IMG/VR virus record: IMGVR_UViG_3300030419_004440 | Coordinates: 24,939 to 88,938 of that record | From: a virus | Direction: 5' to 3' (one strand) | Length of the DNA: 64,000 nucleotides | Shown: in pieces, positions 1-64,000 of the stretch | How positions within the stretch are numbered: the first letter of the stretch is position 1 | How the letters are laid out: each line of letters begins with the position of its first letter | Notes under the pieces: generated by a model | Databases searched by the model: none | Told to the model about the DNA's origin: nothing | The model's input: the letters and a program-made list of their open reading frames with translations, nothing else | Position numbers and translations under genes: made by a program

Positions 1-2
1 AT

Positions 3-2840
3 CCCGTAAACAATAACCCTGATGACAAAGATGGGTCACTGGGCGGCGGAAATACTGCTTATCTGAAGTTGCCAAAAACCTCTGCAAGATCTAAGATTTC
101 CCAACACGTAGATTTTGTAGCAAAAGAAGATTCTATAACGGTAGACTTTACTTCAAAGCATCTACGTATAGATCCGGACAAAGAGCAGGAGCTAGGAAGA
201 GGGCTTCCTCCTTTAACTACTAGAGTGCTTTCAGTTTCTGGATGCCCGCTCCCGATAGAAACAATAATAGAGTCTAAAGAAAAAACAAAACGAGTCCCTT
301 GTGACCCACCTTTCACTATTAAATGTGAAAAATGGTTTGAGCCAGAAAAAAGAATTGTGATTCCGGGCGAATTTAGATCTATTAAACATGCTAGTGAGCC
401 GTACTGTAATCCACAAAGCGATTGTCCTCCAAGAGGTGAGATGTTAATAGAGGACGGTCCAGTGATCGTAGCCGAAGAATTTGAACATTTCTCCCCCGGC
501 TTAAATGGTGATTCGAGGTCTAAGATCGTTGTTGTGACCGACTCCACCATGATACAAGGTCAATGCCCGCAATATAGATCTGATGCATTAGCAGAAAATC
601 AAGCCTTTATACGAAGCCTGTACCCAAGTTCTCCCAATAGATCGGGACGAGGCGATGCGGGTGCTGGAGGTGTAGACGAGAGAGACCCCAACCTCTTATC
701 TGGAAGACAGTTTGAGTTTACCCAAAAGTTACGCGGTCCAGAGCGTGGAAGTCCAGCGAAATACTACGGGATTTCAGGTATAACTAACACAATTAGTCCA
801 CTGTATGACTTGGGCGGGGTTAGCAACAAGCTTTATCAGTATGTTGACAATGAAGACACTTACGATCCCTCAGACCCCGGATTCACCAGAGAGCCCGATC
901 CTGTACACCCAACGCAAATTGCCGAAGAGATTAAGAAATTCGGCAAAAATAGATTACCTGTATATGGCTTATATCCTCGATATAGTGGCGACTTCTTGAA
1001 TTTAGGTTCCTATGTTATAGAGGGTACTGAGCGAGACTATTTGGTGGACGCGGGAAGGGCTGGCGGTTTACCAGATTTAATGAAATTCAATGGTACCGAC
1101 TATTTGGACTTTGAACTTTACGATTCTGGATGCCCCGGTGATCTATTTGGATTCTCTGTTGATATAACCCAAAACAAACTTATTGTTGGAACACCGTTTA
1201 ACGCCTTCAGAACTCAGTACGCAGCGAGCGGAGTGAGCGGAATAGTTCAATGGCACGAAATAGAAAATGATCCAACACGATCTGGGGTAGAGATTTGTGA
1301 GAATGGTGGAGGAGGAGCCGCCTTCTACTTTGAAAGAACTGGTAGCGGTTCAAATGTTGTGAGCGAATTTTTGCCTTGGGAATTTAAGCAGAAAATTAAA
1401 CCAGACAGTGTTAATGCGGGACTTCTTGCGGCCAGCGTAGGTTGTTTGGCGTCACTTGGGGATCACAACCTAGACACAAGCTTTATACAGGACCACGGTA
1501 GGAAACCTGACCAGTTTGGACACTCGGTGGCTATTGATGCTGACGTAGCAGTCGTGGGATCACCCAATCATAACTTTGAGACGTTACATGATCACAGTAT
1601 TTATAACAGCGGAGAGTTTTTAAGAAAAGAATTTGACAGAGCGTTTGTTATACCACATCACGTTATGGATGATTTAGGCTCATCCGGAGTTAGAGGAGAC
1701 ACCTTCGCTAACAATAGCGGGACGATGGTTCTAAACAACGGTGCGGTTTACAGCTTTAAACACGCCATGGTGGATTGGACGACAAGAACTAAAGAATGGC
1801 AGTTTAGAGAAAAGCTTAATGCACAAGGCTTTAAAGATAGAACTGCTGCTAGCACAAAATTCGCCATAACAGCTAGCGGATGCGAAAATGACAACTTTGG
1901 CTGGTCTGTTGCTCTAAACAGAGCCAAGCGGGGAGACAGTGATTACACACTTGTTGTTGGTGCTCCTTTCCATGACTTTGCAACAAGCGGTAGTCACCCA
2001 ATAAGCTCCGGAGTCATTGGCTTGTCTCATGACCATAGCGGAGTTTTAACACCTGAATCAGGGAATGGTCTGACCGATGCTGGATCTGTCTACACCTTTG
2101 ACGGTATGCTTAGAGGACAAATTCCGTCCGTACCTAACTCAGGGGGTTGGATAGAGGTTGAAACGTTTGGAAATAAAGGCACTTCAGACAGGGTGGTAAC
2201 CAGAGTTGTTCAGCCGACTGTGGGGTTACCTCAAAGAACACTGGTTAGCGGACTTATTTTTGCTAATGAAAATGGAGACATATTCCTTGAGGCTTCTGGT
2301 TTTGACGCTTCACCAAAAGGCTTTGTATCCCATAGACCGTATGTAGAGTCAATTGTGGGAACGTTATTAACAGGAACCTCCAATTCAGGCTCTATGAATT
2401 TAAACATATTTGGCAAGCCAAATTGGATAGATAACGCTTGGCCTGTATTAGTTGGCGATGAGCACTTTAGTGCAGATTTCTCTAATGATTTGAACTCCAT
2501 GATTCACAGACCGTCTGGAATGAGCCTCTTTATTCCGGGTCCATCCAGCGTAAATGTGTATAATAATGGGGTAGGACACCAAACTTTAAACGATTATAGG
2601 GGTGTTACACTATTCTCAGAGAGTGGTGGCGTATTAACCCCATTCACCCTTAATATTGAGGGGGTTGCTGGACATGCTTATGCGTATCCTGCAATTACCA
2701 GTGGTATCCCATCTGGGCTATCCTTGACGTTGTGGGTGCCATCTGGCACAACTTACGGTAGCGGATTAAACTTAAATATAGGCTCTGAATTTCCGAATAA
2801 CTCAGGTAACCCACTTAATATGAATATTAGAGGTCGATAA
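3..2840 (+). CDS. Large putative virion/tail protein with FG-GAP (integrin-alpha-like beta-propeller) repeats; 5'-truncated by the window
   Basis: Frame is open from position 3, upstream of the TTG at 69. FG-GAP-like repeats GDLFGFSVDI..LIVGTP, DQFGHSVAIDADVAVVGSP and DNFGWSVAL..LVVGAP are each followed by GAAFYF/GAVYSF/GSVYTF. Ser-Gly rich. Confidence 0.7.
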   Translation, partial: PVNNNPDDKDGSLGGGNTAYLKLPKTSARSKISQHVDFVAKEDSITVDFTSKHLRIDPDKEQELGRGLPPLTTRVLSVSGCPLPIETIIESKEKTKRVPCDPPFTIKCEKWFEPEKRIVIPGEFRSIKHASEPYCNPQSDCPPRGEMLIEDGPVIVAEEFEHFSPGLNGDSRSKIVVVTDSTMIQGQCPQYRSDALAENQAFIRSLYPSSPNRSGRGDAGAGGVDERDPNLLSGRQFEFTQKLRGPERGSPAKYYGISGITNTISPLYDLGGVSNKLYQYVDNEDTYDPSDPGFTREPDPVHPTQIAEEIKKFGKNRLPVYGLYPRYSGDFLNLGSYVIEGTERDYLVDAGRAGGLPDLMKFNGTDYLDFELYDSGCPGDLFGFSVDITQNKLIVGTPFNAFRTQYAASGVSGIVQWHEIENDPTRSGVEICENGGGGAAFYFERTGSGSNVVSEFLPWEFKQKIKPDSVNAGLLAASVGCLASLGDHNLDTSFIQDHGRKPDQFGHSVAIDADVAVVGSPNHNFETLHDHSIYNSGEFLRKEFDRAFVIPHHVMDDLGSSGVRGDTFANNSGTMVLNNGAVYSFKHAMVDWTTRTKEWQFREKLNAQGFKDRTAASTKFAITASGCENDNFGWSVALNRAKRGDSDYTLVVGAPFHDFATSGSHPISSGVIGLSHDHSGVLTPESGNGLTDAGSVYTFDGMLRGQIPSVPNSGGWIEVETFGNKGTSDRVVTRVVQPTVGLPQRTLVSGLIFANENGDIFLEASGFDASPKGFVSHRPYVESIVGTLLTGTSNSGSMNLNIFGKPNWIDNAWPVLVGDEHFSADFSNDLNSMIHRPSGMSLFIPGPSSVNVYNNGVGHQTLNDYRGVTLFSESGGVLTPFTLNIEGVAGHAYAYPAITSGIPSGLSLTLWVPSGTTYGSGLNLNIGSEFPNNSGNPLNMNIRGR

Positions 2841-4687
2841 TGCCAATTAGAGTAAGATATAAAAACCTAGTAAATCAAGAGTGTACCATAAGGCCTACAC
2901 CTTTGGTGTCTATCAGCTCACAGCTAAACAAGACGGAATCTGGAGATATATTAGGTGTTACTTATGATATAACGCTGAAAGGAACGTTGTTACCGGATCA
3001 GGGGACTCCGTATGGACTTTCTAATATCACTCAATCCCTTTTTCCATTTCATGGGGACGGCACGCTAGATAATTTGAATTTGGTCGGCCCATATAACACA
3101 TTTGACAATAATCAAAGCCATTTTGGAAAGAACAAACCGCCCGCACAAGCTGTTTCTCAACAGCAACTAGCTCAATCCATCTTTATGAAGCAAAGATCTC
3201 TAAGAGAGCTTTTTGCAAATCATGGTCAAAGAATGGAGATTAGCGATGTTGAGTTTGATACCGCTAGTATTGTTTGTTACCCAAGGATTGTTGGTATTTC
3301 CTTTTCAGAAGGGACACTCGTTGACAAGTGTGAGTACACAATAACCCTACAGGCAGACACGTTATTTTCTGTTGCCGGTCAAAGCAGTGTAGACGCGGAT
3401 GGAAACAGAAATCAGTCTGAATGGCATGATCACCCGGCTGGCAACAGCATCCCCCTTCAAGATGAACAGGCATTTATTGATCATTACGGCAACGCATTTG
3501 TCAGAGATTTTAAAGAAGACTGGTCTATTGAGGTAGATGAAGAACAAGCCGAAACAATAAGTCTAAGCGATGAAAGTATTGATAGAACCTATAGAATTAC
3601 ACACAATATCTCTGCTGTTGGTAAAGACCACTATAAACCAAAGGAAGACGGCACAACAGAGAGATTAGTAGCTTGGATTCAAGCCAAGAAATTTGTTCAA
3701 ACCAGACTTGTCGACGACCCGCAAACCGACTACCCGAACATGAGTGGTGTTTTACCATTTATGACTGAAACTACGGGGTCGCCACTTCCTAACTTTTTGG
3801 GTAGGATAGGTGCTGGCACAATAGATTTACTTGATGATTATGGTGGTTACAACCATGTAAGAACAGAAAACATAGACGAAACCGGGGGTAGTTATAGTGT
3901 AACCGAGACTTGGCTACTAGCTAGGGGTACTGCTTACGAGAATTATAACCTTAGCATAAGCAGTAATACAGGCTCCCCGTTCACAAACGTAAAGATAGAT
4001 GGAAACATAAAGGGGTTGTCAGCTTTAGACCCGAACGCAAGAGAGTATGGGGGTAAAAATAATACAGATAGAGATAGCATAGGTACTTATACAGGTACCG
4101 CATATGAAAACGCACTAACTCACTACAACAAAATTACACAAAGTCAAGAATTTGGCATAGGTAGCTTAGTATACAAAAGAGCTAACAATCAAACACAGGT
4201 TGCGTTGAACTCTGAACCGCTTTCAGTTTCCTTGGGGGCAACTAAAAGCACAGGAGAGTTAACTTATTCATTGGAATTTGACAATAGGCCGACTAATATA
4301 ATATCAAACGTGGTTAGTGAAACTATCAATGTAAATGATACCTATCCGGGCGATGTTTTTTCAGTTATCCCCGTTATAGGGAGAGCCACAGGCCCGGTAC
4401 TACAGTATATAGGAGGAAGAAGTGAATATAAGAGAGATATATCTATAAATTTAGTTATGGACCAAACGAAAATACCTTACGGTGCGACTAGGCAATCTTT
4501 ATTACTATTAAAACCTAGCGTAAACGAGCCCACCGCAACAGAGATAGCCAAGCTCCTTGACGCATTAAGCCCCGCAGGAGAGCCGGGAGTTAGAAAGTAT
4601 TTTATAGGCCCGCCCTCAGAAAGCTGGGAGCCAAAAACTGGAACTTATAGTCTTAATTTGTCGATCACATATGAGCTTAATAGGTAA
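2840..4687 (+). CDS. Putative virion structural protein (615 aa)
   Basis: TAATG overlap with the upstream gene; beta-strand-rich Thr/Ser/Gly composition; sits in a co-oriented run of very large genes. Confidence 0.55.
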   Translation: MPIRVRYKNLVNQECTIRPTPLVSISSQLNKTESGDILGVTYDITLKGTLLPDQGTPYGLSNITQSLFPFHGDGTLDNLNLVGPYNTFDNNQSHFGKNKPPAQAVSQQQLAQSIFMKQRSLRELFANHGQRMEISDVEFDTASIVCYPRIVGISFSEGTLVDKCEYTITLQADTLFSVAGQSSVDADGNRNQSEWHDHPAGNSIPLQDEQAFIDHYGNAFVRDFKEDWSIEVDEEQAETISLSDESIDRTYRITHNISAVGKDHYKPKEDGTTERLVAWIQAKKFVQTRLVDDPQTDYPNMSGVLPFMTETTGSPLPNFLGRIGAGTIDLLDDYGGYNHVRTENIDETGGSYSVTETWLLARGTAYENYNLSISSNTGSPFTNVKIDGNIKGLSALDPNAREYGGKNNTDRDSIGTYTGTAYENALTHYNKITQSQEFGIGSLVYKRANNQTQVALNSEPLSVSLGATKSTGELTYSLEFDNRPTNIISNVVSETINVNDTYPGDVFSVIPVIGRATGPVLQYIGGRSEYKRDISINLVMDQTKIPYGATRQSLLLLKPSVNEPTATEIAKLLDALSPAGEPGVRKYFIGPPSESWEPKTGTYSLNLSITYELNR

Positions 4688-4695
4688 GGATACTA

Positions 4696-5424
4696 ATGGG
4701 ATTTGATATATCGGAATATCCGGAAAAAAGCGGAATACTGATCGGTACGCCTAACCATATGGCTGCTTCTGGTATGCTTGACGCTACCGGCATTGTAGGT
4801 TGGGAAGACTACACTGTTAAATACTATGCACTAACTAGCAGTACAGGTGTTTTTACCGGAAACATATTTGATTATAGACAAGATCGAGATTTTGTTCATA
4901 CCACGGGGGTTCCGGGGAAGCTGATACAAGGCTTTGAGGGTCGTGGAATAAACAGGTTTTATGTCTCGCCAACGGGCTATAAATATGGAAATACTTCATA
5001 CGCATTTACTGGAACCCTTTACGGCACTTCCGGGATTATAATTACGTATCCACCCAGCGTGGCAAGAAAGTCTAAATGGGGATATGCGGGAAATCACCCA
5101 GAGTACGCATCCTATGATGGCAGTAAAGGCACAGGGGTTTTTAATTTTGCGGGATTCCTAAGCAATTTTTCAAATGCCGTCGTTTCAAAACTGGTTGCCG
5201 GTGCGGTGGGAATAGATGACTTTAACATATTTGGCGACTACATTCACTATTTATCATTTAATTCCAAGTCAACCGAGAAAGACGCCCGTGAAGTAAGAAT
5301 ACGCTTTGTATCAGATATGGTTCCAGAGGAAGATGTGCACGATCCGTATAGCTCTAAAGCGTTTCTTAGAGAAAGAGAAACCCACTTCCGGTCTGACCCT
5401 GATTATTCTAACGAAGGGGTATAA
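4696..5424 (+). CDS. Hypothetical protein, probably virion-associated (242 aa, TG/SG-rich)
   Basis: TAAGGA RBS; position in the structural gene run. Confidence 0.5.
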   Translation: MGFDISEYPEKSGILIGTPNHMAASGMLDATGIVGWEDYTVKYYALTSSTGVFTGNIFDYRQDRDFVHTTGVPGKLIQGFEGRGINRFYVSPTGYKYGNTSYAFTGTLYGTSGIIITYPPSVARKSKWGYAGNHPEYASYDGSKGTGVFNFAGFLSNFSNAVVSKLVAGAVGIDDFNIFGDYIHYLSFNSKSTEKDAREVRIRFVSDMVPEEDVHDPYSSKAFLRERETHFRSDPDYSNEGV

Positions 5425-5442
5425 GAAGGACAATAAGATAAC

Positions 5443-8400
5443 ATGGTTAATTTACATAATTACAGTATAGTACCGCCAAGTGCGGTGTTCCAAGACAACT
5501 GGCCCCTGACCGGTGTGCTTCCGCAGGGGTACAGAGGAGCACTTTCCGTAGCTGGCTGGACTTTAGGCAACGAAGGTTATCCGCAGCAATCCTTTTTAGG
5601 TGCTTCCATAAGATCGTTTAATGTTAATGCCGGGTTCGGGGATTCTAGTTCTACCATGGGTATAGAACTTGTCAATGACGAGTTTAATCAGTCTGATAGC
5701 ACAGAACTTGGCAATGGCGATGATGTATATCACAACGGGGTGCATGACAAGTTCAACCCTCCGGTGGTTGGTGCACCGGTATTCTTTAAATTTGGTAAAA
5801 ACTTCGCCACCGTAGAGCAGGCTTTTAGAAGGGATTTCGATGATATATATGACGAGGAGACTCTAAACGTACCCGACAACCCATTTCCAATGGTTCAAGT
5901 TCCATACCCAATTGAGACTCACCCCGCCGGTTATTACCTTGTAGATAGCAATCCCGACGCTAAAACAAGCAGGTGGATAGACAAGTCGGTTTTACTAGAT
6001 CCAGAAACAGATTGGCGTGGGTTCGCCCATTTTACTTTCGGTGGCATACTGCAAAGCTATACAGAAAATAGAAGTACTGGCGGCAACCCCCTTTATAGCG
6101 TAAAACTCACTGACCCAAGGGAGATACTCTCTAACGCTGAATTAATCCTCAATAATTATCAAGGCACCACTTTCAACAATAAGAATCTGTATAATATATA
6201 CGGCTTCTTGGAACATGACCTATCAGATAACCTTTTAGAGCAATTCAACGAAAAGAAACTTGCTAAGAAAGTAATAACTAGAAAGATTAGCGATTTTTTT
6301 GACGAATGGAGTCTTGAGGGTGATGATATGTGGCATTTCCCCCCGGAAACAATTATTGAGTCTGAAGGTGTAGAAACTACACTTAATGGAAACACCTTCC
6401 TGTTGACCGAATCGGGAGTCATATGGACCTCAGCGTTCCCAATTACGGGACAGGGGTTTTCAAGACGTAGCGATAACGGCATACCTTGGTACAGGGTAGA
6501 GAAAGCGATGAACGCCCTGTTTTCTTATGATAATGACTTGCCAGAAGAGTATAAAAAAGCGGGGTTTGGGGGAGTGATTGATTTTCGTGGCTACAATTAC
6601 GTTGTTGATTGGGGAGGGATACCTACTGATGATATTCCCGAAAGCTATTATCTTGATTTTGATAATATCAATATGTTAGATTTGGCACAAGAGTTATGCG
6701 ATGTATTGAGTAGAGAGCTATATGTCTCACTATTGCCGGTAATAGATCATCCATCGTGCGAGAACTTGTATAAAAAAAATAAAAAGGTATTATCAGAGGC
6801 GAAAGCGTTCCCAGAAGGGTCTCAAGAGAGACACGCGTTTCTTGGTAGTGGGTTGGTCGCCGGAATAATAAGAATTGACACCATAGACAGGTCCAAACAG
6901 CCTCGGTATGGTTCTGTTAAGAGGTATCTAGATTCACTGGAGCTAAATGATATATTCGTTGAGAATAGAGATGTAGGCTTTGAGGTATCCAATGTCGTTA
7001 CGGATAAGTTCGTTGTTGGGGCTCAAGAAGTAGACATGTATTATTTTAATAATCTTAGAGATAGAGATAATTATTTTGAAAGATCAATTGAATCCCAAGA
7101 TGATGGGACACTGGAAGCGTCGCGGTCACGTCAAAGAATGCAACAACTAAATCACGACAAATGGACGTTGGATACAAACTTAAAGCAGCAAATACTACCA
7201 TTCTATGGATTTATAGGTGATAAAGCGGTAACCATCCCTAGAGGTTTTGGCTCTTATCAGCAAATATTGCTAGATGCTAGACACTTAGATGCTCACGGTG
7301 TTGGGTCTTATTATATCGCTACAGAAATGGAACTTCGTGCCGCTACTGTTTCGTATGAGGCTTGGCAGAACTTCTTACTGACTTATTCCGAAATATATAT
7401 ACAAGAACTCAGTAATAATCAAGCCTTCTTTTCATCATTAGGCTTAAACATGACCGAAGAAGTAGCAGGAATAAATGACCAACTTGAAGAAGGCAGCCCC
7501 ATAAAAGAGCAGTTGTCAATTTTAACTGAGGCTGGAAGAAGGTTTGGGGTAAGCGTACCTAGATGCGTCTGGAATAGTGATAAGTCTCCGGAGAAAGGGT
7601 CTGAGTTCGTTAGAATTGATGAAGATACTGGCGAAGATGTTGAAAAGGAAACCGGGGGAGTGTTTGTAGGCCAAATGGGTGATGATGGCTATCCAGCCAG
7701 CCCCTGTAGTCCACCGTTTGGATATCCCCTTTATTATAAGCGAGCAGAGAAGATAGGCATACCTCAAGCCGGTTTAGTAAAAATTACAGGTGCCCTGCAA
7801 ACGGTCATGACCAATATACAAAACCTTGAAGATATGACAAGATCAGACAAGCAAAGGTTGAGATTTTCAAAACACATGGCCGAAAAGGGCATCAGAAGAC
7901 TTGAAGCGTTAATAGTAGAGAAGAAAAAACAGCAGCAGCAATTGGGTGCCGGTGCCCCAAATAGAAAGGTTCACAGGCTGCTCGTTGATATAAAGATTCT
8001 GGAAGATAGAATTAAGGAGATTAGAAAGAATTTAGTAAAAGAACGTGAAGAGCTAGAGGTGCTGCAAGAGGATAGAAAAGTTCAATTGAAGGCATTGAAA
8101 GAGAATGTTAAAAATTCAGCCGCTTTAATAAAAAATATCTCTAGGTATCAAAGAGATAGTCTTAAAAACGCGAAGAAAGTTTATGAGTTTGTAAAGAAGG
8201 TTGCTGATGACAATTTGGGCAAGAAGTTCTTGGTGAAGATACCTAGAGCTTGTAATGTAAATTGGTCTCCAGATATTCTACTTGGTGGTGCGACTAACAA
8301 CCAATCACGCCCATGGGATGTTATTAGGGGGCCGTTTGGTTTTAGACCTCACCCCGTTAACGCTGAAATTGGATTCCGTGAATCAGAGCAGTGGGATTTA

Positions 8401-10725
8401 GACCTAACAGAATTTAAAAGAATTGCTCAGAAAGCGGAAAGAAGTGGGCCAACTACAACCTTACTCGATGGAGCGATTTGGCCGACTAAATCTAAGGTAC
8501 ACTGGCACTACCTAGACGTTCAAGCTATGGGGGAGGCGGCGGCAGAACTCGCCTCGACACATAAGGATATGGTTTGGTATGGCTCTGGTTATACCGAAGG
8601 TGCTTTAAAATGTAACTTTAATCCTTTCGACTCCAAGTGGGAATTTAACTATAAACCAGAACCGCAGGGTGGGTTTTATAACTACGCACTGAGTAAACCG
8701 CTTGGTGAACTTGACTTTAAGGCGGAATATTTCAACAACCAGCCTCCGCCAAGTGTAGGCAACGAACTGGCTAGAAAACAGCTTCTTGCACCTCAACTGA
8801 TGGACAAACTTGTTGCAGATTCAAACAGAATACAGTGCTACGCAAGGTATGATCATAGCCAACACTTAGATTTTGCGAAGGTAAGTTCTGACAAGATTGA
8901 ACAACAGGGCATAGAGGTCAAGGAAGGAGGAGAAACGATATTTATCCCTGATGTAATGGAGACCTTGCCAAATCTTGACCCGGATAAGAGGGAGGCCCTA
9001 AATAGCATTCAGGCAAGGCTAGAAGACGATAAAGATCTTGAAAGACAAAAAAAATCAGTTGCTTTTGTTAGGTGTGAACTTGATAAGGAGTTCTATATGG
9101 CACCCAAACATGTGGGTGGCGATGCTGTAGTTTGGGCTGAAGATTTTACTGTTAATTTAGCACCAACTCCTTATGAAATTGTTTATGTTCCTAGTGGAGA
9201 TAAAGGTTGCCGAATTCCAAAAGAAGTTAAAAGAAGACCTATACCATCATTTGGTGTTAAAGATGGCGGACTGTTAAATGCAGACGGTAACTCAGTTGAC
9301 ACTGAGGAGGTAGAAGGTCTTGACGGAACTACTGAAACTGTTACCACTCCCGTAACCGCAGAAACTGCCCACAGGGTTCGTTGGGACGGTTTTGATCGTG
9401 AGTGGAACGAAACCTACAAGGCTTGGATAATAAAAACAAAGGCCGAAGATCTCGACCCAGAACACGTCTACGCATTGATAACTGTGCCCGGCAGGATCAC
9501 CCCAACGGTCGATAAAAGATATGTAGATGGTCCACTTAGGGCTGTAAACGGGGTGTCTATAGCTAACTCGCTAACCGAAGATGTCGTAAAAATAGACGAG
9601 TTTTCAAAACCGGGAATCAAACATCCAGATGAAGACCCGGAAGTTCAATGTGACAACCTTCCTAGCGGAGTTGACTTTACTTTTGATGATCTATCAAGAG
9701 CAGTTCAGGCACAGAAAGATGCGGCAAAGGGTATTAGCCTTTCTAGCAATGGTGATACCAGCATATTGGCGTTTACATCCCCTTCCCCCATATACCCTGA
9801 TATGGTTGCTATACCACTAATGTCTATGGAGCGGTGCTATGGCCCTTGGCTGTCCAGTGCCAATACACATGACAGACTCGACAATGATGGCCGTGTGAAA
9901 GAGTTGAAATTTTCTGAGATCGGAGGTAAGGTTGAGTTTGTTAAAGAAGAAGAATTAGCACCTTGGAATTATGCGGGTTATAGGTTGATGGATGACGCCG
10001 CAAGACTGAAGACTAAATTTTCAAACAGCTTGCTGCTATTTTCCGAGAGAGGTTCGTTTTCTTACCCGTCTGCACCAATAGATGTTTCGCTGGCCAAAGC
10101 GTTAGAGGACAGAGGACCGTTGGTTACATCTATAAGCGTAAACGTTTCTAATAATTCAATAAAGACCTCTGTTAAATTAGACTTGTATACTTCTCAGTTC
10201 GGAAAACTACAGAAGCAAAAGGAGAAAGCTATAGCACAAATAAGTAGAGAGCGGCAGAAGTTGTTAGACCAAAGAAACAGCCTAGAGAGACGTGGTCTAG
10301 GAAAAGGTGCCGCGAACATGAACATGATGCAAGATCTTCTTAGAAAAGGGGGTCAAGGTCTGATAGATGCTGCCAAACAGTCTAACGAGATCTTTACCCT
10401 GCTAGAAAAGGGCGAAGAAAAGAAAGCGTCCATGATTACCATCAGTGCTGTAAATAGACAAGACCAGTATGACAATCCAAGCGAAGGGCTTTCTTTCAAG
10501 ATAAAATCTGAAGATTCACACGGAGCCTTCCAGTCTGAAGGACAAGTCAGTGAATTAGCTTCTAACATAGCCGACCCGTTAGCGTATCAAAATGCCATGG
10601 ATCAAACTGCTGGTGCCCATGTAACAGACATATATACTGGAACATCAGATTCCCCTTATAACCCTTATTTTGCCAGCAGACGGATGAACAACCAAGTACA
10701 GGTTAATACTAGGACATTAGGATAG
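5443..10725 (+). CDS. Very large putative tail/baseplate protein (1760 aa) with coiled-coil segments
   Basis: AAGGA upstream; long ORF; K/E/Q/L heptad-like segments at about aa 790-910 and near the C-terminus. Confidence 0.55.
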   Translation: MVNLHNYSIVPPSAVFQDNWPLTGVLPQGYRGALSVAGWTLGNEGYPQQSFLGASIRSFNVNAGFGDSSSTMGIELVNDEFNQSDSTELGNGDDVYHNGVHDKFNPPVVGAPVFFKFGKNFATVEQAFRRDFDDIYDEETLNVPDNPFPMVQVPYPIETHPAGYYLVDSNPDAKTSRWIDKSVLLDPETDWRGFAHFTFGGILQSYTENRSTGGNPLYSVKLTDPREILSNAELILNNYQGTTFNNKNLYNIYGFLEHDLSDNLLEQFNEKKLAKKVITRKISDFFDEWSLEGDDMWHFPPETIIESEGVETTLNGNTFLLTESGVIWTSAFPITGQGFSRRSDNGIPWYRVEKAMNALFSYDNDLPEEYKKAGFGGVIDFRGYNYVVDWGGIPTDDIPESYYLDFDNINMLDLAQELCDVLSRELYVSLLPVIDHPSCENLYKKNKKVLSEAKAFPEGSQERHAFLGSGLVAGIIRIDTIDRSKQPRYGSVKRYLDSLELNDIFVENRDVGFEVSNVVTDKFVVGAQEVDMYYFNNLRDRDNYFERSIESQDDGTLEASRSRQRMQQLNHDKWTLDTNLKQQILPFYGFIGDKAVTIPRGFGSYQQILLDARHLDAHGVGSYYIATEMELRAATVSYEAWQNFLLTYSEIYIQELSNNQAFFSSLGLNMTEEVAGINDQLEEGSPIKEQLSILTEAGRRFGVSVPRCVWNSDKSPEKGSEFVRIDEDTGEDVEKETGGVFVGQMGDDGYPASPCSPPFGYPLYYKRAEKIGIPQAGLVKITGALQTVMTNIQNLEDMTRSDKQRLRFSKHMAEKGIRRLEALIVEKKKQQQQLGAGAPNRKVHRLLVDIKILEDRIKEIRKNLVKEREELEVLQEDRKVQLKALKENVKNSAALIKNISRYQRDSLKNAKKVYEFVKKVADDNLGKKFLVKIPRACNVNWSPDILLGGATNNQSRPWDVIRGPFGFRPHPVNAEIGFRESEQWDLDLTEFKRIAQKAERSGPTTTLLDGAIWPTKSKVHWHYLDVQAMGEAAAELASTHKDMVWYGSGYTEGALKCNFNPFDSKWEFNYKPEPQGGFYNYALSKPLGELDFKAEYFNNQPPPSVGNELARKQLLAPQLMDKLVADSNRIQCYARYDHSQHLDFAKVSSDKIEQQGIEVKEGGETIFIPDVMETLPNLDPDKREALNSIQARLEDDKDLERQKKSVAFVRCELDKEFYMAPKHVGGDAVVWAEDFTVNLAPTPYEIVYVPSGDKGCRIPKEVKRRPIPSFGVKDGGLLNADGNSVDTEEVEGLDGTTETVTTPVTAETAHRVRWDGFDREWNETYKAWIIKTKAEDLDPEHVYALITVPGRITPTVDKRYVDGPLRAVNGVSIANSLTEDVVKIDEFSKPGIKHPDEDPEVQCDNLPSGVDFTFDDLSRAVQAQKDAAKGISLSSNGDTSILAFTSPSPIYPDMVAIPLMSMERCYGPWLSSANTHDRLDNDGRVKELKFSEIGGKVEFVKEEELAPWNYAGYRLMDDAARLKTKFSNSLLLFSERGSFSYPSAPIDVSLAKALEDRGPLVTSISVNVSNNSIKTSVKLDLYTSQFGKLQKQKEKAIAQISRERQKLLDQRNSLERRGLGKGAANMNMMQDLLRKGGQGLIDAAKQSNEIFTLLEKGEEKKASMITISAVNRQDQYDNPSEGLSFKIKSEDSHGAFQSEGQVSELASNIADPLAYQNAMDQTAGAHVTDIYTGTSDSPYNPYFASRRMNNQVQVNTRTLG

Positions 10726-10734
10726 GAGAATAAT

Positions 10735-13700
10735 GTGACTACAAATACAACGAATAATATGATGGATTCTATCTTCGATAGCGATCCAACAGATTTTCAG
10801 GAAACCCCATATCACCTTATAACCACGGACCATCCGTGGATGTTTCAGCTTGGGCTATCAACCTTTACAACGGGGACATTGTATAGGTGGTGGCACAAAC
10901 GTGACGGAAATGGTAAATATGAGAATAGAAAGTATTTTATTGAGAATGAAGAAGTCGCAGCTCAGCATGAAGTTCCTTGCGTTGTTCTTGGCGGCGATGA
11001 CACCGAGGGGTATTCCTGCGAGGCCTTTGATAGCTTTAAGGATAAGACGGGTGAATTTAAGGGTCAATTCTCTTTTCAGGGATGGAGAAAAGAGAACGAT
11101 GCTGGTGCGGGACAATATCATCGTATGTATATTGACGGTGGCCACACTGACAAGTGGGCCTTCTCTCAGCCCGGAAAAAACGAAGCTGGAGACCCAAGAA
11201 GTTACAGCTACGAAGATTTAAAAGTTACGGATTTTGATAATGCTTATATAAGAGAAGACGGCGAACTCATGGACGGTTCGGATGACGAACATAAAGCAAG
11301 GTGGTGGCAATCGGACGGTCGAGGTGCTCAGGATCTTTTGATTTTTTTTGGTATGCAGCCTATAACCAACGTCATTGCCATGAATGACTATGTAAACAAT
11401 AAAATATTAAACACGATAGATAGAGGTGCAAAAAAAGAAGACGGAACCCCTGCGGAAGGTGCTTGGACTAAGACAGACTTCGCACGATCAGAGTTTACAC
11501 TAGACATTCAATCTAGTAAAGAGGGGTATGTGGAGTGGAGTGGTTATGTTCCATTTCAGATTAGCCTAGGATCTGGTGACGCTGGAGATGTATTCAAATG
11601 TACAAAATCTGACTGGGTAACTTTTAGACTTCATCTATTTCCTGAAACAGCACCAAAATCTACCCGTCGTGGCATAGCAATGTCCAAACCTTCCTTTGCT
11701 GCACCACCAGTAGACTCACTGGGAAGATCGTACCAAAAAAGGGAGGATGGTAGATTCTCACCTTTTCCTGAAGGTTCTCAGGCCGCAGAAGTTGTTGGCG
11801 ACCTAGACATGAACTTCAATGAGTATACCGGAAAATGGGAGGCCGGTAGCCCGCAAATGGTTGGTATTGTTACACAGAAGATTAGTGCCGCACAAACCAT
11901 TCCTAGCGACAGGCTAAGAAGGGTGACTCCAGAAGATATGCTTAGGAACCCAAACGACCCAAATAGTCACATTATATGGGGTTCGGGTGAAGCAATGTCT
12001 ATACACATGCAAAACAGTAACCCTATGCAATGGACTCCAAATTATCTACAACCATCAAATCTTGATGAAAATGGCAAGTTTGCAGAGATATGCCCAGAAG
12101 ATAGCGAAGAGAGAGCGACGGTAAGAGTCTTCAACGCTAGTTCAAAGCCACTAGAGGTTGACCAGATGTGTTTACTAAACAGAATAGATGGTTTATGGTT
12201 CGCTATAGATTTTCCCTCTGGCGTTGTCGGTGAGGACACAGTGTCTGTTGGTTTTGATGGAAAATGGGAATTCCAGTATTACGCTACCAATGTAGTGCAC
12301 TTCTTTAAAAATAAAGATTTTACTCGTATTCAACCCGCCGCTATAGAGAAAGGGTTTCACAAGGAGTATTATGCGTCAAAATCGTGGGCTGATCGGAATC
12401 ATAACGTATATCAAGGAGCTACAAGAATCTCAGATTTTTTGTATCACGGGGGTTTCCATCAGTTTTCATCTTTTGACTTTATGGATCACTTGATCGCTGG
12501 AACTAGAGATACAAACGCATATTCTCTCACCAGCCCTTTACTGGCACCAAATGGGGACACAATAGAAGGCGATACGGACGGTTTACACACTGGCCCGTTT
12601 TTTGGCTGCTGTTTTCCAGACGGTTATAGCACTGAGGATACGGCTAAATATTTGTCGGACAGAACCTTTATCGCAAAACCGACCATTAATGTAAGCGGTA
12701 AAGTTGATGGTAAGTGGACGCCGACGCACACCCACTTCTCCTCAACGGTAACCGGCGGAGAGACCGAATACAAATATTTTCTGGAAGACGGTATAGCAAA
12801 GGATGGCAGGCCGTTTGCTGAGTATGCAAACCCGGCTGAAAAAACCGGCCCCCGAAACGATTGGAATAAGTGCTATAAGGATCAGCAAAATATTGAACAG
12901 CACCTGTTTGTGACGGATGGGACGAATCTTCTAGACGCTTCACTTAGCCATTTGCCTGCTGACATAGCCCTGAATGCATCCCCTTCCGGATATGTAAATG
13001 GTCAGCCGCTTACTAATATACATAAACTGAACGATGCCTATCACCGAAGCAACGACTCAAGTTTCAGATCCATGGACCTGCTATGTAAGCAATTCTTTAT
13101 GCAAGGAAAAAATTGGCTATATAAAAAATATGACGATGATGATGATAGTGTTGGTATAAAGGATTTTACTGAAAGTAACGCTTTTGATTTTAAGCCAAAT
13201 AGACCAAACAGGATCATGTTTAGACCACTTAAGGCCGAAGCGTATTCACAGTTCATGAGGAGAAATTCGGATGGGAATTATGTTGATCCAAACGCAGAAC
13301 TTGGAACCAGAAGCTATTTTAATCAGAGCCTAGGTAGAGACATGAAGTCTCAAGGGAGGCCATCTTCGGATTCATCTCTATCTCGGGAGCTTGATAATGA
13401 TATAGCACAAATGCGAGACACGAGCGATGCAGCACAAGGAGGGTTTTCAGTTCCGAATATGGCGGGAAACATATACTCTATTTATAATTCTTTTTGGGGG
13501 CTACAGCATCAAGTAGATATACCTACCAGCAAATCAAGCGATTATTTACTTTCCCCCAACGCTAACCTAAAATCCATTCAGGAAATAGATTTTTCTACAC
13601 TATTCCCTCGCCTTCCGGTTACTTGTTGGGGTTTTGCGGGTGGTAACCGTTGGTGTCACTCATCAACCGACATTGATAAGGATAAATACTATGCGAGTCT

Positions 13701-15267
13701 TGACCCCCCTTGGAGGGCTTACAAGATGGGTGACGACGACGATCAACACCGATCTGGTGGTGTAGGAATCATTGCTGCGGCGGCCACATGCACATTACAG
13801 GACAGGGTAAAGTTTGAAAGTACATGTAGACTTGGCTGCTGGTCTTATAGTCATAACAATTCGCCGCCATATAAAGCTTCATGGGGCAAAGGTGACAATC
13901 ACGATAGTTTTTCAACTACAAACCTGTTTGTAAGAGTCTATGCAGCTTGGCCAAAAGAGCAGACAATCTATGATGGTAGATATTTTGCCGTTCACCATTT
14001 TAATGCTGGAATATTAAGCGAAACGTTTGAACATGATGGCGATGAGTGGTACAGGCTGGAGTCGGCGACCGAAGACATTACGCAAAAAGACCCTACCGAT
14101 CCGGCGGGAGGCTTTAAAAGTTACAAATACAAAATCCAAAAGCCGGGCTATGACATAGATTTACTCGGCCCCTCCACAAAGGTGCTTACACCTTCTGAGG
14201 ATGAAGTAAACACTCCTCGTGTTGCAGCTAGCTACTCTAGATTTTACGGGCTAACCACTGTTGAGGTGGCTAATGGGGCATCTACAGTTTACGAGTCCTT
14301 ACCTAGATCGAAGTGGCAGGTTAACAACAGAGTTGTCGCCTCAAGAAGAGGAAAGCTGTTGCCCTTTGAATACAGTTATTGGTCTGTTCAAATTCCTAAG
14401 TTTAAAATTCAGCTTCCGTGGTTTGGCGAGGGCATTGAAGACGGTGAAGAGAAAATTTATAAGAATGGCGGATACGCAATTGTGTTAACAGGAGGGTCAG
14501 ATAACGACGGTTTCTTGAACGCTGAAGCTCGCCCATTTTACGATTTAACAAAAGCAGAAGCCGACAGAGAACAGCAGTTTGATCCAATAAAAAACCCGGA
14601 TTCTGAAGATGTAGTTATGGTTGTTAGAAACCCCGGAGATGGCGGCGATGATGGTAGCTATAAAAAAGGAGACACATTTGTCACCCCTGTAAATATAGGA
14701 GGGGGAACACAGGCCATAATCAAAGTTGCTGATGTTGTAGATGTTGGTGAATACAAAGGAAAAATCTCAACACTTGAGGTTAGCTTTGAGGGTACCGATT
14801 TTGAGAATACTGGTTTCACAGACGTGGATAAAGACAAGCCCATCACAAAGTCATCAATAGGGATGGATCTAAGCCCCGGAGGGTCACAACCAGCGGGCGG
14901 TAGAGGTTTTAATGCTTTTCTAGTAAGAGGCGAAAATCGCCCCACAGTTAAAACTGACCTGAAACCTGAAATAGCCACCTCTGCGGATTTGAATAGATTA
15001 TCTATTAAATCTGAGAAAATATCGGAGCAGGGCGGCGGTATAGGCGGAGGGGGGCACTTTGGCCTTCTTAGTGATAATTTTGAGGCTGATATAGAAATTA
15101 CCAACAAGTCCCCAGACAATAAATATGACCTATTTTTCTTTTTCCATAACGATATTACGCATACTTTCGCATACGGTAACACAAATGTTGGAAATCACTG
15201 GCAAAGAACTGGGGATATGGGTAAGGGGCAAGAACAGTATATAGACCTAACAATAACTACAAATTAA
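10735..15267 (+). CDS. Very large hypothetical protein, probably virion (1510 aa)
   Basis: AGGAG RBS before a GTG start; Gly/Asp-rich C-terminal part; no catalytic motif recognised. Confidence 0.5.
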   Translation: MTTNTTNNMMDSIFDSDPTDFQETPYHLITTDHPWMFQLGLSTFTTGTLYRWWHKRDGNGKYENRKYFIENEEVAAQHEVPCVVLGGDDTEGYSCEAFDSFKDKTGEFKGQFSFQGWRKENDAGAGQYHRMYIDGGHTDKWAFSQPGKNEAGDPRSYSYEDLKVTDFDNAYIREDGELMDGSDDEHKARWWQSDGRGAQDLLIFFGMQPITNVIAMNDYVNNKILNTIDRGAKKEDGTPAEGAWTKTDFARSEFTLDIQSSKEGYVEWSGYVPFQISLGSGDAGDVFKCTKSDWVTFRLHLFPETAPKSTRRGIAMSKPSFAAPPVDSLGRSYQKREDGRFSPFPEGSQAAEVVGDLDMNFNEYTGKWEAGSPQMVGIVTQKISAAQTIPSDRLRRVTPEDMLRNPNDPNSHIIWGSGEAMSIHMQNSNPMQWTPNYLQPSNLDENGKFAEICPEDSEERATVRVFNASSKPLEVDQMCLLNRIDGLWFAIDFPSGVVGEDTVSVGFDGKWEFQYYATNVVHFFKNKDFTRIQPAAIEKGFHKEYYASKSWADRNHNVYQGATRISDFLYHGGFHQFSSFDFMDHLIAGTRDTNAYSLTSPLLAPNGDTIEGDTDGLHTGPFFGCCFPDGYSTEDTAKYLSDRTFIAKPTINVSGKVDGKWTPTHTHFSSTVTGGETEYKYFLEDGIAKDGRPFAEYANPAEKTGPRNDWNKCYKDQQNIEQHLFVTDGTNLLDASLSHLPADIALNASPSGYVNGQPLTNIHKLNDAYHRSNDSSFRSMDLLCKQFFMQGKNWLYKKYDDDDDSVGIKDFTESNAFDFKPNRPNRIMFRPLKAEAYSQFMRRNSDGNYVDPNAELGTRSYFNQSLGRDMKSQGRPSSDSSLSRELDNDIAQMRDTSDAAQGGFSVPNMAGNIYSIYNSFWGLQHQVDIPTSKSSDYLLSPNANLKSIQEIDFSTLFPRLPVTCWGFAGGNRWCHSSTDIDKDKYYASLDPPWRAYKMGDDDDQHRSGGVGIIAAAATCTLQDRVKFESTCRLGCWSYSHNNSPPYKASWGKGDNHDSFSTTNLFVRVYAAWPKEQTIYDGRYFAVHHFNAGILSETFEHDGDEWYRLESATEDITQKDPTDPAGGFKSYKYKIQKPGYDIDLLGPSTKVLTPSEDEVNTPRVAASYSRFYGLTTVEVANGASTVYESLPRSKWQVNNRVVASRRGKLLPFEYSYWSVQIPKFKIQLPWFGEGIEDGEEKIYKNGGYAIVLTGGSDNDGFLNAEARPFYDLTKAEADREQQFDPIKNPDSEDVVMVVRNPGDGGDDGSYKKGDTFVTPVNIGGGTQAIIKVADVVDVGEYKGKISTLEVSFEGTDFENTGFTDVDKDKPITKSSIGMDLSPGGSQPAGGRGFNAFLVRGENRPTVKTDLKPEIATSADLNRLSIKSEKISEQGGGIGGGGHFGLLSDNFEADIEITNKSPDNKYDLFFFFHNDITHTFAYGNTNVGNHWQRTGDMGKGQEQYIDLTITTN

Positions 15268-15268
15268 T

Positions 15269-15297
15269 TTCAAATTTAACTACTTTTCGTGTATAAT
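15269..15297 (+). promoter_or_regulatory. Sigma70-like promoter TTCAAA-N17-TATAAT
   Basis: Perfect -10 box at 15292-15297, 17 bp spacer, intergenic, followed by the strong RBS AAGGAGG. Confidence 0.55.
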
Positions 15298-15325
15298 ACT
15301 ATGACTCTATAAGGAGGGTTTTATA

Positions 15326-16072
15326 ATGGCAGAAATTAAATTCTATGCTAACGAGACTAGCATAGCGGGTGGGACTGATTCCACCCTAATTGATCATACG
15401 TCTGGCTCTGGCATGGGGTTTTTTGGCGGAGGCTTTGGCATTTCCGTACCAGTTGGCCAGTATCAGGATACTACTTTCGTTACCAACTCTGACGGTACGT
15501 CTAGTGGCATTCGTGTTAAAAATACAAAATATGTAGCTAGCACCACTATTCCAAACAGTGGTGTTTCTGCAAATGGCGGGGCTACCATTGGCCTATCCGG
15601 TATGCCAAATTACTACGCACCTCTAAATATTAGATTTGAGCATAGTGAAAAGGTAAGAGTACAAAATTGCAAACTTAGAATATTTGATCGTAATGATATT
15701 TCCAAGCAGGCGAGCGGAGTAACAACTAAGGTGTATGAATGTCGTCATCCACAACCAAATGAGGCATTTAATGGCCAAAGTGGAACTCTAGCAATGCGAG
15801 GCATTAGTAATTATGGATGGACGGAATTTGATCCAACAGAAACTATGGCCGATCTAGCTTTTACGGCTTCGCCCGGCATGAGTGGATTGAACACGTCGGC
15901 TGCTGACACCCTTCCTTCTGGTTTGGCTGACGGAAGTATAAACTGGCTTACTAATGAAGGTACTGCACACGAAAGCACGAGGCATGATTGGTTTGTGGCT
16001 ATGAGTGCTTCACCAGATAGTATAGGAAGTAAAACTCAGTATGGTCTCTACTTCACACTAGAGTACCTGTAA
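15326..16072 (+). CDS. Putative abundant virion structural protein (248 aa)
   Basis: Has its own promoter, strong RBS and terminator; Gly/Ser/Thr-rich beta composition. Confidence 0.55.
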   Translation: MAEIKFYANETSIAGGTDSTLIDHTSGSGMGFFGGGFGISVPVGQYQDTTFVTNSDGTSSGIRVKNTKYVASTTIPNSGVSANGGATIGLSGMPNYYAPLNIRFEHSEKVRVQNCKLRIFDRNDISKQASGVTTKVYECRHPQPNEAFNGQSGTLAMRGISNYGWTEFDPTETMADLAFTASPGMSGLNTSAADTLPSGLADGSINWLTNEGTAHESTRHDWFVAMSASPDSIGSKTQYGLYFTLEYL

Positions 16073-16090
16073 ACCGACAATTTAGCGATC

Positions 16091-16126
16091 AAAGGAGGGG
16101 GTGGCGTAGAGCCGCCCCCTTTTTTT
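16091..16126 (+). terminator. Rho-independent terminator
   Basis: GGGGGTGGC-GTAGA-GCCGCCCCC stem-loop followed by T7. Confidence 0.85.
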
Positions 16127-16144
16127 ATAGAAGGAAAGAGAAAA

Positions 16145-16915
16145 ATGGACATACTTCATTATATTGAAGTGCACAGCGTAGACCACTGCACCCTATCTTG
16201 CAACTATTGTTCTCATGATGCAGAAAACGCGGATGTCAAATCATATTCACCAGAAGACTATGACAGATGGTTAGATAAATTCTCTGAGAAAGAGATTTTG
16301 TTTGACAATATATCTATTGCCGGTGGAGAACCATTAATAAATAAAAAGCTACCTGACCTGATCTCAATGTGTAAAAAATACACCAATGATATAGTCAGCA
16401 CCATGACGAATGGCTGGTGGCTTAGTAGCAACGAGTCTGTGAAAAAACAAGCAGATAGATTGACTGAGCTAGACGCTCTGAGTGTCACCGTTTATAGGCC
16501 TTATGTTGAGAAGTTTGGAGGGCTAGACGCAGTTCAGGACAGGCTAGAATACTTGCAAGAATTACTTCCCGAACTAAACATAATAAGATGGGGGCAAAGG
16601 ATAGTCAGGGATTTTGGTAAAATAGAATTTACAGATGAAAAAAGGGATACTGTTCCGGACTTTTACTGTGCCTTTATGGGTTGCAAACAACTGCTTCATA
16701 CAGGTCTATTACTGGGGTGTTGTGCTTCTAGGCGTGTTATTTCCATGCCAGCCGTAGACAAGTTTAGCATACAAAACGACTTTGACAGAGACGAATTCAT
16801 TTCGTGGTACTATAAGTACCCCCTCAACCTATGCAACTATTGCTCCATAGCCACAGAGGGGGCTACATATGTACCGTGGACTCAAAAGACAAAGGATGAC
16901 ACCGTGTCGTTCTAA
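16145..16915 (+). CDS. Radical SAM protein
   Basis: CxxxCxxC (HCTLSCNYC), GGEP motif, TNG motif, extra C-terminal Cys cluster (SPASM/twitch-like). Confidence 0.85.
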   Translation: MDILHYIEVHSVDHCTLSCNYCSHDAENADVKSYSPEDYDRWLDKFSEKEILFDNISIAGGEPLINKKLPDLISMCKKYTNDIVSTMTNGWWLSSNESVKKQADRLTELDALSVTVYRPYVEKFGGLDAVQDRLEYLQELLPELNIIRWGQRIVRDFGKIEFTDEKRDTVPDFYCAFMGCKQLLHTGLLLGCCASRRVISMPAVDKFSIQNDFDRDEFISWYYKYPLNLCNYCSIATEGATYVPWTQKTKDDTVSF

Positions 16916-16946
16916 TTCCCTTCGACCTACAATATAAGGGGTAGGT

Positions 16947-17813
16947 ATGAACATACAAGAAGAGATAGATTTACTAAGCGAAAAGGCTAGACAGCAAAAT
17001 AAAAACAAAACACTGGTAATTCCTGATGGAACTTATCGGCTAAGTAAACCTCTAGTAATAACCGGAGGCGTGAGTGTTGTCAGCGAGGGAAAAGGCAGAC
17101 GTTCAGTCAGGCTTATCTTTATTGGGATGAAAGATGGAGATACTCTAGTCACCGTTAAGGGAAACAATGGGGGCATAATTGACGGGCTCAATATAAAATG
17201 CTTTGATGACGTAGATAACATAACCGGTCTACTTAGCGAAAACTGCTCATCAGCAACATTCTCCAATCTAGACATAGAACTACAATGTGGTTATGACTGT
17301 CTTGGAATTAAACACTTACGCAATGGCAAGCTAGGAGAGTCCTGCATCTACGAAAAGTTTGACATAAGGTCAGACGGAGGTTGTGTAGAAATACAAGGGG
17401 GCGACAATAATGTATTTAGAGATTTTGATTGTCGTGCAGGGACTAAAGTAAAGAATAGCATATCAGCTATATTTAGATTTGCGGAAAACTCTGTTCCGCA
17501 CCATGTCAGGATTGGCCCCGGATCAGGACAAAAAGGCAAACACGCATACTACTGCAACTCTGTGTCAGACTCTGTTTCTGGCGGCGGTATTTTGTTTGAC
17601 TCTTATAGGTGGGAACAACCATCAACCAAGGAAACCACAGCCTTTGTGCACACTCCAAAAAGAAAAGGCGGCAAACTTGGACACGTTACAGAAAGACTCA
17701 CGTTCATTGCGTGTCGATCTTCTAGGGTAAAGACAGCTATCAAAGTGACAAACACTCTTCAGGCGAGGTTTATTGGTAGTTTTTTAGACGGTAAAAAAGA
17801 TATAGAAAGGTGA
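16947..17813 (+). CDS. Right-handed parallel beta-helix (pectate-lyase-3-like) protein
   Basis: N-terminal LVIPDGTYRLSKPLVI..GVSVVSEG motif typical of Pectate_lyase_3/tailspike folds; repeated short beta strands. Confidence 0.65.
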   Translation: MNIQEEIDLLSEKARQQNKNKTLVIPDGTYRLSKPLVITGGVSVVSEGKGRRSVRLIFIGMKDGDTLVTVKGNNGGIIDGLNIKCFDDVDNITGLLSENCSSATFSNLDIELQCGYDCLGIKHLRNGKLGESCIYEKFDIRSDGGCVEIQGGDNNVFRDFDCRAGTKVKNSISAIFRFAENSVPHHVRIGPGSGQKGKHAYYCNSVSDSVSGGGILFDSYRWEQPSTKETTAFVHTPKRKGGKLGHVTERLTFIACRSSRVKTAIKVTNTLQARFIGSFLDGKKDIER

Positions 17814-17817
17814 TAAA

Positions 17818-18105
17818 ATGAATCCATTCCCAACCCCCTCTGGATCACCAGAACCCTCTGGTCAGCTTCAGTTCCCGTATAATGTATTAGCATTATTAAG
17901 AGAGGAGAGAGATAAGCTTATTAAAGATAGGAACACCCAAAAGGGAAGAATTAAAATTTGTGAGAAGGAAGAGGCTAGATGGAAACAAAACCGGATGGCT
18001 TATAGGAACAATTTAAAGAATATCAACATCAATATCATAGAGGCAAACAGCAAGATAAAAGAAGAACTAGACAGAATGGACGATCTAGCAGAGGAAGATA
18101 TATAA
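17818..18105 (+). CDS. Small coiled-coil hypothetical protein
   Basis: 95 aa ORF with RBS-like GAAAGG; charged helical composition. Confidence 0.5.
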   Translation: MNPFPTPSGSPEPSGQLQFPYNVLALLREERDKLIKDRNTQKGRIKICEKEEARWKQNRMAYRNNLKNININIIEANSKIKEELDRMDDLAEEDI

Positions 18106-18106
18106 T

Positions 18107-18144
18107 AAAAAAAGGGGGCAGCTTTCACTACCCCCTCTTCTTTT
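18107..18144. terminator. Bidirectional intrinsic terminator at the convergence of the + and - gene blocks
   Basis: On the - strand GGGGGTAG-TGAAAG-CTGCCCCC-T7; also a T-rich tail on the + strand. Confidence 0.8.
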
Positions 18145-18165
18145 AGGTTAGTCGGATGACTAAAC

Positions 18166-18501
18166 CTATTCATTCTTCTCTGTCTTGGGGTTCCATTTAA
18201 CCCAACCGCGATCAGGCAGCCAGTTTCCTTCGCTGTCTTTACGTTTCGGGAAAAGGCCTCCGCCCTTTTTCATAGATCCGAATGATAACCTTGCCCCACA
18301 ATCTGCACATCGCAGTTCGTAGTATAGGTTGTCGTCCACGTTTCTAACAACGAATTTAATGTTATCAGAACCGCACTTTCCACAGACATCCTCCTCGAAA
18401 ACCTCTTGGAATTTGGCTATCTCGCCAAATATGTCTCTCTGTGAATCTCCTTCAAGCTCAACTTTGAGCTTCCCATTTTTTGTTTGATAAGTAACTTTCA
18501 T
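18166..18501 (-). CDS. Zinc-ribbon protein
   Basis: CGKC...CADC; probable start at 18501 (TAATG overlap). Confidence 0.6.
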   Translation of the reverse strand: MKVTYQTKNGKLKVELEGDSQRDIFGEIAKFQEVFEEDVCGKCGSDNIKFVVRNVDDNLYYELRCADCGARLSFGSMKKGGGLFPKRKDSEGNWLPDRGWVKWNPKTEKNE

Positions 18502-19274
18502 TAACTTCTCCAATCTGCTACATAAGCGGTGATAGAATCAGGGATTAACTTTTTGTCCTGTTGATAGTCGTTAAGCTTTTTAATAGCATCGCTAGCTTGA
18601 CGTTTATCAATCTTTCTTTTTACATTTAAATCAAATACCTCATTGAAAAATTCTGCTACATTTAAATTTAACTGGTTACATTTAGCGTCAATGAAGTTAG
18701 CTTGTGCATCACTCATCCTATAAGAATCGTCATACTCACCCTCTGTCTCCACTCGCTGCGTTTGACTGATACTTTTAACAATACTAGCCGTGTCTTTCTT
18801 TGTCATCTCTTCAGCGGCCACGGTTCGCAACCTAAGAGCCTTTCTTAAAGCCCTGCCCTCTGCACGGGTAGCTGCGGTAGCGGTGTTAAACACGCAGAAC
18901 ATGTCGTCTGTGTTGCCCTCCCAGCTATCTGCTACGTCAGAGAATACAGAGCCATCTGAGAATACGACCTCCCAGATAACAGTAGCTCTTCCAACTTCAC
19001 CGCCAGTGGTTGGCGGAAACACCTGCGTTGGCTTACTGGAAACAATCTGTCCTAAAACTAACTCAGATACTCTTCTCAGCCCTGCACATGTTGGCCTGCC
19101 GTCAAAAAGCTCGTTGTCAGCAAAGAGTCCTAAGATATAATCATTCCACTCTGGAGATGTTATACTAGGTGCTGATTCGTCCATAATTATATCCTTTACT
19201 TTGGTGTCCGTGTTTGACGGTGTTTGTAATTCAATGTCTGCAAACAAATCATCTTTTTCTTCCAATTCAATCAT
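18501..19274 (-). CDS. Putative single-strand annealing protein (Rad52/Sak-like)
   Basis: TAATRAEGRALRKAL helix resembles the A-x-T-x-A-x-x-RA motif of annealing proteins; C-terminal SDAQ...ASDAIKKL helical domain. Confidence 0.45.
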   Translation of the reverse strand: MIELEEKDDLFADIELQTPSNTDTKVKDIIMDESAPSITSPEWNDYILGLFADNELFDGRPTCAGLRRVSELVLGQIVSSKPTQVFPPTTGGEVGRATVIWEVVFSDGSVFSDVADSWEGNTDDMFCVFNTATAATRAEGRALRKALRLRTVAAEEMTKKDTASIVKSISQTQRVETEGEYDDSYRMSDAQANFIDAKCNQLNLNVAEFFNEVFDLNVKRKIDKRQASDAIKKLNDYQQDKKLIPDSITAYVADWRS

Positions 19275-20038
19275 TATTCAACCTCTATAAAACGTTTTGA
19301 TCTTGGTGGGAACTTCTTTTTAATGCTTTCTAAATGATCAATAACACGAATCACTAGGCTCTCTTTTTTTGCAAGAGATTCCTGTCCCAGTGATTTGATC
19401 CTAATAACAACGTAGCCCTTACTAAGCAAAGCACCGCTTTTCCTCAAGTCAGCGTTTATTTGCTTTTGCAACTTATCTTCACCCCAAATGGGATAAAAAT
19501 GAGAAGGGCCATCTACCTCTATTATAGTCTTTAGTTCTGGAATGTACAAATCTATTTCCAAATTTTCTGCCGGAATTATAATTTGATGAGCGTTACAGAA
19601 AAACCCAGCCTTCTCTAGCCTGCTTTGAAAAAACTGTTCAAGCTTAGACCCTTGAGTAGCAGCTAATTGAATCGCCGCTATACCTTTTGAACGCATTGTT
19701 TCCTTTTGCTCGTTGGTCATATTTTTCCAATTTTTCTTAGCAATTCTAGATCTACGCTTTCTTTCCTTGTCGGTCATGTCATTCCAGTAATCAACGAGAC
19801 TACTGCTAATTTTTATTCTCTCCTTGCTGGATCTTTTTCTACCCTTTGTCGGATGAGAGCTTCGCCCCTCAGCAAGTGCGGTTTTTTGTGCCTCACTCTT
19901 ATCCTTTAATTGGTAGCCATTTTTAATCAATGTACGACGTATTTTGTTTGGGTATGTGTTAAGATGCTTTGCTATTTCATACGTGCTTTTGTTCTGTACG
20001 TTGTACATCTTTATTACTTGTTTTTCAAAATCGTTCAT
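19274..20038 (-). CDS. Free-standing homing-type endonuclease: N-terminal HTH, NUMOD3-like basic repeats, Vsr/DUF559 (EDxHD-like) nuclease
   Basis: STYEIAKHLNTYPNKIRRTL (HTH); KGRKRSSKERIKISSSL; IDLYIPELKTIIEVDGPSHF...D. Confidence 0.7.
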   Translation of the reverse strand: MNDFEKQVIKMYNVQNKSTYEIAKHLNTYPNKIRRTLIKNGYQLKDKSEAQKTALAEGRSSHPTKGRKRSSKERIKISSSLVDYWNDMTDKERKRRSRIAKKNWKNMTNEQKETMRSKGIAAIQLAATQGSKLEQFFQSRLEKAGFFCNAHQIIIPAENLEIDLYIPELKTIIEVDGPSHFYPIWGEDKLQKQINADLRKSGALLSKGYVVIRIKSLGQESLAKKESLVIRVIDHLESIKKKFPPRSKRFIEVE

Positions 20039-20039
20039 G

Positions 20040-20486
20040 TTACACCTTTAAAATTTCCCTTGCACTAAATTCTTTAAGAACAGGTATTCTTTGTTTTGTT
20101 AGTCTGTAAAATTCTTTTTCGTCTTCTTCGCTTTTAGCTATAACCGGCATTTTGCTGGGCAGACTTATAATTTCCATAAGTTGTCCTATGTTGCCCTTTT
20201 GAAGGTCGCCTTTTGTATATAAGTAAATCAGTTTGATTTTGTTGACCACCTTATTGGCTAAAGGTACTGAGGGTAGCGTAGCCACGACTAACGTTCCGTT
20301 GAACGACCATAACTCTGTTGAATTGAAAGTTCCAAACTTTTTTTCAGTCGCATTAAAGTCAACCTCGTTGTAAAACAGGCTTGCGTCATCCACGACCCCC
20401 TCTTCTATCCCGTCGTTAAGAAGTTTATATATTTCCCTATTAAGAGGTGTGTCCGTAGTAGCGTGGACATAAAATCCTAGGTTCAT
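20040..20486 (-). CDS. Hypothetical protein, possibly a degenerate glycosyltransferase N-domain
   Basis: ATGA overlap with fcl gives a start at 20486; Rossmann-like alternation only. Confidence 0.4.
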   Translation of the reverse strand: MNLGFYVHATTDTPLNREIYKLLNDGIEEGVVDDASLFYNEVDFNATEKKFGTFNSTELWSFNGTLVVATLPSVPLANKVVNKIKLIYLYTKGDLQKGNIGQLMEIISLPSKMPVIAKSEEDEKEFYRLTKQRIPVLKEFSAREILKV

Positions 20487-21403
20487 TTCTGTTCTCCTAA
20501 AAACCATTCTATGGTTTGCTTTAAACCTGTTTGTAAATCAGTTTTAGACTCGAAACCTAGCCTTGCTTTTGCTCTAGTGGTATCAAGACATCTGCGAGGC
20601 TGACCGTCCGGCTTAGATGTGTCATAGACGATATCCCCTTCAAAGCCCATTTGTTCTGAAATTTCAGTAACGAGATCTTTAATCTTTATTTCCGAGCCGG
20701 TACCAATGTTTATTGGGTACGGCTCAACATCTTGTTCGATAGCCAACTCAATGGCTTCAGCACAGTCTGGAGCGTATAGAAATTCTCTAGATGCTTCCCC
20801 GGTTCCCCATATAGTAACCTGACGCTCCCCCTTTTTCATCGCATTATAAAACTTTAAAATAAGTGCAGGTATAACATGACTGCTAGTCAAATTAAAATGA
20901 TCATGAGGGCCATACATGTTGACCGGTATCAAATTAACACAGTTCATGCCGTACTGTTCATGATATGTTTCCAAGAGCTTCATTAAAGCCTTCTTTGCAA
21001 TGCCATAGGGGGCGTTTGTTTCCTCCGGATAACCATTCCAAATTTGTTCTTCTTTAAACGGGATCGGCGTAAACTTTGGGTATGCACAAACCGTCCCTAG
21101 AAGAATAAACTTTTCAATGTTATGCATTCTAGATGTCTCAATCATGTTTGCACCCATAATCAAGTTCTCATACATAAACTTTCCGGGATTTTCCTGATTA
21201 GCACCAATGCCCCCAACGCTACCAGCTGCGTGAATTACAACATCTGGCTTGGACTGGGATACAAGCGTATCGCATAGGTTTTGATTTCTCAGATCCCAGT
21301 TGCTTGACCCAATAGAAACAACACTATAATCTTTGTCTACTAGATGTTTTGTTAGGCTCTTTCCTAAAAATCCCGTACCGCCAGTTACTAATACTTTTTT
21401 CAT
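20483..21403 (-). CDS. fcl: GDP-L-fucose synthase (epimerase/reductase)
   Basis: GGTGFLG, VGGIGANQ, GTVCAYPK, YGIAKK, SHVIPALI, WGTGEASREFLY, KPDGQPRR. Confidence 0.92.
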   Translation of the reverse strand: MKKVLVTGGTGFLGKSLTKHLVDKDYSVVSIGSSNWDLRNQNLCDTLVSQSKPDVVIHAAGSVGGIGANQENPGKFMYENLIMGANMIETSRMHNIEKFILLGTVCAYPKFTPIPFKEEQIWNGYPEETNAPYGIAKKALMKLLETYHEQYGMNCVNLIPVNMYGPHDHFNLTSSHVIPALILKFYNAMKKGERQVTIWGTGEASREFLYAPDCAEAIELAIEQDVEPYPINIGTGSEIKIKDLVTEISEQMGFEGDIVYDTSKPDGQPRRCLDTTRAKARLGFESKTDLQTGLKQTIEWFLGEQK

Positions 21404-21405
21404 TC

Positions 21406-21924
21406 TTACCAAGTCCTTGTACTCGGGGTTTCTGGTTCTTCGTTATCGTCTTGGTCATCTTTGGGCTCTGAACCCTCAATAGAAAAAGGCATTCCGGGGC
21501 TATCAGGAGGTAGTGTCGTTTGACTCTCGTCAACCCATGGCTCCTGATCAATTTCGTCATCCAAAACTGGAACGTCGTCCACTACCGGCTCTGGATATAC
21601 ACTTTCAAGGTAGTTATCTGGCAACGACGTATAAACACAGATTGCCTTGTTCTTAATCACCTCTTTATGCTTATGGGCTTGATTCATTGCTTCTCCAGCG
21701 TCTGGATTAGATGAAACCAGCACCATAGTTTCCGTATTCTCTGCGATCTCACAAGAAATCCCTGTGTCGTTTACGATATAAACATCGGCGTCATTCCAGT
21801 CTTTAACGATGGTCACACCGCGAAATGATGACTCTAGAGGCTTACCTTCTACAAATGCTTTCACCGGTCCGACCACAGTAACGTGATCTTCCAAAAAATC
21901 CTTTAAAGTTTCTGGGTTTCTCAT
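21406..21924 (-). CDS. Hypothetical protein with an acidic Pro-rich C-terminus
   Basis: AGGAG RBS; D/E/P-rich tail. Confidence 0.5.
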   Translation of the reverse strand: MRNPETLKDFLEDHVTVVGPVKAFVEGKPLESSFRGVTIVKDWNDADVYIVNDTGISCEIAENTETMVLVSSNPDAGEAMNQAHKHKEVIKNKAICVYTSLPDNYLESVYPEPVVDDVPVLDDEIDQEPWVDESQTTLPPDSPGMPFSIEGSEPKDDQDDNEEPETPSTRTW

Positions 21925-22788
21925 TTAGTTCTCCTTCATTGATTTGATTAAGGTCTCGATTCTTTTTTTGTACGTGTGTTCTTGGGCTAAGACATAACCG
22001 TTATTACTTATACTAGTACGGAAGTCTCCATTCTCCAATGCAAATCTTGCTTTTTCTACCATTTCATCCATATTTCTATAGGTTAGGCAGTTCTTGCCAT
22101 CCACCATTCCAAGTTCCTCGTAATGCTGATTATAACTGGTTAAAAGACATGTTTTACAACCCATAGTTTCGAAATTTCTATAGTTTATATCAATAGATAT
22201 ATTTGCATTGAAATGTATCTTGTAGCTATTGATTGCCTCAACCATTTCTTCTCCGATAACAAACTCGTCGAGTTTAAAATTGCTAAAATTATCTTTCAGT
22301 ATTTGAATTATACCTCCCCTATTGACTATGTTGCCGCAAAAACCTATTGGCCATCTCTCATCTCTTTTGGCGTCGGCTTTTGGTGGAATGTGATAGATTA
22401 CAGAATCATCGTAGCAGTTCGGGAACCATACAGAGTTTTCAACCACAAACTCAGGAGTGGCTTGAAGTATAAGGTCATAGTTTCCTTCATTTGCTGTTTT
22501 CAGATACGACTGTATACCTTTAACGTGTGCGTCTATTGACCACAAAAACTTCTTTGCCTGCACTTTGGCTAGATTTGGAACCCATCCGGTTTCGTCGTAG
22601 TTCTCAAGATTTATGATTAGGTCGTATGACTCGTAGTCGGGTTCGCCCTCGGTGTAAGAAATGTGTCCCAAACCCCAGATATCCGCCTCGTGTCCGTGGT
22701 GTATGAACGCACGTTGAGCACAAAAACATTCTCTAAAATTCCGATTTCCTTCGTGTCTTCCGTTTTCTTGTATTATTAAAGTTTTCAT
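21925..22788 (-). CDS. Glycosyltransferase, CgeB/YkvP-like (Glyco_trans_1_2)
   Basis: KIHFN..DINYRNFETMGCKTCLLT and HTYKKRI motifs. Confidence 0.8.
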   Translation of the reverse strand: MKTLIIQENGRHEGNRNFRECFCAQRAFIHHGHEADIWGLGHISYTEGEPDYESYDLIINLENYDETGWVPNLAKVQAKKFLWSIDAHVKGIQSYLKTANEGNYDLILQATPEFVVENSVWFPNCYDDSVIYHIPPKADAKRDERWPIGFCGNIVNRGGIIQILKDNFSNFKLDEFVIGEEMVEAINSYKIHFNANISIDINYRNFETMGCKTCLLTSYNQHYEELGMVDGKNCLTYRNMDEMVEKARFALENGDFRTSISNNGYVLAQEHTYKKRIETLIKSMKEN

Positions 22789-23339
22789 ATAAACTTACTT
22801 ATCCTTTCTTCCCATCCTTGAGTTGTGTTCCAGCCGTGAATCCACTGTCTTGGATGGTCTGGAGGTAAATTTGTTTCGTCGTCATAAGTGGCCTCGAATA
22901 GTTTTCGTTTAGATTCAGTTAGTTTATCTATCTTGTCGTGTTTAATTGGGTCAAATACATAAAGCTTGTTTATCTTTCCGCACTCTCTACATGCCGCCAC
23001 TACATTGTTGTGGACTTGAATATGGTGGGGGTGACCGTATTCACCGGTTGGCCCGTGCGTGAGTATCTCGTCCCAGTCTCTGCTTTCTATTATACTTTTA
23101 ATGGGGGAGAATATATCTCCGATTATGGGGGAATGGAACCCTCTGTCCTCAAACTCCATAAGCTCTACTTTTACATCTAAGTAAGAGCTAACTTTCTCTA
23201 AAAGCATAGGTATCCTGAACTTGCTTTGGGCGTCAGGTGTAACCATACACATTATAGTCCATTCGCCCTTTTCTTTTAGTAGCTTTTCGCCAGCGAATAT
23301 TACTTCGTCGTCGGCGTGTGCGGTAATCATTAACTTCAT
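22785..23339 (-). CDS. PIG-L/LmbE family N-acetylhexosamine deacetylase
   Basis: AHADDE and THGPTGEYGHPHH metal-binding motifs. Confidence 0.85.
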   Translation of the reverse strand: MKLMITAHADDEVIFAGEKLLKEKGEWTIMCMVTPDAQSKFRIPMLLEKVSSYLDVKVELMEFEDRGFHSPIIGDIFSPIKSIIESRDWDEILTHGPTGEYGHPHHIQVHNNVVAACRECGKINKLYVFDPIKHDKIDKLTESKRKLFEATYDDETNLPPDHPRQWIHGWNTTQGWEERISKFI

Positions 23340-23890
23340 TATTTTTTCCTCAAGAATCTAATGTCCCAAACGGTGCCGTGAGTAGGGCACTCAATGGTCT
23401 CTATTTTTTTATAACCCATAAAATCAACAAGTTCAAAGTGTGGATATATGCTTTCTTCAAAATTAATAATGTATTCTGGATCGTCCTCTATTCTGTCTCC
23501 GTGTAGTACCCATATGCCTTCCCTTTTCAATAAAGATAGGATATTATTGACATATACCTTTTGATCGTCTTGTGAGAATTTTGTTCCATTCCAGCAGAAA
23601 ACCCCAATGTCAAAAATTAAGTCGAATGAGCCCTCTTGTTTGGGGTATTTAAGCATCACATCCTGTATACCGCAATGTAAAAACCCATCGTTTGCTCCAT
23701 AGTTTTTAGTAGGATCTAGCTGCCAGTATTCCACATTCCCGTTGTTTATAAGTTCTTTACAAACCGAGTTGTATCTTTCGACCCCTATGTCTAAAACTCT
23801 ACCAAAGTCTAGGTACCTACCAACATCTTTATAGACTTCCTTAAGAAAAATCCTGTCTGTTATTTTTTCCCACCATTGTCTAGATTCCAT
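23339..23890 (-). CDS. Class I SAM-dependent methyltransferase-like protein
   Basis: VLDIGV motif I, FDLI, LLKREG. Confidence 0.65.
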   Translation of the reverse strand: MESRQWWEKITDRIFLKEVYKDVGRYLDFGRVLDIGVERYNSVCKELINNGNVEYWQLDPTKNYGANDGFLHCGIQDVMLKYPKQEGSFDLIFDIGVFCWNGTKFSQDDQKVYVNNILSLLKREGIWVLHGDRIEDDPEYIINFEESIYPHFELVDFMGYKKIETIECPTHGTVWDIRFLRKK

Positions 23891-24626
23891 TATACCACTC
23901 CATGTTTCCAGTTTTGTTGTACCATATAAGGGGTGCGTCTGTTAGGGCAGACTTGTTGAAGTAAAACAGTGTGTCCATACAGAAATCATAGTCATACGAA
24001 ACATCCATGTCCCACTCCCAGTTTATAACATCCGTGACGCTTTTTAGTATGCACAGAGATCCTCCAGTAATCTTCATGTTAAACCCTGAGCCGTACGGCA
24101 GGGAGTTGCCTGACCTGTCATATACTTTTCTTGGTCTTTTAGCCCTTGTTCTTTCTTCCTGTGGCACCTCCAACAGGTCAGGAAAATATAAATGGAACAT
24201 TTCGCTGGACTCTAACACCTCTGCTTGTTGTATTGTCTCAAACCGTTCTTCAAAAGAGTAACCATGATTTAAATGATTGATGCCAAGGTCTTGAAACAAT
24301 TGGGTTACTACCTGTACCCTTTGAGGGTGAGCTAGATCGTCTGAATCATTATAAAGTATTAGTTCATTACTGGCCACTTTAGTTCCCTCGCCTCTGTTTG
24401 GACCTTCAGGAACTACTCTGTCGTGAGTAATTATTTCTATGTTTTCAAAAGATTCCTTGTACTTGCTCTTTAGCTGCTCTATGTCGGACGGGTCTACCAA
24501 GTGACCGTTTGCAACAGAAATTACAACCTCGTTTGGTTTAAGAGTTTGCCTTACATAGCTAGTTAACACTTTGTCCAAGTATTTAAAATGATTATTTGTG
24601 GATGGTATTACTATTGATGTTTTCAT
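23880..24626 (-). CDS. GT2 glycosyltransferase
   Basis: SIVIP start, NRG, YNDSDD (DxDD); real start at 24626 by ATGA overlap. Confidence 0.8.
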   Translation of the reverse strand: MKTSIVIPSTNNHFKYLDKVLTSYVRQTLKPNEVVISVANGHLVDPSDIEQLKSKYKESFENIEIITHDRVVPEGPNRGEGTKVASNELILYNDSDDLAHPQRVQVVTQLFQDLGINHLNHGYSFEERFETIQQAEVLESSEMFHLYFPDLLEVPQEERTRAKRPRKVYDRSGNSLPYGSGFNMKITGGSLCILKSVTDVINWEWDMDVSYDYDFCMDTLFYFNKSALTDAPLIWYNKTGNMEWYNGI

Positions 24627-25375
24627 AGATAATTCACGCAATCTGGATATGGAAGATCTTTGTCTATTTTGTCTGTATACTTTAGTGTGAGTGGGTGTAA
24701 GATGTTTCCACATATGACAGCCCAAGGTATCGGATACTTTGATTTTTCACCTGTCTCTGGAATTACGTGTCCATACGCATCTCTTGCCCATTGGCCCGGA
24801 TGCTTCTTAAGCTCAGGTAGGTAGCCGTCCATTTTTTCTTTTAAGCCATTCCACCAGTCAAGCGTTAGGTCTGTGTTTGGCCTAAAAATAAATCCGCCAT
24901 TTCCTATGAGCTTGTACCAGTTATCTCTTACATGAAACGATGACCATCTACCCTCTTCGTCCAGTGTAAAATCCCTACAAAAAACAGAGTCGTTTGGATC
25001 TAGACGGCAGTTTTCTATTCTTGCAACACCGTCAACTGACGCTTCAGCATATCCTATACCAATTAAGCCTTCGTTGTCAATCATCCTCTGCAAAAAAGGA
25101 CTCCAAGATACTGATGTGTCTTTCACGTCTGCATAGCCGCCTCCAAAATGGTGCATGTAGTAACCCTTGAGGTAGTCCCCCTTTTGAATTGGTGATAGAT
25201 ACTCGTACCCTTCGTGCAATTCTTCTAAAGACTCAATCTCATCGTTGCGAACTAGCCTAACTGAGCAGTCACTATTCTTTTCACAAAAGCCGTCGAAGGC
25301 TCTTTTTCTGGTGTCAGACATGTCATTTTCACCAGTCCAGAACATCCAGATTGTTTTTTCCTTTAAATAGTCCAC
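24623..25375 (-). CDS. GT32-like/capsular polysaccharide synthesis glycosyltransferase
   Basis: IWMFWTG, KGDYLK, HHFGGGYAD. Confidence 0.7.
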   Translation of the reverse strand: MDYLKEKTIWMFWTGENDMSDTRKRAFDGFCEKNSDCSVRLVRNDEIESLEELHEGYEYLSPIQKGDYLKGYYMHHFGGGYADVKDTSVSWSPFLQRMIDNEGLIGIGYAEASVDGVARIENCRLDPNDSVFCRDFTLDEEGRWSSFHVRDNWYKLIGNGGFIFRPNTDLTLDWWNGLKEKMDGYLPELKKHPGQWARDAYGHVIPETGEKSKYPIPWAVICGNILHPLTLKYTDKIDKDLPYPDCVNYL

Positions 25376-26283
25376 TATAGAATCCCTTTCTCTTTTAGTA
25401 GCTTATCCGTTCTTTTTCTGAGCAAATCAAATTTTGAACCCTCTTGGATGTCTCTGTGTTTATTGGAGCTATTGTGCCAATGCCAAGCAAAAGCGTCTAA
25501 GAAAAGAAAATCCCTATCGGATTCTACTTTATCAAATCCGTGACCTACGATAGATCTGAATTCTGGATCTGTTTGGTTCATTAGCCACTCCGTGTTAAAG
25601 ATTGTAGACGGGAAGATTGTGAAGTTAGGCCACTCCCGCCACAGTTTTGCAAACGTATCTTTTCCCCAAATCGTGGTGTCACCTACGGTTGGCATCGTCT
25701 TTAATGTCTCTATCAGCCTGTAAGAAAACTCGCTTTGCTTTTTCAACGCAAGCACAGTTGCACAAGCACCTTGCACCCCATAGTTGGTCTCAGAACCCCA
25801 CTGGTACATATACTCTTGATCCAAAATAGCTTTGAAGTCTCTTAAAAATACAATATCCATATCTGCCCAAACTCCTCCGTACTTGTGCAGGATTAATATT
25901 CTAAACAAGTCTGATTTTAGATAGTACTTGCTGTCAGATGCGTCTAGTTTTGCGTGTTCGTGTTCTAGTGGAGTTCCTATCGCTTCCGCTCTTGCGTCGT
26001 ACAGCTTGAGTTCTACGTAATCCATGTAAGGTTTTAAAAGCTCATTGTCGGAAATGTCGTAATCTGACCACAGTATTAGCTTTGTCTTTTCAAGATTCTG
26101 TGTAGCCAAAAAAGACTTCACACATTCAAGCTCCTTGTCGGTTTTAATTTCCGTATATATGTGGAAGGGGACGACTTCTTCTGGGTAGTCATATTCTTCG
26201 TCCTTCACATTCGAGAAAAACTCTAGACCTTTTGCGTAGTCAACGTATAGTTCAGGATTTTTTTCATACGATAGATTAATCAT
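25375..26283 (-). CDS. GT32 (Gly_transf_sug, DxD) glycosyltransferase
   Basis: KSDLFRILILHKYGGVWADMD; HWHN C-terminal motif. Confidence 0.85.
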   Translation of the reverse strand: MINLSYEKNPELYVDYAKGLEFFSNVKDEEYDYPEEVVPFHIYTEIKTDKELECVKSFLATQNLEKTKLILWSDYDISDNELLKPYMDYVELKLYDARAEAIGTPLEHEHAKLDASDSKYYLKSDLFRILILHKYGGVWADMDIVFLRDFKAILDQEYMYQWGSETNYGVQGACATVLALKKQSEFSYRLIETLKTMPTVGDTTIWGKDTFAKLWREWPNFTIFPSTIFNTEWLMNQTDPEFRSIVGHGFDKVESDRDFLFLDAFAWHWHNSSNKHRDIQEGSKFDLLRKRTDKLLKEKGIL

Positions 26284-27061
26284 TTATTATCTCCATTGTT
26301 GTTTTGAAAGAACCGTCTACTGAACAATTTTTCTCAAACCATTCTATACAGGCCTCTGACATTTGTTTTATTTTTTCTGGCGATGAGTTTATAGCTTCTA
26401 CCATTTCTTCAGCGTCTTTAACGTAGAAATAGTGCTCGTCTTGAGCTGGCGGATTGGCGTAAAATCTTACGGCATCCTTATTAATTACAATCGGAATAAC
26501 TCCCAACCCCATGTATTCCACGTCTCTTAGGCATTTAGGACCAACACCGGGAAGGCAAAGTCCAAACTTAGCTGACGCACAAGCTCTCAAATACTCAACG
26601 TGAGGCAATCCACCCCTAAAGCTCCACAGGTCGCAGTGGGCTAACCAGTATGGTGCTGCTTCATTTCTTTCTCTGTTTGTTGGCGTTCCGATAAATACGC
26701 AGTGATAATCTTTCTTGGCCTGCCTAAGATCTAGTTTCAGTTCATCAAATACTCTTGAATGTTTAGGCCAAAAAATCCACTTCTTGCTACCTTCACCTTC
26801 TTTGTACGTATTAGAAAAAAGACACTGCTTGTACTCGTTTTTTAACCTATCTAAGATCGGAAAGTCGTACAGCAGCACATTACCCTGTTCTTCTACCCAA
26901 CACTTTGCCTCCGGAGAGTCGGGGTCTTCCATGTATCCTTCAGATCGTTTATTTGGCCCCTGTTCGATGGTGCAGAAACCTCTCTCAGACCACATATCCA
27001 ACAACTCTCTGAAAGAGGAGCCGTCATGACCACCGATTGATGGCTTAATTATCTTAACCAT
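26276..27061 (-). CDS. Exostosin-like (GT47-like) glycosyltransferase
   Basis: SAKFGLCLPGVG..CLRDVEYMGLGVIPI resembles the exostosin S-x-F-C-L-x-P-x-G...R-x-x-E...G-x-I-P motif. Confidence 0.55.
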   Translation of the reverse strand: MVKIIKPSIGGHDGSSFRELLDMWSERGFCTIEQGPNKRSEGYMEDPDSPEAKCWVEEQGNVLLYDFPILDRLKNEYKQCLFSNTYKEGEGSKKWIFWPKHSRVFDELKLDLRQAKKDYHCVFIGTPTNRERNEAAPYWLAHCDLWSFRGGLPHVEYLRACASAKFGLCLPGVGPKCLRDVEYMGLGVIPIVINKDAVRFYANPPAQDEHYFYVKDAEEMVEAINSSPEKIKQMSEACIEWFEKNCSVDGSFKTTMEIIND

Positions 27062-27740
27062 AGCTAACAACCTCCCAGTTATTTTTTAAGGAGAACCCCA
27101 TGCCGTGAGACGCCTTAATGTCATGAAAATACAGTTTATTTTTAAGTTTCATGCTGTCTATTAGATGAGTAAAAGAAGAGCTTATACCGTGTATCTCTTT
27201 TGCGTTTTCTATAACGCCCATCCAGTCGAAGATGCTCTTTTCAGATTTCAACCTATCCGGTTTTACCTGTCTGAGACCACTGTTGATGTTAAGATTATAG
27301 TTTCCAACGCTAGACTTGTCGTGAACAAAAATGTACTCCCCGTCCAAGTTTAGCTCACTAATTAGTCTCTGTTCTTGCTCAATATCTCTTTCTAGACACC
27401 AAGAATCCCAACGCTCTTTAAATGGAACGTTAACGGATTCATAAAATGACCTATCAAATTCATGATTTCTACACCTTTCAAACCCCACCCTTAGAAGCGG
27501 TGTTGATTTTAAGTTTGAGTTATATTCTTCAATAAACTCTTTGTCCTCTTCGACAACAAAAAAACTGACCTGTGGAAGATCAGAAAACATTCGTTTAACA
27601 TTATTTAAATTGGACTTCTTTACAACTAAAGATACACTGTTGAAAGCATAAGCTTTGACTACATATCTAACTATACCGTTGCATATGATGTGATCCCCCA
27701 ATCCCAAGTGGTGGTGGATAAAACATTCAATAGGCTTCAT
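27054..27740 (-). CDS. GT-B fold glycosyltransferase-like protein (GLGD motif)
   Basis: HHHLGLGDHIICNG and ENAKEIHGISSSF motifs, as in phage GT9/fucosyltransferase-like proteins. Confidence 0.55.
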   Translation of the reverse strand: MKPIECFIHHHLGLGDHIICNGIVRYVVKAYAFNSVSLVVKKSNLNNVKRMFSDLPQVSFFVVEEDKEFIEEYNSNLKSTPLLRVGFERCRNHEFDRSFYESVNVPFKERWDSWCLERDIEQEQRLISELNLDGEYIFVHDKSSVGNYNLNINSGLRQVKPDRLKSEKSIFDWMGVIENAKEIHGISSSFTHLIDSMKLKNKLYFHDIKASHGMGFSLKNNWEVVSYG

Positions 27741-28098
27741 ACGACTTTTCCTCAAAGATATTAGATCCAGACAATTCGTTTATAACCCTCTTCGCTTTAA
27801 AACGTTCATCATTGGTAAAATAAACGGATCGTGCTAGCTGAATAAACTCGTCATCAAACTGCCTGTTTCTTTCCTTTTCCCTTATTTGATCTTCTATTCC
27901 CCACAACGTCCTGTTTATGTTATGCAATCTAACAAACTCTTTGCTGTCTCTGGCGACTATGCCATCTGCAATATGGCCTATTTCATCAATTTCTTTCTGT
28001 ACATTCTGTAACTTGTCTTCATTTTTAATAGCTTCTTTTTTTATCAGTAAAATGGTCAGCTTATCGACTATCTCCCCGTTGGATACTTCTATTTTCAT
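27727..28098 (-). CDS. DUF6165-like protein
   Basis: IEVSNGEIVDKLTIL..LWGIEDQIR..ARSVYFTNDER..EEKSY. Confidence 0.75.
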   Translation of the reverse strand: MKIEVSNGEIVDKLTILLIKKEAIKNEDKLQNVQKEIDEIGHIADGIVARDSKEFVRLHNINRTLWGIEDQIREKERNRQFDDEFIQLARSVYFTNDERFKAKRVINELSGSNIFEEKSYEAY

Positions 28099-28730
28099 TA
28101 TTGAAACTCCGGCTCGTCAAACTGATTATAAACTTGACCAACGAAATTCATATTAGTCCTAGCGGGCGAATTAGAGGGAAAAGGTTTTTTCTCGAAAAAC
28201 TCGTCGTGTACAAGTGCCTCTTCTTTTACTACTGGGTATATAACTTCTCTTAGAAAGTTTTGGTCTACCTGATATTTGTCATCAAACGCCTTTTTGTCGT
28301 ATTCATATATCATTTCTTTGATGCCCTTAAGTATCCCGTTTCTAGCACCCCACATTCCGCCCAAGATTTCTGTCGCGTGATATGGGTGGTCTCGTATTAT
28401 ATGAAAGTCTTTGTCGCTTTTTAGCCAGTCGTCTATGGCCGCCTTTTCCCTTTCCCCAAGTCTGGAGTCTGTGTCTCTAGATATAACCACGTCGTGAGAG
28501 TCGGCAGCAAAGAACCTCCAAAACATGCCGTTCCAACCGGATTCGGACATGATCAAGCATTCGGCGTCTAGATCGCAGAGTGTTTTTATTATATACTCTG
28601 GAACATCTGGGCCTATATAAAACCTACAAACCCAGTCCGGAAACATGTCCTTTGCTATTTGAACGTTTTTTACGGCACCCATTGTGTACTTTGGGTCGTC
28701 ACCCCAAAGACTGAATGATATTATCTTCAT
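28098..28730 (-). CDS. Conserved putative GT-A glycosyltransferase
   Basis: IISFSLWG..KY, GMFWRF, SRDTDSR (DxD), RDHPYH, GGMWG, DQNFL. Confidence 0.7.
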   Translation of the reverse strand: MKIISFSLWGDDPKYTMGAVKNVQIAKDMFPDWVCRFYIGPDVPEYIIKTLCDLDAECLIMSESGWNGMFWRFFAADSHDVVISRDTDSRLGEREKAAIDDWLKSDKDFHIIRDHPYHATEILGGMWGARNGILKGIKEMIYEYDKKAFDDKYQVDQNFLREVIYPVVKEEALVHDEFFEKKPFPSNSPARTNMNFVGQVYNQFDEPEFQ

Positions 28731-29350
28731 TAATATCTCCTGCAAAGGCATTGGTAAGGCCTTTCGCTTTCCATGGTTACAACTTCGTCTCTTTCTACAT
28801 TATAGCAGGAGAAACCGTTATCCTCAATCAAAATTTTTCTAATTTCTGGCCAAAGCTCGTTCGAGTGATTTTCAATAAGAATTGTTTTTGTTTTTTTGAT
28901 GGATTGCTCCATGCCGTGCAACACCTTTAATTCAGCACCTTCGACATCTATTTTTATAAAAGATATCTCATCTTCATCTTTAAGTAATTCGTCAAGAGTC
29001 ATAGACTTTATTTCGCCCACCTTGACGTTTGGAACATTTGATGTGCTGTATCCAATTATATTGTGTACCTCACTACTGTCCCCAAGATAAACGTCTTCTG
29101 TTCCGTTTTTATCTGAAATTGCAGCGTTCACAAATTCAATATTATTGCAGTGACCGAAACGCATTTCTAGGCTTGAAAATGTCTGGGGAAAAAGCTCTAC
29201 GCAATAAATCTTGCCAGTGTTACCTAGAATCCTAGAAAAAAACGAGGTGTACGAACCGTGGCAAGCACCTACGTCTACAACAACGTCGCCTAAACTTATC
29301 AGGGATTCTTTACTTATTAAGTCGAAATTTTTTACGTCGTGATTATCCAT
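28730..29350 (-). CDS. FkbM family methyltransferase
   Basis: VDVGACHG and FIKIDVEGAE motifs. Confidence 0.88.
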   Translation of the reverse strand: MDNHDVKNFDLISKESLISLGDVVVDVGACHGSYTSFFSRILGNTGKIYCVELFPQTFSSLEMRFGHCNNIEFVNAAISDKNGTEDVYLGDSSEVHNIIGYSTSNVPNVKVGEIKSMTLDELLKDEDEISFIKIDVEGAELKVLHGMEQSIKKTKTILIENHSNELWPEIRKILIEDNGFSCYNVERDEVVTMESERPYQCLCRRY

Positions 29351-29358
29351 TATTATTC

Positions 29359-30069
29359 CTAGTCTACTGTTATTTTGTTTTTGGGAAAGCCCATTTCTTT
29401 TCGTTTAATGAACACGTAGTGATCTCTTCCTGAGTAGTGGAGAGTTTTTTGAGCGGCAAGATCGAGATCACCCTCGTTTTGCGTCCCCTTAACGCTGTAG
29501 TGCTCGTGCGTTATGATTATTTTGTCTATGTATTGCTCTCTCCCCATGTCTCTCACGACTTCGGTAAATTCATCGTCACAATATAGACTCTTGTAGTCTG
29601 GGTGATAGATATAACCGAAACGTTCGTAGAGCTTTCTTCCAAGTATGGAAAAAGTTATTAATTTACCGTGAGTGTTTCCGTCATCGAAGTGAACGCAGCC
29701 GTCTAGGTCTGGAAAGTGTTCATCCATAGCTTCGGATATTTCCTTGTCCCAGCCGTCAACTTTGGGCACCATGTCGTCAGAAGCACAAACTAAGACATCA
29801 AATTCCAGCCCATCTATGTGATTGTTTATGGCACTAATTTTTTCTGTCCCGTAGTCATACCAAAGGTTGTACTTAACGTTCGGTTTCTTAGAAAAAATGT
29901 AGTCTACCCTTTGTTGTACATAAGGGTCTTTCATGGTCTCATCTTCTGAGTCACAGTTTATGTTGAATTCCAATTCGTTAGAGTCGCTAGACATCATTAC
30001 GTATTGATTTAAAACTTCTAAAAACTTGTTGGCTCTTGCAAAGGTGGGAAATTGAACTAATAACTTCAT
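29359..30069 (-). CDS. GT2-like glycosyltransferase
   Basis: PTFAR, KISAIN, ASDDM, YCDDE, HEH motifs. Confidence 0.7.
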   Translation of the reverse strand: MKLLVQFPTFARANKFLEVLNQYVMMSSDSNELEFNINCDSEDETMKDPYVQQRVDYIFSKKPNVKYNLWYDYGTEKISAINNHIDGLEFDVLVCASDDMVPKVDGWDKEISEAMDEHFPDLDGCVHFDDGNTHGKLITFSILGRKLYERFGYIYHPDYKSLYCDDEFTEVVRDMGREQYIDKIIITHEHYSVKGTQNEGDLDLAAQKTLHYSGRDHYVFIKRKEMGFPKNKITVD

Positions 30070-30962
30070 TTTAGCCAATCCCCCAGCTTAACCTTTGCTT
30101 CCCACTTCAATATGTCGTTTGCCTTGCTTGTATCTGCTAGGCTATCCCTTGCCTCACCTAGTCTTTCTGGCAAATTTACATATGTTACATCTTCTCCGCC
30201 TACCATTTTCGCTAAATCCATTATCGTGTGATTTTTCCCCGCACCAATGTTAAAAATATTTCCAAAGGCACGTTTATCATCTGTAAAAGCTGCTTTCATG
30301 TTGGCTTCAACCACGTCGGAAACATGGGTAAAATCTCTTGACTGAAGCCCATCGCCCACTATTGTGAGGGGTACACCTTCATTAAGCTGTTTTTGAAATA
30401 AACCTACGACCGGTGCGTATTGACCGCTGGTAGGCTGCCGGTCTCCATAAACATTGAAGTATCTAAATATAACTGTCTCTAAACCATAAAGTTTATAAAA
30501 CATTTTGCACAACTCTTCTCCTGAAACCTTCGTTACAGAATATGCGTTTAGGCAGTCGTTTTTCATGTCTTCGTTTAGCGGGATTGGGTGGGCAACTCCG
30601 TACGCAGCAGAAGTTGATGAATACATAACCCTTTTAACTCCGGCTTCTTTGGCCGCTTGTAGTACGCTGCAAGTTCCGACAGAGTTGGTCAAAGTTGCCG
30701 CGACAGGATTATTTATGCATGGCTGAATTCTAGATTCGGCAGCTAAATGGAAAACTAAATCAACGCCTTCAAAATGATGCTTTATATTGTAGTAGTCTTC
30801 TACGGAATAGAAGGAGTACTCAGCGTCATCGTTGAAGTAAAAATTCTCGTGGCTATCTGCTGACAAGTCATCAATTACCAAGACCTTATGACCATCATCC
30901 ACTAGACGATCAACTATATGAGATCCTATAAATCCGGCACCACCTGTAACTATTACGTTCAT
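30066..30962 (-). CDS. NAD-dependent nucleotide-sugar epimerase (GalE/WbpP-like)
   Basis: GGAGFIGSH, HLAA, YSVTK (YxxxK), RYFNVYG, GDGLQSRDF. Confidence 0.9.
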   Translation of the reverse strand: MNVIVTGGAGFIGSHIVDRLVDDGHKVLVIDDLSADSHENFYFNDDAEYSFYSVEDYYNIKHHFEGVDLVFHLAAESRIQPCINNPVAATLTNSVGTCSVLQAAKEAGVKRVMYSSTSAAYGVAHPIPLNEDMKNDCLNAYSVTKVSGEELCKMFYKLYGLETVIFRYFNVYGDRQPTSGQYAPVVGLFQKQLNEGVPLTIVGDGLQSRDFTHVSDVVEANMKAAFTDDKRAFGNIFNIGAGKNHTIMDLAKMVGGEDVTYVNLPERLGEARDSLADTSKANDILKWEAKVKLGDWLK

Positions 30963-31840
30963 AATTTTTCACTAGTCCTTTCCAATTTACCTGAAATTTC
31001 CGAGGATTTTAACAGCCTGAACAGTCTAGCTGCACGCCTAAAGCAGTTATGGCGAGACTTGACTTGTTTTTTCAGAATCTGACCTATATCGCCTTCTTCC
31101 GAAGTCTCTATAAATAGAGTTGACAGTATGTTGTCCAGTGTGGACTGTTGGCTTTCATCTACTTTGATTTTTATATTGTTGCACCTAAGAAGAGAATCAA
31201 AAAGCAGTTGCGATGTCACGATATTTACGTCGTCGGCCAACACCACCGTGTCGTACTTTTCGTAAAAAGACACCGCTGACGTTATATCTAAAAACATGTC
31301 GGCATATCCGCTTTGATCCTGCTGATTGAAAGAAACGACGTGACAGGAATCTTGATTGGCTACCGACTCCTGAACCATGCTGTTATTGGTAATGGAGAAG
31401 ACACACGTATCAAGCCTGTAGTCTGGGGTTGGCATTCTTGGTATAAAGACATCTGCGGCAGGGTATATGCCCTCTATCTTTACCCCCTTTTGAGAGACAT
31501 TGCTTGTATTTTTATACATATTAGTGAAAAGGAATGGAACGTTTATTTTGGTGTCCTTTATAATACCTTCAATCGTTTCTATCTCTGATTGCTGGGCACC
31601 GGACACATTTAATATCATGCTAATATTTTTATTGCCTGATAAGTATTTAATTATGTCGTTCGTTAAAAATTTAAAGTGGGAAATAAAAACATCTGGCTTT
31701 GTAAAATCGAAGGTGTCAAAAGCACTCTTGCTTGGATCACTCCACAAAACTGACTCCTCCCCAACTTCCGCGAGGCACTGTTGGAGATACATGGGTTCTG
31801 TAGATAAAGCAGAGGTGTAATTTTGAATTAGGGTTTTCAT
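30959..31840 (-). CDS. Hypothetical protein, possibly a degenerate GT-B glycosyltransferase
   Basis: PDVFIS and a C-terminal HNCFRRA echoing the CgeB HTY..R motif; catalytic motifs not evident. Confidence 0.35.
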   Translation of the reverse strand: MKTLIQNYTSALSTEPMYLQQCLAEVGEESVLWSDPSKSAFDTFDFTKPDVFISHFKFLTNDIIKYLSGNKNISMILNVSGAQQSEIETIEGIIKDTKINVPFLFTNMYKNTSNVSQKGVKIEGIYPAADVFIPRMPTPDYRLDTCVFSITNNSMVQESVANQDSCHVVSFNQQDQSGYADMFLDITSAVSFYEKYDTVVLADDVNIVTSQLLFDSLLRCNNIKIKVDESQQSTLDNILSTLFIETSEEGDIGQILKKQVKSRHNCFRRAARLFRLLKSSEISGKLERTSEKL

Positions 31841-32583
31841 ATTCTTGTGATCCTCTTTAGGGTTTTTATGTTTTGTATTTTTACGGTTGATGTGTTTAAG
31901 ATATCGGTTACAATTACTCTGTTATCCTTTAAGATTACATTAATGGCTTCAAACAAAAATCTATTTTTGTACTCTGGGTTAGATACGGTTGAATATAAAT
32001 TACTGATAATTTTTCTGCCACACAGATAAGCAACTTCATTCCATAGCTTAGTTTTAACCCCCACGGCCATAGACTGTAGTACTGATTCGTTTTCTATCAG
32101 CCCCACGTCAAAGTTTTTGTATTCGTCCTTTTCTTGGCACAGTACGCCGGATTGACTATAGTCTATACTACTCAGCATATCTGGAGTTAAGAGTAGTGCC
32201 CCGTTACACAGTAATATTCTACTGTTATTTATGTTGTGGAGGCACAGTCTAGCACTCTCGCAGCAGTTTGAATTGAAATGCATCTGATTTTCTACAACTC
32301 GTATATTTATATCTGCGAAGTTGTTTTTGACAAATTCCACCGTTTTCTGTGTTTCAAAACCAGAGCATAGTATAATTTCAAAGTTTTTAAAGGTGGCTTT
32401 TATCGCATCAACCTGTCTCTGTATTAAAGTTTTTCCCTCTATTTTCATTAACGAAATAGGCCCATAGGACTTCATCCTATAGCCATGATTCTCGCTAAAC
32501 AAAACTACCGAGATAAACGATTCCTGAGACCCCTTGGGTTCACCCGAAACGGGACTGGTTATAAATCTAGATTTTCTTCTCAT
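31837..32583 (-). CDS. Sugar-phosphate nucleotidyltransferase-like protein (LicC-like, divergent)
   Basis: GYRMKSYGPISLMKI..TLIQRQ, SGF, NCCESARL, NGAL; the canonical LAAG and PK residues are altered. Confidence 0.6.
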   Translation of the reverse strand: MRRKSRFITSPVSGEPKGSQESFISVVLFSENHGYRMKSYGPISLMKIEGKTLIQRQVDAIKATFKNFEIILCSGFETQKTVEFVKNNFADINIRVVENQMHFNSNCCESARLCLHNINNSRILLCNGALLLTPDMLSSIDYSQSGVLCQEKDEYKNFDVGLIENESVLQSMAVGVKTKLWNEVAYLCGRKIISNLYSTVSNPEYKNRFLFEAINVILKDNRVIVTDILNTSTVKIQNIKTLKRITRI

Positions 32584-33391
32584 ATTTCCTATAATTTTTT
32601 TGATTTATAGCAAGTTCTTTAATTTCTTTGACCATTAAATCGTAATCTAGGAAGTCGAGATAGTTTGAGTTTATGACGCCGTACGCTAGTGCAGACACGT
32701 CACTATCGGTGTCTTCAAAAAAAGCGGTTCTATTTAAAAGCTCATTGACTTCCTTGTCTATGAAGTTGAAGAAGTTACTGTCTATTAGTTGTCCGGCCTG
32801 AATTTTTACTATGAAATTACAGCCGATACCAACTGTTCTTTTAAACGCGTCCGTGTCTATCTGATACTTGTCAGCAAACGGGCCACTTGTCAGTGAATCC
32901 GCATGTATGACTAGATCTGCTTTAATGTCTTGTTCAAGAAGTTTGTGCACGCCGTTTACTAATACCTGCGTGTGAACCCCTTTTTGTATTGCAGAAATCG
33001 ACGCTATGATCTTGCCTCTTTCATAGTCGCTATCAATTATTGATTTAATACTTTTGTTTAACTCGTCTTCCGTTTGTTCAGAAATCTCTATAACTACTCC
33101 AAAGCTAGTTTTAGTTTCTTCTTTTGCCTTATCCTGAAGCTCGACTTCGTTCGTTATTTTTAAAGCTCTTTTCCACTTAGATGATCTGTACATATTACAG
33201 AACCTATCTAATCTATAATATTGGTGCAGCTCATCATTTTCAAGACAGTCGTCGACAGGTTGCAAATTGGCTTCGCCTCGTTCTACAAGCTTCTCTAGTC
33301 TACCCACCTTGCATCCGTCTTGCCACAATCCGAACGGACCTCCGCTAGACGGGGGAGCTGAGGTAGCGAATATACATTTTGAACAATCCAT
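32567..33391 (-). CDS. Hypothetical protein with a Cys-rich N-terminus and possible degenerate GT-A domain
   Basis: CSKC..C..FCNMYR; operon position. Confidence 0.4.
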   Translation of the reverse strand: MDCSKCIFATSAPPSSGGPFGLWQDGCKVGRLEKLVERGEANLQPVDDCLENDELHQYYRLDRFCNMYRSSKWKRALKITNEVELQDKAKEETKTSFGVVIEISEQTEDELNKSIKSIIDSDYERGKIIASISAIQKGVHTQVLVNGVHKLLEQDIKADLVIHADSLTSGPFADKYQIDTDAFKRTVGIGCNFIVKIQAGQLIDSNFFNFIDKEVNELLNRTAFFEDTDSDVSALAYGVINSNYLDFLDYDLMVKEIKELAINQKNYRKYEKKI

Positions 33392-33392
33392 T

Positions 33393-33809
33393 TTAAGCCC
33401 TTTGTGCCACTATTTCAAAATGAATTCCAGCGAGTTGTGTATTTAATACTTTCAACCCGAGAGACTCTATGAATGGTTTTATTTCATTTAAAGAAGACAT
33501 AGAATTAATACTTTGAATAAGCTGTGCTCCATCTGCTTCTTCTATTGCACCGTTGATTACGCTCTTGCAAAATAGCCGCAAGTCTTTTCCTCCAATGATA
33601 AGCTTTCCGCCTAAGCGGAGCTTGCTAACCAAGGAGACAATGCAATCCCTGATGTTGCTAAGATAAAAAGAGTCTAAGACATCGTTTGCTAATATCTCAG
33701 TACACTCATTGTCGGATATATCCATAAAGTTTATATAGTTATCAGATACGAGAACTTTCTTGTATCCTTCAATTGCTTCTTGCTCCATTTTGATAACATG
33801 AATCTTCAT
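33393..33809 (-). CDS. Truncated methyltransferase-like protein
   Basis: DNECTEILANDVLD...KLRLGGKLII resembles the C-terminal half of class I methyltransferases; lacks motif I. Confidence 0.45.
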   Translation of the reverse strand: MKIHVIKMEQEAIEGYKKVLVSDNYINFMDISDNECTEILANDVLDSFYLSNIRDCIVSLVSKLRLGGKLIIGGKDLRLFCKSVINGAIEEADGAQLIQSINSMSSLNEIKPFIESLGLKVLNTQLAGIHFEIVAQRA

Positions 33810-34813
33810 TTTTTAACTCCGTATGCGATGTCGAATGTTTTGTTCCAGTTATTTATAAAACTCTCTTCTGAGAAATTCTCAATTACCGTCTTTCTCGCCT
33901 CTTGACCCATTGATTTTCTGAGGTGTTCGTCACCTAAAAGAGTATGTATGTATTTTTTTAGTTCTTCTTCGTCGTTTGACATAAATCCGTTAACTCCGTT
34001 TTCTATGATTTCGGGAATCATACAGGTGGCGGTAGAAACGACTGCACATCCGCAGGACATCGCCTCTAGCAACGAGGTTGGAACTGGACTAATTGTAGAT
34101 GTGTTGAGAAATACTTTTGCCGTATTGTACTCTAGAACTAGGTCTTCTATCGACTCAGCGGGCTTTGAGAGGCCTTCTGAGCAAGTCCCAAGTAGTCTGG
34201 CCTCAAAACCTTCGGTCACTCTTTTCCAACCGTTGTAGTTGCAGCAGTAGTCACGATTTTTAAAATCGTTTACCACACTAAGAATTTCTGCGTGCGTGGC
34301 AGGTTCACCTTTTCTCTCTTCGGTGGGGCTAAATAGCTCTGTGTCAACAGAGTGATGAATTACTCGTGGATCACAGTTCATTTTCCATTGGTCGATTGAG
34401 TACTCGGAAATAAATAAATTTATATCTCCGACCATACTTCTAAAGGCTTGAAGCTGTTCTTGGGGCCAGCTAGGTATGGGGAGTGTATGCTCCAGAGAGA
34501 TTATTGGGATGTTAAGAGTTTGATTTATTTGACTGGCTACTTGGAACTGACCAAATTTACTTTGAGTCAAAATAAAATCGAATTCAATGCCTGAGATTAG
34601 ACTATTCTTTGGAAGAATATAATAATTGCCGGGAAGTTCAGCGTAGGTATTATCCCACTCTTTACAGTTATCGTATCTAAACGAGTAAAAATTGTGTCCA
34701 GTTTTACACAGCTGGGTCTGGTATCTCTCGTGCGTATCGAAGGTAAGTATGTTATACTTATCTTTAGTGGCATTTAGAGATCTATTTATAATACTTGCTG
34801 TTCTATGACTCAT
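33806..34813 (-). CDS. GT4 glycosyltransferase
   Basis: HSVDTELF, VFLNTS..PTSLLEAMSCG, IENGVNG. Confidence 0.85.
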   Translation of the reverse strand: MSHRTASIINRSLNATKDKYNILTFDTHERYQTQLCKTGHNFYSFRYDNCKEWDNTYAELPGNYYILPKNSLISGIEFDFILTQSKFGQFQVASQINQTLNIPIISLEHTLPIPSWPQEQLQAFRSMVGDINLFISEYSIDQWKMNCDPRVIHHSVDTELFSPTEERKGEPATHAEILSVVNDFKNRDYCCNYNGWKRVTEGFEARLLGTCSEGLSKPAESIEDLVLEYNTAKVFLNTSTISPVPTSLLEAMSCGCAVVSTATCMIPEIIENGVNGFMSNDEEELKKYIHTLLGDEHLRKSMGQEARKTVIENFSEESFINNWNKTFDIAYGVKK

Positions 34814-35945
34814 TTAATACCTCCAACATTCTTTCTCCTATTTTTTGATAGGAAAAATTCTCTACCACGCTTAATCCAGCAGATTTAGCCCTTTGCCTGT
34901 GTGCAATAGGATTCTCTTTATAGGACTCGTAATAGCTTCTCATATTTTCCCTAATTGTTTTTTCGCATGGTTGAAACCAGTACTCTCTTCCAGTAAACAT
35001 GTCGGGAAAAGCCGCGTTAGAGCATTTGCAACAAGAAAACACTCCGTTTACTAGAGATCCGGTATTTTTGTCTTCTGGGTCTATAAATTCAGAAGGGCCA
35101 CCAAAATCACTGCAAATAGGGGTGTTGCCAAACCCAACAGCGTCCAGCGAGGGTATCGACCAAGCTTCTCCGTGAGAAGGTAAAACAAAGCAGTCGCAAT
35201 ATTGGTGAACGGAATAAAGTTCTTCTTCAGAGAGGCGAACTGAAAGCACTCCCTCCTTCTTGTATTTTTCAATAGAATTATATAGTCTAAGCAACTGCTT
35301 CTCTCTCGTTAATATTTGTTCTAGCTCCGCGTGTGTTTGCTCTGGCGTTTTACCAAACTTATTTACTTTTATAACAAGAGAAACGTCTTCCGCCCTATCA
35401 AACTCGGAATGAAAGCATGTAACTATAGATGCTATGTTTTTTCTATCGTTTAAGTCGCCCACATAATAAAATTTAAATGTGTCGTCGATATTTGGCAGGT
35501 GTATGTCTTTGTATTTCTTCTTGTACTTATTTACATCTGTTGCGTGATGCACAAGCCTCAAGGGTACACCTATACTGTCTTGCTCTAAGGATTTCATCAA
35601 TGTCTTGTTGGGAACCCAAATTTCATCCATCTGTTGCAGTTGTTCAAACCAACCGATTGTTTTTATGCTGTATGATTCCACCTCTAAAAATGCGATGTTC
35701 TTTTTAAAGGCCGATGTACCAACAAGGTGATGCGGTAGCACATGTTGTATGCAAAAGTCGCACTCGGATGAGTCTTTTTTCTCAAGTTCTAAAATTCTGG
35801 GGTGGACATCTGATTTATCTGATGTTAGTGTTACGTTTCGGCATACAACGTCTACACCCGCTTTATCTAGGGCTAGTATTTGATCTGTAGCGGCTTGTGA
35901 CCACCCTCCGAATTCCTTATAATGTCCTATATATAATACTCTCAT
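34803..35945 (-). CDS. GT4 glycosyltransferase
   Basis: RKN, DCFVLPSHGEAWSIPSLDA; start at 35945 by ATGA overlap. Confidence 0.85.
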   Translation of the reverse strand: MRVLYIGHYKEFGGWSQAATDQILALDKAGVDVVCRNVTLTSDKSDVHPRILELEKKDSSECDFCIQHVLPHHLVGTSAFKKNIAFLEVESYSIKTIGWFEQLQQMDEIWVPNKTLMKSLEQDSIGVPLRLVHHATDVNKYKKKYKDIHLPNIDDTFKFYYVGDLNDRKNIASIVTCFHSEFDRAEDVSLVIKVNKFGKTPEQTHAELEQILTREKQLLRLYNSIEKYKKEGVLSVRLSEEELYSVHQYCDCFVLPSHGEAWSIPSLDAVGFGNTPICSDFGGPSEFIDPEDKNTGSLVNGVFSCCKCSNAAFPDMFTGREYWFQPCEKTIRENMRSYYESYKENPIAHRQRAKSAGLSVVENFSYQKIGERMLEVLNES

Positions 35946-37621
35946 TGAATAAGACCTCGCTGTTTCATCACTTCTACCCGTTTTTGTTCCCAGACATTCT
36001 TTCTTGTGCACATAGATACCATCTGATCGTACGCAGTGTCAAAATTGAATTCAATTCTATGGTTTATGCCATCAAAAGCCGCTGACGACTCGTTAAAATA
36101 CATACCTCCGGTAGATGAGGTGGCAGACCGATAAAGCAAATCTCTTGTCATCCTAGCTTCAAACCATGTGTTGAGTTTGCTTGGTTCTCCTAAAACATTT
36201 ACAATTAACCATTTTGCAAGATTATTTGTTGAAAGCTGATTAGCATCTTTTGGTTTATCTGCGGGATTGTGGATGCTTGGTGGCGAAGCCCAAGTTTTTT
36301 GAACGGGCTCAAGCTCGATACTGTCAAAATAATCTTCCCACTTTTTACCACTTAAGTGCCACTGAAAGTGTTTTTCAAAATTAGACCTTGTTTTTTTGCC
36401 TATGGATTCCCTTTCTTCTTCAGATAGATCAAAGAATTCTTTAAACATTCTGGAGGCTAAGTCATTATCTGGAACCGCACGCAGGCAGCCAGTCTCTAGT
36501 TCTTTATATAATGCAGCCGGTTTTATTGGGTACCCCTCAAGCTTTCTAACCTCGCTTTCCATGGCTGAATAGTCCGTGGCCATGACCGGAACTCCACAGG
36601 CGGCGGCTTCTACAATTGGAAGACCAAAGCCTTCGCAGTTAGCATATTGAACATAAAGATCAAATAGATTGATTATATCGGATAACTGTTCGTAAGAGGC
36701 TCCATTCTTGACGTTGCTTAAGGTTGATCCCCACTTTCCGGTGTAAGGCGACTGTGCGACCGGACCATTAAAGAGAGATGGAAAAGTTTGCTTAGTTTCT
36801 GGGCATATGTAGGTAAATAAGACGTGAGAGGATAGTCCGTGCTCTTGAATCAACTCTGGTATGTCCCACCCTAAATCTGGATAAGATGTGTGGCAGTAGA
36901 GATAGTATTTCTTATCCTCTGATTGGTCTAGAAATTTTTTAAATGCTTCGAATAAGTCCGGGTAAAGCTTGCGTCTTTGATTACGCATAACCGTTCCTAA
37001 TATTTTATACTCTGGGTCTATTCCTAGAGATTTTTTATGCAAGGCCTTATCTTCTACTGGTTGATATGCCGGGTGTGCTGACGGGGGTGCTGACCCTAGG
37101 TAATTGATTTTACCTCCAGACTGATCTTTGAGAACTTCTCCGGCCCAGTCGGAATAAGTGAGGCAGGCGTCGGCGGACTGATATGTTGCCACCCATTGTC
37201 TAGCTTGGGGTCTAGCGTCTACCGTTGGCATAACAGCCCACTTGAAATAGTCTCTATATGGAGATCTTTCTGCGAATTCAAGCATCCAAAAGTCTCGTAT
37301 ATCGCAAACAATATCCGGCATAAAATCTAAACAGACATGCTCAAATATCCACTCCCCAAATTGGGCAGAGCCGTTAGATTGATAGGCCTGCAACTCTTCT
37401 TCTGAAGCTTTGGGTTCGCATGACTGGTTTGGTACGACACCGTAGTAACCCCAAGGTATGTTGGCGGCTCTGGGGTCATTTCTTTCTCCATAGGAGGACA
37501 TTTCTGCTATTACATACTTGTCAGTACTATGAAGATAGTTCAATATTTCTCTGGTATAAGTAGCATAACCCGTATTTAGAAACGTAGCTTCGCTACAAAA
37601 TAAAATTCTTTTCTTCCTCAT
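35942..37621 (-). CDS. GT4 glycosyltransferase with a C-terminal extension
   Basis: TGYA, RNQRRK, EGFGLPIVEAAACGVP. Confidence 0.88.
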   Translation of the reverse strand: MRKKRILFCSEATFLNTGYATYTREILNYLHSTDKYVIAEMSSYGERNDPRAANIPWGYYGVVPNQSCEPKASEEELQAYQSNGSAQFGEWIFEHVCLDFMPDIVCDIRDFWMLEFAERSPYRDYFKWAVMPTVDARPQARQWVATYQSADACLTYSDWAGEVLKDQSGGKINYLGSAPPSAHPAYQPVEDKALHKKSLGIDPEYKILGTVMRNQRRKLYPDLFEAFKKFLDQSEDKKYYLYCHTSYPDLGWDIPELIQEHGLSSHVLFTYICPETKQTFPSLFNGPVAQSPYTGKWGSTLSNVKNGASYEQLSDIINLFDLYVQYANCEGFGLPIVEAAACGVPVMATDYSAMESEVRKLEGYPIKPAALYKELETGCLRAVPDNDLASRMFKEFFDLSEEERESIGKKTRSNFEKHFQWHLSGKKWEDYFDSIELEPVQKTWASPPSIHNPADKPKDANQLSTNNLAKWLIVNVLGEPSKLNTWFEARMTRDLLYRSATSSTGGMYFNESSAAFDGINHRIEFNFDTAYDQMVSMCTRKNVWEQKRVEVMKQRGLIQ

Positions 37622-37622
37622 G

Positions 37623-37940
37623 TTATTCCTTATCCAGACATCCGAAGTCAAATTGGTTTACTCTAAACGTAATCAGCGTATCCTCTTCAGGCTCCATGTT
37701 CTTTGCTGAAGCGGTAACTGTCATCTTCATGCCAGACTTTCCTAGTTTGGCAATGGTTCTTCCCCCACTATCCCAAGCTCTAAGTCTGAGGAAGGTGGGA
37801 TATCTCTTCTTTTCACCCCTTTTGTTTCTGACGTATTCGTAAACGGTTAGGGTAAACTCGCAATATTCTGCACCGCTATCTTCATCTACGTCAATCTCTG
37901 GGTCACCATATAGGTATCCTGTAAACGTACAGTTGTTCAT
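37623..37940 (-). CDS. ssb: Single-stranded DNA-binding protein (short OB fold)
   Basis: MNNCTFTGYL..DPE, FTLTV, FLRLRAW pattern of bacterial SSB. Confidence 0.75.
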   Translation of the reverse strand: MNNCTFTGYLYGDPEIDVDEDSGAEYCEFTLTVYEYVRNKRGEKKRYPTFLRLRAWDSGGRTIAKLGKSGMKMTVTASAKNMEPEEDTLITFRVNQFDFGCLDKE

Positions 37941-37964
37941 GTATCATTCCTCAAGTTATATTAC

Positions 37965-37993
37965 ATAGTAGTAGCTAAACTACAAAAATCCAA
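37965..37993 (-). promoter_or_regulatory. Sigma70-like promoter TTGGAT-N17-TACTAT
   Basis: Intergenic, upstream of ssb, 17 bp spacer. Confidence 0.5.
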
Positions 37994-38021
37994 AATTTTT
38001 CTCATCTTTTACGAATAAAAA

Positions 38022-39587
38022 TTATATTTCGTGCACCTTACTTACAATGAATGAGTTATCCCTCTCGACCTCTCCGCAAAATAAAAGATTGTTTCCTTCG
38101 TATAGCACATATTGGTATTTTTCTCTTGCCTCTGGAAAAATTACGACGCTATCTAAAGAACAAGTTGTGTCCTCGATGGTAAGAAACGCCATTAGTTTTC
38201 CTTTAGTTTTCCCTCTCTTGACCTTGTATGTGTTCATCCTGTTTATATTGGCTGCTATACATATATCTTTACCTGTTTTGCCGTTAAGAACATCTTTGCA
38301 GTAGGTGTTCGCTGAAGACGTGTCCGAAGATTCTACTTTTGATAACGATATTGGGCAACCTAGGAACTTATTCTCCTGCTCAATGATCCAAGCTGGGTCA
38401 TCGGACAGGTCGTACGGTGGAGATCTAAGCATCTCAACTTCATTAAGTACAATCTGACTTCTATTTGTGTTACTTGTTCCTCCTCCAAGTTTTTTTGTTG
38501 GTGCCAAATCAGCAAAGCAATCTTGTAACGTTTTCCATTTCTTCTTCGGGTAGTTTGTCACAACCCATTTTAATTCAGCTTTTGTAAGCTCTCTGAATAT
38601 TAAGTATTCATACAGAGCCTTGTTTCTTGTTACCCCCGTAGATTTAGTGGAAAAAAAACCGATTGACGCAAGAGCCTTAAACGCTGTTAAGTTTATTTTT
38701 GTTGATAACGTCGTTAAAACATCCATCCAGCTAAACTTTGAAGGGTCTTTTCCGGTCTCTTCAGATGCTTCTAGGATAGCTTTTATAGCCTTGTCTCCGG
38801 TCACACCGGTTAAACCTTTAATGTCTTTAACACCAAAATAAATTCCATCATCTGCTATTCTAAATTTTTTACTATGAGAGGATAGCTTGGGGATTTTTAC
38901 GTCTATGCCAAACAATTTAGCTTCATTTACTAGTTCATAGACTTCTTGGTGTGGATCTTGTTTTTCATTCGAGAAGTATAGATAAGACAGAAAGAATTCC
39001 TTGACGTGATTTGCTTTGTACCAAGCAGACCAATACGAGTCGACGGCATAAGCAACTGCATGTGATTTGTTAAACGAGTATCTTGAGGATTTTTCGATCC
39101 AGCCAAATATCTCAAGGGCTGTATCCTCATCAACGGTTCCAACATTTTTGCAGCCCGCTATGAAATCCTCTTTAATCTTCGCCATAAGGTCTGCTTTTTT
39201 CTTTCCGATAGCCTTACGTAGATCGTCAGCCTTTTTAAGGTCAAACCCCGCTAGCTTTTGTGCTATACGCATGGATTGTTCTTGGTACACTAGAACGCCA
39301 TAGGTTGGCTTTAGTATATCCTCAAGAGACTCATGTAAATAAGAAACCTCTTCAATTTTATGCTTCCTGTCTACAAATCTTTTGGTCATTGATTTTCCAT
39401 CAATAATTGCCTTGAGGCATCCCGGCCTAATTAAGGCTATAAGTGCGGCCAGTTCTTCTATATTCTCTGGCTGTAATTTTTTAGACCAGCTTCTACCAAG
39501 GTTGCTTTCAAGCTGAAAGACCCCCTTAGTCTTCCCCTCTTTAAAAAGCTCCCAAGTTTTTTCATCTTTATAATCAATGTTAGACAT
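38022..39587 (-). CDS. dnaE: DNA polymerase III alpha, C-terminal half (fingers, HhH, OB)
   Basis: GVFQLES, LIRPG, TYGVLVYQEQ, ADDLRKAIGKK, YSFNKSHAVAY, MAFLTIED; start MSNIDY at 39587. Confidence 0.92.
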   Translation of the reverse strand: MSNIDYKDEKTWELFKEGKTKGVFQLESNLGRSWSKKLQPENIEELAALIALIRPGCLKAIIDGKSMTKRFVDRKHKIEEVSYLHESLEDILKPTYGVLVYQEQSMRIAQKLAGFDLKKADDLRKAIGKKKADLMAKIKEDFIAGCKNVGTVDEDTALEIFGWIEKSSRYSFNKSHAVAYAVDSYWSAWYKANHVKEFFLSYLYFSNEKQDPHQEVYELVNEAKLFGIDVKIPKLSSHSKKFRIADDGIYFGVKDIKGLTGVTGDKAIKAILEASEETGKDPSKFSWMDVLTTLSTKINLTAFKALASIGFFSTKSTGVTRNKALYEYLIFRELTKAELKWVVTNYPKKKWKTLQDCFADLAPTKKLGGGTSNTNRSQIVLNEVEMLRSPPYDLSDDPAWIIEQENKFLGCPISLSKVESSDTSSANTYCKDVLNGKTGKDICIAANINRMNTYKVKRGKTKGKLMAFLTIEDTTCSLDSVVIFPEAREKYQYVLYEGNNLLFCGEVERDNSFIVSKVHEI

Positions 39588-40254
39588 ATAGTTTTCCATC
39601 TGCGAAAGCTTTTTCAAATTTCATGTTGCGATAAACTGCCCGTCTGGACTTTTGTAGTTTGATAAAGATATTTGCCGTATCCTTTACGTCTTGCAACGCG
39701 TCGTGTGCGTTTTCTGAAGACAGACCCATACGCTCTCTTAATGAGTCCATACTAATTGATTTAACGGCTGGGTCGCCTTCTGTCCAAAGCCATACGTCGT
39801 CCATAACATCAATTTTATATATCTGGTGGAACAGCTTCTGGCATTGGCGTTTATCGTCCCAAGGGCCGTATTCGTTGCATAGACGGTTGACGATATGCAT
39901 ATCGTACCCTATGATATTAAAGCCTGCTGGGATGGGTGCGAAATAAGGTGTTCCCTTCCAGTTGTATTTGTTAACAAAAGTACAGAATTTTTTCCAAACA
40001 CCTTTTGGCAACGGTGCTTTGGCAAGCTTCGATCTCGTTTGACCAGTCACCTTTAAGGCCCCCTCCTCAATTGGATCGACACCCGCTGCGATTGCTTTAT
40101 CATCGTCTAGGATTGGACGCATCATACTATTGAACTCCCCTTTTAGCTTGAAGTTTCTTCCGTCTAGTGCTATCGCTGCAATCTGTGTCGGCTGACACCT
40201 CATGGGATTTCTGCCGCCTGTTTCAAAGTCAAATACTATGATATCACGATTCAT
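39580..40254 (-). CDS. dnaQ: DEDDh 3'-5' exonuclease (DnaQ/epsilon-like)
   Basis: ExoI DFETGG, ExoII GFNIIGYD, ExoIII HDALQD. Confidence 0.88.
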   Translation of the reverse strand: MNRDIIVFDFETGGRNPMRCQPTQIAAIALDGRNFKLKGEFNSMMRPILDDDKAIAAGVDPIEEGALKVTGQTRSKLAKAPLPKGVWKKFCTFVNKYNWKGTPYFAPIPAGFNIIGYDMHIVNRLCNEYGPWDDKRQCQKLFHQIYKIDVMDDVWLWTEGDPAVKSISMDSLRERMGLSSENAHDALQDVKDTANIFIKLQKSRRAVYRNMKFEKAFADGKLYV

Positions 40255-41873
40255 ACTAACTCCTTAATCATCATTAGTTTATCTAAAAGATTAATGCCTA
40301 AAACATCAAACTTCACATGTCCGAGAGCCTCTAGGTCGGCCATTTCAAGGCCAGCGATTTTTTCTGTTCCGCTTTTAGGGTTAACCATGGGGCAAACTTT
40401 GTACAATTCGTCCGCTGAAATAACTACCCCAGCAGCGTGCTTTCCTTGGGTTTTAAATGTTCCCTCTATATTAATGGCCTGCTTAAAAAATTCCGCATAG
40501 TCACCGTCCAGTTCACCATTGTCATTTATAAAACAATAGTCCCTGAGTTCATCCGCATTATTAATAAGAGACCATCTAATAATTGATCTATCTTCCTCGT
40601 CCATCTCTGCGAGCTGGTCAGATATTGAAGCTTCGTCTGGTATTGATTTGGTAATCTCGTTCATCTCACTAAATCCGCAGGCACCACTCACACGCAAAAC
40701 CTCTTTTAAGGCACTTCTACCCTGTAGCCTTCCGAAGGTTATCATCTGGCTAACATTATTGTTTCCGTATTTATCTTTGAGGTAAGTAATTATTTCGTCA
40801 CGTTTCCCACCCGGAACATCTAGATCAATATCTGGAAGAGATATGTGGTCCTCTGTATTTCTACCGGCATTGTAAAATCTTTCAAAGAGAAGGTCATATT
40901 CAATAGGGTCAATTTGGGTAATTCCGATAAGATATGATATCAGGCACCCAGCCGCAGACCCTCTACCCGGACCCACCATCCACCCTTGTGCGGTGGCATA
41001 TTTTATGATGTCTCTTACAATCAAGAAATATCCAAAGAGTTTGGCCTCTTCAATAACTTTAAACTCTTCCTCGAACCTTTCTCCATAGACCTTTTTCTCT
41101 TCTTGCTTTGTAATTTTGTCTGCAAGAAGTTTTCTCCACCCGTCTCTGGCTAATTCTCTAAGGTAGTTCTTTTGGGAATCTCCGTTAGGTGTTTCAAACC
41201 TCGGAAGTATAGGCTGGCTCAATATGTTGTAGCATTCGCACTTATCGTATATTTCCTTAAAAAGATGAAGTTTGTTGTCGTTGATTATGACTTCACCAAT
41301 TTCGGTTTTATTTTTTAGGTAAAAGTCGTTGGATTCAAAAAACACATGGTTGCTGACATCTTCCCCGTTTTTTATAGATTTGCTGAGTTTTGGCAATGTC
41401 GTTTTCATGCTCGAACACAAAATAATTCTGTGCAGCTCTGCGTCTTCTTTGTTTGTGTAGTAAGTGTCCATGAAAGCTTCGCTTTTTTCATAGAAGTCTT
41501 TCCCCTTGATTGGAGACTGGGATTCACTTGACGCAACTGAAATTAAATTACCAGACTTGGTTATGGCAAGCAATGTATTGGAATCTAAATTTCCGTCGCT
41601 GTCTATAGAAGAGACAAGCTCGATTAGATTAAGCCAGCCATCTTTGTTTTTAGCAAACAGAGAAAATTCGTCAAAAGAGCAGCCAATAATAGGCTTGATA
41701 TTGTTTGCCACACAAGCTTGATAAAAAGAAACGGCACCGGAGATTGACTTATAGTCCGCTATACCGCAAGCTGGGTAAAAATTTTCTGAGCATTTTTTGG
41801 CGAGCTGTTTTGGCTTAGAGAAGCCACGCTGTAATGAGTAATGTGTATAGTTGCAGATTGGGAACCAGTCCAT
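40251..41873 (-). CDS. dnaE: DNA polymerase III alpha, N-terminal half (degenerate PHP, palm, thumb)
   Basis: THYSL, GPGRGSAAG, LLFERF, PDIDLD, GKHAAGVV, KFDVLG. Confidence 0.93.
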   Translation of the reverse strand: MDWFPICNYTHYSLQRGFSKPKQLAKKCSENFYPACGIADYKSISGAVSFYQACVANNIKPIIGCSFDEFSLFAKNKDGWLNLIELVSSIDSDGNLDSNTLLAITKSGNLISVASSESQSPIKGKDFYEKSEAFMDTYYTNKEDAELHRIILCSSMKTTLPKLSKSIKNGEDVSNHVFFESNDFYLKNKTEIGEVIINDNKLHLFKEIYDKCECYNILSQPILPRFETPNGDSQKNYLRELARDGWRKLLADKITKQEEKKVYGERFEEEFKVIEEAKLFGYFLIVRDIIKYATAQGWMVGPGRGSAAGCLISYLIGITQIDPIEYDLLFERFYNAGRNTEDHISLPDIDLDVPGGKRDEIITYLKDKYGNNNVSQMITFGRLQGRSALKEVLRVSGACGFSEMNEITKSIPDEASISDQLAEMDEEDRSIIRWSLINNADELRDYCFINDNGELDGDYAEFFKQAINIEGTFKTQGKHAAGVVISADELYKVCPMVNPKSGTEKIAGLEMADLEALGHVKFDVLGINLLDKLMMIKELV

Positions 41874-41957
41874 TTTCTATCCTTGTTCAACGCAATTAAA
41901 TTCAATGTTTAGGGGTTTTTATATGAGAACCCCTTAACTCAAATGTTTGTGTACTAT

Positions 41958-41985
41958 ATTATAGTCTAAATACTGTTAAAGCCAA
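41958..41985 (-). promoter_or_regulatory. Sigma70-like promoter TTGGCT-N16-TATAAT upstream of dnaE-N
   Basis: Perfect -10 box on the - strand at 41958-41963 in the intergenic gap. Confidence 0.5.
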
Positions 41986-41993
41986 AGGGAAAT

Positions 41994-42662
41994 CTAGAAA
42001 TTTTTAAGCTCTGGGAACAGATCGTATCTAATATTTTCCCACACAGCAGCAGAAATTATCATAGAAGCCTCGTTATCAGAAGGATAATGCACGCCTTGAA
42101 GCATCCTAGCCATACCCGCAGCCGACACCTTAGAAAAAAACTCAGACGAATAATCTGGGTATTTCGCTGAGAGAATATAGGCACCAAGTGCGGCATACGC
42201 CGTATGACCAGAGGGGTAGGCTGGCGTGTGATGAGTACTGGTCTCAGTAACCCTTATTTTAATATCATATATAGGTGCCAACTGGTAAGGTCTAGGTCTA
42301 TTAAATTTATATTTCAAATTTTTAATAACCGGAGATATTATGTCCCAAGCCTTGCCAAACATTTTATAGGGAAACTCCAACCCGTGCTTCTTCAAAATTT
42401 TGTGGTAAAGAAGGTTTGGGTTGGCGTCTACTAGTTTAATTAGGTCTAGCTCAGAGCTGCTTAGATTGCTTGTTAGCTCAGATATGTAGGCTAACTCCTT
42501 TTTGGTGGTCTCGCTACTATTATCTGGAGGGTCAGCGAGAACTTCTTTCCAGCCTATGGTAACGCTTTCGGGTACTCTGAATTCCCTTTTCTCATCGCTA
42601 TATTTAAAGCTGTCTATTTTATCTAGGACAACCTTGTCTAGTTCTTCTATATATTTAGTCAT
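41994..42662 (-). CDS. PAP2/acid phosphatase-haloperoxidase family protein
   Basis: KxxxxRxRP (KYKFNRPRP), YPSGH, RMLQGVHYPSD. Confidence 0.88.
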   Translation of the reverse strand: MTKYIEELDKVVLDKIDSFKYSDEKREFRVPESVTIGWKEVLADPPDNSSETTKKELAYISELTSNLSSSELDLIKLVDANPNLLYHKILKKHGLEFPYKMFGKAWDIISPVIKNLKYKFNRPRPYQLAPIYDIKIRVTETSTHHTPAYPSGHTAYAALGAYILSAKYPDYSSEFFSKVSAAGMARMLQGVHYPSDNEASMIISAAVWENIRYDLFPELKNF

Positions 42663-42957
42663 TGTCTACCAACGCGGGGTTTTGGATTGTTTTTGTTCTG
42701 TCATTCATTTGTTCACATATGGGACACATGGGTTGCTCTCCCGGCTTGTGAAGTCCAATCTGATGATGTGTCATCAGGATGCCTTCCATCATTTTCGTAT
42801 CTCGCATCATTGTTTGTTCCTGTAGAATTTTTATTTCTGGGTGTGGGGCAACAATAACGTTGGGTTTTTTTAGTTCATTAAACATATAAGCACTAAAGCC
42901 CAAGTTACACATACTAAGGGCGAACAGTACATATACTGCACATTTAAAAAATTTCAT
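42655..42957 (-). CDS. Membrane-anchored small protein with a His/Cys motif
   Basis: N-terminal hydrophobic helix; HHQIGLH...CPIC. Confidence 0.55.
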   Translation of the reverse strand: MKFFKCAVYVLFALSMCNLGFSAYMFNELKKPNVIVAPHPEIKILQEQTMMRDTKMMEGILMTHHQIGLHKPGEQPMCPICEQMNDRTKTIQNPALVDND

Positions 42958-42968
42958 CTTGACACCTG

Positions 42969-44183
42969 TTAGGAAAATAGTTCGGAAATTACTTTTCCTG
43001 AATTAGCTATTTTCATAGGTCGTCCGCTATTACTTGAGAAAGTAGTGCTTAACGAAATGCCGAGTGCCTTACAAATCGAGGCCATGACATCTTGGGAGGA
43101 ATAAGGTTCTGTCTCCACTCTGGTGCCATCTTCGTTTGTTGCACCAACGGCGATACCGCCATTCATACCAGCACCACCAACGACAACGCTCCAACTTCGT
43201 GCCCAGTGGTCACGACCGGCGTTTTGGTTGATACGTGGAGTTCGACTAAATTCACCCATCCATATGATAGCTGTGTCCTCCAATAACCCTCTTTGCTCTA
43301 AGTCCTCTACTAACGCACTCATACCTTGATCTAGCATGGGTAACTTTGTATCTCTTAAGGTTGGGAAGATGTTCTGGTGATTGTCCCAGCCCCCTAGTCC
43401 AACTTCTATAAACGGAACACCGACCTCTACTAAACGTCTAGCCATTAGGCACCCCTTACCAAAGCTGTTGTCTCCGTATCTTTCTCTTACATCTTCTGGT
43501 TCGTTTGCTACCTTCATCGCGTCCATCTCTTTACTAGTAAGAACGTTGAAGGTCTTTCTCAATACTTTTTGGTGTTCTTTGGCCAGCGATCCCCTATTAC
43601 TGTTTATAAAATTGGTTTCCATCATATCTAGAACATGTGCCCTTTGATAAAATCTTTGATCTATTTTCATATCTAGATTTCTAATTCTACCGTCGCTATT
43701 GACAGAGAAGGGGTTGTATTGAGCACCTAAAAATCCAGCACCTTGGCTGGGTCCGTTTACGGATACAAATTGTGGAATTAAAAGATCTTGTTTTTCTAGC
43801 TGCTTAGAAATAACCGAGCCATAGCTTGGATGAACCATGCTTGGATTAGGTACATATCCGGTGTGCATATAGTAGCGTCCACGCATATGGTCTGCTTCAC
43901 GGGTGCTCATGCTGCGAATGATTGCCATGTTGTGCATTTGCTTTGCCATTAGTGGCATATGTTCGCAAATCTCTACGTCGCCAGTAGTGCTTATAGGCTT
44001 AAATGGACCTCCGGTTGGGGCGTCTGGTTTTAAATCCCAGATATCCATAGTAGAAGGGCCACCTCCCATCCATAAGAGAATGGCCGACTTCCCATTTTTC
44101 TTTAGCTCTTGTTGGTTGGCTTTTAGCGTTTGCGTCAAAGCAGCAATTCCAGCTAGTGATGATAAAAACTCTCTCCTTTTCAT
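42969..44183 (-). CDS. DUF1501 family protein with Tat signal (paralog A)
   Basis: MKRREFL Tat motif; GGGPSTMDIWDLKP, GGWDNH, GEFSRTP, GRDHW. Confidence 0.9.
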   Translation of the reverse strand: MKRREFLSSLAGIAALTQTLKANQQELKKNGKSAILLWMGGGPSTMDIWDLKPDAPTGGPFKPISTTGDVEICEHMPLMAKQMHNMAIIRSMSTREADHMRGRYYMHTGYVPNPSMVHPSYGSVISKQLEKQDLLIPQFVSVNGPSQGAGFLGAQYNPFSVNSDGRIRNLDMKIDQRFYQRAHVLDMMETNFINSNRGSLAKEHQKVLRKTFNVLTSKEMDAMKVANEPEDVRERYGDNSFGKGCLMARRLVEVGVPFIEVGLGGWDNHQNIFPTLRDTKLPMLDQGMSALVEDLEQRGLLEDTAIIWMGEFSRTPRINQNAGRDHWARSWSVVVGGAGMNGGIAVGATNEDGTRVETEPYSSQDVMASICKALGISLSTTFSSNSGRPMKIANSGKVISELFS

Positions 44184-44485
44184 TCTTCTGTAGCCTTTCC
44201 TATGTAATTTAGGAATACCCCGTCTTTTTTGTAGACACCTTTTCTCCTGTATGTAAATATCTCGCCGGTTTTAGGGTTTTCATACCTGTACCCGCCCTGC
44301 TCTTTTTCCCAAGATAGTTGCAGGTCAGCAGACTCCACATAACTTAATCCTTCAGATGCTTTGCTCATACAGACAGCAGTTCTTTGCTTCTGATCTGGAT
44401 ATTCAGACTTCATTTTATCGCTGCTCATGCAGCGAGACATAAAGTCCTTTGGGTTTTCATTCTTATCCTTAGATGGTAAAGGCAT
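44180..44485 (-). CDS. Conserved phage hypothetical protein
   Basis: MPLP...FMSRCM...YPDQKQRTAVC pattern; AGGAG RBS. Confidence 0.55.
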   Translation of the reverse strand: MPLPSKDKNENPKDFMSRCMSSDKMKSEYPDQKQRTAVCMSKASEGLSYVESADLQLSWEKEQGGYRYENPKTGEIFTYRRKGVYKKDGVFLNYIGKATEE

Positions 44486-44494
44486 TGCTTCTCC

Positions 44495-44887
44495 TTAAAA
44501 TCTGAAGTGAAAAAAGAATCCGCTAAACGGCGTGGGGTATACGGGTACAGGTTGGGGTTGAACAATAACCGGAGGTCCGTAATAATTATAGATCATTGGC
44601 GATCTATACACCCTGTAATAATATGGATGTATGTAATATTGATTGCCAATAATTATTCTATTTTGCCTATGGTTGGGCTGGACCTGCGGCTGTTGCATTT
44701 GTGGCTTTTGCCAATCCTGCTTACCCGGAATCTGAGGTCTTTGCGGAACGCGTTTCTGTCCAGCTAAATTAACCGGAGGTTTAATAACTTTTCTTTGCTG
44801 TGCCACTTGTGCCTGTGCATCACAGGGCTGTGCTAAAACAGCCCCGCAAAGCACTACACAAAAGACTAATGATAAAATTGATTTCAT
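44495..44887 (-). CDS. Secreted low-complexity Gln/Pro/Tyr-rich protein
   Basis: Sec signal MKSILSLVFCVVLCGAVLA; YYGPPVIVQPQPVPVY..FFFHFRF tail. Confidence 0.65.
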   Translation of the reverse strand: MKSILSLVFCVVLCGAVLAQPCDAQAQVAQQRKVIKPPVNLAGQKRVPQRPQIPGKQDWQKPQMQQPQVQPNHRQNRIIIGNQYYIHPYYYRVYRSPMIYNYYGPPVIVQPQPVPVYPTPFSGFFFHFRF

Positions 44888-45270
44888 CGTCTTGGTCCTC
44901 TATGCTCAGGTTTTTTACACTGAGGACATGCTCCGCCTCTTTTAGGATGCATGTGTGGCCCCCTTCTGTGATGAGGATGCTTTCCTCGTGGGTCATGATT
45001 AGGTCTACCTTCTGGCCTACCTTCTGGTCTACCTTGAGGTCTACCTTGAGGTCTACCTTGAGGGGGTCGTTTTGAATCAGCCCACGGCGGTTTGCCTTCG
45101 GGTCTGCGGCGTGAAGATCCACCATAACGACACCCTCTGCATCGTTCTGGCTTGCAGCATTTGCAACCGCAATCGTGTTGAGGTTTTCTCTTATCGGGAC
45201 CGTCTGCAAGCAAAGATGCGGGAGCCGCCAAACATGAGCCTAACATAAATAATACACTTCTTCTATTCAT
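44884..45270 (-). CDS. Tat-signal Cys/His/Arg-rich small protein with GRP(Q/E) repeats
   Basis: MNRRSVLF..ASLLA signal; CGCKCC, CRGC, CPQC; His cluster. Confidence 0.65.
   Translation of the reverse strand: MNRRSVLFMLGSCLAAPASLLADGPDKRKPQHDCGCKCCKPERCRGCRYGGSSRRRPEGKPPWADSKRPPQGRPQGRPQGRPEGRPEGRPNHDPRGKHPHHRRGPHMHPKRGGACPQCKKPEHRGPRR
45002..45063. repeat. 12-bp tandem repeat, about 5 copies (GGTCTACCTTGA/TCT), encoding GRPQ/GRPE
   Basis: Directly visible in the sequence. Confidence 0.9.
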
Positions 45271-45285
45271 AATATTTCCCTTTCG

Positions 45286-46542
45286 TTAAATAATTAAATC
45301 TTGAATGACTTGTCCACCGTCAACAATTTCAATTGGACGATCACCGGGAGCCATTAGCTCTTTATCAGCAACAATACCCAATCTGTTATAGATGGTAGCT
45401 GCCCAGTCCTCTATGCTGACTGGGTTTTGGTCGGGGTCACTAGCGGTTGCGTTGGACGTACCGTAGGTAATACCCCTTTTGATCCCACCGCCAGCCATAA
45501 CAGTACTAAATACCTTTGGCCAGTGGTCTCTTCCTGCGTTAGCGTTGATTTTTGGAGTTCTGCCAAACTCTGAGACGACGCAAACCAATGTGGAATCTAA
45601 TAATCCGCGATCATCCAAGTCTTCGATAAGGGTTGCAAAGCCTTGATCAAAAGCCGGTAGCTGACTTTTCATGCCATTAGATATGTTATCGTGCATATCC
45701 CAGCCGCCGTAGGTGAGTGTTACGAATCTTGTTCCAAACTCTACTAGTCTGCGGGCCAGCAGCATTCTAGCTCCCGCAGTATTTCTTCCATACCTGTCTC
45801 TTAAGGCCGCTGGTTCTTTTTCTATATCAAATGCTTCTCTTGCATTTTGATCTCCTATGAGACTATACGCCCTCTGATAAAAAGAGTTCATAGCGACTAA
45901 AGAATCTGCATCTTCTTTCTTGTTAAATTCAGTGTTCACTATATCTAGAACACGTTGCCTTCTGCTAAATCTTGCGTCTGGAACTGGAACCTTTAAGTCT
46001 CTGACTTCAAAATTTTCGCTAGCGGGGTCGGAGCCTAGTCCGAACCCAGAATATGAACTGCTTAGATATCCAGTACCTGCAAATTCATTAGGCTGGTTTG
46101 GGATGCAGACATACGGAGGAAGGTTTTTACGCGGTCCGAACTCATGTGCAACCACTGAACCCATAGATGGGTATTGAAGGGCTGGGCTAGGTCTATAGCC
46201 AGTAAACATATTGTGTGTACCACGCTCATGGGCTGCTTCTCCGTGTGTCATGCTACGGATAATAGCAATCTTGTCTGTTATCTTCGCAGTTTTACCTAGT
46301 AGCTCTCCAAGACGAATGCCCGGAACATTGGTTTCAATACTACCAAGTGGCCCACGATATTCTAAAGGGGCGAATGGCTTAGGATCAAATGTTTCCTGAT
46401 GAGCCATTCCCCCCGGAAGGTAAATGAAAATAATGCTCTTAGCTGGCCCCTCCTTGCTATCATAATGTTTTTGATCTGCTCTAGCAAGAGACACACCAAG
46501 ACTACCTAAGATTCCAGCTTGTAAAAAAGACCTTCTTTTCAT
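45286..46542 (-). CDS. DUF1501 family protein with Tat signal (paralog B)
   Basis: MKRRSFL start at 46542 with AAGGA RBS; GGMAHQETFDPKP, GGWDMH, SEFGRTP, GRDHWP. Confidence 0.9.
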   Translation of the reverse strand: MKRRSFLQAGILGSLGVSLARADQKHYDSKEGPAKSIIFIYLPGGMAHQETFDPKPFAPLEYRGPLGSIETNVPGIRLGELLGKTAKITDKIAIIRSMTHGEAAHERGTHNMFTGYRPSPALQYPSMGSVVAHEFGPRKNLPPYVCIPNQPNEFAGTGYLSSSYSGFGLGSDPASENFEVRDLKVPVPDARFSRRQRVLDIVNTEFNKKEDADSLVAMNSFYQRAYSLIGDQNAREAFDIEKEPAALRDRYGRNTAGARMLLARRLVEFGTRFVTLTYGGWDMHDNISNGMKSQLPAFDQGFATLIEDLDDRGLLDSTLVCVVSEFGRTPKINANAGRDHWPKVFSTVMAGGGIKRGITYGTSNATASDPDQNPVSIEDWAATIYNRLGIVADKELMAPGDRPIEIVDGGQVIQDLII

Positions 46543-46556
46543 TATTTGTTCCTTGT

Positions 46557-46697
46557 TTAGAATAAAAATCTCGACCACCACCCTTGGGATGCCCCCAAGA
46601 AGTAGAGTCCCACTAAAATACCTCCAACTAAGGCGGTTCGTCTAACCAGCCTATTTTCTCTCACAAAATTAGCAATCGGACCATTAAATAATGGCAT
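46557..46697 (-). CDS. 46-aa single-TM membrane protein, missing from the ORF track
   Basis: GGAGG RBS; translates as MPLFNGPIANFVRENRLVRRTALVGGILVGLYFLGASQGWWSRFLF; fills the gap between two DUF1501 genes. Confidence 0.7.
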   Translation of the reverse strand: MPLFNGPIANFVRENRLVRRTALVGGILVGLYFLGASQGWWSRFLF

Positions 46698-46714
46698 AGT
46701 TACCTCCATTAAAA

Positions 46715-47977
46715 TTAAAGAATTACTTTCGCTTCACCCTCCAACAAATATCTGGGACGACCAGACATGTCGGTACGTTGAATTGCTCCGTCAATTCCAA
46801 AATGGTCAAACAGCGTTGCTTGCAAATCAAGTGGCCCCACTGGGTTTTCTATGGGGCTGTATGATCTATCTGCCTCACCAATCGTTCTTCCTGATTGATA
46901 TCTTCCGCCAGCCATCATCATCGGCGTAATTGCGGGCCAATGGTCACGTCCAGCGTTTGCGTTTATTTTAGTTCTACCAAATTCTCCCGTAACGACCAAG
47001 AGGACTTTTTCATTTAATCCACGATCCCATAAGTCTTGTAGAAACCCCCCTATTGCTTTATCAATGGGTGCGACCCTTTTCTTTAGTGCATCTGAAATAT
47101 TGCTATGCATATCCCATCCGCCATAATGCAGGGTCACAAACTTGGTTCCATGTTCTACCAACCTTCTCGCCAACATCATCTGTTCGCCAATGTCGTTAGC
47201 TTTTTCAGATCCGTAAAGAGCTTTAGTTGCTTCTGACTCTTTATCTGTAGCAAAGGCGTCTTTAGCAGAGCCTAGAATAACATCGTAGGCCTGACCTTTA
47301 TAAAAACCAACTGACTCAGCACTTTTGCCAGATATATCACTAGCGGCTGAACCTAAAGCACTCAGAAGTTGCTTTCTATTGTTGAATCTATCGAGTTGGA
47401 TTCTTGGTGTTAGGTTGTCTTTGTTAGAGGGGTCAAATGGCTTATATGCCCCGCCTAACCAAGCCCCTTCATCTCCCTCAATCTTTCCTTGCTTTACATA
47501 AGATGGCACCCCGTTTTGAGGGTGGTTAGTTCCGTAAACAGCAGATATCAGAGAACCAAAAGAGGGGTATTTGGCAGTAGACGTAGTAGTCCTTTCTGGA
47601 TTATAGTGTCCAGTCATCATAAAGTGAGTGCCCTGCCTGTGAGATGAGTCCTTATGACTAAAGGAATTTACAACATTTAGCTTTGAAGTATGTTTAGAGA
47701 GTTCGTACCAATCTTCCCCTAGCGTAATATTTGTTTTGGGGTCGTGCTTGGCACCATTTACTGGTTGCCACTCTGTTGGGACAGTGTCTTTTGGGGCATG
47801 AAAAGTTTCAAATTGTGTTGGACCTCCCCCAAGCCACACCCAAACAACTGATTTATCGCCGTAACTTTGTACTGTATTTGCAGCGAAAGCGGCGTCAGAC
47901 AGACCAGCGGCGGTCATTCCTGCTCCAATAGATCCAATCCTAAGAAAATCCCTTCTGTTAAAGTAAAAATCTAACAA
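46715..47977 (-). CDS. DUF1501 family protein with Tat signal (paralog C)
   Basis: NRRDFL..AAFA signal; GGGPTQFETF, GGWDMH, GEFGRT, GRDHWP; TTG start with GGAG RBS. Confidence 0.9.
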   Translation of the reverse strand: MLDFYFNRRDFLRIGSIGAGMTAAGLSDAAFAANTVQSYGDKSVVWVWLGGGPTQFETFHAPKDTVPTEWQPVNGAKHDPKTNITLGEDWYELSKHTSKLNVVNSFSHKDSSHRQGTHFMMTGHYNPERTTTSTAKYPSFGSLISAVYGTNHPQNGVPSYVKQGKIEGDEGAWLGGAYKPFDPSNKDNLTPRIQLDRFNNRKQLLSALGSAASDISGKSAESVGFYKGQAYDVILGSAKDAFATDKESEATKALYGSEKANDIGEQMMLARRLVEHGTKFVTLHYGGWDMHSNISDALKKRVAPIDKAIGGFLQDLWDRGLNEKVLLVVTGEFGRTKINANAGRDHWPAITPMMMAGGRYQSGRTIGEADRSYSPIENPVGPLDLQATLFDHFGIDGAIQRTDMSGRPRYLLEGEAKVIL

Positions 47978-47995
47978 TTTTTCATCTCCATATGC

Positions 47996-49033
47996 TTACC
48001 CCGGAGCTTCATAAAAGCCTATATTGAAGCCCGGACGCGTGCATTCTTCTAAAGTTTTTTCCATACCATGTTCTTTTAAGTGCTTCTCTATATATATACA
48101 CATTTTTTCGTCTGTGCCCTCCCAATTGTTTTTGCAAAAATGGCACAGATATTTGCATTTCCAGTGATTTCTCGTAGGATCTAGGAGTTTAGGGCTATTA
48201 TTTTGTCTAATTTCTTCGACTCTAATTCTCAACATCTCCAAGAATCTAGCCTCATCGCTTTTGTCAAACATCAATGAAAATGGTCTTGGATCTGGGTCTC
48301 CATCTTTATCCTTATAAAAGAAGATGCTCATAATTCTATTTGGGTATTCTGGATATAGTTTGGATATAGCGTAGAAGTATAATAAAAGCTGTGCATCGTT
48401 CTCTAGCTTCTCATAATCTTTTACTTCTCCTGTTGCCCAGTCCATACGTCTGCCGGTTTTCCAGTCAATCACCTCTATGGTGTCGTCGTTTAGCTTTGTT
48501 ACAAGGTCAATTGTACCTTTAATTGCTAGCTGGCCTTCAACCTTTTCTCCATTTATTTCGTATTCAAATTTAGCCCAATCTTCTTCAATGGGGATGTCAA
48601 AGTGGGGTTCGGGGTGGTGAATATTTCTAAGTCTGGGGTCGAACTGACCGTCGCTATGTCTTAGAAATGTCCATACAGTCTCCGATATATCTCGTCTATC
48701 TTTTGGCCCAAATTTATGTTTAGAATTTTTTGCATAACAATCAATAGCAATATTGCACAGTTCATCAACGAAGTCGTCTGTATACAGACTATCCTTATGG
48801 ATTCTAATTTTTCCAGCAGCATCGTCTTCTACAACGAGGTACTTTTTTCTTGAGTTATCCTGCTGAAACTTTTTTAATCCTGCTAGAATTTCCATAACTT
48901 TGTGAGCCATAGTACCCATGTCCGCCTTTTTCCCACTGTCGGACTGGTGGCCTAATACATATGTTATGAAATATTGCATCTGGCAAAACGCGTAGTTGTT
49001 ATAGCTTGAGCTTCTAACGTAAGTGACTAACAT
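47996..49033 (-). CDS. PD-(D/E)XK nuclease, Cas4/AddB-like with putative Fe-S cysteines
   Basis: N-terminal Cys, GTMAH, GTIDLV..IDWKTG, QLLLY, C-terminal CKYLCHFC..C. Confidence 0.82.
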   Translation of the reverse strand: MLVTYVRSSSYNNYAFCQMQYFITYVLGHQSDSGKKADMGTMAHKVMEILAGLKKFQQDNSRKKYLVVEDDAAGKIRIHKDSLYTDDFVDELCNIAIDCYAKNSKHKFGPKDRRDISETVWTFLRHSDGQFDPRLRNIHHPEPHFDIPIEEDWAKFEYEINGEKVEGQLAIKGTIDLVTKLNDDTIEVIDWKTGRRMDWATGEVKDYEKLENDAQLLLYFYAISKLYPEYPNRIMSIFFYKDKDGDPDPRPFSLMFDKSDEARFLEMLRIRVEEIRQNNSPKLLDPTRNHWKCKYLCHFCKNNWEGTDEKMCIYIEKHLKEHGMEKTLEECTRPGFNIGFYEAPG

Positions 49034-49779
49034 TTGGTCTCCTGTAGACTAGAGTAAAAGTTACTAACCTTCACCATCATGCCGTCTATACTGTTTTCGC
49101 TATTGTCTATAATATCTGTGAAGGGATATTTATCAAGAGCTATCTCGCTAGAGTGGTTGTCTTCAAAGACTCTTCTAGTAAGCCTTACTAGGTTTCCACC
49201 AACCTCTTGGATGGCTTTTGCTTCGTTTGGAAATCGCACATCTGCTATAATGGCTAATTCCGATTTTTCATCTTGTATAGTTGCTAGGCAGCTTTTCACC
49301 CATACCGGTTCGTACATTTTACGCATAACATCTGTGCCAAAGAATTGCATAAATTCGCGGGATGTCATGGCCCCCTTCCTTTTTGGGTTATTAAACATCT
49401 CTAAACAGGGCATGTTTTCCCATCTTAAGTGGTCTTGTTTAAGATTTTTTTCTTCGTCTGTTCCCCAGAGGCATTCTCTTGGAATGTCAAATAGTTTAAG
49501 GCATATAAGTTTTAAGTGATCTGCAAAGCTATAGAGCTTAACATATGGCCACATGTTGTGCTCTGCGTACTGCACAAAGCTTTCGTCTCTCCTTGACACA
49601 TCAAACTCACCCCAGCCCTCTTTCCCGTCTTTGTTTTCAGTAAGGATCATAAGCCCCCCGTTTTGGCTAATATTCCAGTCCTTAATGAGACCATTATTCT
49701 TTAGCGATATACCATGTAGTATATTAGCTGTTGTATTTTTACCCGACTGTTTTCTTCCGGATATCCCCAGTATCTTCAT
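49027..49779 (-). CDS. Deoxynucleoside monophosphate kinase
   Basis: GRKQSGKNT P-loop, SFADHLK, REFMQFFGTD, DVRFPNE, HSSE. Confidence 0.88.
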   Translation of the reverse strand: MKILGISGRKQSGKNTTANILHGISLKNNGLIKDWNISQNGGLMILTENKDGKEGWGEFDVSRRDESFVQYAEHNMWPYVKLYSFADHLKLICLKLFDIPRECLWGTDEEKNLKQDHLRWENMPCLEMFNNPKRKGAMTSREFMQFFGTDVMRKMYEPVWVKSCLATIQDEKSELAIIADVRFPNEAKAIQEVGGNLVRLTRRVFEDNHSSEIALDKYPFTDIIDNSENSIDGMMVKVSNFYSSLQETKC

Positions 49780-50828
49780 TAGAAGCATCCTCCAAGATTT
49801 ATCAAAATTTCATTTTTAATTTTTTCGATTGACATATTCCCTAAGTCCTTAGTGTGCATTTTTGGAAAAACCAATTTAAACAACCTAGCCAAATCTCTCT
49901 TTATCTTTATTTTAGCTTCTCTTCCAGCCTGATCGTTATCTGTTAGAATTATTAATTTTGTAACTCCGCTGCTTAGTAGGGTTGCACGCTGTTTTCTGGA
50001 TATATCTTTACCAAAAAGACCAACAGCGTTTTGGACTCCCGACTCGTGCAGCCTCCATACGTCGCCCTGCCCCTCAACTAAGAAGATGCACTTGGTTTTA
50101 CGTGCCGTTTTAATCGCGTTGTCGTAATTATATAAATGGTCTGTTTTTTTAAAGCCATCAGAGAATAGGTATTTAGGCTGTACCCATTCTTTGGTCGCTC
50201 TAGCAATAAATCCAACGGTTTTGCTTTCATGTGTTACTGGAATGATCGACCTGTTTCTCATGACTAATGAGTCACTATCACGAACACCAAAATGCTTCAA
50301 TGTTTCACTTTTAAACCCTCTGCTTTCAAAATACGGGGAGCCCTCTAGCATTTTTTGGGGGAATGGGCCTATCAAAACTTCGCTAGACGACTTGTTTGCA
50401 AAAGCTTTTCGTTTCCCCTGTTTAAACTGATTTACTAAATCTCTAAACTCTTTGCTGTCGTTGTCATTTTTTATTTCATTTGTTCTTGTTGTCTGGGCGT
50501 TATCGACATCGTATAAGTTGCAAATATATCTTAGTGCTTCTGAAAAAGATTCTGTATCCAGCACACCTTTTACAAATCCGAATATATCTGTATTGTATTC
50601 TTCATGGCACCCGCGAGTCCAGCACCTCCAAGCTTTTCTGCTTGTGGATATTGATAGCCCCTGTGGGTTATCGCTCCCTTCGTGAATCGGACAGCACATA
50701 AATATGTTATCGTCTACTTGGTTATATTCCAACCCAAGATCATCCAAAAGAACTTCTATATTGTTAAATATGATATCTTTTACTTTATTTAAGTCTAGTG
50801 TCTTACTCTTTGTTTTTTGTGAGTTCAT
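49779..50828 (-). CDS. dnaG: DNA primase (CHC2 zinc finger plus TOPRIM)
   Basis: CPIH..CWTRGC; KYLFS; VEGQGD; DNDQAG. Confidence 0.88.
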   Translation of the reverse strand: MNSQKTKSKTLDLNKVKDIIFNNIEVLLDDLGLEYNQVDDNIFMCCPIHEGSDNPQGLSISTSRKAWRCWTRGCHEEYNTDIFGFVKGVLDTESFSEALRYICNLYDVDNAQTTRTNEIKNDNDSKEFRDLVNQFKQGKRKAFANKSSSEVLIGPFPQKMLEGSPYFESRGFKSETLKHFGVRDSDSLVMRNRSIIPVTHESKTVGFIARATKEWVQPKYLFSDGFKKTDHLYNYDNAIKTARKTKCIFLVEGQGDVWRLHESGVQNAVGLFGKDISRKQRATLLSSGVTKLIILTDNDQAGREAKIKIKRDLARLFKLVFPKMHTKDLGNMSIEKIKNEILINLGGCF

Positions 50829-50964
50829 ACCATAGGAATCCTATATTTGCTGTTGCGTATGCAAACCATATAAGTGCGTGAGGAAAATCTCTTTGTCTCA
50901 GGTTGTCTACACCACAAGCGAAGTAGCATAGCGTACAAATAATTATTGCGTATATTGCTAACAT
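50803..50964 (-). CDS. 53-aa two-TM small membrane protein, missing from the ORF track
   Basis: MLAIYAIIICTLCYFACGVDNLRQRDFPHALIWFAYATANIGFLWYELTKNKE; TAATG overlap with the upstream gene. Confidence 0.65.
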   Translation of the reverse strand: MLAIYAIIICTLCYFACGVDNLRQRDFPHALIWFAYATANIGFLWYELTKNKE

Positions 50965-51170
50965 TACTTTTTCTCTTTTTTTGGGGGCATGTATCCAAAA
51001 ATATGCCCACAGGTAAACCCAGTAGCAAAAGCAATAAATGGTGCTTCTAGGGCAGAGTTTTGCATAAACCTACTAACACTTAGTGGTATCCCGCCGTGGA
51101 ATACCGCCAATAGATCATACATACCTAAAGCGATAACTGAGAACGTTACTATTTTTGCTGTTAATGACAT
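50964..51170 (-). CDS. Small two-TM membrane protein
   Basis: Two hydrophobic segments; GHIF motif; TAATG coupling to guaC. Confidence 0.6.
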   Translation of the reverse strand: MSLTAKIVTFSVIALGMYDLLAVFHGGIPLSVSRFMQNSALEAPFIAFATGFTCGHIFGYMPPKKEKK

Positions 51171-52234
51171 TACAATTTCTCCACTGTTTTATCATGATGA
51201 ACTCTGTTTACTCGCACGAATCGTGCGGTTTTGTTAAAATCTTTTAACGACGTAGCACCGGTATAAGCACAGGCACTACGCACACCTCCAAGGATGTCAT
51301 TCACTACGACCTCTGCCTTTCCTTTGTAACAAATTTTTTGCACTCTACCCTCACTAGATCGGTAATTTCTTAGTCCGTCTCCATGTTTTTCCTGAGCTTT
51401 TTTAGAGGACATGCCATAAAATGTCATATATTTAGTACCGGCGTGGTCCACCCATTCACCCTCGCACTCCTTAGTGCCCGCCAACATACCTCCAAGCATA
51501 ACAAAGTCAGCACCGGCTGCATAGGCTTTGGCTACATCTGCTGGAAAGCGACAGCCCCCATCTGCACAAATCAACCCCAACCTACCAGAATCAGAGCGTA
51601 GTCCATGAGCAACGTGGGAACATTCAGCAATAGCAGAAAGCTGTGGATAACCAACGCCAGCTTTGAGTCTTGTTGTGCAGGCAGAGCCGGGGCCAATACC
51701 AACTTTAACAATGTCAACCTCTCCATGAATAATTAATTCCGAAACCATTTCTGGTGTAGCTACGTTGCCAGCCATAATTATGGAGTCTGGAAACTCTAGC
51801 CTAACCTCGCTACACCAATCGACAAATTTTGCGGTATAGCCATTTGCAATATCAATACATATGTTAGGCGAGAAGTTTAAGTTTCTTTCAATTTCAAACA
51901 GTTTATCTAAGTCTCGATCCCAGTCCATGCCAATGCTAATCCACACATTGGGCTCCACGTTATAGTGCTTAAAGTATGCCTCTATCTCCTCTGCGTCGTA
52001 ATGCTTATGGAGACAGGTAATCGCTTGGTGTTTATTTAATGCTGACCCCATTTTAAATGTGCCGGTTGTATCCATGTTTGCGGCCATCAGGGGCATACCA
52101 CGCCACTCCTTGGGAGAATGGTAAAACTTAAAAGCTCTTTTTAATTCTACCTGCTTCCGACTCGCAGCCACCGACCTTTGTGGTACGAGTAAGACATCGT
52201 CAAAGTCCAACTTAATTTCATTATCAATCTTCAT
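51170..52234 (-). CDS. guaC: GMP reductase
   Basis: KLDFDDVLL, AANMDTTG, IDIANGY, KVGIGPGSACTTR, GVGYPQLSA, FYGMSS, YRSSEG. Confidence 0.93.
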   Translation of the reverse strand: MKIDNEIKLDFDDVLLVPQRSVAASRKQVELKRAFKFYHSPKEWRGMPLMAANMDTTGTFKMGSALNKHQAITCLHKHYDAEEIEAYFKHYNVEPNVWISIGMDWDRDLDKLFEIERNLNFSPNICIDIANGYTAKFVDWCSEVRLEFPDSIIMAGNVATPEMVSELIIHGEVDIVKVGIGPGSACTTRLKAGVGYPQLSAIAECSHVAHGLRSDSGRLGLICADGGCRFPADVAKAYAAGADFVMLGGMLAGTKECEGEWVDHAGTKYMTFYGMSSKKAQEKHGDGLRNYRSSEGRVQKICYKGKAEVVVNDILGGVRSACAYTGATSLKDFNKTARFVRVNRVHHDKTVEKL

Positions 52235-53672
52235 CTGCATCTACCTCGAATGGGAGTTCTGAACCTTCAATAGCCCCGTCCTGTGGGGTTGCACGAAATT
52301 CATCTCTAGTTCTTAACTCGTTCAATTGTGAGTGGCTTCCGATCATATCCATGTTGATGTAGTTGCCGTCCATTAATCCTGCACCGTGCCTAGCTTTTAG
52401 GGTTACGAGTTTTCTATTTCCTGCGTTTGGGCCGTCCTCAGCAAGCTCCTCCGCTGATTTTAATTTAAATATGGAGAATGAGGTGCACAGCCAAATAAGC
52501 CTGTCAGATCCGCTCACAGCGTCTGTAGACTCCTTAGTGATCCCATCTCTATTAAGTTGTACGAAGGACAAGCAGGGAAAATCAAGCTTAACCGCCAAGT
52601 TATGCAAGTTCGTAATTTGAAATCCGAGTGCTTGATACTCTTGGATATTATTGGTTATAGATGTGGAGGACATTAGCTTGAGATAGTCGTAGACAACTAG
52701 GCAGTCGTTTGTCTTTCCGTATTCGTCTTGCCCAACATCTTGGATAATCCAACGCTTAATGGTGTTCATGATAGTCTCAAACGGAGCACCTGCAACACTT
52801 ACGTATGTGTAGGGTATGTCTCTAATTTCTTCTATAGCCGCTTGAACTCTAATGATCTTCTCGTCGTCTTCGGCAAACTGTCCAGTAGCCACTTCACTAA
52901 TAGGAACGCCACTAATATTAGAAATGATTCTATTAAGATGGTCGTCTTTGGACATTTCAGTGTCCAGCATTAAAACTGGTATACCTTTACGTGCATTGTG
53001 CAATGCTACATTGTCAGCGAAAACAGACTTACCCACACCGGGGCGAGCAGAAACGAGATCCACACACTTTCTACGAAGCCCACCGCCAACTACCGTATCA
53101 AATCTTGGAAAGCCACTTGACAATCCTATCTGATCACATTTATTTTCAATAAGGAATTCCAAGTACTCGTCGATATCGTCCCCGAGTTTTTCGGGTTTTT
53201 GACCAACGTCATCTTCCCTCAGAAACTCAGTTATTGGAGCCTCTATAAGATTAACAATCTCGTCAATAGTCTCGTCGCCATTGATTTCTTCAATATCTTT
53301 GCTTATCTTATTGGCTATGCGTTTAGCTTTTCTGGCCAACTCAAACTTTTTTATCTGAGCCGCAAAGTGCGGGACGTTTTCCTTCTTGACGGGGTATTCC
53401 ATCAAGTCCCGTATGTATTCAAGCTCTTGGTTTGTCTGAACTATTTCGGACAAGTTGAGCTGCTCCGAGGCAGACAAAATAGCCGGTAAATCTACCTGTG
53501 CTTCACTCTGTAGAATCTTCTCTACGCACTTATAAATCACCTGATTGTTTCTGTGGGAAAAACTGTTGTGGGTTAGGAAATCTGATATCTCTACGTATGA
53601 TTCTAATCCATACGCAAACAAACCTGCCAACACCGCACGTTCCGAACCTACGTCCGAAAGGTTTGAATTCAT
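52224..53672 (-). CDS. dnaB: Replicative DNA helicase
   Basis: ARPGVGKS, EM, DYLKLM, QLNR, KARHG. Confidence 0.9.
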   Translation of the reverse strand: MNSNLSDVGSERAVLAGLFAYGLESYVEISDFLTHNSFSHRNNQVIYKCVEKILQSEAQVDLPAILSASEQLNLSEIVQTNQELEYIRDLMEYPVKKENVPHFAAQIKKFELARKAKRIANKISKDIEEINGDETIDEIVNLIEAPITEFLREDDVGQKPEKLGDDIDEYLEFLIENKCDQIGLSSGFPRFDTVVGGGLRRKCVDLVSARPGVGKSVFADNVALHNARKGIPVLMLDTEMSKDDHLNRIISNISGVPISEVATGQFAEDDEKIIRVQAAIEEIRDIPYTYVSVAGAPFETIMNTIKRWIIQDVGQDEYGKTNDCLVVYDYLKLMSSTSITNNIQEYQALGFQITNLHNLAVKLDFPCLSFVQLNRDGITKESTDAVSGSDRLIWLCTSFSIFKLKSAEELAEDGPNAGNRKLVTLKARHGAGLMDGNYINMDMIGSHSQLNELRTRDEFRATPQDGAIEGSELPFEVDADED

Positions 53673-53673
53673 A

Positions 53674-54087
53674 TTATCTTCCTGTGCAACGATTACATCT
53701 GATGTATTCACCGTAAATTAGATTCTCATTCATGGCAAATGTTTTGCCGCAAATGTGACATTCAACTTTTTTCTTGTTGGGTTTACCCCTTCTTCTAGGG
53801 GTTCGGGTTTTTTCAAGTTTCTCAAAATTAGCAGAATCGTCTTTCATTTCACCGCTATCAACCCATTCGTTTTTTCTAAATTTAACCACCTTTTTATTAC
53901 TTTCTTTTTTATTTCTAGTGACAGAAAAATCCTCGTTAACAACGTTTTCAGGAGGAGAGGAAACCGCTTCCTCTTTAACTGTAGATGCGTCACTCTTTAC
54001 ATTACTATTCAGTATTCCTTGAATAAGCTCTTGTTTTTGTTCTGGTGTAAGGGACTCTAAAAGTGTTTTTACAATGTCATCACTCAT
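53674..54087 (-). CDS. Zinc-finger hypothetical protein
   Basis: CHIC...CNRC at the C-terminus. Confidence 0.6.
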   Translation of the reverse strand: MSDDIVKTLLESLTPEQKQELIQGILNSNVKSDASTVKEEAVSSPPENVVNEDFSVTRNKKESNKKVVKFRKNEWVDSGEMKDDSANFEKLEKTRTPRRRGKPNKKKVECHICGKTFAMNENLIYGEYIRCNRCTGR

Positions 54088-54545
54088 TTTCTTCTACCTT
54101 TTTCGATTAAGATATCTGCCTTCCTTCTTATATTATATTCCCGACTTACAGTTTTTGCAAGTCTGGCTTTTGCGACATCCTGCCATTCTTTAATTTTCCT
54201 TGCTAATTCGTGACTTCTAAGTATAGTAGCCACCTTTATGTCGTGTTTTAAGTATTCACCGGCCATGTCTTGAATTTCACTAGCGATTATACTGTTGAGG
54301 CTTCCTTCGCACCAATTAATTACCATCTCCTGACTAGCTTTTTCGGATGCCACATGGTCAGCATATTGGTATAGCATGTAGGCAAAATTGAAGCAATCAT
54401 CTCTAGTCAATTTATCCATTTGCCCAAGAGACAGCGTTTCTGCTAAGGCAAATTCTTCGGAAAATTTGGTGGGTGCTAAATTCCTGCATGATATGTAGGT
54501 TTCTATTCCGTCCAAAAAATCTTTTAGTCTATCAGCGGCGTTCAA
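54084..54545 (-). CDS. Helical hypothetical protein, possibly a recombination mediator (UvsY-like position)
   Basis: Coiled-coil character; located between recA and dnaB; probable TTG start with GGAG RBS. Confidence 0.35.
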   Translation of the reverse strand: MNAADRLKDFLDGIETYISCRNLAPTKFSEEFALAETLSLGQMDKLTRDDCFNFAYMLYQYADHVASEKASQEMVINWCEGSLNSIIASEIQDMAGEYLKHDIKVATILRSHELARKIKEWQDVAKARLAKTVSREYNIRRKADILIEKGRRK

Positions 54546-54948
54546 GTTTTTCTCTCCAGTATTCCTCTGAGTCGTCAAACCTCAGAACAATTAATTCAAT
54601 ATTGTTGATTCTACACCATTCGGCCTTGTCTTTGTCTCTGGCTTTTGCTTTAAGGAAGCCAGCTTTGCTTTTGTGGAAAAACGGCGTGTACTTAAAATGT
54701 TGCTGCCCGTGAACCTCTACCCCTATTCTAACATTTGGAATGAGAAAGTCAAGGTATAGTACTGATTTTTTTGAAGGTTTTACCGTACCCGGAAGCTTTA
54801 CTTCTTCTAAGATGGTATATCCACGAAAAATATCTTTTATTAATCCTCTGGCCTGTATGTGGTAGAACGACCTTTTAGATCTATCATTGTTTAAGTATTT
54901 TTTAAGATCCAAATTGTACTCTCGGCCATTCAAGCCAACTACCTTCAT
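54532..54948 (-). CDS. Vsr/DUF559-like endonuclease
   Basis: LDFLIP..GVEVHGQQH..RDKDKAEWC. Confidence 0.7.
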   Translation of the reverse strand: MKVVGLNGREYNLDLKKYLNNDRSKRSFYHIQARGLIKDIFRGYTILEEVKLPGTVKPSKKSVLYLDFLIPNVRIGVEVHGQQHFKYTPFFHKSKAGFLKAKARDKDKAEWCRINNIELIVLRFDDSEEYWREKLERR

Positions 54949-56060
54949 AGAAATACTTCCCTTATTTGGTCATAGATAAACTGTGTGATCTCTTCATTTT
55001 CTTCTAAAAAATTAGTAACCCTCTCCATACCTTGGAACTTGAAGGCTTTATTGATAGCTTCCTCGTTTTCTGGATCAATTTGGTTCTGAACAAGCCAGTT
55101 CTTAATAACTGGATCATCTTTATTTTCTATGGCACAGGAGATTGTATACCAAGCACCGCTTCTGTCTATCATCGCAAACTCACTAGCAATTTGTGCCACT
55201 TCTTGACACTCATCTATTCCTATCCCGTATCTAATCCAGCTCTCGGTTGTCTTTAAGGGGGTGCCTCCCGCCGCAGAAGTTTTGATTACCCAGTTTGCGA
55301 TTTGCCCAACGTGATTACCTGAATCCTTGGGGACTTCCCATTTGCCGCGATGAGTAATTACCATGTTGGTTCCCGCTTGATATTGTAGCATATTGCCGCA
55401 GTCGGCCATTTTGCTGGGTGCGTATCTGCTGCCGCCGGTGTTTGCGATATTGTGTGTTATGAATATGCAGATAGCTTTCATTCTGCCGACATCTCCGCTT
55501 ATACGCTTGAAGAACATAGATAAGAGTCTAGGTAAAGCGTTGCGTACCCCAGTCCTGATTTCTCCGTCTAACTCATCTTGGGGAACCATGCTAGATGTAG
55601 AATCTACTATAGCTACTAAGTCTGGAGTATTTTTGATATAAGTTTCGAGAGTGTTCAGGTACTTCTCAGCAGAGACTAGAGGTTCTTTATCTGTAGCCTG
55701 TACAATTTTAATAGCGTCAACATCTAAACCTTTAATGCCTCTAAAGTTTTCCTTTGTTAGTCTACCCTCGGTATTAAAGTAGATTACGTTTTTCCCTTCC
55801 TTCTGGGCTTTTGCAGCAAAGTAAAGTGCTGTAGTTGTTTTGCCTGTTTTTGGGTCTCCTGTCATTACAACGCAGCTACCCTCCCTAAGACCTCCACCTA
55901 GTGCTATGTCCAACGCTGGCGAAATACCAATTGTTTTAAAGTTTTCTAAGGTTGCCAAAACCTGACTACCGGACTCAACTATAGCCCCGTATTTCTTATT
56001 AATCTGATTACTAATTGGGTCATTATCAAACTCAACAGTTTTAGGCTTCTTCTTCGCCAT
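54945..56060 (-). CDS. recA: RecA/UvsX-like recombinase
   Basis: LDIALGGG, Walker A GDPKTGKTT, IVDS, GAWY. Confidence 0.88.
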   Translation of the reverse strand: MAKKKPKTVEFDNDPISNQINKKYGAIVESGSQVLATLENFKTIGISPALDIALGGGLREGSCVVMTGDPKTGKTTTALYFAAKAQKEGKNVIYFNTEGRLTKENFRGIKGLDVDAIKIVQATDKEPLVSAEKYLNTLETYIKNTPDLVAIVDSTSSMVPQDELDGEIRTGVRNALPRLLSMFFKRISGDVGRMKAICIFITHNIANTGGSRYAPSKMADCGNMLQYQAGTNMVITHRGKWEVPKDSGNHVGQIANWVIKTSAAGGTPLKTTESWIRYGIGIDECQEVAQIASEFAMIDRSGAWYTISCAIENKDDPVIKNWLVQNQIDPENEEAINKAFKFQGMERVTNFLEENEEITQFIYDQIREVFL

Positions 56061-56508
56061 TTTCTAGTTTCCTTAATGTGTCCAGTACGTTTTTCTTTCC
56101 GAACCTTGCTCTACGGTGCTGGGCGTTCTTTTTTACTTCTACACTTTGTTTCGGTTCGGTTTCATTATCTAATAATAGCTGATACCTTCTAATAATCCCA
56201 ATCGCTTTTGGGTGTTTTAATGAAAAAATATTAGCTCTTTTGAAATCGTCTGAATTTACAGCCTTTACTAAAGCACGTTCGGTTATTTTTTTATCCTTTA
56301 ATATTTGAGTAGCGAGCCTCATTTGGAATTGGAAGATTCTTTTCCAAGGTTCATTATTCCAGAATTTAAATGATAGAGATCCTTGGTTGTTATACTCGGC
56401 TCTTTTTTTGCACATTATTTCTGCTACATAAGCAGCACACGTACAGTAGTCTCCAGTGCTCTCATGCTTATATTTACTCTTGTTCGTCCTTTTTCTTTTT
56501 TTCTGCAT
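56041..56508 (-). CDS. Basic hypothetical protein
   Basis: Start MQKK at 56508 with GAGGAGG RBS. Confidence 0.55.
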   Translation of the reverse strand: MQKKRKRTNKSKYKHESTGDYCTCAAYVAEIMCKKRAEYNNQGSLSFKFWNNEPWKRIFQFQMRLATQILKDKKITERALVKAVNSDDFKRANIFSLKHPKAIGIIRRYQLLLDNETEPKQSVEVKKNAQHRRARFGKKNVLDTLRKLENGEEEA

Positions 56509-56902
56509 TGTAAATAATTCCCTCCTCAAAGCAGGAGTAGATGTCATCTTCATATTCTTTTTCCTTTACTAGCTCTGGTATTATCCACATTTGCTTGTGG
56601 ACGATATCATCCTTCATGGTGCCTACGGTGTAGTAATTTTTAGTTGTGCCACCCATTTGCCCCAAGACGGATCTCACGAAATAAAGCCCGTCAATATCCG
56701 ATACATCTATTTTAATCTCATGAGATCTGAATTGAAGCCTGAAATCCTCAATGAAGATAGACCTCTTCTCGCAGTATTCTTTTATGTCATGCCACACCTT
56801 ATAATCATGAAAAAATGCTTCATGACCATCCGTAAGCTTGACCTTTACCCATACTACGGTTTTGTTTTGCCTGTATTTTTCTAGAAATTTTTCGTTATTC
56901 AT
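56474..56902 (-). CDS. Hypothetical protein
   Basis: ORF track; overlapping operon packing. Confidence 0.55.
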   Translation of the reverse strand: MNNEKFLEKYRQNKTVVWVKVKLTDGHEAFFHDYKVWHDIKEYCEKRSIFIEDFRLQFRSHEIKIDVSDIDGLYFVRSVLGQMGGTTKNYYTVGTMKDDIVHKQMWIIPELVKEKEYEDDIYSCFEEGIIYNAEKKKKDEQE

Positions 56903-57218
56903 TTTTGATCTTTGTTACACATCTTCTTCTTTGTGATTTATTCTGATTAAATGTCGGTCTCATATCGTCTGCCATGATAGATGCGTTGGGTGTCATTACG
57001 ACTGACCCCTTTTCATTTTTTGCAAACTGTTGGGAAAGTAGAGTTTCACTTTTCTTTTCTTTTCCATTTTTCGATATGCCGTTTTTTTCTATGAAGTTTT
57101 TTATAGATTTTTTTGTTCTATCTAGCTCTTTGCATAGCTGATCTACATTCATCTCATCTGAGTATTTGTTTTCTATATAGAACTTCTCTGCTTTGCTTAG
57201 TGGTCCGGTTTTAGTCAT
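56895..57218 (-). CDS. Hypothetical protein with a possible HTH
   Basis: VDQLCKELDRTKKSIKNFI. Confidence 0.5.
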   Translation of the reverse strand: MTKTGPLSKAEKFYIENKYSDEMNVDQLCKELDRTKKSIKNFIEKNGISKNGKEKKSETLLSQQFAKNEKGSVVMTPNASIMADDMRPTFNQNKSQRRRCVTKIKNE

Positions 57219-57540
57219 TTAAAAATCCTCTCTGAGCTTTCGTTAAATAAATAGAGTTGTTTGTTTTAAGATACATCATGTAAAAATCAAAGGTATTTTT
57301 GGAGACTTTTGTAAACATAGACTCTAAGTACCTCTTTCTGCTGGAATAGGTTCCCAAGGGGTCGTACAGATTGCTTTGTAGAACCCTTGCATGGTAACTC
57401 TTTTCTGAACCGTTAACGTAAACGATTTTACCGTAAATGTCTTTGGTTTTTTTGTTTTCCAGTATGGTGCCATTTCTATCGAATAAAACTTCATGTTTTT
57501 CCGGTTCTGAAATAGAATCTTTTATTTTGTGTAAGGCCAT
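57211..57540 (-). CDS. Hypothetical protein
   Basis: ORF track; operon packing. Confidence 0.55.
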   Translation of the reverse strand: MALHKIKDSISEPEKHEVLFDRNGTILENKKTKDIYGKIVYVNGSEKSYHARVLQSNLYDPLGTYSSRKRYLESMFTKVSKNTFDFYMMYLKTNNSIYLTKAQRGFLND

Positions 57541-57897
57541 TTATTTCTTCCCCTCCATTATATATCTATGTTTTTGTTGTTCAGTCATTTTTTGCACCTC
57601 TTTGTTCGTTGCCGTCCTATGCTCTTCATGCCAAGATTTTTTTTGTGTCGGTGTATTCTCGGCGGCCCTATGCTGATTTTCCTGAATTATAGACTTGTTG
57701 TTTCTAGTGTTCCTGTCGGCCAACTGACCTATCGTGTTTACATTTTTTACCGATACGTGAATTCCGCCAGTCACCACTCTGTAAAGTCTTGGCTCTTTAC
57801 ATTCTGGACAAAAGGATAACGGCTCATCTTTAAAAGATTGCTGAATATCTGTAAGTTTGTGTGAACAGTTTTCACATTCGTAGTCGTATAGTGGCAT
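57541..57897 (-). CDS. FmdB-family zinc-ribbon protein
   Basis: MPLYDYECENC...CPEC. Confidence 0.85.
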   Translation of the reverse strand: MPLYDYECENCSHKLTDIQQSFKDEPLSFCPECKEPRLYRVVTGGIHVSVKNVNTIGQLADRNTRNNKSIIQENQHRAAENTPTQKKSWHEEHRTATNKEVQKMTEQQKHRYIMEGKK

Positions 57898-58560
57898 TTA
57901 AGTCTCCAGTGCGTGTAAAACTTTACCTATTATGTCGTTTCTCTGTATGTCTTCGTATCCCAGTTTACATATGGAAACACCTTCAATTCCATCAAGCTTA
58001 TTGATACAATAATCTAGACCGCTCTTCCCTCTTAAATCATCTTGGTTTACGTCGCCGTTTATAAGGACTTTGCTGTTTTTGCCCATTCTTGTTATAAACA
58101 TCTTAATTTGATCCACTGTACAGTTTTGAGCCTCATCCAAGATCATATATGAATTATGAAATGTAGACCCCCTCATTATCTCAAGAGGTTTGTAGTGGAT
58201 TTGTCCCTCATTATCATAGTGCCCATAGTAAGATTGACCAAGGAAAAATTTTAGATTCTCTTTCATTGGTAGTAAATATGGTGCTATTTTTTCTCCAAGC
58301 TCTCCGGGTAGAGAGCCTATTTCTTTACCCGTGCAAACTAACGGTCTTGTGACTATTATTTGTTCTATTTGTCCTCTATGTAAGTGCTCGGCTGCTATCC
58401 CCGCCGCCACAAAAGACTTGCCAGATCCCGATGGTCCCGAACAAAAAACTATGTCGTTTTCTATAATTGATCTAATATAATTTTTTTGGTTTTCAGTTTT
58501 TGCTTCTAGGTGTTGAATTTTAGGTTTAGCGTCTCTTCTGTTTCTTCTCGTTTTTGACAT
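57898..58560 (-). CDS. phoH: PhoH-like ATPase
   Basis: GPSGSGKS, LPGELGEK, MRGSTF, LDEAQN, GDVNQDD. Confidence 0.93.
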   Translation of the reverse strand: MSKTRRNRRDAKPKIQHLEAKTENQKNYIRSIIENDIVFCSGPSGSGKSFVAAGIAAEHLHRGQIEQIIVTRPLVCTGKEIGSLPGELGEKIAPYLLPMKENLKFFLGQSYYGHYDNEGQIHYKPLEIMRGSTFHNSYMILDEAQNCTVDQIKMFITRMGKNSKVLINGDVNQDDLRGKSGLDYCINKLDGIEGVSICKLGYEDIQRNDIIGKVLHALET

Positions 58561-58567
58561 TTAGTTA

Positions 58568-58984
58568 TTAGCTCTCGTTGTTTTTAAGATCAGTTTCTTT
58601 TACAAAAATTCCGTCTACCATCCGGCCTTTTCTATCCTTTATATCTTCCCACGCTTTCTCTAAACAATCCTTAAATGATAGTCCGTTACGCTCCATGATG
58701 TTTAGCATCACCACGAGCATGTCACCGAGGTCGTCTCTAATATCTCCCCCTTTGCATATACTATCGGATAGCTCTCCAAGCTCTTGTAATAGTTTAAGTG
58801 CCTGATCTTTATCCGTGCTGCCCTTTATAAGGTTTCTATCATAATGCCAATCTATAATAAGGCTAATTAGAATTTTTAAGGGGATAATGCTGTCCTTGTT
58901 AGGTTTTGGTAGCCCGTCTGATGAGGGGCGAACATTTTTGTGTAGCTGGTTCATCCTAGCGATATGGTCGTTATTTTCTGTCAT
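58568..58984 (-). CDS. MazG-like nucleotide pyrophosphohydrolase
   Basis: KLLQELGEL..DDLGD..IKDRKG. Confidence 0.85.
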   Translation of the reverse strand: MTENNDHIARMNQLHKNVRPSSDGLPKPNKDSIIPLKILISLIIDWHYDRNLIKGSTDKDQALKLLQELGELSDSICKGGDIRDDLGDMLVVMLNIMERNGLSFKDCLEKAWEDIKDRKGRMVDGIFVKETDLKNNES

Positions 58985-60054
58985 AGTTTCATGTCTCCAA
59001 AGTCCATGTCCTCTAAGTCATTTTTACTCGCACCAATCTTGTAACTGGTAATTTCGTGTTCCTGTGGTGCAACCTGAACACTTTCGCTATGCATCCACGC
59101 CTGAGTCCATCCAGCTATTGGGTTTTTACCCACGCTTTCATACGGTAGCCCTATCATTTTTCTTCTGCTCATACATAACCAATCAATGTACTGATGGAGA
59201 ACCGTCTCATTCAGCCCAAGCATAGAGCCGTCTTTAAACAGGTATGATGCCCATTGCTTTTCTTCGTTAGCTGCACTCTCAAACATCTCAACTGCCTTAT
59301 CTTCACACTCTTTGGCTATTTTTACAAACCCCTCGCTTTCTTCGCTTTGTAAAATCTTAAGTATCTCCTTGGTGTTCGTGAGATGAAGTGCCTCGTCTCT
59401 TTTTATAAGCTTGATTATATCCGCATTGCCAGCCATTTTTTTGTTTTCGGCAAACGCAAAAGAGCAGATGAAGGATACATAAAATCTTACAGCCTCAAGG
59501 ATATTTATACTCATGACCGTCATGTATATCTGCTTCTTTATATCGGACAATTTATTTTTATCGCACGCCATTCCCATTAAGTTATTATAATCACGTATCG
59601 CACTGTTTGCCCGTTTCATTATCTGTTTGTCTTGATAGATGCCCTCGAAGACTTCTGAGCTATCTGCGTATACATTTTGAATGATATATGAGTATGATTG
59701 GCTATGAATCTTTTCAAAAAACTGCCACGTCATAAGGCAGGCTTCTAGCTCTGTGTTTGTGACAAACTCTAGCAAAGTTGGTACGCCACGACATATTACA
59801 CTGTCCAGCATGGTTTGATACTTTAGGTTTGATGTAAAGATAAACTTTTCATTGTCCGACATCTCCTTAAAGTCGCCACGGTCTTTCTTTAGCTCGATTT
59901 CTTCTGGCCTCCAGAAGTTCATCATCTGCTTGCTATCAAGATCCTTAAATATTGGGTACTTGAGAACATCGTAACGTTGAACACCTAAGTCCTTACCCAA
60001 AAACAAGGGTTGCGTCATTGGGTCTATATTTTTTGTATTAAAGATAGTTTTCAT
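58981..60054 (-). CDS. nrdB: Ribonucleotide reductase class Ia beta subunit
   Basis: FWRPEE, LDS, EKIHSQSY, LEAVRFY, RDEALH. Confidence 0.95.
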   Translation of the reverse strand: MKTIFNTKNIDPMTQPLFLGKDLGVQRYDVLKYPIFKDLDSKQMMNFWRPEEIELKKDRGDFKEMSDNEKFIFTSNLKYQTMLDSVICRGVPTLLEFVTNTELEACLMTWQFFEKIHSQSYSYIIQNVYADSSEVFEGIYQDKQIMKRANSAIRDYNNLMGMACDKNKLSDIKKQIYMTVMSINILEAVRFYVSFICSFAFAENKKMAGNADIIKLIKRDEALHLTNTKEILKILQSEESEGFVKIAKECEDKAVEMFESAANEEKQWASYLFKDGSMLGLNETVLHQYIDWLCMSRRKMIGLPYESVGKNPIAGWTQAWMHSESVQVAPQEHEITSYKIGASKNDLEDMDFGDMKL

Positions 60055-62279
60055 ATTGCACATGCTCCAGAGTCGCAGTTCATGCCCTTCTCGGTATCGC
60101 CATCTCCGTCTGGCGTGTTGGCGTAATAAAAATTCTTTAGTCCGTATTTATACCCGTAAATTTGATCCTTGATCAGAGTGCTGAGAGGTATATTTCCATC
60201 GTCATAATGGTCATAGTTATAGTAAAGGTTTGTGCTCATGCTCATATCTACAAATTTCTGAATAACTGCCGCTATATTCATTATAGCGGTATTGCTGGGC
60301 ATATCCCAAGCCAAAGTATAATATTTTTTTCTCATATGGTAATTTGGCACCAGTTGTTTTAATATTCCGTTTTTCGCCTTCTTGTGTATTAATAGGCTTC
60401 TTACGGGTTCTATGCCGTTTGTACTGTTCTGAATTACACTAGAGGATTCGCAGGGCATAATAGCAGATAAAGTAGAATGTCTCAGGCCGTATTTCTTGAT
60501 CCTTTTTCTTAGCCCCTTCCAGTCCATATTATAATTTGGTTCTATTAATTCGTCAACAGTTTTTTTGTACCAATCAATTGGCAATAAACCTTGGGCGTAT
60601 TTAGTGTCCTCAAACTTTTCGCAAGCACCCTTTTCTTTTGCTAGATCGCAAGAGGCGTTAATTAGATTCCATTGTATCTGCTCCATCGTTTCGTGTACTA
60701 ATTCTAGTGCGGCTTCGTCTTCATACTTTAGTTTATTTTTGGCTAAAAAACCAGCTAGGTTGGTAATTCCTACGCCAAGAGATCTCCTGTTTTTTGTGAA
60801 GTTCTCACCAGCTAAAACTGGGTAGGACTGATAGTCAATGACCGCTTCTAATGTGCGAACAGCCATGCGGCACGCATCTTCTATGTCTTTTTCGTTTCCT
60901 AATTCTAGCAAATTAAGTGCGGAAAGGATACAAATTCCAATCTCTCCTTCTGGGTCATCAATTGATTTTATGGGTTTTGTTGGATGTATAATTTCTTGGC
61001 ATAGATTACTCATGTATGCTGGTATACTCCAAGATCCATTTTCATTCGCCGTGTCAATATTCATACTGTAAATACGACCCGTTTCAAGTCGTTCACGAGC
61101 AAAGATTTCAGCGAGTTTGCGTGCAGAAACTTTCTTTTTGAACTTTAAAGACCTAGCGTTTTCGTACTTAAGATAAAGTTCTTCAAATTTTTCGTTGTTC
61201 CCAAAAGCTTCATATAAACCCTTGGCTTCTTGCGGACTAAAAAGGGTTACATCTTCATTTTTAATTAGTCTGTCGTAAAAAAGTTTGCAGAATTGTATCG
61301 AATAATCTAGTTTGCGTACACGGTTATCGTCCGTTCCCGCATTATTCTTAAGAACCATCACATCTTCTATCTCGTAGTGCCAGAATGGGATGTGTACTGT
61401 AGCAGAGCCTCCACGTAGGCCGTTCTGAGATGTTGACTTAACGGCTGATTCAAAGTTTTTTAGATAGGGAATGAGTCCTGTGTGAATAACTTCACCCCCA
61501 CGGATAGGTGAATTGATCGGACGCATACGCCCTATGTTCAGACCAATACCTGCACGTCTTGCTGTATACTTACCAACCGCGTGAATAGAGGAGAAGATAC
61601 CGTCGAGGTTGTCATCAACATCAACCAAAACACAGCTTGCAAACTGTCTGATGTTGGTTCTAACTCCGGCCATGATAGGTGTCGGAAGATTAATTTTAAA
61701 AGTGGAATAACAATCATATGCCTTTTTCACTTCTTCTAAAGTACTAAACAGACACATAGCTATACTCATATACGCAAACTGGGGTGTTTCGTGTATTACT
61801 CCAGTGCTTCTGTTCTTGACTAAGTATTTGTCTATTAACTGTTGTAGGCCAGCATAAGTAAACAGGTCGTCCCTTTCATGGTTCATGTATTTTGAAAAGG
61901 TGTCTATATCCTCATCTGACCACTTCTCTAATATTATGGGGTCGTAGATTGCGTTATCTACATTTCTCTGCAAGAAGGTCAAAAAGTCTGTTGGCCTGTC
62001 TCCGTACCCCCAGACTTCTTTTCTGAGCTGCATGTTAAGGAGTCTAGCTGCCACATATTGGTAATTAGGACTGGCGGTGGAGATTAAGTCGTTTGCTGAT
62101 TTAATCAATATTTGATGTATTTCAACACTTGAAATTCCATCGTATAACGACAGATTCGCATTCATAACTATGTCAGAAAACGAAACACCATTTATATCTC
62201 TGGTTGCCCACTGCACTACCTTGTGAATTTTTTCGACTGAGAAATCTTCAGTTTCTCCATTTCTCTTGGAAACTTGCAT
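60051..62279 (-). CDS. nrdA: Ribonucleotide reductase class Ia alpha subunit with ATP cone
   Basis: VSKRNG cone, ETPQ, PTP, SCVL, SNLCQEI, NGIEP, C-terminal CDSGAC. Confidence 0.96.
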   Translation of the reverse strand: MQVSKRNGETEDFSVEKIHKVVQWATRDINGVSFSDIVMNANLSLYDGISSVEIHQILIKSANDLISTASPNYQYVAARLLNMQLRKEVWGYGDRPTDFLTFLQRNVDNAIYDPIILEKWSDEDIDTFSKYMNHERDDLFTYAGLQQLIDKYLVKNRSTGVIHETPQFAYMSIAMCLFSTLEEVKKAYDCYSTFKINLPTPIMAGVRTNIRQFASCVLVDVDDNLDGIFSSIHAVGKYTARRAGIGLNIGRMRPINSPIRGGEVIHTGLIPYLKNFESAVKSTSQNGLRGGSATVHIPFWHYEIEDVMVLKNNAGTDDNRVRKLDYSIQFCKLFYDRLIKNEDVTLFSPQEAKGLYEAFGNNEKFEELYLKYENARSLKFKKKVSARKLAEIFARERLETGRIYSMNIDTANENGSWSIPAYMSNLCQEIIHPTKPIKSIDDPEGEIGICILSALNLLELGNEKDIEDACRMAVRTLEAVIDYQSYPVLAGENFTKNRRSLGVGITNLAGFLAKNKLKYEDEAALELVHETMEQIQWNLINASCDLAKEKGACEKFEDTKYAQGLLPIDWYKKTVDELIEPNYNMDWKGLRKRIKKYGLRHSTLSAIMPCESSSVIQNSTNGIEPVRSLLIHKKAKNGILKQLVPNYHMRKKYYTLAWDMPSNTAIMNIAAVIQKFVDMSMSTNLYYNYDHYDDGNIPLSTLIKDQIYGYKYGLKNFYYANTPDGDGDTEKGMNCDSGACAI

Positions 62280-62324
62280 TAAATATAATCCCTTTATTTT
62301 TATATCACACGATGTATTTGTTTC

Positions 62325-62353
62325 ATTGTAGTATACCTAAGCTCGTTTGTCAA
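62325..62353 (-). promoter_or_regulatory. Near-consensus sigma70 promoter TTGACA-N17-TACAAT
   Basis: Perfect -35 box and 17 bp spacer, directly upstream of nrdA. Confidence 0.8.
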
Positions 62354-62365
62354 GTGCTTAGATAC

Positions 62366-62398
62366 AAAAACCCCGTAAGAAATTTGATTCTTACAGGG
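62366..62398 (-). terminator. Rho-independent terminator
   Basis: On the - strand CCCTGTAAGAA-loop-TTCTTACGGGG-TTTTT. Confidence 0.8.
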
Positions 62399-62406
62399 TC
62401 GGGTGT

Positions 62407-62580
62407 TTATTTAGTTATTTTTATCTGGATGTTATCCCCTATTTGTACAAGGATTATATCTTTTCCATTCTCCTTTGTGAAAGTAACCATGTCTATAATT
62501 TCAGTAGCTTTCTCGACATGCTCCTTTTTTACATCCAGCTTGTCAAGAATTGTTCCGATAATAGTTTCAGTTATTCCCAT
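62407..62580 (-). CDS. Small hypothetical protein
   Basis: Start MGITE at 62580 (TAATG overlap). Confidence 0.55.
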   Translation of the reverse strand: MGITETIIGTILDKLDVKKEHVEKATEIIDMVTFTKENGKDIILVQIGDNIQIKITK

Positions 62581-63050
62581 TACTGATGAACCCCCCAAGC
62601 GACGGCGTTTAAGCAGTCACGAAGGTTTTTTCTCTTTTCATCTGTTAGTTCGGAGTCTTCTAAACCTATAGTGTTTATCACTACTGTGTCTATTTCTTCT
62701 CCTAGAGATGGGTATTTATCTTTAAGCTCAAGACCGGCAAAGTTAAGGCCTCCAGATTTGATGTTAAACTCTCTAAACTTGCCTGTTGAGTCAAGGAAAC
62801 CCGGATCTGACCAGACAACATCAGCTAGCTCTAGAAAGAAGTCTGATATCTGTTTCGCATCTTCTTTTTGTATATCTATAGCTGTAATGTTTTTAACCAA
62901 GGTTTTATACTCTAATGCTGGCTCATCTACATTTACTGAAGGTACATTGACAATCTCCACGTTGTCCTTGATAACTTCTATGATCTGCTCCCCAAAAAGA
63001 GAAGCTCCAGCTAAAATAAGTGCGAGTATAAGTCTAATTGTTTTAGACAT
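62580..63050 (-). CDS. Membrane-anchored or secreted hypothetical protein
   Basis: N-terminal hydrophobic segment. Confidence 0.6.
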   Translation of the reverse strand: MSKTIRLILALILAGASLFGEQIIEVIKDNVEIVNVPSVNVDEPALEYKTLVKNITAIDIQKEDAKQISDFFLELADVVWSDPGFLDSTGKFREFNIKSGGLNFAGLELKDKYPSLGEEIDTVVINTIGLEDSELTDEKRKNLRDCLNAVAWGVHQ

Positions 63051-63363
63051 TCTTCACCCCCTTGGCGTCTTTCATAACAAACAGCGGAAATATTTTATCT
63101 AATTCATTGCAAGCCTCTTTTAGGTTTGCCTTGTCACACCCAACTTTAAGATGCTCCCAACACCTAATGATATCAACTAGAGTTGAGTCTTTGCTTGTTT
63201 TATAATCAACGCTAACTTCAACCAGTTGATCGTCAACGGGAGTAGGTGTGTAAGGTTTTGGTTCTGGCTTAAGGTTTGAAATGGCATCTCGGATTTTATC
63301 CCAGAAAACACTTATAGCCAACAAGGTGGCTATCCCAAGCGTAATGATTTGAAAAGAATTCAT
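63043..63363 (-). CDS. Membrane-anchored hypothetical protein
   Basis: N-terminal TM helix followed by a Pro-rich linker. Confidence 0.6.
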   Translation of the reverse strand: MNSFQIITLGIATLLAISVFWDKIRDAISNLKPEPKPYTPTPVDDQLVEVSVDYKTSKDSTLVDIIRCWEHLKVGCDKANLKEACNELDKIFPLFVMKDAKGVKNV

Positions 63364-63366
63364 TTT

Positions 63367-63711
63367 TTACTCCTGTATACTTTCCATTAATTCAAACAGT
63401 TCCATCTCTGACAAGGAGGTTCCTACCTCCGAAAAACTTCTATACAAAATCTTTCTTTGTTTTTTGTCTTTAAAATTCTTCCTGACTTCTCTTTTCAGGA
63501 GAATGGTATGAAGATAACTCCTTTTTTTGATAGCAGAGGCTATGGCCTCTTTTGAGTAACACATATATAATAGCTTAATGACAGATATAATGCAATTACA
63601 AATTGCCATAATAGTAAAGGGATCAAAGGAAAAGTCTTCATCTTTTGCCTGAGCGTGAGCTAACACTCTCTGTGCAATTTTGTTTTGTATGTTTGGTATC
63701 TCATTGTTCAT
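63367..63711 (-). CDS. Hypothetical protein
   Basis: FDPFTIMAIC hydrophobic segment. Confidence 0.55.
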   Translation of the reverse strand: MNNEIPNIQNKIAQRVLAHAQAKDEDFSFDPFTIMAICNCIISVIKLLYMCYSKEAIASAIKKRSYLHTILLKREVRKNFKDKKQRKILYRSFSEVGTSLSEMELFELMESIQE

Positions 63712-64000
63712 CGTTTAACTTCTCTTTTATGGTTTCGGTCATCTTGGTTGCGTCAATAAACCCCGAAACACGGTGTATCGGGTTATTTAAATCGTCTTTA
63801 TCTACAAAAATTACGGTCGGATATCTTTTTACCTTATAATAAAAAAAGAACTTCTTATGTTCTGGGTTGGCTTCATCAAAGATAAAAAGCTTGGCTTCCG
63901 TATCTTCTATTGCTTTTTTGACCCTCGAACTGGCCCAAGTCTGTTTCTTCATCTGTTCGCAGGGGGCACACCATTTCGCCCCGAAGTGGTAGATGTTGTA
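63701..64000 (-). CDS. Thioredoxin-fold protein, 5'-truncated by the window
   Basis: Frame reads YNIYHFGAKWCAPCEQMKK from the window end; cis-Pro YPT motif. Confidence 0.85.
   Translation of the reverse strand, partial: YNIYHFGAKWCAPCEQMKKQTWASSRVKKAIEDTEAKLFIFDEANPEHKKFFFYYKVKRYPTVIFVDKDDLNNPIHRVSGFIDATKMTETIKEKLNDEQ

Follow-up and report, generated by a model that had tools for sequence, protein, structure and literature searches.

A viral DnaE-type DNA polymerase encoded in two parts that flank a DEDDh exonuclease gene

Introduction

To our knowledge, the alpha subunit of DNA polymerase III (Pol III) is regarded as necessarily a single chain, unless its halves are re-ligated by an intein. 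The locus described here raises the question of how a family C polymerase could function when its gene is divided into two open reading frames (ORFs) that enclose a third gene. It belongs to an uncultured marine phage and lies in a stretch of 64,000 nucleotides, hereafter the window, from the IMG/VR virus record IMGVR_UViG_3300030419_004440 (positions 24,939 to 88,938). A preliminary description of the window had proposed an intein-less split DnaE with the gene of a proofreading exonuclease inserted at the split.

Results

The ORFs and their domains agree with an intein-less split DnaE that harbors an exonuclease gene in the break. The features of the locus are listed from upstream to downstream in window coordinates:

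41958-41985, minus strand: weak promoter-like site (TTGGCT and TATAAT, spaced by 16 nt) within the 120-nt gap that precedes dnaE-N
40251-41873, minus strand: dnaE-N, degenerate PHP, palm, and thumb of Pol III alpha, 540 amino acids (ORF list, domain and profile matches)
40830-40832, minus strand: catalytic D348 of dnaE-N (alignment to E. coli alpha)
40824-40826, minus strand: catalytic D350 of dnaE-N (alignment to E. coli alpha)
40305-40307, minus strand: catalytic D523 of dnaE-N (alignment to E. coli alpha)
40260-40265, minus strand: Shine-Dalgarno (SD) motif AAGGAG inside the end of dnaE-N, 5 nt ahead of the exonuclease ATG
40251-40254, minus strand: ATGA, exonuclease start ATG overlapping the dnaE-N stop TGA
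39580-40254, minus strand: DEDDh 3'-5' exonuclease, 224 amino acids (RNase_T/DEDDh domain match)
39580-39587, minus strand: ATGTCTAA, 8-nt overlap of the dnaE-C start ATG (39585-39587) with the exonuclease stop TAA (39580-39582)
38022-39587, minus strand: dnaE-C, fingers, helix-hairpin-helix (HhH) region, and C-terminal OB-like part, 521 amino acids from the ATG
37623-37940, minus strand: ssb, next gene downstream of dnaE-C, replication-module context

The exonuclease ORF occupies the entire interval between dnaE-N and dnaE-C, leaving zero non-coding bases, and the ATGA and 8-nt overlaps are present just as previously claimed. The dnaE-C start at ATGTCTAA is not preceded by an SD motif. Alternative in-frame starts of dnaE-C exist at 39599 (ATG) and 39617 (TTG); relatives align from residues 1-6 of dnaE-C. 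A scan for promoters and terminators gave no more sites than were found in shuffled sequences.

Together, the two ORFs contain what characterizes a DnaE-type Pol III alpha, namely a palm with three catalytic aspartates, fingers, an HhH region, and a C-terminal OB part. In dnaE-N, a partial PHP domain (residues 10-94, Pfam E 4.7e-15) is accompanied by a full DNA_pol3_alpha domain (residues 237-526), and D348, D350, and D523 align with D401, D403, and D555 of E. coli alpha. This triad is present in 134 of 134 aligned sequences, contiguous as well as split. dnaE-C matches DNA_pol3_finger from profile position 21 (171 bits) and HHH_6 with 24.3 bits, slightly below the cut-off of 25.6, and its OB region weakly matches residues 983-1058 of E. 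coli alpha. The locus departs from a typical DnaE in two respects: the polymerase is encoded by two ORFs with a third gene between them, and the PHP domain is a remnant of the fold, in which one of the nine metal ligands is kept (CYRYSESDY versus the canonical HHDHEHHDH). As the PHP domain of E. coli alpha is likewise degenerate, this loss is no bar to membership in the DnaE type. The ligand loss suspected in the preliminary description is thus real, but its interpretation as a counterpart of the split had to be rejected, since nine relatives with a split gene retain the full set of nine ligands, and the ligands are gone from five contiguous relatives.

The matches to PHROG 405 (1190 positions) end at position 612 for dnaE-N and resume at position 622 for dnaE-C, showing that the halves are collinear. 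The earlier view that dnaE-N ends just after the third catalytic aspartate and that dnaE-C starts at the next collinear segment was correct: the C-terminus of dnaE-N lies 17 residues past this aspartate, at about residue 572 of E. coli alpha, and dnaE-C begins at about residue 589. The break coincides with the palm/fingers boundary and falls into a 12-residue coil, without loss of conserved residues. In the contiguous relative P0002, as modelled by AlphaFold2 (pLDDT 92), this coil comprises residues 531-542 and is flanked by the helices 521-530 and 543-550. As the break is in a coil linker, which would join the helix after the third catalytic aspartate to the first finger helix, the halves could pack as in contiguous alpha.

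A priori, the two stops might be artefacts of assembly or signs of a decaying polymerase, and in one relative (L242) the exonuclease is indeed distributed over two ORFs. However, both junctions are unchanged in contigs from three other marine studies, with X2 (record 10, spanning 39405-39684) covering the exonuclease/dnaE-C junction and X3 (record 17, spanning 40070-40311) and X4 (record 19, spanning 40190-40525) covering the dnaE-N/exonuclease junction. A survey for the same split point detected the order dnaE-N, exonuclease, dnaE-C (N-exo-C) at this site in 182 non-redundant viral loci, with exonuclease identities from 31 to 96%, and 17 further cut loci are consistent with it, so that stops at the same site are common to about 200 independent loci. 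In close relatives, dN was 0.03-0.05 for the exonuclease and 0.08-0.20 for the two polymerase halves. As synonymous sites are saturated (pS 0.76-0.98), these low values indicate long-term purifying selection on all three genes, and all catalytic residues are kept. These data contradict an assembly frameshift or a pseudogenised polymerase and reduce the probability of such an explanation to almost nil.

Could the halves be rejoined by a cryptic intein, an exonuclease-carrying intron, ribosomal bypass, or frameshifting, resulting in a contiguous or exonuclease-fused polymerase? dnaE-N and dnaE-C happen to be in the same reading frame in the window, and split inteins are used where this gene is broken at other positions in the relatives L043, L070, and L085, which carry intein parts and a free-standing gene in the gap. 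However, no Hint/intein domain was detected in dnaE-N or dnaE-C by a domain scan that found the intein parts of L051, L043, L070, and L085 as positive controls, and the termini at the break lie within the alpha linker, with no surplus residues for intein halves. Rfam gave no match at E <= 1 in 37500-42200, and a group I or group II intron RNA was thus not detected in this region. Besides filling the interval and overlapping both neighbours, the exonuclease frame is shut by a TAA four codons ahead of its ATG, and no frameshift route joining dnaE-N and dnaE-C was found. Moreover, the relative frames of the three genes vary among relatives, and in many of these, other genes lie in spacers of 100-3000 nt.

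A PolC-like arrangement with exonuclease and polymerase in one ORF was also not observed, as there are stops at both junctions and no fused relatives. None of the proteins of 393-2000 amino acids carried the exonuclease, one chimera excepted, and the best 150 of 588 exonuclease matches among 1.84 billion representatives were all 75-282 amino acids long and without fusion. The idea that the locus is a relic of, or a recoding route to, a fused polymerase is therefore unsupported, and a rejoining of the halves by any of the above routes is highly improbable. As nothing was found that could splice the halves, dnaE-N and dnaE-C most likely act as a non-covalent complex.

It had also been suggested that translational coupling ensures stoichiometric production of the three chains. 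The stop/start overlaps in the window fit coupling within its subclade, but coupling does not hold in general: in 70 of 149 loci, dnaE-N and the exonuclease gene are separated by a spacer of 100-250 nt that holds a small gene, and coupling-type overlaps are not conserved across the family. An SD-like motif is present ahead of the exonuclease gene in 113 of the 149 related loci. The small gene, which is of unknown family and absent from the window, is found at this position in most clades, and its ORF families had no match in Pfam, PHROGs, or Atlas. Other spacers at this position contain homing endonuclease genes, and the junctions of relatives accumulate HNH, EndoVII, NaeI-like, and Vsr-like genes. 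The gap in the window holds the DEDDh exonuclease gene only.

Contiguous DnaE relatives (P0002-P0035, L084, and L166) consist of one ORF of 1052-1151 amino acids, share 43-55% identity with the window over the N half, and have the same domain order. These contiguous forms are nested among the split ones, and an AU test (25 rows, LG+G4) rejected a single split clade (p 0.002). The gene may have been split once long ago and re-fused three or more times, or it may have been split repeatedly. A scan of viral contigs with P0002 alone gave no match, and a metagenome scan with P0031 gave only relatives at 28-33% identity.

The DEDDh residues of the exonuclease are D9, E11, D118, H184, and D189, none of which varies among 56 exonucleases with identities as low as 32%. 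Its C-terminal tail is likewise conserved and contains a KFxxxF motif. The DEDDh motifs were correctly recognized in the preliminary description, but the name dnaQ exceeds the evidence. The best PDB sequence match is a PolC exonuclease (E 1e-4), followed by ExoI, and Foldseek yielded DinG, ExoI, and RNase T as best fold matches, with a DnaQ domain at similar TM-scores (0.62-0.70). By sequence and fold, the protein is a generic DEDDh enzyme whose similarity to epsilon does not detectably exceed that to other DEDDh enzymes. A reading of the tail as a clamp-binding motif was rejected due to pattern mismatch (KFEKAF versus QTSMAF). As the exonuclease is 95% identical where the polymerase halves are 72-78% identical, we also considered a recent horizontal spread of its gene, which was dismissed because its synonymous sites are as saturated as those of dnaE-N and dnaE-C.

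An enzyme with such a generic sequence and fold might act as a nuclease in repair or recombination independently of the polymerase, or its gene might once have been mobile and have settled in the intergenic site of the split, where unrelated homing endonuclease genes are taken up as well; in some relatives, the more than 6 kb that follow dnaE-N even consist of unrelated genes. We nevertheless regard it as improbable that the exonuclease is not a polymerase subunit. Its gene adjoins dnaE across the whole clade, including the contiguous relatives whose context is known (L084, L085, and L166), where it lies immediately upstream of dnaE. The trees of the exonuclease and of DnaE are congruent, the exonuclease surpasses both polymerase halves in conservation where the gene is split, and members of PHROG 192 are annotated as polymerase exonuclease subunits. 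As the window phage has a dead PHP proofreading site, the exonuclease most likely supplies proofreading, and it probably docks via its C-terminal tail. We infer its binding to the polymerase from the conserved synteny and the conservation of this tail.

We found no paper describing an N-exo-C split DnaE, and none of the GenBank phage records has this layout. Exonuclease homologues in Bacteroides, Chryseobacterium, and Rctr197k phages have no flanking dnaE, and a GenBank search with an exonuclease from a far clade gave no match. No PolA or PolB Pfam match is present in the 89-kb record. As this record is only about 53% complete, the rest of the genome may encode a further polymerase, a clamp, or a clamp loader.

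Discussion

Taken together, we consider it quite probable that this C-family replicase consists of three separately translated chains that form a complex resembling the Pol III core. The first chain would be the product of dnaE-N with an inactive PHP remnant, the palm with its three catalytic aspartates, and the thumb; the second would be the product of dnaE-C with the fingers, the HhH/clamp-binding region, and the OB part; and the third would be the DEDDh 3'-5' exonuclease, whose gene occupies the break. In the window, a single mRNA would carry all three ORFs. Ribosomes finishing dnaE-N could start on the exonuclease at the ATGA, aided by AAGGAG, and ribosomes finishing the exonuclease could restart on dnaE-C at ATGTCTAA without an SD motif.

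The nearest precedent for an intein-less split replicase is the family B polymerase gp43 of the T4-related Aeromonas phages 25 and 44RR, which is split into 43A and 43B; NrdA is split in phage Aeh1 (Edgell et al., 2010, PMC2988022). In Aeromonas phage 25, the two pieces purify together and show activity (PMC2988022). In these cases, as in the window, an essential replication enzyme is encoded in two cistrons without an intein, and homing endonuclease genes are found at the break, as in relatives of the window. However, the Aeromonas polymerase belongs to family B and not to family C, the gap contains either untranslated spacer DNA or a homing endonuclease gene and not the gene of a putative functional partner, and these splits are known from few phages, whereas the split described here is ancient and found in about 200 loci.

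Cyanobacterial DnaE is also encoded as two genes; according to the account in PMC2677866 (citing Wu 1998 and Caspi 2003), these are at separate loci and their products are trans-spliced by a split intein. On this account, the cyanobacterial enzyme is split within the fingers (FNKSH), about 190 residues further downstream than in the window, and the halves carry intein parts and are encoded apart, whereas those of the window are without intein and adjoin the exonuclease gene. The "fractured genes" of marine metagenomes, DnaE included, consist of two pieces with a free-standing gene in the gap, and one intein-less case, SbcD-like, is among them (Dassa et al., 2009, PMC2677866). The relatives L043, L070, and L085 have precisely this arrangement, at positions of dnaE other than the palm/fingers break. 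The window differs from these in having no intein halves and a DEDDh exonuclease instead of a homing endonuclease.

Like the E. coli Pol III core (alpha, epsilon, and theta) and PolC, the window combines a C-family polymerase with a putative DEDDh proofreader, and the small third gene beside the exonuclease gene in most relatives is a further likeness to the Pol III core, although these small proteins match no known family. In both the Pol III core and PolC, the polymerase is one chain instead of two, and the PolC exonuclease is fused inside the PHP domain, whereas that of the window is separate. In group 2.2 jumbo phages, a minimal Pol III alpha is encoded by two distant genes, with predicted reassembly (Iyer et al., 2021, PMC7824862). 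As in the window, a C-family catalytic module is thus present as two standalone proteins, but the jumbo phage version lacks PHP, fingers extensions, and OB, occurs beside a PolB replicase, and does not enclose an exonuclease gene. The contiguous DnaE of sister phages is one ORF with the exonuclease gene immediately upstream (L084, L166) and not inside.

A more speculative and rather unlikely scenario is that the replicase was split and rejoined repeatedly in this clade, giving N-exo-C in some lineages and a contiguous dnaE preceded by the exonuclease gene in others, with the exonuclease as a structural keystone that staples the halves together in the split state. Such a role would explain why the exonuclease gene resides in the break, why its product shows the strongest conservation of the three proteins where the gene is split, and why the exonuclease matches the polymerase in rate of evolution after the polymerase gene has become contiguous (one to two lineages so far).

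For annotation, the finding means that automatic pipelines will label such polymerases as truncated or as pseudogenes. The break point is naturally validated and could be used for engineered split C-family polymerases, and the locus offers a natural system for studying polymerase domain assembly and proofreader docking. In these phages, an essential gene has changed its fission/fusion state several times, and a large, globally distributed phage group appears to use a two-chain Pol III alpha that is cut at the palm/fingers hinge, with the exonuclease gene nested in the cut.

The split polymerase and its inserted exonuclease

Three ORFs sharing one orientation encode the two halves of the DNA polymerase III alpha subunit (DnaE) and, between them, a DEDDh exonuclease (exo):

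40251-41873, minus strand: dnaE-N, 540 aa; Pfam PHP (partial) and full DNA_pol3_alpha palm
39580-40254, minus strand: exo, 224 aa; Pfam RNase_T
38022-39587, minus strand: dnaE-C, 521 aa from the ATG; Pfam DNA_pol3_finger and HHH_6

On PHROG 405, a profile of full-length phage DnaE, dnaE-N covers up to position 612 and dnaE-C starts at 622. In E. coli alpha numbering, the former stops at about 572 and the latter starts at about 589, and D348, D350, and D523 of dnaE-N align with D401, D403, and D555. Alignment with contiguous relatives identified the absent stretch as a variable linker, with no conserved residues lost, and in the contiguous relative P0002 the break site is a 12-residue coil between helices 521-530 and 543-550 (AlphaFold2, pLDDT 92). 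The preliminary description was right that the metal ligands of the PHP domain are lost, as one of nine is kept in the window. This loss is independent of the split, because all nine ligands are present in 9 split relatives and lost in 5 contiguous ones.

The stop codon TGA of dnaE-N overlaps the exo ATG (ATGA, 40251-40254), with AAGGAG 5 nt upstream of this junction, and the exo stop TAA overlaps the ATG of dnaE-C (ATGTCTAA, 39580-39587). Both stops are real: contigs from three other marine metagenome studies cover the junctions with 0-1 differences, which excludes assembly error as their source.

The structure model of the exonuclease is confident (pLDDT 93). As the nearest solved folds (DinG, ExoI, RNase T, and DnaQ-domain structures) scored alike, the protein is a DEDDh enzyme with no closer label; from synteny, we infer a role in proofreading. 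Its C-terminal tail past the catalytic domain has a KFxxxF motif that is kept into the far clade and is a candidate docking peptide.

RNR, PhoH, UvsX-like, DnaB, primase, dNMP kinase, and Cas4-like nuclease genes lie upstream of the split gene, and ssb lies downstream. The window forms the 3'-terminal 64 kb of an 88.9-kb IMG/VR virus record that is about 53% complete (CheckV). This incomplete record gave no Pfam match for PolA, PolB, beta clamp, or clamp loader. Directly upstream of dnaE-N (41994-47977), we also noted a PAP2 phosphatase gene (Pfam) and an ORF of about 404 aa with an N-terminal RR motif.

Distribution and conservation

Four IMG/VR scans yielded 240 related loci, from which duplicates were then removed. 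The complete dnaE-N/exo/dnaE-C order occurs at the same site in 182 loci, and 17 cut loci are consistent with it. In three loci (L084, L085, and L166), dnaE is uninterrupted at the site and exo directly precedes it. L091 (7998-13755), a more distant relative, is also uninterrupted there, but its OB domain is a separate downstream gene: dnaE is contiguous to residue 878 and is followed by an S1-like small ORF (see below), several small genes, exo, and a 175-aa gene for the OB domain. Here the split is a different one, and exo again lies between the pieces.

Exo identity to the window ranges from 31% to 96%, the Asp triad is kept in 134/134 aligned polymerases, and DEDDh is kept in 56 exonucleases. 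Synonymous sites are saturated in dnaE-N, exo, and dnaE-C, even among the nearest relatives, while dN is low (0.03-0.05 for exo, 0.08-0.20 for the halves), indicating purifying selection of long standing. Recent transfer of exo is ruled out by the same saturation.

Some loci deviate. In L176 (5992-13880) and L177, more than 6 kb of unrelated genes follow dnaE-N, with neither exo nor dnaE-C in reach; in some genomes, the halves can be unlinked. In L242 (8035-8716), exo forms two ORFs (residues 1-53 and 81-217), which could reflect sequencing error, insertion, or decay. Unlike the window, Bacillus phage vB_BceM_WH1 (L003:3893-8091) has a dnaE annotated as three pieces, separated by 725 and 400 nt of non-coding sequence that probably holds introns; this is another way to interrupt a phage dnaE.

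A literature search found no paper describing this layout. The closest described systems, none of which has it, are T4-like phages with split gp43 and NrdA (PMC2988022), fractured genes (PMC2677866), and jumbo phages with a split minimal Pol III (PMC7824862).

Search for elements that rejoin the halves

Neither half has a Hint/intein match in Pfam, the split-gene region has no Rfam match, the exo ORF wholly fills the interval, and the relative reading frames of the three genes differ from relative to relative. The earlier view of an intein-less split is upheld. As a positive control, the same search detected inteins in the dnaE of relatives. L051 (5673-8030) has a true, contiguous intein with HNH, and three further loci are 'fractured' by split inteins elsewhere in the gene, at 301/302 and 708/709 of P0002 (the latter the FNKSH site), with endonuclease genes of Vsr-like or TnsA-like type in the breaks:

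L043:5632-6474 and 7358-8524, split-intein breaks
L070:721-1968, split-intein break
L085:7959-9455, split-intein break

Fused forms of all three parts, which had been envisaged, did not appear in our survey: the best 150 of 588 exo matches among 1.84 billion representative proteins were all 75-282 aa long, and the only long protein with exo was P0001 (430 aa), encoded on a 1.8-kb contig. It joins an aminotransferase-like N-terminal part to an exo without its first ~30 residues and most likely represents a chimeric contig.

Junction contents in relatives

Among 149 non-redundant loci, dnaE-N and exo overlap in 57, and 70 have a spacer of 100-250 nt that contains a small conserved ORF. These ORFs, present in most relatives, form two families, S1 (71-80 aa, 87 loci, motif like YQVHS...IDDAVDKF) and S2 (57-65 aa, 50 loci, VSCC motif), neither with a match in Pfam, PHROGs, or Atlas. 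Examples, beside 130+ further loci, are:

L095:7423-7650, small ORF between dnaE-N and exo
L072:4774-4995, small ORF between dnaE-N and exo
L216:7881-8060, small ORF between dnaE-N and exo

The small ORF is absent from the 69-member subclade of the window and from contiguous loci; its product could be a fourth subunit. Larger junction gaps hold HNH, EndoVII, NaeI-like, and other endonuclease-like genes. Free-standing genes at the breaks of relatives are of HNH_3, EndoVII, NaeI-like, Vsr-like, and TnsA/endoI-like types:

L040:5639-6142, endonuclease-like gene
L011:5635-6036, endonuclease-like gene
L017:5642-6190, endonuclease-like gene
L043:6480-7400, endonuclease-like gene
L070:2000-2845, endonuclease-like gene

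They sit at the dnaE-N/exo and exo/dnaE-C junctions or at further breaks; the internal gene junctions serve as landing sites for homing endonucleases.

Evolution of the split and contiguous states

In trees built from 134, 61, and 44 sequences, the contiguous relatives (P0002-P0035, 1052-1151 aa) form clades nested within split lineages, and they do so again in trees of either half alone. Split forms lie on either side of the deepest branching within the phage clade. A single split clade was rejected by the AU test (25 rows; delta lnL 88, p 0.00185). The exo and DnaE trees are congruent. Where exo precedes a contiguous dnaE, it groups with the expected clade, but its branch is roughly ten-fold longer. 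These phylogenies imply that the state has switched at least two to four times. Our preferred reading is a single ancient split followed by re-fusions, since neither the site nor the inserted gene ever varies.

Follow-up and report, generated by a model that had tools for sequence, protein, structure and literature searches.

A phage genome that carries, amid its replication genes, three genes for proteins of the DUF1501 family raises the question of where these genes came from and what they would do for the phage. The locus lies in the 88.9-kb viral record IMGVR_UViG_3300030419_004440 (~53% complete), and positions given here are those of the window, the 64,000-nt stretch of that record that was analysed. 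A sequence-only reading of the window had proposed a 6-kb block of nine co-oriented genes between the Cas4-like nuclease and dnaE, and all nine ORFs were found where it had placed them, at 41994–47977 on the minus strand, separated by gaps of 5–18 nt or overlapping by 4–8 nt (Table 1). The start of copy B is placed at the ATG at 46542, not at 46581, because its homologues are 418 aa in length. The context is that of a phage, with DnaB, primase, RNR and PhoH genes, and the same replication block is present in 80 viral loci; the PhoH and MazG genes reported earlier were both found within the window. A search of sequencing runs found the stretch contained in no RNA run. No published description of such a module was found in the literature searchable here, in agreement with the proposal that it is undescribed.

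Table 1. Genes of the island and of its borders, in the order in which they lie on the minus strand.
Feature	Position	Strand	Description
Cas4-like PD-(D/E)XK nuclease	47996..49033	-	upstream border of the variable slot; Pfam PDDEXK_1 2e-21, PHROG exonuclease
DUF1501 copy C	46715..47977	-	420 aa, TTG start, NRRDFL Tat motif
tm50	46557..46709	-	50 aa, one hydrophobic helix; between copies C and B
DUF1501 copy B	45286..46542	-	418 aa, KRRSFL Tat motif
sp128	44884..45270	-	small, Cys/His/Arg/Pro-rich, RRSVL signal-like N-terminus
sp130	44495..44887	-	Sec-type signal peptide, then Gln/Pro/Tyr-rich region
p101	44180..44485	-	N-terminal-domain-only member of a phage family, without signal
DUF1501 copy A	42969..44183	-	404 aa, KRREFL Tat motif
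sp100	42655..42957	-	small; N-terminal hydrophobic anchor or signal
PAP2	41994..42662	-	class A acid-phosphatase homologue, without signal peptide
Split dnaE, N-terminal part	40251..41873	-	downstream slot border; ORF and synteny

Membership of the three long genes in the family is clear. Pfam DUF1501 (PF07394) matched copies A, B and C with E-values of 8e-105, 7e-114 and 7e-66, and the whole profile was covered in each (351.6, 381.4 and 223.5 bits, relative to a cut-off of 27). As the sequence-only reading had it, these are intact genes with Tat signals, in that RRxFL, WDxH, EFGRT and GRDHW are present in all three and neither frameshifts nor stops were observed; the pairwise identity of 28–36% likewise bears out its view that the copies are divergent and not the product of a recent tandem duplication. 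Residues that are invariant or near-invariant in 144 diverse DUF1501 members (G44, H105, D282, H284, E325, R338, D339 and H340 in B numbering) are intact in 188/188 full-length phage copies, and the twin arginine is replaced, by KR, in just two of these 188. The three signals have h-regions with KD values of 1.1–1.8, and given the motif, this moderately hydrophobic h-region and an AxA-like site, the copies are predicted to be exported as Tat substrates. TatC is encoded in all five candidate host genomes, and no TatA was found in the phage record. Searches of structures and literature returned neither a solved structure nor a known substrate for the DUF1501 family.

Comparison with cellular genes points to the source of the copies. 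Along its whole length, copy B shares 66–77% identity with 80 Planctomycetota loci, including some on contigs of 0.45–1.27 Mb, and copy A has one orthologue per genome, at 64–71% identity, in five Pirellulaceae genomes, with the next-best match at 42%. On sequence grounds, A and B are orthologues of two different conserved Planctomycetota genes that are single in the host. A fourth copy, D, which is present in relatives of the phage, is also host-like, being 52–61% identical to Pirellulaceae genes. In the trees, A, B and D fall into separate clades that mix cellular and phage sequences (support 99–100; 99 for the A clade), and B nests within a cellular clade. Under the AU test a tree with all phage copies in one clade, and with it one origin, is rejected (dlnL 1053, p 1.2e-5), so the DUF1501 copies represent separate captures. 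That A and B are 64–77% identical orthologues of specific Planctomycetota genes, separately captured, had not been seen in the sequence-only reading. The cassette is thus very probably host-derived, with products predicted to be exported, and the host of the phage is probably a planctomycete (Planctomycetaceae/Pirellulales), judging from gene-donor identity alone. To our knowledge, almost no phages of this phylum have been characterised.

In the cellular genomes these genes have partners. Nearly all of the 80 B loci show the arrangement DUF1501(B)-PPC-PSCyt2/PSD1, the A orthologues have PSCyt2/PSD1 directly upstream, and the PSCyt2/PSD1 partners bear signals and one CxxCH each. In the 88.9-kb record, ~53% complete, there was no match to the profiles of DUF1549, DUF1553 or DUF1800 (PF07583, PF07587, PF08811), as the sequence-only reading had held, nor any tblastn match to the host partner proteins; the CxxCH motif is, as that reading also stated, absent from the whole island. 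Partner genes of the phage could sit outside the record, in its missing half, because so much of the genome lies there. Within the phage lineage, distinct DUF1501 genes of the host entered the slot in separate events (A and B here, D in relatives), and the PSCyt2/PSD1 partners and the PPC-domain gene of B were left behind.

Copy C has a different history. The C clade consists of phage sequences only (support 100), and its nearest non-phage relatives are 42–47% identical. No close cellular orthologue was found in 301 Planctomycetota genomes, the best match being 42% with five candidates scored per genome. All 55 phage C copies, and none of the nearest relatives, carry two derived changes, D53H and R96N in the numbering of B; these are the only conserved positions at which the C type differs, and both are otherwise nearly invariant. 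C is an older or faster-evolving copy.

The interval between the Cas4-like nuclease and dnaE is a variable slot of this phage lineage. Among 49 related loci, DUF1501 follows Cas4 in 24, and the other 25 are without DUF1501 and mostly still have PAP2 and/or p101. The cassette recurs in ~100 viral contigs (79 loci) with the gene order C-B-(D)-A, the number of DUF1501 genes elsewhere varies from one to four, and thousands of marine homologues are found on contigs of up to 171 kb. Since PAP2 and the p101 family fill the slot in relatives that lack DUF1501, the proposal that all nine genes form one module does not stand. PAP2 adjoins dnaE in such relatives, and an orthologue was not found in the candidate host genomes; it is an older slot resident, a phage-lineage gene independent of DUF1501. 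PAP2 matched its Pfam family at 3e-15, and the residues of the motifs KxxxxxxRP, PSGH and SRxxxxxHxxxD are invariant in 31 homologues. The nearest structures to its AF2 model (pLDDT 94.5) are the acid phosphatase 7f17 (Z 19.3) and PhoN (Z 18.1), and over the acid phosphatases matched (Z 19.3, 18.1 and 18.1) the rmsd is 2.6–3.2 Å. By its motifs and its predicted soluble PAP2 fold, the protein is a class A acid phosphatase. It shares with PhoN/PhoC the three invariant motifs and the soluble all-helical fold (Z 18–19.3) and differs from them in having an N-terminal helix in place of the signal peptide: residues 2–17 form an amphipathic helix, the maximal N-terminal hydrophobicity is 0.40, and the homologues are all ~221 aa. 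With no recognisable export signal, it cannot be counted among the exported proteins.

Four of the five small ORFs (sp100, sp130, sp128 and tm50, not p101) have a hydrophobic N-terminal or transmembrane segment, as had been noticed. The description of small proteins as metal-binding fared less well, since for sp128 and sp100 it comes from composition only: sp128 has 9 Cys, 8 His and three CxxC motifs, and sp100 a conserved HHQxGxHKPG..PMCPxC motif with no informative match in the Atlas. These families are present in 12 (sp128), 29 (sp100) and, for sp130, with an N-terminal hydrophobicity of 3.12, 17 of 63 cassette loci; the sp128 position in relatives is taken by, or followed by, paralogue D. 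The hydrophobic segment of tm50 spans residues 27–38. This protein is 69–86% conserved at the same place in four related loci and 74% in two with rearranged gene order, and it gave no Pfam, PHROG or TatA match. Members of the p101 family elsewhere have 367–524 aa with a DUF5824 C-terminus and also occur in relatives without DUF1501, and p101 is probably a remnant rather than a member of the exported set.

To what chemistry do the DUF1501 proteins point? In a fold search with the AF2 model of copy B (pLDDT 93.9), the best matches were ENPP6 (Z 19.6, rmsd 3.0 Å, 244 aligned), Xac NPP (19.4), ENPP7 and ENPP4 (19.3) and PafA (19.1), with sulfatases at 17.8 or below, a small margin between NPP-type enzymes and sulfatases (19.6 vs 17.8). 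The predicted fold is that of the alkaline-phosphatase superfamily, nearest to the two-metal NPP/PafA phosphoesterases. The core fold is like that of NPP/ENPP, PafA and S1 sulfatases (Z 19.6 to 14.5 over ~245–270 residues), and the D-x-H and D-H motifs after core strands are shared, yet identity is just 10–17%. DUF1501 has GG after strand 1, where the usual residue in the superfamily is Asp, and E-F at the position aligned with the D-H of sulfatases and NPPs; it is a family separate from NPP/PafA and S1 sulfatases. Motifs alone guide the assignment of its putative nucleophile and metal ligands. Pfam Phosphodiest scored 22.7 bits with C and 16.4 bits with B, below the cut-off of 23. The cellular partners carry Big_2, PPC and hyaluronate-lyase-like beta domains, which would suit glycan substrates better than plain organophosphate. 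Phosphoester chemistry is a tentative assignment for the cassette, at less than even odds.

We consider, with a probability of about 0.6, that the island provides a large marine tailed phage with an auxiliary cassette of host enzymes, the chemistry and the docking onto partners being what we infer. The features of auxiliary metabolic genes are seen here: the genes are host-derived, lie inside a genuine phage genome and are kept by selection. The cassette genes would be transcribed along with the replication block, and the DUF1501 proteins would acquire their fold and their metal in the cytoplasm before leaving through the Tat system of the host. Once in the periplasm, they may replace or top up the host A-type and B-type enzymes on host partner proteins, much as cyanophage psbA and psbD provide a host complex with subunits. 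Ester hydrolysis, probably for phosphoester nutrient acquisition, would thereby be kept running during the shutdown of host expression. Sustained nutrient-acquiring activity of this kind would fit the PhoH, MazG, RNR and dNMP-kinase genes of the phage. Copy C, with D53H and R96N, would be a phage-evolved variant of altered specificity, sp100, sp130, sp128 and tm50 accessory exported proteins, and PAP2 and p101 unrelated residents of the slot. That the cassette works with host partner proteins is possible, at somewhat short of even odds. The fuller proposal, that planctomycete phages repeatedly captured DUF1501 subunits docking onto the haem-motif PSCyt/PSD1 proteins of the host and evolved a C type with new specificity, is on present evidence doubtful.

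Other roles were weighed against supplementation of host enzymes. The cassette might remodel the envelope, for example a receptor, or titrate host PSCyt/PSD1 so as to exclude other phages or disable a host function. The partner genes left behind, the substitution of C at two otherwise nearly invariant positions, the variable small exported proteins that accompany the enzymes, and the presence among related folds of the envelope modifiers EptA/MCR-1, LtaS and PbgA (Z 15–16) are in keeping with this. However, three or four orthogroups captured separately are more than a decoy would call for, A and B remain 64–77% identical to their host orthologues, and every copy still has the invariant family residues, as conserved catalysis predicts, which favours supplementation over a decoy; envelope remodelling, exclusion or decoy action is therefore improbable. 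Supplementation could also proceed by desulfation or other glycan-ester cleavage, gaining carbon or sulfur from sulfated algal polysaccharides, the classic diet of planctomycetes. Among the structural neighbours sulfatases outnumber every other group (Z 15–17.8), although with scores up to 17.8 the S1 sulfatase fold matches no more closely than the superfamily's other branches do. They are also the only sequence-profile matches in the PDB (E 0.015–2.6), and the host partners have Big_2 and hyaluronate-lyase-like beta domains; carbohydrate-binding domains on the partners (Kamneva et al., 2012) count in the same direction. Against this, none of A, B, C and D has the formylglycine motif C/S-x-P/A-x-R, and C contains no cysteine at all; the top structural matches are NPP and PafA, and the weak Pfam matches are to Phosphodiest, with none to Sulfatase. 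Desulfation is accordingly an unlikely function.

It is extremely improbable that the island is mis-assembled host DNA or a recently gained neutral insert heading for decay. Its GC content is slightly above that of the whole record (43.6% vs 41.5%) and reads of the source run show a local rise in depth across the DUF1501 genes, but the depth peaks reflect related strains collapsing onto conserved genes. A chimeric assembly was ruled out because the junctions Cas4-to-C and A/PAP2-to-dnaE turn up in many contigs that come from different samples and are independent of one another, and a Logan contig of 23.7 kb runs from dnaE through PAP2 and sp100 into the end of A without a single difference. 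That the island is unique or decaying was likewise ruled out by its ~100 viral contigs and the 188 intact copies. Median identity is 81% for B and 77% for C, compared to 52% for primase and 68% for Cas4, so these copies are under stronger conservation than the flanking replication genes.

Modules of DUF1501 with PSCyt1/PSCyt2/PSD1 (DUF1549/DUF1553) have been described in Planctomycetes, Verrucomicrobia and Lentisphaerae (Kamneva et al., 2012, PMC3542564). The phage proteins resemble their DUF1501 components in being full-length with twin-arginine signals, B matching the four-gene type DUF1501-PPC-PSCyt/Big_2/PSD1 and A the two-gene type PSCyt2/PSD1-DUF1501. The phage differs in that, in a record ~53% complete, the DUF1501 component stands alone with no PSCyt/PSD1 gene beside it, in that components of different modules are strung together in the replication block amid small exported proteins, and in that copy C is changed at conserved positions. 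Among cyanophages, psbA and psbD supply one subunit of a host machine, and pstS, phoA and phoH are phosphate-stress genes. These are alike in being host-derived, under purifying selection, a component and not the whole system, and in co-occurring with PhoH, MazG and nucleotide-metabolism genes; here, in contrast, the family is without known function, the products are predicted to be Tat-exported, and there were several independent captures.

The cassette offers a compact handle on DUF1501, one of the largest orphan families of Planctomycetota. If the proposed docking onto host partners is true, it would be a minimal form, dependent on partners, of the largest orphan system of exported enzymes in PVC bacteria, and an abundant clade of ~150–170-kb ocean phages would have in it the first clear genomic marker that ties them to planctomycete hosts.

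The block of co-oriented genes described by the sequence-only reading, in which three intact DUF1501 copies lie between a Cas4-like nuclease and dnaE, was recovered by ORF calling, by Pfam matches and by the RRxFL motif of each copy. Nine ORFs make up this island, all on the minus strand and either separated by intergenic gaps of 5–18 nt or overlapping by 4–8 nt. The true start of copy B is the ATG at 46542, because its homologues are 418 aa long. Four interleaved small genes had been credited with signal peptides or transmembrane helices; of the five small ORFs, sp100, sp130, sp128 and tm50 do have a hydrophobic signal or anchor. None of the island genes was matched in PHROGs, and the DUF1501 copies and the small proteins had no match in NCBIfam. 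Nearby genes encode PhoH, MazG, a RecA-like protein, dNMP kinase, DnaB, primase and class I RNR. As had been claimed, the island has no DUF1549, DUF1553 or DUF1800 partner and no CxxCH motif; genes of these three families were likewise not found in the 88,938-bp IMG/VR source record, which is ~53% complete (CheckV) and of which the window covers bases 24939-88938. A promoter and terminator scan gave signal no better than chance, and no RNA sequencing runs were listed as carrying it.

Coordinates (window positions) of the DUF1501 copies, PAP2 and the two flanking genes
Feature	Position	Strand	Remark
dnaE N-terminal part (split gene)	40251-41873		flank of island, opposite the nuclease
PAP2 (acid-phosphatase homologue)	41994-42662	minus	Pfam
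DUF1501 copy A	42969-44183	minus	Pfam 8e-105
DUF1501 copy B	45286-46542	minus	Pfam 7e-114
DUF1501 copy C	46715-47977	minus	Pfam 7e-66
PD-(D/E)XK Cas4-like nuclease	47996-49033		flank of island

Around the island, the dnaE gene (window 38022-41873) is split into an N part of 540 aa and a C part of 531 aa; between the halves, and overlapping both, lies a gene for a 224-aa DEDD-type exonuclease, and related phage loci conserve this layout. Window positions 18500-37650 hold a long co-oriented gene run that includes several glycosyltransferases (PHROG 2170 matches at 34803-37651). Within the island, the sp128 region has two long overlapping minus-strand ORFs in different frames (44820-45209 and 44884-45270), and it is the latter frame that has counterparts in other phages. 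This repetitive stretch (RPQG/RPEG repeats) is fast-evolving, being 50% identical in a relative with 96% identical neighbours.

A scan of IMG/VR with copy B returned 100 related stretches, from which 79 loci were kept (identity 40–96%, contigs up to 320 kb), and in a large protein collection the best 120 matches to copy B were all 75–98% identical and came from marine or Tara samples, on contigs up to 171 kb. By tblastn synteny, the gene order C-(tm50/p101)-B-(D)-sp130-A-sp100-(PAP2) recurs in dozens of contigs, p101 being a further small ORF and D a fourth paralogue that is located between B and sp130 in ~15 contigs; D is not in the window, where a search for a remnant of it was also empty. 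Over the 20 loci having primase, Cas4, C and B together, median identity to the window was 81% for B, 77% for C, 68% for Cas4, 52% for primase and 50% for dNMP kinase. Among 188 full-length phage copies, H105, D282, H284, E325, R338 and H340 (numbering of copy B) are kept in every one, as is the second arginine of the twin-arginine motif (KR instead of RR in two), and D339 is retained in all but one. Within the cassette, which is made up of the DUF1501 genes and some of the small exported proteins, the DUF1501 members are under strong purifying selection in phages. A 23.7-kb Logan contig from the best-matching run extends from dnaE through PAP2 and sp100 into the end of A with zero differences; the C-Cas4 junction was unbridged among the Logan contig pieces listed. 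The recurrence in many contigs, the conserved residues and the bridging contig exclude a chimeric assembly, and equally an island unique to this genome and decaying. Among GenBank phages (INPHARED, tblastn) there were two partial weak matches only and nothing comparable, so no cultured phage has the cassette. In one relative, IMGVR_UViG_3300030419_003589, identity to window 38000-51000 is sharply mosaic, at 93–97% for Cas4, C, B, A and the exonuclease, 74% for dnaE and 60–62% for primase and dNMP kinase, which suggests recent recombination in which the block with the cassette was transferred between phages whose backbones have diverged.

The Cas4-like nuclease served to trace loci that share the replication block, and in 49 related loci the sequence extends sufficiently far downstream for the slot to be assessed. 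One to four DUF1501 genes directly follow Cas4 in 24 of them; the other 25 have none, and in most of these PAP2 (40–50% identical), a p101-family gene or both still precede dnaE, as in the order Cas4, glycosyltransferase-like gene, C-terminal part of a p101-family protein, PAP2, dnaE. In DUF1501-less relatives, a 282-aa glycosyltransferase-like gene (L234:11042-11890) occupies the slot, so the slot gathers different cargo in different lineages. Another relative has a single DUF1501, then PAP2, then a full-length p101 of 367 aa, which makes the p101 of the window an N-terminal fragment. Of the 63 loci that have two or more DUF1501 genes, 29 have sp100, 17 have sp130, 12 have a member of the sp128 family (Cys-rich, with an RR signal) and 12 have PAP2; in 18, a PhoH gene is the neighbour. 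The slot and neighbour counts set PAP2 and p101, as older residents of a variable slot, apart from a mobile cassette of DUF1501 genes and some small exported proteins. The earlier view of the nine genes as one auxiliary module therefore did not survive, and PAP2 was rejected as a functional part of the DUF1501 set because it is present in relatives that have no DUF1501.

PAP2 keeps all three catalytic motifs, and its model (pLDDT 94.5) best matched soluble class A acid phosphatases (Z 19.3, 18.1 and 18.1), with a predicted N-terminal helix in place of a signal peptide; neither PAP2 nor p101 has a hydrophobic signal or anchor. No PAP2 orthologue was found in candidate host genomes, and marine assemblies hold ~720 homologues of ~221 aa. 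Pfam matched only DUF5824 in longer p101-family relatives and only a sub-threshold EF-hand in a relative of sp128, and an Atlas search with sp100 was uninformative.

Searches of PDB sequences, with a single protein or with a 144-sequence profile, gave nothing significant and no DUF1501 structure. The AlphaFold2 model of copy B, built from 144 sequences (pLDDT 93.9, pTM 0.91), was compared in an all-against-representatives search, in which ENPP6 ranked top (Z 19.6, rmsd 3.0 Å over 244 residues), followed by Xanthomonas NPP (Z 19.4), ENPP7 and ENPP4 (Z 19.3) and the alkaline phosphatase PafA (Z 19.1); sulfatases reached Z ≤17.8, and EptA/MCR-1, LtaS and PbgA Z ~15–16. Foldseek also placed the model in the alkaline-phosphatase superfamily, at low TM scores. 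The structure prediction that had been proposed as a check on the metal site yields a confidently predicted alkaline-phosphatase-type fold, nearest to NPP and PafA; by alignment, the conserved D-x-H and D-H pairs fall at metal-ligand positions of the superfamily and are putative ligands. DUF1501 differs from the superfamily in having GG where an Asp follows strand 1, and from sulfatases in that its E-F aligns with their D-H; it forms a branch of its own within the superfamily. All 55 copies of the C type carry D53H and R96N; D and R are retained at these positions in the closest relatives outside phages.

Twin-arginine signals had been proposed for all three copies, and the sequences agree, since A, B and C each start with RRxFL followed by a moderately hydrophobic stretch, a probable Tat signal. 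TatC is encoded in candidate host genomes. The 88,938-bp phage record (~53% complete) contains no TatA-like gene that we could find, so tm50 is no recognisable TatA.

The three copies are only 28–36% identical to one another. Copy B has full-length counterparts at 66–77% identity in 80 Planctomycetota records (scan of one genome per species) from Pirellulaceae, Planctomycetaceae, Fuerstiella and Mariniblastus, several on contigs of 0.45–1.27 Mb. The cellular B orthologue stands away from A, C or D types and, in nearly all loci long enough to reveal the order, is followed by a ~800-aa PPC-domain protein and then by an 800–970-aa PSCyt2/PSD1 (DUF1549/DUF1553-type) protein with Big_2. In five Pirellulaceae genomes, copy A has exactly one orthologue per genome, at 64–71% (next-best match 42%), directly downstream of a 588–595-aa PSCyt2/PSD1 protein; the partners of cellular A and B have one CxxCH apiece. 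Orthologues of D occur at 52–61% identity in three of these five genomes. Copy C has no close cellular counterpart, its best match being 35–38% in the five Pirellulaceae genomes and 42% among 301 Planctomycetota genomes (five candidates scored per genome).

Trees of these copies against Planctomycetota (FastTree, 268 rows; IQ-TREE, 66 rows) gave A, B and D a clade each, all three separate, with strong support, and mixing phage and cell sequences. The B of the window nests within Planctomycetaceae, beside two low-GC marine MAG contigs (L093 and L096) that both have the cellular partner genes. Copy C forms a phage-only clade whose sisters are unnamed representatives at 42–47%. Forcing all phage copies into a single clade cost 1053 log-likelihood units (p-AU 1.2e-5, for a group defined only after the tree had been inspected), by which duplication inside phages was rejected, in line with the earlier claim that the copies are no recent tandem duplication. 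The AU result and the separate mixed clades identify the paralogues as separate captures of host DUF1501 genes, the partners being left behind. Since the gene donor is a planctomycete, the phage host is likely, from these sequence relationships, a planctomycete too.

Three viral contigs (L066, L068 and L070) carry a B-like DUF1501 at 58% with PSCyt2/PSD1 tblastn matches a few kb away; either some phages have the partner too, or these records are pieces of cellular DNA that were classed as viral. One Pirellulaceae genome has lipid A synthesis genes, LpxD-like and LpxI, next after its A-type orthologue (L173:9347-11540), an adjacency that is not conserved in a second genome and may be a coincidence. 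A further DUF1501 type lies directly after Cas4 at L186:5882-7123 (413 aa, RRDFL signal, 33–38% identical to C) and at similar loci (L185, L187, L190, L194, L197-L199, L232, L253 and L262); some phages have it as their only DUF1501, with a 64-aa membrane protein encoded ahead of it, and it may be a fifth captured orthogroup.

The Tat motifs of the phage copies are intact and conservation across copies is strong. In the mechanism that we propose, the cassette genes would be co-transcribed with the replication genes, and the DUF1501 proteins would load metal in the cytoplasm and then be exported by host Tat. In the periplasm, the phage copies would supplement the A-type and B-type enzymes of the host on its haem-motif partners, and ester hydrolysis would thereby be sustained while the phage needs nucleotides. 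For the substrate, a phosphoester is slightly favoured over a sulfoester: the weak Pfam matches of the DUF1501 copies are to Phosphodiest, not Sulfatase, and sulfatase chemistry would sit poorly with the lack of its defining formylglycine motif (C/S-x-P/A-x-R), found in none of A, B, C and D; copy C has no cysteine at all. A decoy or exclusion role, in which the copies would obstruct rather than supplement, is less likely because the invariant family residues are retained across the phage copies. An assembly artefact is excluded. Supplementing host enzymes would give the cassette a functional likeness, by analogy, to phage auxiliary genes that contribute a single subunit to a host machine.

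Among known systems, the nearest is the DUF1501 and PSCyt/PSD1 module, which has been without an assigned function since its description (Kamneva et al., 2012; PMC3542564). Among the papers searched, DUF1501 comes up in a phage context only as an incidental domain match, to a 61-aa ORF from a Pseudomonas phage, and searches for the partner domains and for auxiliary genes of planctomycete phages brought up no relevant paper. To our knowledge, planctomycete phages are almost unknown. New here are the separation of PAP2 and p101 from the cassette by slot analysis, the assignment of PAP2 as a signal-less class A phosphatase, the phage-specific D53H/R96N state of C, and the structural ranking led by NPP and PafA together with the absent formylglycine motif. 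The planctomycete genomes examined here have tens to ~100 copies each of the DUF1501 and PSCyt/PSD1 system (24–109 first-look candidates and 7–29 matches per genome), and the retention by phages of only three or four partnerless members points to those mattering most during infection. The phage copies are small, expressible proteins suited to biochemistry and complementation, and the cassette offers a lead on the host of a group of large marine phages that is both widespread and abundant. Tat-exported periplasmic enzymes are an addition to the kinds of gene that phages borrow from their hosts.
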